A DNA stretch of 32,450 nt, taken from contig JAUCBJ010005417.1 of assembly GCA_032718475.1 (NCBI GenBank), positions 1-32,450 of the forward strand, in the 5' to 3' direction. The notes below the pieces were generated by a model. That model had not been told where the DNA came from and did not search any database. It was given only the letters and a program-made list of their open reading frames with translations. Positions 1-32,450 of the stretch are shown here, piece by piece; the stretch's first letter is position 1; every line of letters begins with the position of its first letter. Source of the stretch: Nemertoderma westbladi. Its lineage: Eukaryota; Animalia; Xenacoelomorpha. Position numbers and translations under genes: made by a program.

Positions 1-2585
1 GTACATTACCACATCATCGTAATATAATTATGTAAAGTCTTATTCCATAAAGAATTAAACTATTCATTCCTAATTAAAATCAAGTAACTTATATTTATAG
101 AATAGTCATTATCCTGCTTCTTGTCATTTGACCAGATAACGTGATATTAACCAAGGTTTATAAAACGTAATTGTAATGAATGATATAACTTTATTGGCTT
201 CACTAAACCACTTTTTGCAAAAAGTTGACTCTATTTATGTTCACTTGCAATTAATATATATTTTGTGGATCCATCCATAACTTGATTAATAAAAAAATAT
301 ATGGAATAATATTCCACTATACTAACTAGAGCAAAATGTTCAGCTATTAATATGCTAAACTTTAAAAACGTTATTATATTAAATAGAAATTGGCCTAATT
401 ATTGAAAAATAAGATTTCTAAATTTTATTTATTTCTTAAATCTATCTATGCACAATAAAAAAAATATCAACTGTTAATATATGGAAAATCGGATTTATAT
501 TACAACTGCAAGGAATGGTAATAATGTATTATTTATCTACAGTTGGCACATAAACACCCCCCTTGAATAATGTAAATAAATGTTTTAATTACATCGAACC
601 TGTATTCAATCCTAGTACACCATCGAACAGCTCGTGAGATAAACAACTGTTGGCAAATTATAACGCGACGTATTCCAATATTTCCACAGGCCGGCAAGGT
701 TCAGTTTTGGAGACTCAAACTAAATACGATAGTCTAAATACCGGTAGATCAGACCAAACTTTATACTAGGAGGGCTAAAACTATAGTAGCCAATTAAACA
801 ACTACCAATTTATACTCTAGGCTATTATTGTGGAGTGAAGTGTGGGTGTGCTGTTGTGTTAGTTAATGTGAGCCGCCTGCCTTTAATCATACATGGAAGC
901 CATTATTATATTATATTCGATGTAATATAAACATTCTAGAATATTTAATATATTTGTAAGTAGCCATGTCTTCGTATTGCACAGGCATTGTATTGTTGCG
1001 CGGCAACTCATAAAATAAATAACATGTTCTAGAATGTTGCCTATTTCGAGCGGCAGCAACAAATCACGATTAGAATTACGATTAGCCGAGGTGGTTCAAT
1101 ATCAAGCAGACATAATATGTCAATCTAAATGGAAGGATGTAAATATATGAGACCGTTATTTAGATTACTCTTTTGTGAACACATAGATATTTCGCAGACT
1201 TAAGTGAATAATTTAGAACAATAATTATGATTCCTAACTCCAGAATTAAATGAATAATTTGGGACACTAGGATTCCTAACTCCTCTATAATGTGAATGTC
1301 AGCATGTGCATGTGTTCGTCCATGCGTATATTAAAGAGCTGTCTACCAGCTACATGATAACCACCACACCGCACCGCAACAGTAGGCCTTCTTAGGCCTA
1401 TCCCAGTTGTACAATTACGACATGACAGTTGACTGTTCGGCAGGTTAAAATATACTATATACTACTAAAATACTAAAAATACTAATACATTAGTATTAGT
1501 ATATAGTAATAAAAATATATATAATAAAAATACTAAAATATACTATATAATATACTAAAATATACAATTACCCTAATTGGTGTAAAAGCAACGCAGATGA
1601 CCGATAACCGTTATTAACTTTCAGATAAATTAACAGGTTATGGGTTACAGTGGCAGACTACATAAATATGGTCTAACCAAAACAATAAACGAGTGCCAAG
1701 AAAACAGGTTATTACAGTTTGTAGTTAATAATAACGGTTATCAGTTGACGCCATAGCGGTGAAAAACCCAATTATAAATAAGTTAATCTGAAATCAAATT
1801 AATATTATTACTCTACAACGACATGGATAACTGGTAGACGTTGCCGTGCAGTCATCAGTTAATAAGCCTAAGCCGTTGTATAGTAATAGGCCTATTTATT
1901 TGTATACGATCTGGGAACTGCGGAAGTGATACAACTTTAAGATTACCGCTGCACTTACTGTTCTACTTTTCGATTGGCTGATGGAAGTGGGAAATCCCAA
2001 GCAGTTAGCCAATAAGATATCATGAATCAACATTATGGTATTTTACCACAACAATAGCTTTGGCAGGTTTCAGTTGTTTAATAATACAATTTGTTATGCT
2101 ATTGCCTAGCAATACGTGTATCAATATCACCCAAACCAGACGATATGTTGTGATTATTAAATACAATGGTTAGATTATAAAGATTATAAATCAATATAAT
2201 TTGATTCCAAGTAACTTTTCTCGGCCAAGTAAATTTGTATTGTTTGTAGTTTTAGTTTTCCACCGACTATGTTTTGTTAAATAGTAGATAAATGTAGGTT
2301 TGAGTCAGGTATAGAGATTAGAGATGTTCACCTCCACACATTACATTTACTTTAAACTTCGAATACTGTAGGTTCTATAATTCCCATTCCCTCAACTGAT
2401 AAATTACAATTTTTATATTTGCTATGGTATTTCCTCCTTCAAATGTGCCCTCACACTTGCCTCAATTTTTATGAGTTCCAAGTTTAAGGTTACATTTTCA
2501 AGTTCAAGACGTGTGAAGGTGAGCCGATACGTATTTATTTAAAATTGAAACCTGATAGTTGAAAGCTTATGTGTGGAGACAGGGA

Positions 2586-2611
2586 GGGGGGGGGGGGGGG
2601 GGGGGGGGGGT
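2586..2611 (+). repeat. Poly-G tract (about 26 nt)
   Basis: Uninterrupted G run in an AT-rich background. Confidence 0.9.
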
Positions 2612-3040
2612 AACTGGACGCAAAACCCGCCTTGGCGAATTAATATCCCGCCTCAATGTAAATTCTCAATTTAGGGAAAGGAGCAGGTTACAGTGGCACG
2701 TTACTTTAACCAAAACAATAAACTAAACACAATACAACAGGTTAGAGTTTTATTTTTGAGAGTAATCAGCTATTATTTGCGTCCAATATCCCCTGGAGAG
2801 GGATGAATTTTTATTGCCTCCAGTTTCCCCCCCTATCTGTATGTGTGAGCCGGGCTCCTAAGAGCGAGTACTGTATATAAAGTATATCATATTCTTGTCC
2901 ACTATTAAGTATTTTTGTTGTTTACCAGCAACAGTGAAGGAGTTGTTTACTATGTTGTTACTTTCTATTGTTGCTTAAAAGTTATATTTTATTGACACCA
3001 CCCAACCTCCAGGACTATTTCTGTCACCAATCTGTCAATC

Positions 3041-3459
3041 ATGCCTGGGACCCCATTGGAACGATTCACCGACTCAGTGGTCCCAGAACATATTTGTCCA
3101 ATATGCGACATGGTCCTATTTGACCCAATAACCAACGGAGTCTGTCCCCATCTGTTCTGCCGCTCCTGCATGGCAAAGGACCTGCTAGCGGCATCCAGAC
3201 GCCACTGCCGTATCTGTAAGACCCCATTCCGACCAGTGCCAATACCGGCGCCAGAGGAATTCGTCGCAGCCCTGGGGTGTCTGCTCGTTAAGTGCGCGGC
3301 CCAACGCTGCAACCAGATCTTCCCGTTGGCGCGCGAAGAGGATCACGTGTCTCACGAGTGTCCAGAAACACAGATTCCCTGTCGGTACAAAGGGAAAGGT
3401 TGCCGCACCGTACTCCGTAGAAGATTGTCTGACAAACACGCAGATAGATGCCTTTTTCG
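3041..3459 (+). CDS. Coding exon of a RING-HC (C3HC4) plus TRAF-type zinc-finger protein, probable E3 ubiquitin ligase
   Basis: CPIC..CPHLFCRSC..CRIC RING pattern, then C-x4-C..H..C and CRYKGKGC..H..C TRAF-like fingers. The exon ends at a canonical donor, CG|GTAAGT (GT at 3460-3461, phase 2). A possible upstream acceptor CCTCCAG lies at 3006-3012. Confidence 0.85.
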
Positions 3460-3874
3460 GTAAGTTTTAACTGTATAATTTCGTAGAAAACAAATATAAT
3501 TTGTTTCCTGTTTACGAACGATCAAGTGACGTCCTTGCCAGATTTTGGCCCACATTGGCAGCAATTGTAAATCGTAACCTTGGGCGCAAATTGTCGCATT
3601 TGAAATAAAACTTATTATGACTCCCTGTTGTCTGTTCTATTGCATCATGAGCCGAGTGTAATTAGAGAAACGTCTTTATTATAATTTATAAAATTCCTTT
3701 AGAATTGTGGAATGTGATGCCTGTTCGGCTAGAGTTCAGAGTGTTTCCTTGGTTACCCATCAACGAGCCACGGGATGTCTCGACAAGTGGATAAAACGTC
3801 AATACGTCGAGAATTTTAAACTTAATCATAAATTATTAATCCAACATAGTCATGATATTAGAACCATGATGTAA

Positions 3875-3973
3875 GTTGTATAATATAGTATGTAACATTG
3901 TTGTCACCAATAATCATACTGATGTTGTATAATATAGTATGTGACATTGTTGTCACCAATAATCAGACTGATG
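3875..3973. repeat. Intronic tandem duplication, 2 x 49 bp
   Basis: TTGTATAATATAGTATGT(A/G)ACATTGTTGTCACCAATAATCA(T/G)ACTGATG occurs at 3876 and 3925, with two mismatches. Confidence 0.9.
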
Positions 3974-4462
3974 CCCAACTGGCATTCTTGATTAATATTG
4001 AGATCATTAATATTGACACCCGGATCGTGAGTATGCAATACGATTTTCGACCTCCCATGTGTATGTTCCGGAACGGTTTTACTCACTATTATTCGATCGG
4101 GAACAGCCCCGGTTTCAAGTTATAAAGTGTGCTATCGTCGGTATATCGTAACGATAATGAAGTTTTGTACAGTTAAATTAATTGTAAAAATTAACACACC
4201 ATTGCATCATCCTCAATCTTAAATTCTTAATATAATATTAAAAAATCCTATTCCACAAATGGAATGGAACCTCCTATCAAATCTATTCAATAACTAGGCC
4301 TCATTATCTCCAGAAATGAAAATGAAAATTGTCATGAAAATGAAAATTGTCTTCAATGTGCGCCACCTTTTTTTATTATTTTTACTATCAGTTTATTACT
4401 GATTAAGTAGGCTGTTAAAGGTACTGACTGACTGCTGACTGACTTTCTTTCATTCCTAACAG

Positions 4463-4661
4463 GTTGAATCGAATGCAAGATGAACAAAAACTTATTTATG
4501 CCGCTAGAGGGATCAAACCGAAAGGTTACAGACGGGTCTATTCAAATTACGGAAGGCCCGAGACAGCGCCTGAAAAATTCCACACCTGGTCGGAAGAAAT
4601 GATGTTTAAAAATAGGTGGGTATTGATTCCAAACACGGATTCAGATACAATGGGATTATAA
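4463..4661 (+). CDS. Probable next coding exon of the RING/TRAF-finger gene
   Basis: A pyrimidine tract and CTAACAG acceptor (AG at 4461-4462) precede it. The phase matches the upstream donor (CG+G = Arg) and opens the 4464-4661 ORF, giving about 205 aa. An alternative donor AG|GTGGGT at 4616 could extend the gene. Confidence 0.6.
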
Positions 4662-4677
4662 CCATAGAACGTGATCA

Positions 4678-7600
4678 TACATATATATGATTTAGAGCAT
4701 ATATAATTAAAGCATATTTAGAGCATATATAATTAAATCATCCATAATTAAACCATATTTAGAGCATATTTAATGAAACCATATTTAGAGCATATTTAAT
4801 TAAACCATATTTAATTAAACCATATTTTGAGCATATTTAATTAAAGCATATATAATTAAACCATATTTAAATCATATTTAATTAAAGCCTATTTAAAGCA
4901 TATTTAGGTAAAGCATATTTAATTAGAGAATATTTAATTAAAGCATATTTAAAGCATATTTAGGTAAAGCATATTTAATTAAAGCATATTTAATTAAACC
5001 ATATTTAGAGCATATATGATTAAAGCATATTTAATTAAACCATATTTAGAGCATATATAATTAAATCATATATAATTAAACCATATTTAGAGCATATTTA
5101 ATTAAACCATATTTAGAGCATATTTAATTAAACCATATTTAATTAATATTTAATTAAAGCATATTTAAAGCATATTTAATTAAAGCATATATAATTAAAG
5201 CATATATAATTAAACCATATTTAAAGCATATATAATTAAAGCATATTTAAAGCATATTTAGGTAAATCATATTTAATTAAAGCATATTTAATTAAAGCAT
5301 ATTTAATTAAAGCATATTTAATTAAACCATATTTAGAGCATATATAATTAAAGCATATATAATTAAACCATATTTAGAGCATATTTAATTAAACTATATT
5401 TAGAGCATATTTAATTAAACCATATTTAGAGCATATTTACTTAAAGCATATTTAAAGCATATTTAGGTAAAGCATATTTAATTAAAGCATATTTAATTAA
5501 AGCATATTTAAAGCATATTTAGGTAAAGCATATTTAATTAAAGCATATTTAATTAAACCATATTTAGAGCATATTTAATTAAACCATATTTAGAGCATAT
5601 TTAATTAAACCATATTTAGAGTATATTTAACTAAACCATATTTACAGCATATTTAATTAAACCATATTTTGAGCATATTTAATTAAAGCATATATAATTA
5701 AACCATATTTAAATCATATTTAATTAAAGCATATTTAAAGCATGTTTAATTAAAGCATATTTAATTAAACCATATTTAGAGCATATATAATTAAAGCATA
5801 TATAATTAGACCATATTTAGAGCATATTTAATTAAACCATATTTAGAGCATATTTATTTAACCATATTTAGAGCATATTTAATTAAAGCATATTTAAAGC
5901 ATATTTAGGTAAAGCATATTTAATTAAAACATATTTAGAACATATTTAATTAAACCAAATTTAGAGCATATTTAATTAAACCATATTTAGAGTATATTTA
6001 ATTAAACCATATTTAGAGCATATTTAATTAAACCATATTTAGAGCACATTAAATTAAATCATATTTAGAGCATATTTAATTAAACCATATTTAGAGCATA
6101 TTTAATTAAACCATATTTAGAGCATATTTAATTAAACCATAATTAGAGCACATTTAATTAAAGCATATTTAAAGCATATTTAGGTAAAGCATATTTAATT
6201 AAAGCATATTTAATTAAACCATATTTAGAGCATATTTAATTAAAGCATATTTAAAGCATATTTAGGTAAAGCATATTTAATTAAAGCATATATAATTAAA
6301 GCATATATAATTAAACCATATTTAGAGCATATATAATTAAACCATATTTAGAGCATATATAATTAAAACATTTTTAGAGCATATTTAATTAAACCATATT
6401 TAGAGCATATTTAATTAAACATATATAATTAAAGCATATATAATTAAACCATATTTAAAGCATATATAATTAAATCATATATAATTAAACCATATTTAGA
6501 GCATATTTAATTAAACCATATTTAGAGCATATTTAATTAAACCATATTTAATTAATATTTAATTAAAGCATATTTAAAGCATATTTAATTAAAGCATATA
6601 TAATTAAAGCATATATAATTAAACCATATTTAAAGCATATATAATTAAAGCATATTTAAAGCATATTTAGGTAAATCATATTTAATTAAAGCATATTTAT
6701 TTAAAGCATGTTTAATTAAAGCATATTTAATTAAACCATATTTAGAGCATATATAATTAAAGCATATATAATTAGACCATATTTAGAGCATATTTAATTA
6801 AACCATATTTAGAGCATATTTATTTAACAATATTTAGAGCATATTTAATTAAACCATATTTAGAGCATATATAATTAAACCATTTTTAGAGCATATTTAA
6901 TTAAACCATATTTAGAGCATATTTAATTAAACATATATAATTAAAGCATATATAATTAAGCCATATTTAAAGCATATATAATTAAAGCATATATAATTAA
7001 ACCATATTTAGAGAATACTTAATTAAACCATATTTAGAGCATATTTAATTAAACCATATTTAGAGCATATATAATTAAACCATATTTAAATCATATTTAA
7101 TTAAGGCATATTTAAAGCATGTTTAATTAAAGCATATTTAATTAAACCATATTTAGAGCATATATAATTAAAGCATATATAATTAGACTATATTTAGAGC
7201 ATATTTAATTAAACCATATTTAGAGCATATTTATTTAACCATATTTAGAGCATATTTAATTAAAGCATATTTAGGTAAAGCATATTTAATTAAAGCATAT
7301 TTAATTAAACCATATTTAGAACATATTTAATTAAACCAAATTTAGAGCATATTTAATTAAACCATATTTAGAGTATATTTAATTAAACCATATTTAGAGC
7401 ATATTTAATTAAACCATATTTAGAGCACATTTAATTAAATCATATTTAGAGCATATTTAATTAAACCATATTTAGAGCATATTTAATTAAACCATAATTA
7501 GAGCATATTTAATTAAAGCATATTTAAAGCATATTTAGGTAAAGCATATTTAATTAAAGCATATATAATTAAAGCATATATAATTAAACCATATTTAGAG

Positions 7601-7962
7601 CATATATAATTAAACCATATTTAGAGCATATATAATTAAACCATTTTTAGAGCATATTTAATTAAACAATATTTAGAGCATATTTAATTAAACCATATTT
7701 AGAGCATATATAATTAAACAATTTTTAGAGCATATTTAATTAAACCATATTTAGAGCATATTTAATTAAACATATATAATTAAAGCATATATAATTAAAC
7801 CATATTTAAAGCATATATAATTAAAGCATATATAATTAAACCATATTTAGAGAATACTTAATTAAACCATATTTAGAGCATATTTAATTAAACCATATTT
7901 AGAGCATATATAATTAAAGCATATATAATTAAACCATATTTAAAACATATTTAATTAAAGTA
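4678..7962. repeat. AT-rich composite satellite of 15-bp (CATATTTAATTAAAS) and 11-bp (CATATTTAGAG / CATATTTAAAG) monomers
   Basis: About 3.3 kb of irregularly alternating monomers. Rare variants recur at spacings of about 1.4 kb and 0.84 kb. Confidence 0.97.
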
Positions 7963-8202
7963 CATTTCCTTTTAAACTTTCACGAGAACCAAGTCCCTAA
8001 CATTGCGTGCGGAATTAAAACTATAGTATTTGTACCATTATAGACCCTTTGATACAATGGAGTTGTTTCAACATAAACCAAGCAGGGATCGTCATCTACC
8101 CGTATCCAGGCAACCAAAAGAACACTTACGCATCCCTACGCGGCCAAATACCACGACTAGTTCAAAAATGGTCTGGTCAGACAATAAAGAACGCAGCCAT
8201 TC

Positions 8203-8780
8203 TAGGGGACCCACCAGCAGTGGTAAGTTTAATAAGGGACCCACTAGCAGTGGTAAGTTTAATAGGGGACCCACTAGCAGTGGTAAGTTTAATAGGGGAC
8301 CCACTAGCAGTGGTAAGTTTAATAGGGGACCCACTAGCAGTGGTAAGTTTAATAGGGGACCCACTAGCAGTGGTATGTTTAATAGGGGACCCACTAGCAG
8401 TGGTAAGTTTAATAAGGGACCCTCTAGCAGTGATAAGTTTAATAGGGGACCCACTAGCAGTGGTAAGGTTAATAAGGGACCCACTAGCCGTGGTAAGTTT
8501 AATAGGGGACCCACTAGCAGTAGTAAGTTTAATATGGGACCCACTAGCAGTGGTAAGGTTAATAAGGGACCCACTAGCAGTGGTAAGTTTAATAGGGGAC
8601 CCACTAGCAGTGGTAAGTTTAATAAGGGACCCAATAACAGTGGTATGTTTAATAAGGGACCCGCACTAGCAGTGGTAAGTTTAATAGGGGACCCACTAGC
8701 AGTGGTCAGTTTAATAAGGGACCCACTAGCAGTGGTAAGTTTAATAGGGGGCCCACTAGCAGTGGTAAGTTTAATAAGTT
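8203..8780. repeat. 30-bp minisatellite (GGGACCCACTAGCAGTGGTAAGTTTAATAR), about 19 copies
   Basis: Head-to-tail 30-bp units with one 2-bp insertion near 8662. Each unit contains the inverted repeat CCACT-AGC-AGTGG. Confidence 0.97.
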
Positions 8781-8900
8781 AAATATGTTTAATAAATTTC
8801 AAAACAATACCTGGTTTTAATGGAATGGCCTTTAAGATGGTAAGCCTATGAGTCTGTGTACCTTATAGGCTGTACTTAAGTAATATGTATGTGATTCCGA

Positions 8901-9168
8901 CGTACATCGCGACGTCGGGGGTCGCCGGTATGCGACGGCGGGGTAGCTCAGTTGGTTGAGCGCCGGGCCTGCAATCTAGTGGTTGTAGGTTCAGCCCCGC
9001 CAGGGTCCACTCAGCCTTTCATCCACTGGGGTCGATAAAATGAGTACCAGTTAAATTACTGGGAGCAAATCATGGGATAGGAGTAGCGCCCACCCCTACC
9101 CTCGGGTAGCAGCTATCGAAAGAGGAGCCTTCGGGTCGCCTCCGGCTTCGGCCGACTGTTTGCTTGCT
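8901..9168 (+). mobile_element. tRNA-derived SINE with a 13-bp TSD
   Basis: TSD TATGTGATTCCGA at 8888-8900 and 9169-9181. The tRNA-like head starts at about 8937, with A box TAGCTCAGTTGG and degenerate B box GGTTCAGCCCC. The central CTCAGCCTTTCATCC..GGGGTCGATAAAATGAGTACCAG resembles, from memory, a conserved metazoan SINE core. The tail is a short TTGC repeat. Confidence 0.88.
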
Positions 9169-10467
9169 TATGTGATTCCGAGAATGTTTCAAAGGTACAT
9201 TACAAAGTTAAACAAAGACACAAATAAACCATGAAACAACCGTAGTTACTGGAAAATTAAATATAGATATTTAATTTAATTTTGTGATAAAAAATGTGTA
9301 ACATAAATTTTCATATTTTTGTGTTTTGTTAACTGAATAATATAATTATTCAACAATAGCGGGCTTTCCAATATTTAGAATGCGGCCCAAGCCCGGCCCG
9401 TGTCCAACTCTGCAGCCCCCCCCCCACACCCCCATGTCTCGTATACCGATGGGTAAATTTTAGAATTTATTTTCAGATTTGCAGCTTCAGATGTTTCAGG
9501 ATAATTCTAGAACGATGCCAACATCATGGGGTCTGTACGTCCGACCGTTATCATCAATTAAAGGACAAACTCTCCCGCTAATAACCACATAAACTTAATT
9601 TATTGCATATTCTAAATGTAGGCCTGTGTGCGTACCCAGTCGTACATTAATACATATATCATATTTACATTATACTGGTGGAAGAAAGGACAATGCCTGA
9701 CTTGATGGATATACAGTAGTATACGTACGTTACCTTAGCATGAGTTAATAATACGGTTTCACAATACTGAAAGTATATTTTATTTCACGTCGTTAAATCT
9801 TGCAAGACTCTCCTCTGTAGCAAGCCCAGAAATTAAATTACTTTAATTGAATCTCCACTTTCACTCGGATTAATTCCATGTTACACCTACGTTATTAAAC
9901 CTGAAATACATACAGTACGTAGTTATCTGTTTATTGTTATTGAATTATTGAGGTTACAAATTTTTTGAATTGTGTTCTTTATTTATTCTAATACATACTA
10001 TAATCGGCCTGCTGCATTGTATCTCCACATTGAGATTGTTATTTTTACATTTCATTTAGATTTTCTAAATCACTCTCTCTCTGTCTCTCTCATTCCCCCT
10101 TTATTATATTTTTTGCCCCATTATTCTCCCTTCTCTTATTTTCTCCTTCCACCTCTTTGATCCCCCCCCCCGTACGCCTATAATCCAGTCTCCTTGGATA
10201 CCAATGCTCAATCATAAGATATTAAATAAAATATGTTGAAAAATATCATAGCGCTATGGAAAATATCCTAATGTTCTTGTCTGGTGAGACAAAATGTTCC
10301 GTGTTAAGTATACCAGTTTTCTGCTGTTATATTTCACTTTGCAGATTTTTTAACGGATACTTTTTCCAACGCGTTACCTTATATTACATATTAAATTTAA
10401 TTATGATGAAGATATAAATTGGTTTATAGATTGATAGATAGGTTTAAACAATAGAATTAAATAGGAT

Positions 10468-12403
10468 TCAACGAATAGAATGTTCTTCAAGTATGTTGAA
10501 GAGGCCGCTATTGTTAGTGGAGTCTACAGTTCCTAGGATCGAGGCCGAGTTGCCGATTAGGATGGCTATCAGGAGTCTTTGCAGCAGGAATCGATGAGAC
10601 CGGGGTTCCTGTGTTGCTTGTCGAATCTTCCTGCCGACCTCTTTCAGGAATGAGGTTGTTGCTGGTCCTGGCTGGCCAAGCGTTTCGAAGGCTACTGGTG
10701 CGAAGAGGTATCCTCGGTCTACTAGTTCTTCGTACTTTCTTGATTTGGTCTCTTCTTGCTCCTCGGCAACACGACCTCCTGCTGATAGACTGGTAGCGAG
10801 ATGGCTGGGCGCTAGAGGGTCTACGACTGTCGCGTCCCACGTCAGGGACTTACCGCGCGACCAATGGATGAGGGTCATGCCGTCTGGGCGTTTACCATCC
10901 ATTCGGCAGAGGCCTGGCGGCTCCAGGATGGACGGAACACCACAGCTGGAGAGTGCGCGCTTTATGATGTCATTTAGCACCGTGTGGCGCGGAATCCGCC
11001 CCCAAGCTCCTCTGGCAGGACAGGCCATGTAGGCCTTCAGTATCGACTTCCTTACCGCATCTGGCGCATGTGTGTTGTTCTGTGACTCAACATCCTAGTC
11101 GAGTAGCGATTGAGATGCGGAACTGACTGTCAGTTAGCTTTAAACCTAGCGACGACGATGGTAGCGCGTCTATCCAGCAACCGGCGACAGGGTCATCTAA
11201 AGAGTTTAGTCGAGCGATATTCTTCGGAGAAGCGGTGCGGCGAAGTGACGCGAGGTTCTCTTCATGGATCGGGTTTGTCCAAGTCTTCTGCATACTTACA
11301 GAGGACGCTGAAGGTTGCTCGCAATCGGTGGCCACCGATCTCTTCCAGAGCTCATAGGCGTGATCAGTTAAGGTGTTTCGAGATGGAGTAGGCGCAGCAG
11401 CGGTGAAAAGACAGCCAGTAAGTTCAGCACATGCAGCCGCAGAAGCCACATAGGCAGAAGGGGCGAGCTGCATGGCTGTATGGCAGGCCTGTATCCACGA
11501 ACTGTCATTGATTCTGACGTTTGCTATTTTCACCAACGCAGACCGCAGTGTATCGTCATATCTTTCCAGAAGCTGTGGAAACAAAATACATGGAGCAGAG
11601 CGGAGGTAATATAGCAGGCGAGGGATTGCGAAAGAGTTCCTAAGCAAGAAGAATCCATGGTGGCTGTCGAGGAGATGAAGCTGGTCGCTAATCAAGGCCA
11701 AGTCGTTTATCTTGTCAGTCAGACAGGACTCTATAGCCTCGGATCCGATTGGGGCCCCTAGCATAATCAGTTGGTCAGCTGAAGGTAACTGGATCTTTCC
11801 GCCACAAACTCTATTGAAATCTTCCTGAATCCGGGCTCGATCATTGTCAGACACTGGACCCAGAAAAAATAGCTCGCACTTCGAGGGGTTTAGGGTGAGG
11901 CCGAGTTTCTTCCCTTCCACAATTATCGTTCTCAGATCGTCTAGAACAATGGTATACAATCCTGCCATGTTACCATCGTCAAGATACCATACGTTGAAAT
12001 CGGATTTCAATGAGTGGATGGTGTCGTTGATCGTGTCTCCGAAGAGAGGGGGTCGTTCAGGGTCACCCTGTTGGGCTCCTTCATCAGAGACTAAGATTTC
12101 ATCACTGTGAACTAGAAAGCTTGAGTTACCATAGTCAGCCAATGTATAGTTATATATGCTGGGATACTTCCTTGCCACAGTCTCGAGGATGGCATCACGT
12201 CGAAGTGAATTGAAGGCATTGCTGAAATCTACCTTCAGCAACACCGTGTTGGGAGCGTTCGTTGAAGATATCAAGGACCGGGTCCCGTGGGCTGCAGCCT
12301 CTGCCCCATTCTTTGTTCCTATTCCTAACTGGATGTGGCCGTAAGATTCGATGCGCTGGTCTTTGACTGTTTGGCTGGCCTATTTGGCACTTAGTCTATA
12401 CCA
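10468..12403 (-). pseudogene. 3' half of a CRE-like non-LTR retrotransposon: RT, CCHC motif and restriction-like (PD-D/ExK) endonuclease
   Basis: Motifs KVDFSNAFN, GAQQGDP, WYLDDG, LNPSKCE, LGAPIG, CARC..H..C, RHTVLNDII, RPDG..WDATV..EETKSRKY and PVAFETLG. In-frame stops at 12380-12382 and 11087-11089, a frameshift near 11000, and the usual LP..GGLG motif appears deleted. Confidence 0.9.
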
Positions 12404-12408
12404 GGTAT

Positions 12409-12932
12409 TGTTAGCTTATTCAATCCCGCTAACACCCCATAAAGTTAAGCCGATAAGCAATATTGGGAGCCACGAGATTGGGTAATTAACCAACTCGTGC
12501 CACCCCAATAAGAATGGGAAGGAAACACACAATGAGGGTCAGGGGCCAAACCCCTAACCCAGAGAGAACAGGTGGAGTGAACGGGAACACTCCAAAGGGC
12601 GCCAACAAGGGTATCAACCAATCAGAGGGGGGAAAGGCATCGATTAGGTAGAGTAACAAGGCCAACCGTGCAATATAGCCACTTGGCAGTAATCATATCA
12701 GTTCAGTTATCTCAGTGCAATATTGGTGCTAGTTTAGGTTAGATAGTTTAGCTAGGGAAGGACCGGGACTTTAGTTACCGTATCCCGCCTTCCGTGTACA
12801 ACAACCTATATCTATATCTTTATACCGATCATTATATACAACGAACAACAGGAACTCATTTACTCTTTACACACGGCGGGGACGCGTGAACTAACACCGG
12901 ATAAACCGGGATCCCTCTTGGATCCCGTCACA
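12409..12932 (+). repeat. 5' LTR
   Basis: TGTTAG...GTCACA. Identical to 24361-24884 by eye except at 12668/24620 and 12780/24732 (G versus A). Confidence 0.97.
12618..12716 (+). promoter_or_regulatory. Putative LTR core promoter
   Basis: CCAATCAG at 12618, TATA-like AATATA at 12672-12677, and initiator-like TCAGT at 12698, 12703 and 12712, starting about 25-30 nt after the TATA-like box. Confidence 0.5.
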
Positions 12933-12996
12933 GTAACTAAATCCAGCTGCCGCCCTAGATAAACTCAGCGACTACCAGCCACCAATCCAGAGATAA
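12933..12996 (+). other. Non-tRNA primer-binding region complementary to LTR 12707-12778
   Basis: There is no TGG for about 160 nt after the LTR. Four collinear blocks are complementary to the LTR's predicted R region. Confidence 0.7.
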
Positions 12997-13001
12997 AGAA
13001 G

Positions 13002-14477
13002 ATGAGTCGGTCAGGCGAGACGACACCGACGCGGACCCCGGACGAAGAGCTAACGATCCGCGAGGCCGCAACCAGGCGATACAGGCCCACGACGCTGGAG
13101 CCATCGGTAACGGGCGAACCGGAGATTCAAGATGAGGGGGGCCGTCTGGAGTCAGAAGTCGAGTCGAGAGGAGGGGGAGTCGAGTCGGAGGATAGAGAGA
13201 ACGAGCTCGAGGGAGAAAGAGACGAGTCGACACGGAACGAGGGTCGACGTGCCGATGTCGCGGGCCAGCCACAGGCCGAGAGCGACGAACGGCCCACCGA
13301 GACGGCGACGGTGGGGCCGACGGTACGACGTCGGACCCGGAGAGACGACGGAGATGTCGATACCGATGTCGCCGGCCAGGCACAGGCCGAGGGCGACGGA
13401 CGGCCCACCGGAACGGCGATGGTGGGGCCGCCGGTACGACGTCGAACCCGGAGAGAGGGACGAGAGGTCGGCGACGAGGACGTCGGGGTCTCCGATCGAC
13501 TCCGACGGGCCTACAACGCGACCCGGAGATTACTAGAGGAGGCCAGAAAGGGGAAAACGATAGACGAGGTAAAACTAAAGTCAGGACTAGGTAAGTCGGA
13601 CAGACATTTATACTATCTAATGCGCTTCGGGCAGAGAGAATTGGCCGAGGAGAGAGCAAAAGGGGTTGCCAGCGAACTGTTTGGACTATGGGAATGTGGG
13701 AGTATGGAACCTAGCGTAGCGTCAGTGTACATAGGGCCATACTTGGTCGATGCCCGGGGAGTAAAATTAGTGGGTTGGAGGGGACCTGAAGGGGGCGAAT
13801 CCGAGGTTAACCCCGAGGATTCGGCCTCGTCGGTCGGAGGAAGTTCCGGGAAGCAGGGGAAAGTTAGTAGATCGGGAAGGCGGAGGGAGTCCGTCGTAAC
13901 CGATAAGTCTGCTACATCCTCCGCGAAAGAAATACTGGTGAGAGAGGCAGGTGCCGCGTACCGTCTCAACCTGATAGAGCAAGGTCAGAGGGAAATGGAT
14001 AAACGGCTAGAGGAGGGGAGAATGCGGCTAGAGAGGGAAGCGGCATTGATTAGAGAAACCGGAGAGAGGGCCGAAAGGGCTTTGAGAGGCCTTAGGGAGT
14101 GTGAGGAAATAGAGGAAAAGGAGTGTAGGGAGCGTGAGGCGAGAGAGGAAAGGGAACGCAAGGAGCGTGAGGCAAGGGAGGAAAGGGAACGCAAAGAGCG
14201 TGAGGCGGAACGCAAGGAGCATGAGGCGAGAGAGGAAAAGGAACGCAAGGAGCATGAGGCGAGACGGGAAAGTGAACGCAAGGAGCGTGAAGCGAGGCGA
14301 AGGGAGAGCGCTAGGAGAGTAGCAGAGTTGGCTGAGCGGGACGCGCGGGAGTGTGAGAGGAGAATGGTAGAAGCTGAGCGAGAGCATAAGGAATTAAAGA
14401 GACGCCAAAGTGAGCTTGCGGAACATAGGATTAGACGCGCGCACGAGCTGCAACTGGTGCGGGCGGGGGCGTCCTGA
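13002..14477 (+). CDS. N-terminal segment of the element's gag-pol (491 aa; charged repeats and coiled coil)
   Basis: First ATG after the LTR. Contains a 2 x 111-bp repeat (13252 and 13363), a short globular-looking stretch, and EREAREERERK 33-bp repeats. Confidence 0.7.
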   Translation: MSRSGETTPTRTPDEELTIREAATRRYRPTTLEPSVTGEPEIQDEGGRLESEVESRGGGVESEDRENELEGERDESTRNEGRRADVAGQPQAESDERPTETATVGPTVRRRTRRDDGDVDTDVAGQAQAEGDGRPTGTAMVGPPVRRRTRREGREVGDEDVGVSDRLRRAYNATRRLLEEARKGKTIDEVKLKSGLGKSDRHLYYLMRFGQRELAEERAKGVASELFGLWECGSMEPSVASVYIGPYLVDARGVKLVGWRGPEGGESEVNPEDSASSVGGSSGKQGKVSRSGRRRESVVTDKSATSSAKEILVREAGAAYRLNLIEQGQREMDKRLEEGRMRLEREAALIRETGERAERALRGLRECEEIEEKECREREAREERERKEREAREERERKEREAERKEHEAREEKERKEHEARRESERKEREARRRESARRVAELAERDARECERRMVEAEREHKELKRRQSELAEHRIRRAHELQLVRAGAS

Positions 14478-16341
14478 GAGCGGGACTGGCTCGAGTATTT
14501 TAGGGGAGCCAGGGGCCGTGGATACATTTATTAATACCCCACTCACAGGGACCGCACGACAGACCCAAAACTGGTGTGACCGTACGGGCGGGGGGGGGGG
14601 GGGGGGGGGGGGGGGTAATAACGATAATGCTACAGTAGGCGTGGTTAATATTAATAGTACCGTATGGGATAATTCTAATCAAACCTTTATTGCAGGAAAT
14701 ACTTTGCCTAGTGATAGTAATTTAAATTTAAATCAGAACAATCCTAGTATTAACGTAGAAAATGATTCTAATATTAATGTAGCTACACAAAATAATCCAA
14801 ATAATCAAAATAATAACCCAAATTCGAACCTACAAAATAATTTAAGTAACGCAATTACACAAAATAATCCAAATAACTTAAATAGTGATCCGAGCCCGAA
14901 TTTACAAAATAATTCAGATAGTGTAGTCGCGCAAAGTAATTCAAATGATTTTGTTTCGAACGAACAAATTGATTCCGTTTCCAATATGGGTGCTATTAAC
15001 GTAAACACGTCGGGCGTGTATGGCCAGACAGACGGGGGCCTGGTAGGCCACGCAGTTGGTGGGCCGGGAGTGGCTGGGTTAGGTAGACCCGGCGAGGGCC
15101 TGGTAGGCCACGCAGTTGGTAGGCAGGGAGTAGAGGGCCTGGTAGGCCTCGTAGTTGGTAGACCCGGAGCAGAGGGCCTGGGAGGCCACGTAGTTGGTAG
15201 GCAGGGAGCAGAGGGCCTGGTAGGCCACGCAATAGCAGAGGGAGAGGCGGGGGTGAATAGACCCGACCGCGATAGGGTTGATGTGTCGACTAGAGGGGGA
15301 TATAGTAGCGTAGTGAGGGATAGCGAAGTTGGATGTGGCGAGTGGGGGGGGGGGGGGGGGGGGGGGGGCTACGAGGGGCCCCACAACAGCGAGTCAGCGG
15401 CGAAAGGGGGGGGGGGGGCAGAGAGTGTCCCACAGCCGTCAGCGGATAATGCGCGGGCCGAAATAGGTAAACCGCAACACCCGGCGACGGAGAGTAATAG
15501 GGGGATTGCGAGTATCCCCAGCGGCGTGCGACCGAGTAGAGAGAGACAGGTTGACGTCGTGAGAGGGCGGACGAAGCGTCGAGCCCGATCAGAAGAGGGA
15601 AGAAGAACAGTGGGATTTAACCGGGAGGTCGACGAGAGATCTCACGAGCGGGAATACTCCACTGAAAGGAGAAGAAGAGAAGACAGTAGTAGAAGTATCG
15701 CCGCGAACGATAGAAGAGCGAGGACGGATAGCGAGCCGTCGGTAGTCGAGATGAGAACAGAGAGTCAGTGGGGTCGGACTCCGGGAGATTGCCGTCGCCC
15801 CGGAGAGATGCGACCCGGCGAGGCGCACTACGCGCCGAGAGAGGGGTACGCGATGTACCGGTACGAAGATGAGAACAGTAGAGAGGGGGGTCGAAGAGAA
15901 ACTTTCCGACGGAATATACCTACCGATCGAGAATACGGTAGCCGCGGGGAGGACTATTCGAGAAGAATAAACTTCGATCCCGAGCGACACATGCAGACTG
16001 TAGGACATACTGTAGGCCTTACTGCACATACCATAGGCCATACTGAGAGAGGCAATGTAGGCGATAGGATAGCGTGGACAACGGGATTAAACCCGGAAGT
16101 CGCGGAATACATACCGGCGAGTAGGCCAGAAGCTGATAGGCCTATACCGGTACCAGTACAGCAGTATGACTACAGCATGCAGGGACATAACATATACCCA
16201 GGGGAGGGGGGAATTATTGCGGATAGGTGTATGGGCCCCAATATATTAACATCAACCCCAGTACCAAACATACCGGTGGGGGGGGGGGGGGGGGACAGGG
16301 TGACATTCCCCCATCACAATATCAACAATATACCCCGATAG
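14410..16341 (+). CDS. Middle low-complexity segment of gag-pol (Asn-rich, Gly-rich and Arg/Glu-rich)
   Basis: The only open frame between the flanking ORFs, shifted +1 relative to both. Both overlaps contain G runs. Includes 39-bp repeats (EGLVGHAVGRQGA). Confidence 0.65.
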   Translation: MSLRNIGLDARTSCNWCGRGRPESGTGSSILGEPGAVDTFINTPLTGTARQTQNWCDRTGGGGGGGGGGNNDNATVGVVNINSTVWDNSNQTFIAGNTLPSDSNLNLNQNNPSINVENDSNINVATQNNPNNQNNNPNSNLQNNLSNAITQNNPNNLNSDPSPNLQNNSDSVVAQSNSNDFVSNEQIDSVSNMGAINVNTSGVYGQTDGGLVGHAVGGPGVAGLGRPGEGLVGHAVGRQGVEGLVGLVVGRPGAEGLGGHVVGRQGAEGLVGHAIAEGEAGVNRPDRDRVDVSTRGGYSSVVRDSEVGCGEWGGGGGGGGYEGPHNSESAAKGGGGAESVPQPSADNARAEIGKPQHPATESNRGIASIPSGVRPSRERQVDVVRGRTKRRARSEEGRRTVGFNREVDERSHEREYSTERRRREDSSRSIAANDRRARTDSEPSVVEMRTESQWGRTPGDCRRPGEMRPGEAHYAPREGYAMYRYEDENSREGGRRETFRRNIPTDREYGSRGEDYSRRINFDPERHMQTVGHTVGLTAHTIGHTERGNVGDRIAWTTGLNPEVAEYIPASRPEADRPIPVPVQQYDYSMQGHNIYPGEGGIIADRCMGPNILTSTPVPNIPVGGGGGDRVTFPHHNINNIPR

Positions 16342-19300
16342 GAGCAAGAACAACGAGACCCTTGGATGAGAATAGGTCGTGTGACACAGAAATATGGAGG
16401 GGGCCGCTACCCCCGATGACATACCCAAGTCAAAGAAAGTCAAGAAATAGGACGGACGAACCGCACCAGACAGGAGAAACTATGCAGCACCCATCGAATC
16501 CATTGGAAGCGCAGGCGATGGGGATGGCCACGTTGATCGATGCGTTGAAAACGAGGATCGAGTTACCACCCGTGGAACCATTCAAATTCGATGGGAGTAG
16601 GCCGGAAGAATATTTACAGTTTCGGCGCATGTATAGTAACGAAATACTAACAAAGAACTTGACGCAGGCGGAGTGCCTAAAGTATCTGCAAGTATACACG
16701 GGAGGCCCAGCATACGATATCGTGAGGCAATATCAAGGAATAGAGGGCGGCTTCACGACAGCATGGCGGGCACTGGACAGGGAATACGGGCACCCGGCCA
16801 AGATCATCAGACAGACACTGAGGGGCATAACATCGGGTGGCCTACAGGATAATCCCGTTAGCATTAAGACATTTGCTAACAAAGTTGAAAAGGCGCTAAT
16901 CGTGCTGAAGACGCTAGACGCGCCATACGAGCTCAACGCGTCCAACAACATCACAACGATAGCGCAGGCACTACCGAACTGGCTGCGCAACAAGTGGAGG
17001 AAAATCGCTTTCTCCACTCGAGATAGGAAGGGTGCGGAACCGGGTTTAGAAGAAATGTCAAGCTTCTTAAACTACGAGGCTGAACTAATAACTGACCCAG
17101 TCTATAGCGAAGATAGCCTGGGAAAGGGACCGAAGACGGATTACCATAGACCGAAGCCAGAGCACAATACATCAAACGCATTACCGAGGCTCAGGCAATC
17201 ATTGCCATATGCAGCGACGCAGGGGACTGCAAGTCCACAGCTAGCCGAAGATGAGATCACACCATGGAACGGACAGGGGAACAATAACAACACGAATAAA
17301 TATAACCCCAGTACGTCCAGTAGGCCGAATCCAAACAATAAGAATAGTAGGGACTTTGGTACAAACGCAACTGCGATACGCAATGCGCTGTATAAGGAGG
17401 GCTACGACCCAAAGAGCAAATGCCAGCTACACGCAAATGCGCTTCATCAAACCATGAACTGCAGGTACTGGCAGGCGCTACCTAGGCAAGATCAGATAGA
17501 TTACGCGTTGAGCAATAAAATCTGCTCACGGTGTGTGATGAGTGGACATAGAGCTAGGGAATGCAAAGAGAAGCCGGTAAAGTTCGGTCAGAGGAGAGGC
17601 CAAACGATGGCAACGAGCACAGTAGGGGCGAAGAAGAGAGGAACGGTGTTACTTGGAGTAGTACCCGTACGAGTGATTGGGGAAGGCAATCGATCAGTAA
17701 CAACACTAATGCTGGTTGACAGTGGAGCTGCCTTCACACTAGTCGAGGAATGGGTGGCCGAAGAGATAGGATTGAGAACGAGGCCAAGCAGAATGGCGGT
17801 AACAACCATCTCTAGCAAAGATGAGATCCTGGAGATGAGAACAGGACGGTGCGCAATTGCAGCAGTGGCACCGGGATGCGACTACGGGGCAACCATCGAC
17901 CCCATCCAAGTGATAGAGTCAATTAATATCAATGCCAGGCGGCCAACCAACATCGAGGTCGAGCAGTATAAATTCCTGGACGACATTGACTTCTCAATCC
18001 CAGACGTGGACGTTAGGAAGGTGTCCATCATAGTAGGTATGGACTGCCCAACGGCCCACGAAAGAATGCAAACGGTCTTCGGCGAAGACAAGCAGAGTGA
18101 CCCGGTGGCCATATTAACACCATTCGGGTGGACGCTGAGTGGTCCAATCAAGAGCAAGATACCATTTAGGATGTCGGAGACATCAGGATGCATGTTCGCG
18201 GGAACAATGCAGGAAATGGGTGACGAGGGAGCAGAGGAGCAGCTCAAAAGACTGCTCAGACAAGATTTCGAGGGACTGAAAGAAACCGGGGTCGGGACCT
18301 CGGTAGAAGACAAGCAGGCTTTACAAAGCGTGGAGGAATCGATGACATGCGATGAGGGGCGGTATACTATAGGAATGGTATGGAAACTACCGAAGATACC
18401 GCTGCCCGACAATAGAGGGATGGTACTCACGAGACTCCGCAAGCTGAAACAAACACTAAAACGGAGCCCCGAGAAGAATGAGTACATCCACAGAACGATT
18501 AAGAAGTACGTCGAGAAGGGATGGGCTGTGGAGTTACCGGTCGACGAGCCGAACACGGACAGGACATATTACCTGCCACTACACGTGGCTTTAGATCCAA
18601 AGAAAGGTAAACTACGGATGGTAGTCGACGCATCGGCAAAGACCGACAGAAAATGCTTAAACGACTACCTGTTAGAAGGCCCAAACATATACAATTCGGG
18701 CATAGAGGTGTTACTTAGATTTAGAAATGGGAAACACGCCTTCACGTGTGACATAGAAGGCATGTTCAACCAAGTCCGTGTAACGAAAGAAGATAGCGAC
18801 AGTCAACGCTTCTTATGGTATAACGGCGAGGAAGAACCGTCGATAATACCGGCATATAAGATGGTAGTACAAAACATGGGGGCCAAGTCGTCTTCATTTA
18901 CGACGACTATGGCAGTGAGAGACACAGTGAAGGGGAAGGAAGATAGATACAGCACTAGGGCCGTCGATATGATTCGACGCGGCTTCTACGTAGACGACGG
19001 AATGGAGTCTGGAAATACGGTTAAGGAGATACTGGACACGGGGCGCGAGGTTCGCGACATTTTAAAAGGATCCGGCTTTAACCTGACCAAATTCCAATCC
19101 AGTTCGGAAGAATTTATCAAGGCGATAGAGGACAAAAGACCAGAATCGACCATGGATAATCCCACAACAGCCAAAGGGCAGGACATGGCGATTAAGAGAA
19201 CAGAATCTCAACAGAAGGCATTGGGAATCGTGTGGGATAGAGAGACAGACGAACTGAAGTATCAGCTGAGCCAAGAGGGCGCAGACATCCACACGAAGAG

Positions 19301-21617
19301 GGGCTATGTATCGTATATAGCAAGGATATACGATCCCCTAGGCCTAGCATCCCCATTATTAGTCACGGGAAAACAGATACTCAAGAGAGTATACAAATTG
19401 AAAGATGAGTGGGACGTAGAGGTACAAGAAGAAATCAAGAAACAGTGGAGTAAGTGGACAGGAGACTTGGAGAAGATGGGAACATACAACATGCCTCGAG
19501 TGTATTTCCCGGATGGGAACATGACGAGTCTGGACCTACACATGTTCTCCGATGCGTCGTTGGAGGCGTACGGAGTGGCACTCTATTTAGTACAACGAGA
19601 GGGGGCTCATAAGCCCAGACTAGCCTTTAGCAAAGCAAAGTCAACGCCGCCAGATTCAGCATCAGTTCCCAAGTTAGAATTGACAGCTGCGAGACTAGGA
19701 GTTAGAGCCACAGCCTACCTAGTGGATACTATTCCCAACATAGTGGAGACACACTACTGGACGGACTCCATGGTAGTGCTTGGTTGGCTACATAACGAAA
19801 GGACGAGATACCCGATATTCGTCGCAAATAGAGTGGACGAAATAAGGGCGACCACAGAACTGGAAAGGTGGCACTACTGCCCAACAGACGAAAACCCAGC
19901 GGACTTGTTGTCGAGGGGCGTGGTACGCCACACTTTCTTGAAGAAGGAAGTATTGTGGCAACATGGGCCACAATTTCTGAGCGATAAGGAGGCCTGGCCG
20001 CCGATGAGAAAGGTGGATCCGGGCTCAGAAGTAGTGTCAGAGGGAGAAGAGGGAGATTCAGAGGGAGAAGAGATATACTCCCAAATGGTGAGGGAGATTA
20101 GGGACGTGCAACCAAGAGGAGAAATGTGCGATGACCCGACGGATAAACTCCTCAGCTACAGTTCTAGTTGGTATAAGACCAAGAAACTAGTGGCGTACTG
20201 GAGAGCCTTCGGGAATTTCCTTGCGGGAGTTGGCAAGGACAAGAAGATCAGAACAACCATAGATCTGGAAGGAGCGGCCAAGGCAGTGATCCGCTATGAA
20301 CAACGGAAGAACTATGGCGACGAGGTGGAACGCGTCGGTAACCAACAGCACCTCCGACGGGACAGCGAGTTGATTACGCTGTCGCCACAACTCAATGACG
20401 ACGGGATTCTAGTAATGAATTCTAGGGTGGGATACAACAACAGCATAGTCGTACCACCGAAACCCATCATCATTCCCACAGGATCGCCAATAGTCCACCA
20501 GATTATCTGGGACTCCCACAAATCGATATTGCATGGGGGCACCAACCGAACCCTCACAGAGATAAGGAGGACCTATTGGGTCAAACAATTGAGGAAGAAG
20601 GTAAAAGCGGTAGTGGGGCAGTGCCAGACCTGCCGACGAGCGAAGAAGGAGCGAGCCGTACAGGAGATGGCGCCACTACCGGCGAGTAGGGTAAGACAGC
20701 ACGACCCGCCATTTACGCATTGCGGTGTGGACATGTTCAGGCCGATAAAGATCAAAGTGATGCGACACACGGAGAAACGCTACGGCATCATCTTCGTATG
20801 CAACAACACACGGGCGGTAGGGATAGAACTCGCCCAAGATGCAACCGCATCAGCATTTATTAATGCCTTAGAAAGGTTTAGAGACCGCAAAGGTGGGACG
20901 ATCGCAGTGATATACAGCGACAATGGCACCATCTTTGTGGGCGCAGAGAGTGAGATGGCAGAGGCCTTGGACATCTTGGAGGGAGAAGAAGTCAGGGCAG
21001 CCATGAGACGACGACAAGTAAAGTGGGAGAGAAGGACGCCGTATGCACCACATACACTAGGATGCGTCGAGAGACTGGTGGGCAGTTCAAAGCGTCTAAT
21101 GACGAAGCTAATGAACACCCACATGGTCACTGAAGACGTCTTACGGACAGTGCTTGCGAAGTGCGAGGGTATCATTAATAGCAGACCGCTATATCCGGAG
21201 AATGATGACCCTGAGTCATTAGACGTGCTGACGCCTAGCCATTTTCTGATGGAGAGGCCAGCGACCATCGATATGCGGGGTGTAGACCCAGATGACATAC
21301 ACTCCCGCCAAAGTTGGAAAGTCGCTAAAGCAATAAGCGCAGAGTATTGGAGGAGGTGGGTCGAGGAATACCTACCCACACTCCATAAAAGAAGCAAGTG
21401 GAGGAAGCCAAATAGGGAGTTAAGAAAGGGAGATCTCGTAATCGTTATGGATGATACTATCATCAACAACCAATGGCGGTTGGCGAGAGTCGGGGGCACT
21501 TACTCCGATGAGGACGGAAGAGTCCGATCGGTAGAAGTGCGGATAGGTGGTAAGATAGGTGCGAAGGACAGAAAAACCTACAGGAGAGCTGTAGGGAAAT
21601 GCTGTCTGCTAGAATGA
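16227..21617 (+). CDS. BEL/Pao Gag-Pol: capsid-like domain, zinc knuckles, aspartic protease, RT, RNase H, integrase and C-terminal domain
   Basis: KFDGSRPEEY (gag); CQLH..H..C and CSRC..H..C; LVDSGA; YYLPLH, RMVVDAS, CDIEGMF, FYVDD; YDPLG, FSDAS, PKLEL, WTDS, NPADLLSRG; H..H..CQTC; GVDMF, SDNGT, VERLV; WRRWVEEYLP..RSKW. Confidence 0.96.
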   Translation: MYGPQYININPSTKHTGGGGGGGQGDIPPSQYQQYTPIGARTTRPLDENRSCDTEIWRGPLPPMTYPSQRKSRNRTDEPHQTGETMQHPSNPLEAQAMGMATLIDALKTRIELPPVEPFKFDGSRPEEYLQFRRMYSNEILTKNLTQAECLKYLQVYTGGPAYDIVRQYQGIEGGFTTAWRALDREYGHPAKIIRQTLRGITSGGLQDNPVSIKTFANKVEKALIVLKTLDAPYELNASNNITTIAQALPNWLRNKWRKIAFSTRDRKGAEPGLEEMSSFLNYEAELITDPVYSEDSLGKGPKTDYHRPKPEHNTSNALPRLRQSLPYAATQGTASPQLAEDEITPWNGQGNNNNTNKYNPSTSSRPNPNNKNSRDFGTNATAIRNALYKEGYDPKSKCQLHANALHQTMNCRYWQALPRQDQIDYALSNKICSRCVMSGHRARECKEKPVKFGQRRGQTMATSTVGAKKRGTVLLGVVPVRVIGEGNRSVTTLMLVDSGAAFTLVEEWVAEEIGLRTRPSRMAVTTISSKDEILEMRTGRCAIAAVAPGCDYGATIDPIQVIESININARRPTNIEVEQYKFLDDIDFSIPDVDVRKVSIIVGMDCPTAHERMQTVFGEDKQSDPVAILTPFGWTLSGPIKSKIPFRMSETSGCMFAGTMQEMGDEGAEEQLKRLLRQDFEGLKETGVGTSVEDKQALQSVEESMTCDEGRYTIGMVWKLPKIPLPDNRGMVLTRLRKLKQTLKRSPEKNEYIHRTIKKYVEKGWAVELPVDEPNTDRTYYLPLHVALDPKKGKLRMVVDASAKTDRKCLNDYLLEGPNIYNSGIEVLLRFRNGKHAFTCDIEGMFNQVRVTKEDSDSQRFLWYNGEEEPSIIPAYKMVVQNMGAKSSSFTTTMAVRDTVKGKEDRYSTRAVDMIRRGFYVDDGMESGNTVKEILDTGREVRDILKGSGFNLTKFQSSSEEFIKAIEDKRPESTMDNPTTAKGQDMAIKRTESQQKALGIVWDRETDELKYQLSQEGADIHTKRGYVSYIARIYDPLGLASPLLVTGKQILKRVYKLKDEWDVEVQEEIKKQWSKWTGDLEKMGTYNMPRVYFPDGNMTSLDLHMFSDASLEAYGVALYLVQREGAHKPRLAFSKAKSTPPDSASVPKLELTAARLGVRATAYLVDTIPNIVETHYWTDSMVVLGWLHNERTRYPIFVANRVDEIRATTELERWHYCPTDENPADLLSRGVVRHTFLKKEVLWQHGPQFLSDKEAWPPMRKVDPGSEVVSEGEEGDSEGEEIYSQMVREIRDVQPRGEMCDDPTDKLLSYSSSWYKTKKLVAYWRAFGNFLAGVGKDKKIRTTIDLEGAAKAVIRYEQRKNYGDEVERVGNQQHLRRDSELITLSPQLNDDGILVMNSRVGYNNSIVVPPKPIIIPTGSPIVHQIIWDSHKSILHGGTNRTLTEIRRTYWVKQLRKKVKAVVGQCQTCRRAKKERAVQEMAPLPASRVRQHDPPFTHCGVDMFRPIKIKVMRHTEKRYGIIFVCNNTRAVGIELAQDATASAFINALERFRDRKGGTIAVIYSDNGTIFVGAESEMAEALDILEGEEVRAAMRRRQVKWERRTPYAPHTLGCVERLVGSSKRLMTKLMNTHMVTEDVLRTVLAKCEGIINSRPLYPENDDPESLDVLTPSHFLMERPATIDMRGVDPDDIHSRQSWKVAKAISAEYWRRWVEEYLPTLHKRSKWRKPNRELRKGDLVIVMDDTIINNQWRLARVGGTYSDEDGRVRSVEVRIGGKIGAKDRKTYRRAVGKCCLLE

Positions 21618-21769
21618 GCACCTTAGTGGAGTTAGAAAAGAGTTTAGTCGTCCAAGATTTGGACTGAGGGGGGTGGGATTGAGGGCGAGACGCCCTTCCC
21701 ACACAAAAAAATAGAAAATAAAAATAAAAATAATAAGTACATAGTAGGTACGCAGTTAGTAGGCAGAAG

Positions 21770-22390
21770 TTAGTTAAGAGGTACGTAGTACCTAGTTAGT
21801 TAGTTAGTTAGGAGGTACGTAGTACCGATAGTTAGAGAGTTAGAGGGTACGTAAGTACCGCTAGTTAGTTAGAGTTAGAGGGTACGTAAGTACCGCTAGT
21901 TAGTTAGAGAGTTAGAGGGTACGTAAGTACCGTTAGTTAGTTAGAGAGTTAGAGGGTACGTAAGTACCGCTAGTTAGTTAGAGTTAGAGGGTACGTAAGT
22001 ACCGCTAGTTAGTTAGAGTTAGAGGGTACGTAATACCGCTAGTTAGTTAGAGAGTTAGAGGGTACGTAAGTACCGTTAGTTAGTTAGAGAGTTAGAGGGT
22101 ACGTAAGTACCGCTAGTTAGTTAGAGAGTTAGAGGGTACGTAAGTACCGTTAGTTAGTTAGAGAAGAGTTAGAATTAGAGGGTACGTAGTACCGTTAGTT
22201 AGAGAAGAGTTAGAGGGTACGTAGTACCGTTAGTTAGAGAAGAGTTAGGAGGTACGTAGTACCGTTAGGTAGAGAGTTAGAGGGTACATAGTACCGTTAG
22301 GTAGAGAGTTAGAGGGTACGTAGTACCGTTAGTTAGAGAGAAAGTAAGAGTTAGAGGGTACGTAGTACCGTTAGTTAGAGAGAGAGTAAG
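21770..22390 (+). repeat. Tandem array of about 17 units (31-46 bp, mostly about 35) inside the element, each with GGTAC-GTA(A)-GTACC
   Basis: Repeated AGAGGGTACGTAAGTACCG(C/T) separated by variable numbers of TTAG and AG units. Confidence 0.93.
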
Positions 22391-22740
22391 AGGTAGAAGG
22401 GTATATAAGATATAGATATTAGTTAGCAGTTAGTAGCGAGAGGGGGGCATATGAGTACAGTTGGATAGATCGTGTAGGCCGCGCGACATATACTGCTGTA
22501 CTGCACAGGCCCACAGAGTAGGCCAGAATGTGGATTAGGAGATAGAATAACCCATAGGCAGTAGCAAGTAATAGGAAACAGTAAGGTAGTAGGATTGAAA
22601 TTAAATCAAAATAAAATTAGAATAAGAATAGGGCTAAGAAGGGGAACAAATTATGGTAACAGTAGTAAGAATAGGCAATAACTCAGAAATTCAGAAAGAG
22701 ATAGGCCATCGAACTGAACTTAAACCACCTAAACCCATCA

Positions 22741-23733
22741 CTCATCACGTTTGCGCCTTGGCAAGGCACCACCTACGGGTGAGCGATCGGGCAGAGTTCG
22801 AGATGGCAGGCAAACTTGTGAGAGAGGAGAGAAGCAGAGGAGAGGGAGGAGGAAGCTAGGGCGCAGAGCTACGGCTTCGAGGAATAAGCAGCCTTTGACG
22901 AACTTCGTTGGGCTTCGTCAGGGAGTTCGGGGGAGTCTCTAGGGAAAGAACTGGGGTGGACGGTGGGATCACCGAAACAGTCGACGTCGGGATTGCAAGC
23001 GATGCCCATACCAGCGGGTGCCAAGGGCGAACAACCGCAAAGGAAGTTAAGGGAGCTAGAGGGATGGAGAGCTACGGGCGAGAGCCAAGGCGGGAAGGGA
23101 CATAGTGGGTCCACCGGGATACCGGGGTTGGGACCACTGCGAGAGGAGGACGGGGACGACGGCGAGTTCGGAGAGATGCCGCCCATCGAGAGGATAGGTT
23201 ACTCGGACACGGACTGGGTTGGCGGGAGGGTGGTGACGGCCAGTGGGGCGAGAGCCTTCTGGGACAAACCCGGCAAGCGGGCCTGGGTGCACGAGGAGCC
23301 GGCGATGGATTTCGCCGGGTGCACTATCAGGTTGGGCAAGCAACCGGGGACGACACCACGGGTAGTACTCGGAGAGACGATGCCCGGGAGGGGCGAGGAG
23401 ATCGACGTAGACAGGGACGCTAACGTCTAGAAGTTTGCCTATCAGCGACTCCACAGACCGCGGAGATCGCTTGGGATGAAAGACGACGTGGGGCGGGAGA
23501 CATTGGTACTCGGTTGCGGCTACTGTGGGAGACAGACCCACTAGGAAAGGAGCTGCTTGTACCGGTTCCAGAAAGGGACCAGCTGTCTCTACTGCCACGA
23601 GACGAGCCACAGGATGGGAGCGTGTCCACGGTTGCAGAACCGATGTCCGAAGTGCAACTTTCGGGGACACCACGGACGCCAAGGAGGGATGGACTGAGGC
23701 TTTGATGTAGTGCGCCTGGAAGGCGCCACGTGA
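22741..23733 (+). pseudogene. Stop-interrupted accessory reading frame ending in three CCHC-type zinc knuckles
   Basis: Continuing the 22963-23430 frame gives CGYCGRQTH*ERSC, CLYCHETSHRMGAC and CPKCNFRGH. Stops at 22780, 22819, 22885, 23428, 23542 and 23695. The 5' limit is uncertain. Confidence 0.75.
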
Positions 23734-24351
23734 GACGTGCGAACTATGTACAAATTTAATTAATGTGAATAATCATATAAGTACAATTTGTATGTACGTA
23801 CGTAGCAATCAGTAATCTACAAATATATACGTTCGGAGTAAGTACTATAGTCATACAACCTTTCTCAATTAGCTACTGGGACTGGGGGGTAAACTGACTA
23901 TGGCACTATGGACGAGACACCAGACAATTTCACACTTCTTGAGTGCGACGGCACAAGAGGGGGGGGAGATTCGTCAGGAGGGATGAGGTAGTCAAAGTAG
24001 GGTTGAGGGAAGGAGTAATGGTGCGAAGTGTGGAGAGAGTGCGGACGCAATTCTAGTGTGGGGGGGGGGGAGAATAAGAGGCTGAGTGAGGGACGAGGAG
24101 GTCCGAGTGTATGAGAGAGTTAGGGTGAGAGTGAAGAAGAGATAGGGCGAAAGTGTTGGGGAAACAAAGGTCGCGTGAGAGGTGAGCGCGATCGGCCCGA
24201 CATGGGACGCCAGGCACACAGGGTAGCGTTATCATACCCATAGGGAGCGGCCTGGAAAGCCGGCTCCGAGAGAAAAGAATTCCACCCCACACCCGGCGGG
24301 ATTGTAGCGCACTTTTTGGTTGATGCTATCTTCTTACCGGGAAGATAGCAT

Positions 24352-24360
24352 GGGGGGGAG
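24352..24360 (+). other. Polypurine tract
   Basis: GGGGGGGAG directly abuts the TG of the 3' LTR. Confidence 0.85.
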
Positions 24361-24884
24361 TGTTAGCTTATTCAATCCCGCTAACACCCCATAAAGTTAA
24401 GCCGATAAGCAATATTGGGAGCCACGAGATTGGGTAATTAACCAACTCGTGCCACCCCAATAAGAATGGGAAGGAAACACACAATGAGGGTCAGGGGCCA
24501 AACCCCTAACCCAGAGAGAACAGGTGGAGTGAACGGGAACACTCCAAAGGGCGCCAACAAGGGTATCAACCAATCAGAGGGGGGAAAGGCATCGATTAGG
24601 TAGAGTAACAAGGCCAACCATGCAATATAGCCACTTGGCAGTAATCATATCAGTTCAGTTATCTCAGTGCAATATTGGTGCTAGTTTAGGTTAGATAGTT
24701 TAGCTAGGGAAGGACCGGGACTTTAGTTACCATATCCCGCCTTCCGTGTACAACAACCTATATCTATATCTTTATACCGATCATTATATACAACGAACAA
24801 CAGGAACTCATTTACTCTTTACACACGGCGGGGACGCGTGAACTAACACCGGATAAACCGGGATCCCTCTTGGATCCCGTCACA
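24361..24884 (+). repeat. 3' LTR
   Basis: Direct repeat of 12409-12932, preceded by a polypurine tract. Confidence 0.97.
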
Positions 24885-24889
24885 GGTAT

Positions 24890-26196
24890 TGCCTATGGCG
24901 GTTGGCCAGATGCCACCGAAAATCTTTGTAAATGCTAGCAGATTGGCTCCGAAGTAAGTTGGTCCAATTTTATCTGGAACTTTCCCGGCATGTGTTATGC
25001 CAATGAATTTCGCGACGGCACCCAGAAGACGATTTCCAGACACCCCAGAGGTGGGGCCGGTGAGATCTTTTAATATCTGAGGTCTCATACCGTTGAGCCC
25101 GCCGGCGCTGCCGCTGGGGAATGAGGCTATTAGGTTCCTGGCTTCCGAGGTAGTGCAAGGTGGTGGAACAGATTCTGTAGGAGGAGCCGGTTGAGCTCGG
25201 TCATCGGGTCGAGGTGGGTGTTTAAGTCGTAGTAACTCACTGGTTTGTGGGTTGTGCGGTGCCATTGAATCAGCCAAGGAGGCGAGGCGTATGGCTCCCT
25301 TCACATCCCCATCTTCAATTTTTTTCTCTACAGAAGTTGCGAGATGGGCTAGTTCGTCCTTCTTATCATATGGTTTGCGAATTAGGGTTTTTGGGTCTGA
25401 TGTTTGAGGTCTCTGAAGCCGTTGATACACCGGTTGATCTGCGAGGCTAAAGATCCCTGGTGTCGATGGCCACCCCGTTTGGGAGCTTCTAGACAGTAAT
25501 GGCTGACAAGGAGTAACTTCTTCCACCCTACGATATCTGAAGGGTTATCTGTGATTGATGATAAAATATCAGAGTAAAGGTTAGCAAGGTTGTTCCTTGA
25601 TGCCTTTGGTACTCGTTTTAGCTGCCTGGTCCTGTTTTTCAGAATGAGATTCAAAATATCCCTTGCGTCTTCATCGGGTTCATTGTGTGATGGTACCTGT
25701 GATAGATTAGGTGATGGTTGTCGGGCACTGGGTCTGGGATCTCCAGAACTAGGGCACCTGCGAGATCTAGGGCCGTGAACTCTTATCATATCGTTCGTGT
25801 TGACTGCGACCATTTTACCACAGCTTGGTACACTGAGATCCTCCAGCCCGAGGCAGTTGACTACTTTGGCTGATATCGTTATCCGGGTTAGAGTTGGAGT
25901 ATGACTCAAGCTGGTGGAGGAGGTACTCTCGAAATACCTGGATGGAGTCATCATTAATTCCACTGAGTGACCCAATGCTCATCTTTGCGAATCGGCATAA
26001 GTAGACCCCGCATTGATGTCGATTGTGCTGCAGTTTTCCCAGAGGTTTATCTACGGTGATAACAGGCTTCAGAATTTTGAGCCGCTCAGCTTCTTGGGTG
26101 GCCCACGCTTTTACTGCCGCAATAAGTTGTGGGTTTTCGTGTCCGACCGATTCAAAATAACGAATCTTGCTCGTTGTTGAGTGAAAAACTGCGGGG
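24890..26196 (-). pseudogene. 5' half of the same CRE-like element: Ulp1-like fragment, C2HC zinc motif and start of RT
   Basis: Motifs LKRVPKASR, IEDGDVKGAIR, LRLKHP, SFPSGSAGGLNGMRPQILKD and GGIWPTAIGNT. It joins in frame to WYRLSAK at 12403 once the LTR element and one TSD are removed. Frameshifts near 25390 and 25825; apparently 5'-truncated at about 26196. Confidence 0.85.
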
Positions 26197-26717
26197 CTTT
26201 GCAGTTTACCTCCATGTGAGTAATACTAGGGTTTCACTAAAATCCCCGGTTACAGAAAGGCTGGAACTAACCAAAACAATAAACGAACTATTATATGTAC
26301 AGGTTAAAGGAATAAGGGCTATAAAACATTAAATAAGGAGAAATTAAAAAATATAAATTCTTCTTATTGAAATTCATTAAAATTTCAACCGAAAAAGTGA
26401 AAACCTTTCTATTCTTCACATGGGTAATTTGAAAGTACTTAAAATAAGTTTAATTAAATGAAATAATTAATATAGTTATTCCCCATTACAAACTGTTTAA
26501 AATAACAATACAATGGTGGGCTATGTAAAAAAATATCCGAATTCGCCCTATGGAAAATAACCAGTTATTAATCCCATCCCGCTTTTGGTAGCTTAGTTAC
26601 GGCCAATCAATTAGAATATAATAATAAAATATAAAATATTCGCATATTAATAGGTTCCATCCACTAGCTACCATGGTTACAATTCACAACCACTTTGTTT
26701 AGAACTTATTACAGAGT

Positions 26718-26965
26718 TGTTGTCACCCTTTACTCCCAGTTATCTTCTAGTTATCCCCCATGGTAAAATAACTATTAGTTCTATGGGTAACCTGGCAACC
26801 CAGTTATCCACCCATGGGAAGATAACTATTCGTTCTATGGGTAACATGGCAACCATTATTACATCAGGCCGCAGTTTCCAGAAACTCTTCTGTAGGTACA
26901 GTACCGGTATCACCAATATTAGTGTTAGTTTCAGTTTGCATACCAATATACTGTACCGGTATTGT
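26718..26965 (+). repeat. Partial copy of the repeat at 28597-28844
   Basis: About 245-bp near-identical direct repeat beginning TGTTGTCACCCTTTACTCCCAG. Confidence 0.92.
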
Positions 26966-27094
26966 CAGACAAGCAGACAGTAGGCACCAACCTTTTTCAT
27001 TAACAAAGGTTGTATAAAAATTTACAAAAGTTATGTTCGCTTTAATCGGTTTGCATACCATCAGTTTTGCTCACTAATATGCTACTACAGTAAA

Positions 27095-27927
27095 GGCCGG
27101 TTTTGGCAACTTTTAGAGCAACCCTGGTTGCCGTTCAAGTTATTGCTCCGTGTAAACACGAAGTTGCTGTAAAAAAAAGTTGCCGTAAAAGTTGCTTAAA
27201 TTTGACGGCACCATAAGAAACAATTTGAGTGGACGCATTAAAGCGGAATAATCAAATTAATCTGTTTTTTCTTAAAATCTTTTTTTTTTGGGAAGAATTC
27301 CATGGTTGTTTATTGTTCACCCCCACTTTAATTTTATTCTTATATCTATGCCATGTCTGACTGAGCTATGCCTTTATTGTTGTGTTTATTCCATGGCCTT
27401 GGTTTATTCACTTATTATTATGGAATACAGTACCGGTACTGGTATACAGTAGGCCCCTATATACACTAGGCTTACACCCATGCACATTGCCCATGCACAT
27501 GTTTGTTTAAAAAATTCGAATAATTCCTTTATGTTCCGAAATTGCGAACCACTATTGAGGTGTCGATGTTTCCTTGATATATTCGGGTTACAAACTCTTC
27601 CATAAATGTAAATGACACCTGTAGCGAGTTCATTGTAGAGGGCCTATATAATTTGTATAGAATTTACGATTATGATAATGCAAAATAGCGCGACAGAGGG
27701 AATCCGAAATGTTACATAATTATTGGGAGGCTGTGTAATAATATAATAATTGCCTAGTTTCTAAAGAGATAACTATTTTACATTAAATTCTCGACGTTGC
27801 TCAAAAAGTTGCCGGCCAAGTTGTGGGTAAAATTTCCACTTTTAAACTGCGAATAAATTAAGTGGCTCCAAAAAAGTTACTGGTTGCCGACAAAGTTACT
27901 CAAAATGTTGCCACGTTTAAACCGGCC
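27095..27927. mobile_element. MITE, PIF/Harbinger-like
   Basis: Imperfect terminal inverted repeats (TIRs) GGCCGGTTT..TGGCAAC.TTT.GAG.AAC and GTT.CTCAAAA.GTTGCCA..AAACCGGCC. Flanks are TAAA and TTA. Subterminal GTTGC repeats. Confidence 0.65.
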
Positions 27928-28441
27928 TTAATGGCTGACATGCAGTTATCAGTATGTACCCACAATGATTGCTCGTTTGTTGTTTTGGTTATTGTTGATA
28001 GTCAAGCACAAAACATAATTAAAACTGTGGTGTCATGCGAGCGCGGTGAGAGTGCGGTGCGGTGACAGGGCTGTGAAAATGCAATGCCGGTAACTCACAG
28101 CGTTTTGTTTTTGGATACAACGTTTCGAGAATGCGGCAGGGAAATTTTCAGAAATATCTCAATTTTTGAATAAAATAACCCGCTATACCGCCACACCCTT
28201 TCCTTTTGCCTTATTTATGTTAGGTTTGGCTTATATAAATTTATATATTAATTATTATTCGAAGATCACCGTAAAACCAGTACAATTGCTTGACAATTAG
28301 TTATCTTCCACGGATAAATAACTAATGTAAATGTTTATGATTCTACCCCCAAAATTTTCATGCCCCATTTTTATTCTTAGTCCTCCAAACAAAACCCTTT
28401 TAGAAATGTTGGGTTGGCAGAACCTATCCCGTGTGGGGATC

Positions 28442-28844
28442 GGGTGACAACATATTTATCACCCAGTTATTTAGTTATTTTACGAGTTATTTATCCTCGG
28501 GGAGTTAACGAAACCCTCGGCTTCGCCTCCTCGTGCCTGTTAACTGCCCTCGGATAAATAACTCGTAAAATAACTAAATAACTGGGTGATAAATAATGTT
28601 GTCACCCTTTACTCCCAGTTATCTCCTAGTTATCCCCCATGGTAAAATAACTATTAGTTCTACTGTATGGGTAACCTGGCAACCCAGTTATCCACCCATG
28701 GGAAGATAACTATTAGTTCTATGGGTAACATGGCAACCATTAGTACATCAGGCCGCAGTTTCCAGAAACTCTTCTGTAGGTACAGTACCGGTATCACCAA
28801 TATCAGTGCTAGTTTCAGTTTGCAAACCAGTATACCGGTATTGT
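28442..28844. mobile_element. Non-autonomous repeat with a 166-bp palindrome (28442-28607)
   Basis: Arms of about 68 bp with one indel and three mismatches flank a core containing CTCGGCTTCGCCTC. The right part is duplicated at 26718. Confidence 0.7.
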
Positions 28845-28966
28845 TATCTTTATTTTATATTTATTTATTGGTATGTTTAGTAGTGTTCATTAAGTGAACT
28901 GTACAACTATATATGTATGAATATAATAATATAATAATAATAATAATATGTATATATATATATATT

Positions 28967-29720
28967 GTGGCTGGCCACGAGAAAAGGGACCTTATGTCAC
29001 CGGAGGTCGATTTTGAGTTATTAGGCCTATGAGATGCAGAATTTTCCAGAGATTTTAACCAAAAAAACGGTGTCTCAATATCTATTTCCAAAAAAAAGTT
29101 ATAGCGATTTATGTGAAGGTAAATCGGGTAGCAAAAAAAATGTTATTAATAGCGGTTATAATAAGCGGTTATTTAAAAAAATGGACAATATTAATAATAT
29201 CATAGCAATTCTTACTATATAGTTAGGCAACTCAATGTTATTCTGCTTTTTATACAACTTTTAACACTTTGAAACTATTAATATTGTTCATGAACTATTT
29301 TAAAAAAATTTTTGCAAAATTTTCAAAAAAACATGTAACCAAAAAAAAATTTTTTATTTAAAATTTTTTCAAAAAGATAAATTTTTTTAACAAAATTTAA
29401 AATTATTTGTATTTTGAATTCTTTATTGGGATTACAAAATTTAAGAACTAACGAAGATAAATTAACATATTAACATATTAACATATATTAACATAACAAA
29501 TAAATTACAGTGTTATATACAACACTGCAACATCTTATATTGCTTCCTGTAATTAGTTATTTCCTAGGTATATTGAATATCAGAACCAATTTGAATTTCC
29601 CTCATCGTTTTATACATTTCGAAATTGATAATCCAATTAAATTTGTTCAAAAATAGAGGGAAACTTTAAACGCGATTATCTCAGAATCATGTTTTGCGAC
29701 ATAAGGTCCCTTTTCTCATG
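28967..29720. mobile_element. MITE with 23-bp inverted repeats (superfamily uncertain, possibly Sola-like)
   Basis: CACGAGAAAAGGGACCTTATGTC (28976-28998) matches the reverse complement of GACATAAGGTCCCTTTTCTCATG (29698-29720) at 22 of 23 positions. The interior is AT-rich and non-coding. Confidence 0.78.
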
Positions 29721-30069
29721 AATATTTATGGTGTTTACTGTTTATTCAAAAAGATCTTTATTACTTATATACCTTTGACAATGTACCTTAAGAATCACTA
29801 TTAGATATACAGTATCTTTATTAGTGTTCATGAAGTTATAACGGTACATCATATTTATGAGATTGAGTAGGCATATTTGGTGTGTGTATAGTAATCCTAT
29901 AAGTTCATATGACCATAATTTGTTAAAATGACCAATTTCTAGTTCTTTAACAACATAAATACTGTACCACGTTTACCGAAAATTTTTTATACTTGAAAAG
30001 AAATTTGCACAGTATTTCGTTGTATTTATGATTTACGATTACTACTATCATTGTACTTAAGTTATTCCA

Positions 30070-30262
30070 CCTTGGCGTAATTGGTTAAATCGGGCGCATT
30101 GAAATCACATATCTCCTTGGGTCGTGGTTTCGATCTCATCGTGGGGGCTAGGGTAGTTTTCGTTTCGGCACGAATACTTTAAAGACAATAAAGAGACTTA
30201 TTAGCTATGGCGCATCTCTTCCTTTCGTAAATGGTACAGTAGCTAAATGAGTACTGGAGTTT
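30070..30262 (+). mobile_element. Degenerate tRNA-derived SINE
   Basis: A box TGGCGTAATTGG, B-box-like GGTTTCGATC, and a later TAAATGAGTAC resembling the core of the 8901 SINE. No TSD found. Confidence 0.4.
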
Positions 30263-30268
30263 CCTTAA

Positions 30269-30385
30269 GCCCCGTTCACATCGAACGGTGCGTGAGCGGT
30301 AAAGTACTGTAGTCTGGTAAAGCGGTAAACCAGCGGTACACTACCCGGAGCCCGTTCACACCCAACGGTACCGTTGCGGTAACTG
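30269..30385 (+). mobile_element. Left end of a Harbinger-like non-autonomous element
   Basis: TAA followed by GCCCCGTTCACA, repeated internally as GCCCGTTCACA at about 30350, with GCGGTA subrepeats. The other end is not in the window. Confidence 0.45.
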
Positions 30386-30439
30386 ATTGTCTATCTGTCG
30401 ACTGTGAATTCAACAGGAAATTACATTAATTGTTTTTTA

Positions 30440-32444
30440 GGAAACCCTGGTAGAAAGTTAGGGAGGGATCCCGTGTCAGTTCACGAAGTAAGATATTGGA
30501 AACCCTGTTAGAAAGTTAGGGAGGGATCCCCGTGTTAGTTCACTATGTAAGATATTTGAAACCCTTGTAGAAAGTTAGGGAGGGATCCCCGGGTCAGTTC
30601 ACTATGTAAGATATTGGAAACCCTGGTTGAAAGTTAGGGAGGGATCCCGTTTCAGTTCACCCTTGTAAGATATTGGAAACCCTGGTAGAAAGTTAGGGAG
30701 GGATCCCGTGTCAGTTCACTAAGTAAGATATTGGAAACCCTGTTAGAAAGTTAGGGAGGGATCCCGTGTTAGTTCACTATGTAAGATATTTGAAACCCTT
30801 GTAGAAAGTTAGGGAGGGATCCCGTGTCAGTTCACTATGTAAGATATTGGAAACCCTGGTAGAAAATTAGGGAGGGATCCCGTGTCGGTTCACTAAGTAA
30901 GATATTGGAAACCCTGGTAGAAAGTTAGGGAGGGATCCCGTGTCAGTTCACTAAGTAAGATATTGGAACCCCTGGTAGAAAGTTAGGGAGGCATCCCCGT
31001 TTTAGATCACTATGTAAGAAAGTTAGGGAGGAATCCCCGTGTCAGTTCACTAAGTAGATATTGAAAACCAGGGTAGAAAGATAGGGACGGATCCCCGTGT
31101 CAGTTCACTAAGTAAGATATTGGAAACCCGGGTAGAAAGTTAGGGAGGGATCCCGCTTCAGTTCACTATGTAAAGATATTGAAAACCATGGTAGAAAGAT
31201 AGGGACGGATCCCCGTGTCAGTTCACTAAGTAAGATATTGGAAACCCTGGTAGAAAGTTAGGGAGGGATCCAGTGTCAGTTTACTATGTAAGATATTTGA
31301 AACCCTTGTAGAAAGTTAGGGAGGGATCCCGTGTCAGTTCACCATGTAAGATATTGGAAACCCTGGTAGAAAGTTAGGGAGGGATCCAGTGTCAGTTTCC
31401 TATGTAAGATATTTGAAACCCTTGTAGAAAGTTAGGGAGGGATCCCGTGTCAGTTCACAATGTACGATATTGGAAACCTTGGTAGAAATTAAGGGAGGGA
31501 TTACCGTGTCAGTTCATTATGTAAGAAAGTTAGGGAGGGATCCCGTGTCAGTTCACTATGTAAGATATTGGAAACCCTGGTAAGTTATGGAGGGATCCCC
31601 GTGGGATCCCGTGTCAGTTCACTAAGTAAGATATTGGAAACCCTGTTAGAAAGTTAGGGATAGATCCCGTGTCAGTTCACTAAGTAAGATATTGGAAACC
31701 CTGGAAGAAAGTTAGGGATGGATCCCGTGTCAGTTCACTAAGTAAGATATTGGAAACCCTAGTAGAAAGTTAGGAAGGGATCCCGTGTCAGTTCACTAAG
31801 TAAGATATTGGAAACCCTGGTAGAAAGTTAGGGAGGGATCCCGTGTCAGTTCACTAAGTAAGATATTGGAAACCCTGGTAGAAAGTTAGGGAGGGATCCC
31901 GTGTCAGTTCACTAAGTAAGATATTGGAAACCCTGGTAGAAAGTTAGGGAGGGATCCCGTGTCAGTTCACTAAGTAAGATATTGGAAACCCTGGTAGAAA
32001 GTTAGGGAGGGATCCAGTGTCAGTTCACTAAGTAAGATATTGGAAACCCTGGTAGAAAGTTATGGAGGTATCCTCGTTTTAGATCACTATGTAAGAAAGT
32101 TAGGGAGGGATCCCGTGTCAGTTCACTAAGTAAGATATTGGAAACCCTGGTAGAAAGTTAGGGAGGGATCCCGTGTCAGTTCACAATGTACGATATTGGA
32201 AACCTTGGTAGAAATTAAGGGAGGGATTACCGTGTCAGTTCATTATGTAAGAAAGTTAGGGAGGGATCCCGTGTCAGTTCACCAAGTAAGATATTGGAAA
32301 CCCTAGTAGAAAGTTAGGAAGTGATCCCGTGTCAGTTCACTAAGTAAGATATTGGAAACCCTGGTAGAAAGTTAGGGAGGGATCCCGTGTCAGTTCACTA
32401 AGTAAGATATTGGAAACCCTGGTAGAAAGTTAGGGAGGGATCCT
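30440..32444. repeat. 58-bp satellite (GAAACCCTGGTAGAAAGTTAGGGAGGGATCCCGTGTCAGTTCACTAAGTAAGATATTG), about 35 copies
   Basis: Clear 58-bp period with several 39-bp deletion variants. Most units have one TTAGGG and one GGATCC. Confidence 0.97.
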
Positions 32445-32450
32445 GTTCGC

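Follow-up and report, generated by a model that had tools for sequence, protein, structure and literature searches.

A BEL/Pao Retrotransposon of Nemertoderma westbladi with a Leader Complementary to Its Own Long Terminal Repeat, a Candidate for Self-priming

Results

The leader of a young BEL/Pao-type retrotransposon from Nemertoderma westbladi is complementary, in four collinear blocks, to the element's own 5' long terminal repeat (LTR), and the pairing starts at the first base behind that repeat. Judged from the sequence, priming of reverse transcription by the element's own RNA is the best reading of this arrangement, to which we assign a probability of about 0.6; the element likely uses such a primer, for which our model gives a length of some 80 bases. 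A sequence-only reading of the same DNA had proposed this, and the geometry of the pairing, the lack of a site for a full-length tRNA and the recurrence of self-pairing in relatives argue for the proposal, whereas one check against tRNA fragments did not come out clean. The element lies in a stretch of 32,450 nucleotides (the window; contig JAUCBJ010005417.1), and all features given below are on its forward strand.

Identity and Borders of the Element

The element spans positions 12409–24884 (12,476 bp) between two copies of the target-site duplication GGTAT (12404–12408 and 24885–24889). Its 5' LTR (12409–12932, 524 bp, TG...CA) is repeated directly as the 3' LTR (24361–24884, 524 bp), which a polypurine tract of 9 bases (24352–24360) adjoins; both the LTR length and the tract fall within what is expected of BEL/Pao elements (LTRs of 0.2–1.2 kb, a tract of about 10 bases). 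The end of the 5' LTR at 12932 is thus fixed independently by the 3' LTR copy, the TG...CA ends and the target duplication. As the two LTRs differ at only 2 of 524 places (12668 and 12780) and the target duplication is intact, this form of the element has moved recently.

A first reading frame of 491 amino acids (13002–14477), charged and repetitive, is overlapped by a second of low complexity (14398–16341, 647 amino acids from stop to stop), and neither has a Pfam family. The uninterrupted gag-pol frame (16227–21617, 1,796 codons) holds DUF1759, zinc knuckles, protease, reverse transcriptase (YVDD at 18987), a Peptidase_A17/RNase H region, integrase and DUF5641. Pfam matches were obtained for Peptidase_A17 (E = 2.8e-39), DUF5641 (1e-23), DUF1759 (9.7e-11) and the integrase zinc domain, and the listed homologs of the protein carry PF05380. 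The motifs follow the order protease, reverse transcriptase, RNase H and integrase with no stop between them, and the acidic motifs of reverse transcriptase and RNase H are present in the open frame. These matches and the domain order uphold the earlier assignment to BEL/Pao, and by its proteins the element is a young member of this type with an apparently atypical priming region. No close protein relative was seen, the best identity being 38% among 120 listed of 546 matches and 39% among 150 listed; protein scans of viral contigs returned no relative of the element.

Six public runs of the same species contain the element or part of it, none of them recorded as RNA, and contigs of four DNA runs from three samples show a high-copy family. 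In what follows these runs are called X1 to X6.

Complementarity between Leader and LTR

Each of the four blocks described by the sequence-only reading was recovered with the same number of pairs. In the first, 12933–12941 pairs with 12770–12778 at 9 of 9 places, and beyond a one-base bulge the predicted extension by three bases was also found (12942–12944 with 12766–12768), so that C12778 stands opposite the first base after the LTR (offset 0) and 12933–12944 forms the putative primer-binding position. The remaining blocks join 12953–12965 to 12745–12757 (12 of 13 pairs), 12980–12986 to 12722–12728 (7 of 7) and 12990–12996 to 12707–12713 (7 of 7). On the LTR side the predicted self-primer arm, or R region, occupies 12700–12778, with its core at 12770–12778 and a 3' end that would be C12778; the outer leader arm (12953–13000), whose three blocks pair with 12702–12757, stops just before the first ATG at 13002, the duplex ending 1–5 bases 5' of it. 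The fold-back is contiguous, with no intron, and comprises about 39 pairs over roughly 70 bases.

The pairing of leader and LTR is non-random. Local alignment of 73 leader bases against the reverse complement of the LTR gave a score of 52, compared with 22.0 ± 3.8 in dinucleotide shuffles, and this score was reached by none of 5000 shuffles and none of 155 other internal windows. The duplex of 12700–12778 with 12933–13005 has a predicted energy of -46.6 kcal/mol; the 155 windows average -26.7, and none of them does better than -39.3.

Predicted Fold of the 5' Region

Folding of the whole region, which the earlier reading had called for, gave z = -2.67, a value equalled by one shuffle in 100. 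In the predicted ensemble the pairing of the outer blocks is mostly at 0.75–1.0, at each of the four end points used, and that of the 9-base core at about 55%. The lower figure for the core arises from a second partner within the LTR, at 12888–12900, which competes for the same bases in an alternative fold of equal energy (-81.1 versus -81.0 kcal/mol). This second region is variable among copies, 12895 reading A in 56–68% of the depth in X1–X3. An 8-bp hairpin just inside the LTR end (12907–12927) has a pair probability of 0.89–1.00.

Outer blocks that are stabler than the core, and a core with a competitor of equal energy, could also be read as signs that the duplex is real but serves another purpose (translation control at the ATG at 13002, packaging, dimer formation or the choice of a poly(A) site), the primer then perhaps being another host RNA. 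The end of the duplex so close to the first ATG fits such a role, and stems between the 5' R region and the leader are general in retroviruses. This explanation leaves unaccounted for the start of the pairing at the exact first base after the LTR and the missing TGG, as well as the same offset and GT start in unrelated families described below, and we consider it unlikely.

tRNA Sites and a tRNA Fragment

Priming by a full-length tRNA needs a TGG behind the LTR. The first TGG 3' of the 5' LTR is at 13096, as had been noted before, with none inside the 163 bases that precede it, and even this position reads C in nearly all of the contig depth of four public runs. Because the TGG that it needs is missing, a full-length tRNA is excluded as the primer on the grounds of sequence. 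The 18-base site for the 3' end of a host tRNA, which the International Committee on Taxonomy of Viruses (ICTV) gives as a feature of BEL/Pao, is absent here. Rfam gave no match over 12400–13200, and ARAGORN found no tRNA in the window and none in 60 of the 79 loci of relatives considered below.

The case is less clean for tRNA fragments. The earlier reading would have been contradicted by a host tRNA or fragment complementary to the leader, and while it stands as regards full-length molecules, the last 11 bases of a mouse tRNA-Leu(UAG) 5' half (5'tiRNA-37-LeuTAG-1, as given in the available part of PMC11551137) are complementary to 12937–12947. On this basis the primer could be the 5' half of the host tRNA-Leu(UAG), cleaved directly behind the anticodon and placed at an offset of +4, and the fold-back would be regulatory and hide the site. 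With three more pairs after a bulge (14 in total) the mouse half binds at -22.7 kcal/mol, compared with -12.1 for the isolated self core, and a rough estimate of the chance of an 11-base match to a tRNA end, taking six offsets and 500–2000 assumed fragment ends, is 0.0007–0.003. Half-tRNA priming does exist in Ty1/copia lineages (PMC6317226, available part). In half-tRNA-primed elements of the Osser, Bryco and Bianca type, the site is expected to fit the end of a host tRNA 5' half and to be conserved between copies.

Against this, the match was found post hoc, and the sequence is that of the mouse, which may not be the host's. At position 12944, central in the match, G makes up 30–60% of the depth in four runs, a change that breaks the tRNA match and also costs one self pair. 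The deepest alternative leader, described below, retains no more than 6 bases of the 11-base tRNA-Leu match but all 9 of the self core, and the whole duplex of R region and leader is much stronger than the pairing with the tRNA half. For plant elements the available part of PMC6317226 reports half-tRNAs in copia only, and no tRNA half is needed in the 13 relatives, with the possible exception of L059. Taken together, we regard a tRNA-Leu half as quite unlikely to be the primer.

Distant BEL/Pao Relatives

A metagenome scan yielded 79 loci with 31–37% identity in the reverse transcriptase. Leaving out duplicates (L014, L020 and L021) and about 16 loci that had only assembly overlaps or unclear ends, we curated 13 families with an LTR end that could be fixed, seven with both ends visible and six in which the end was inferred, chosen by eye after inspection of the sequence. 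Five of the seven pair with their own LTR, four of them across a splice junction: L009, L013, L027 and L050 show an 11–12-base match to the LTR across a GT-AG intron of 77–186 bases, and in L022 the match, of 11 bases and located in the 3' LTR, is uninterrupted. The other two, L032 and L051, have a TGG within 5 bases of the LTR end and no self-match. Among the six families with inferred ends, five have a junction match of 10–11 bases and L059 has none.

The self-matches of these relatives, whose reverse transcriptases are 32–37% identical to that of the window, are 10–12 bases long, start 0–5 bases from the LTR end and are unrelated in their letters to the window's own match. In a null drawn from each element's own internal region their scores are reached by 0–3 of 400 sites, and the contiguous 9-base core of the window by 4 of 400. 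In its best register the site begins with GT in nine of the ten self-pairing families, which is the start of the window's site also; in L050 the GT lies one base in. A blind scan was too noisy for its counts to be relied on, with 8 of 24 testable loci positive against 9 of 72 controls and 55 of the 79 loci untestable, and it added L042 and L063 as splice-junction self-matches. Such matches have been seen in L004, L009, L013/L014, L017, L024, L027, L034, L035, L042, L050 and L063. In the nine of the ten self-pairing curated families that use a splice junction, the 3–7 bases behind the junction would form the primer end. The long duplex, on the other hand, was found in none of the 13 families (best score 36, compared with 52 in the window). 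Of the pairing, whose conservation in relatives the sequence-only reading had named as a check, self-pairing at the same position recurs in unrelated families and the long duplex does not.

A tree of 75 reverse transcriptase sequences (526 columns; 5 of the 79 loci, with short matches, were omitted and no named reference elements were included) placed the element on the longest branch, grouped with both TGG elements at a support of 0.53 and nearer to them than to most of the self-pairing ones. Long-branch attraction is a possible cause of this placement, and the behavior of the relatives need not carry over to the element.

Since nine of the ten self-pairing relatives use a splice junction, the primer of the window's element might similarly be made by splicing within the LTR, with AG at 12773–12774 as the acceptor; this AG is 4 bases before the primer end, and a GT at 12738 would give 10 pairs, one of them G-U, while no other donor adds any. 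The intron would be only 37 bases long, with a weak non-canonical donor that varies among copies (changes at 12737–12743) and no pyrimidine tract, and its removal would delete 12745–12757, with which the best leader block pairs. With longer introns there are no more than 8 pairs, the unspliced form already has 9 + 3, and we find a spliced primer very unlikely here.

Proposed Route of Priming

The LTR contains CCAAT (12618), AATATA (12672) and three copies of TCAGT (12698, 12703 and 12712) within 12618–12716, which we take to be CCAAT, TATA-like and initiator-like promoter motifs. The core lies 70–79 bases 3' of the initiator-like motifs, from which the transcript would start at about 12700–12705. 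Its first ~79 bases would fold onto the leader, and the RNA would be cut after C12778, on the model of Tf1 by the RNase H of the element, whereupon reverse transcriptase could extend this end across the end of the LTR to give a minus strong-stop DNA of ~154 bases. The 5' piece so removed would be restored from the 3' LTR copy, the strand transfer making use of R sequence that lies past 12779, and this restoration would need a poly(A) site beyond the equivalent of 12779. Neither AATAAA nor ATTAAA occurs anywhere in the LTR; the nearest stretch resembling a poly(A) signal, at 12890–12895, is beyond the core. We envisage that the outer blocks hold the short 9 + 3-base core against the competing fold, and that they do the job performed in the relatives by a match of 11–12 bases.

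No special cleavage would be needed if the primer were a ready-made 3' end, supplied in trans by a transcript, short or terminated, whose last base is C12778 or the corresponding base of the 3' LTR; the same bases are found in both LTRs. The lack of AATAAA and ATTAAA and the position of the only signal-like stretch beyond the core count against this, as does the poly(A) tail that would block the primer end, and such an origin appears scarcely probable.

Copies in Public Runs

No part of the 5' end is shared less widely between the contigs than the leader from 12945 to 13010. In X1 the depth is 111,000 at the LTR end and 65,000–73,000 at 13022–13063, but about 1,200–12,000 in this part of the leader (1,200–2,800 in 12959–13000), indicating that most internal copies have another leader. 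Eight joints are listed at which contigs depart from the leader and resume at 13000–13051. Each departs after 12934–12944, and all eight, beyond whose listing there are 339 further loose ends, keep at least the GT. The deepest of them leaves after 12942 (depth 380, 886 and 144 in X1, X2 and X3); among minor leader forms, one keeps 7 core bases and two keep 2–4.

In the substitution table, which is complete for changes at ≥10% in three runs, there are 30 substitutions in 12678–12769 and none in 12770–12800, where the depth of X2 peaks near 54,000; on the LTR side, the variable place closest to the core is 12769, the bulged base. In X2 and X5 the promoter stretch 12620–12677 likewise shows no substitution at ≥10%, so the core is not alone in lacking variation. 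Within 12700–12778, variation occurs at 4 of 39 paired places and at 11 of 40 unpaired ones (Fisher p = 0.08). Ten listed changes fall at paired places, on contigs too short to link the LTR and leader arms. Three of them (12752, 12959 and 12996), which lie inside or border on blocks 2 and 4, retain pairing as G-U or gain a G-U pair with the partner unchanged; the other seven (12723, 12724, 12725, 12944, 12986, 12990 and 12992) disrupt pairing in the register of the window. X6 contributes one 187-base contig, less than 90% alike, over 12620–12719, and the exact 24-base junction pattern had no match in metagenome contigs.

The thinly shared leader could suggest that a normal TGG site was lost by deletion or rearrangement and that the complementarity is a by-product, for example of a template switch, but in contigs of three samples the GT is present wherever the junction is crossed or left, also in forms less than 90% identical, the blocks are interrupted as expected of an old structure, this very form has moved recently and the listed contigs bear no sign of a TGG-bearing parent family such as the sequence-only reading had considered, making this the least probable account of all.

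Discussion

The proposed mechanism has its closest counterpart in Tf1, in which an RNase H cut between bases 11 and 12 frees the primer (PMC7175516, PMC4600332; the self-priming mechanism is also treated in PMC5443660; each available in part). Tf1 and Tf2 of Schizosaccharomyces pombe, Tj1 of S. japonicus and the Tf1/sushi group likewise have no tRNA site and pair the bases after the LTR with their own LTR RNA, and in the Tf1/sushi group the primer end has to be released by a cut, as we propose here. The Tf1 group belongs to the chromovirus lineage of Ty3/gypsy, whereas the proteins of the window's element are those of BEL/Pao, and self-priming is proven for Tf1 and predicted for the window. 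By this analogy the element would work like Tf1, at the probability given above for self-priming, and it is not a member of the Tf1 group. Self-primers have also been predicted, likewise from sequence alone, in plant elements of other superfamilies, namely the Tcn1 (gypsy) and TAR/Houba/Osr-1 (copia) lineages, from a complementarity to the LTR of 10 or more bases, beginning 0–5 bases after it (PMC6317226, available part). The 9 contiguous bases of the window, or 12 with the bulge, are just under that cut-off. The spliced BEL/Pao families resemble the window in having no TGG, a GT start 0–5 bases from the LTR end and pairing with their own R region, but their 10–12-base match exists only after removal of a 77–426-base GT-AG intron and they lack a long duplex; the window's match is contiguous, with no canonical intron in the LTR. 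The roughly 70-base, intron-free fold-back appears particular to the window's lineage.

The ICTV profile of Belpaoviridae (Semotivirus) describes genomes of 4.2–10 kb and a site of 18 bases for tRNA-Arg or tRNA-Gly, with replication that is primed by a host tRNA and poorly understood (PMC8742986); Achilles, another BEL/Pao element, uses tRNA-Tyr (PMC4580426, available part). The window's element shares with this family the LTRs, the polypurine tract, the order of protease, reverse transcriptase, RNase H and integrase and the family's Pfam domains, and departs from the profile in its length of more than 12 kb and in having no tRNA site. No self-priming BEL/Pao element was found in the literature searched, outside the scope of which lay subscription journals, Repbase, GyDB and supplements, nor did that search return papers on BEL/Pao families with splice-junction self-matches or papers that pair an 11-base motif at an inferred start with Tf1. 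Primer terms are absent from the main text of PMC3118150, PMC6238403 and PMC2774666, and the available parts of PMC13524379 and PMC3286476 concern tRNA sites of gypsy elements.

Self-priming has so far been described in other groups of retrotransposons, and the present element is likely a candidate for it within BEL/Pao. Beyond the spliced families, the window adds an isolated lineage, a contiguous fold-back, a built-in competing fold and a rival in the form of a tRNA half. We suggest tentatively, as a possibility that we would not yet favor, that tRNA-free priming is widespread in BEL/Pao and takes at least two forms: a spliced end of 11–12 bases, and in this lineage an intron-free primer of ~79 bases that pairs with all of the 5' leader as far as the start codon, is able to flip to a second partner in the LTR and so acts as a switch between translatable and primed RNA.

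If self-priming by this element is true, BEL/Pao would become the third LTR superfamily with proposed tRNA-free priming, and it would be explained why filters based on tRNA sites miss such elements. It would also bear on whether hairpin priming preceded tRNA priming, a possible ancestral state that is raised as a hypothesis in the available part of PMC3601003. A primer of ~79 bases, if real, would exceed by a wide margin every other self-primer predicted for LTR elements in the literature searched, and possibly represents an origin of self-priming separate from those of Tf1 and of the spliced families. Being young and of high copy number, with subfamilies that differ in their leaders, the element is a good test case, and it would show whether a reverse transcriptase/RNase H is able to cleave within an RNA-RNA structure that lies 80 bases from the start of the transcript.

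Coding and Noncoding Sequence of the Window Element

Between the first ATG of the BEL/Pao-type element and its gag core (window 13002-16341) lie ~1,150 codons, split over two overlapping frames that returned no Pfam match. The region includes a repeat rich in Arg, Glu and Lys, a stretch rich in Asn and long runs of G. The frame switches fall inside 14398-14477 and 16227-16341 and could reflect natural frameshifting, mutation or errors of assembly.

On the other side of pol, a stretch of 2.7 kb (21618-24360) extends to the 3' LTR, and within it no env-like frame was seen. It contains tandem repeats with units of 32-37 bases (21795-22396), a 180-codon frame without a Pfam match (22888-23430), a Cys/His-rich frame of 27 codons starting at 23614 and, two bases 5' of the polypurine tract, a perfect 9-bp inverted repeat (24325-24349). 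Because both differences between the 5' and 3' LTRs (12668 and 12780) are CpG to CpA, the sequences suggest methylation-driven change after insertion.

Insertion Site and Other Repeats

The element interrupts minus-strand frames (10468-11968 and 24843-25954) that may resemble a non-LTR retrotransposon protein; a Pfam search of these frames at a threshold of 0.001 gave no matches, and comparison of two of the pieces with each other revealed no likeness. Elsewhere in the window, two direct repeats of about 235 bases (26718-26951 and 28597-28835), 96-98% identical, spaced 1.88 kb apart and beginning with TGTTG, perhaps form a small LTR-like element that encodes no protein. Satellite arrays occur at three places, from 4616 onward, at 8113-8874 and at 30412-32413, and their repeat units measure 11/15, 30 and 58 bases.

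Predicted Introns within the LTRs of Other BEL/Pao Families

A predicted canonical intron of 77-426 bases lies within the 5' LTR regions of unrelated BEL/Pao families, at the metagenome-contig loci L004, L009, L013/L014, L017, L024, L027, L034, L035, L042, L050 and L063. The intron junction in these loci carries 10-12 bases complementary to the site directly 3' of the LTR. At a further such locus, L022, two LTR copies are present on the same contig (L022:130-345 and L022:6694-7103). One has an acceptor-like stretch immediately 5' of the primer end, the LTR-derived 3' end predicted to pair just after the 5' LTR, and in the other the upstream exon is joined at that point, creating a contiguous 11-base match. 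The two are possibly copies of a single family, one with the intron and one lacking it.
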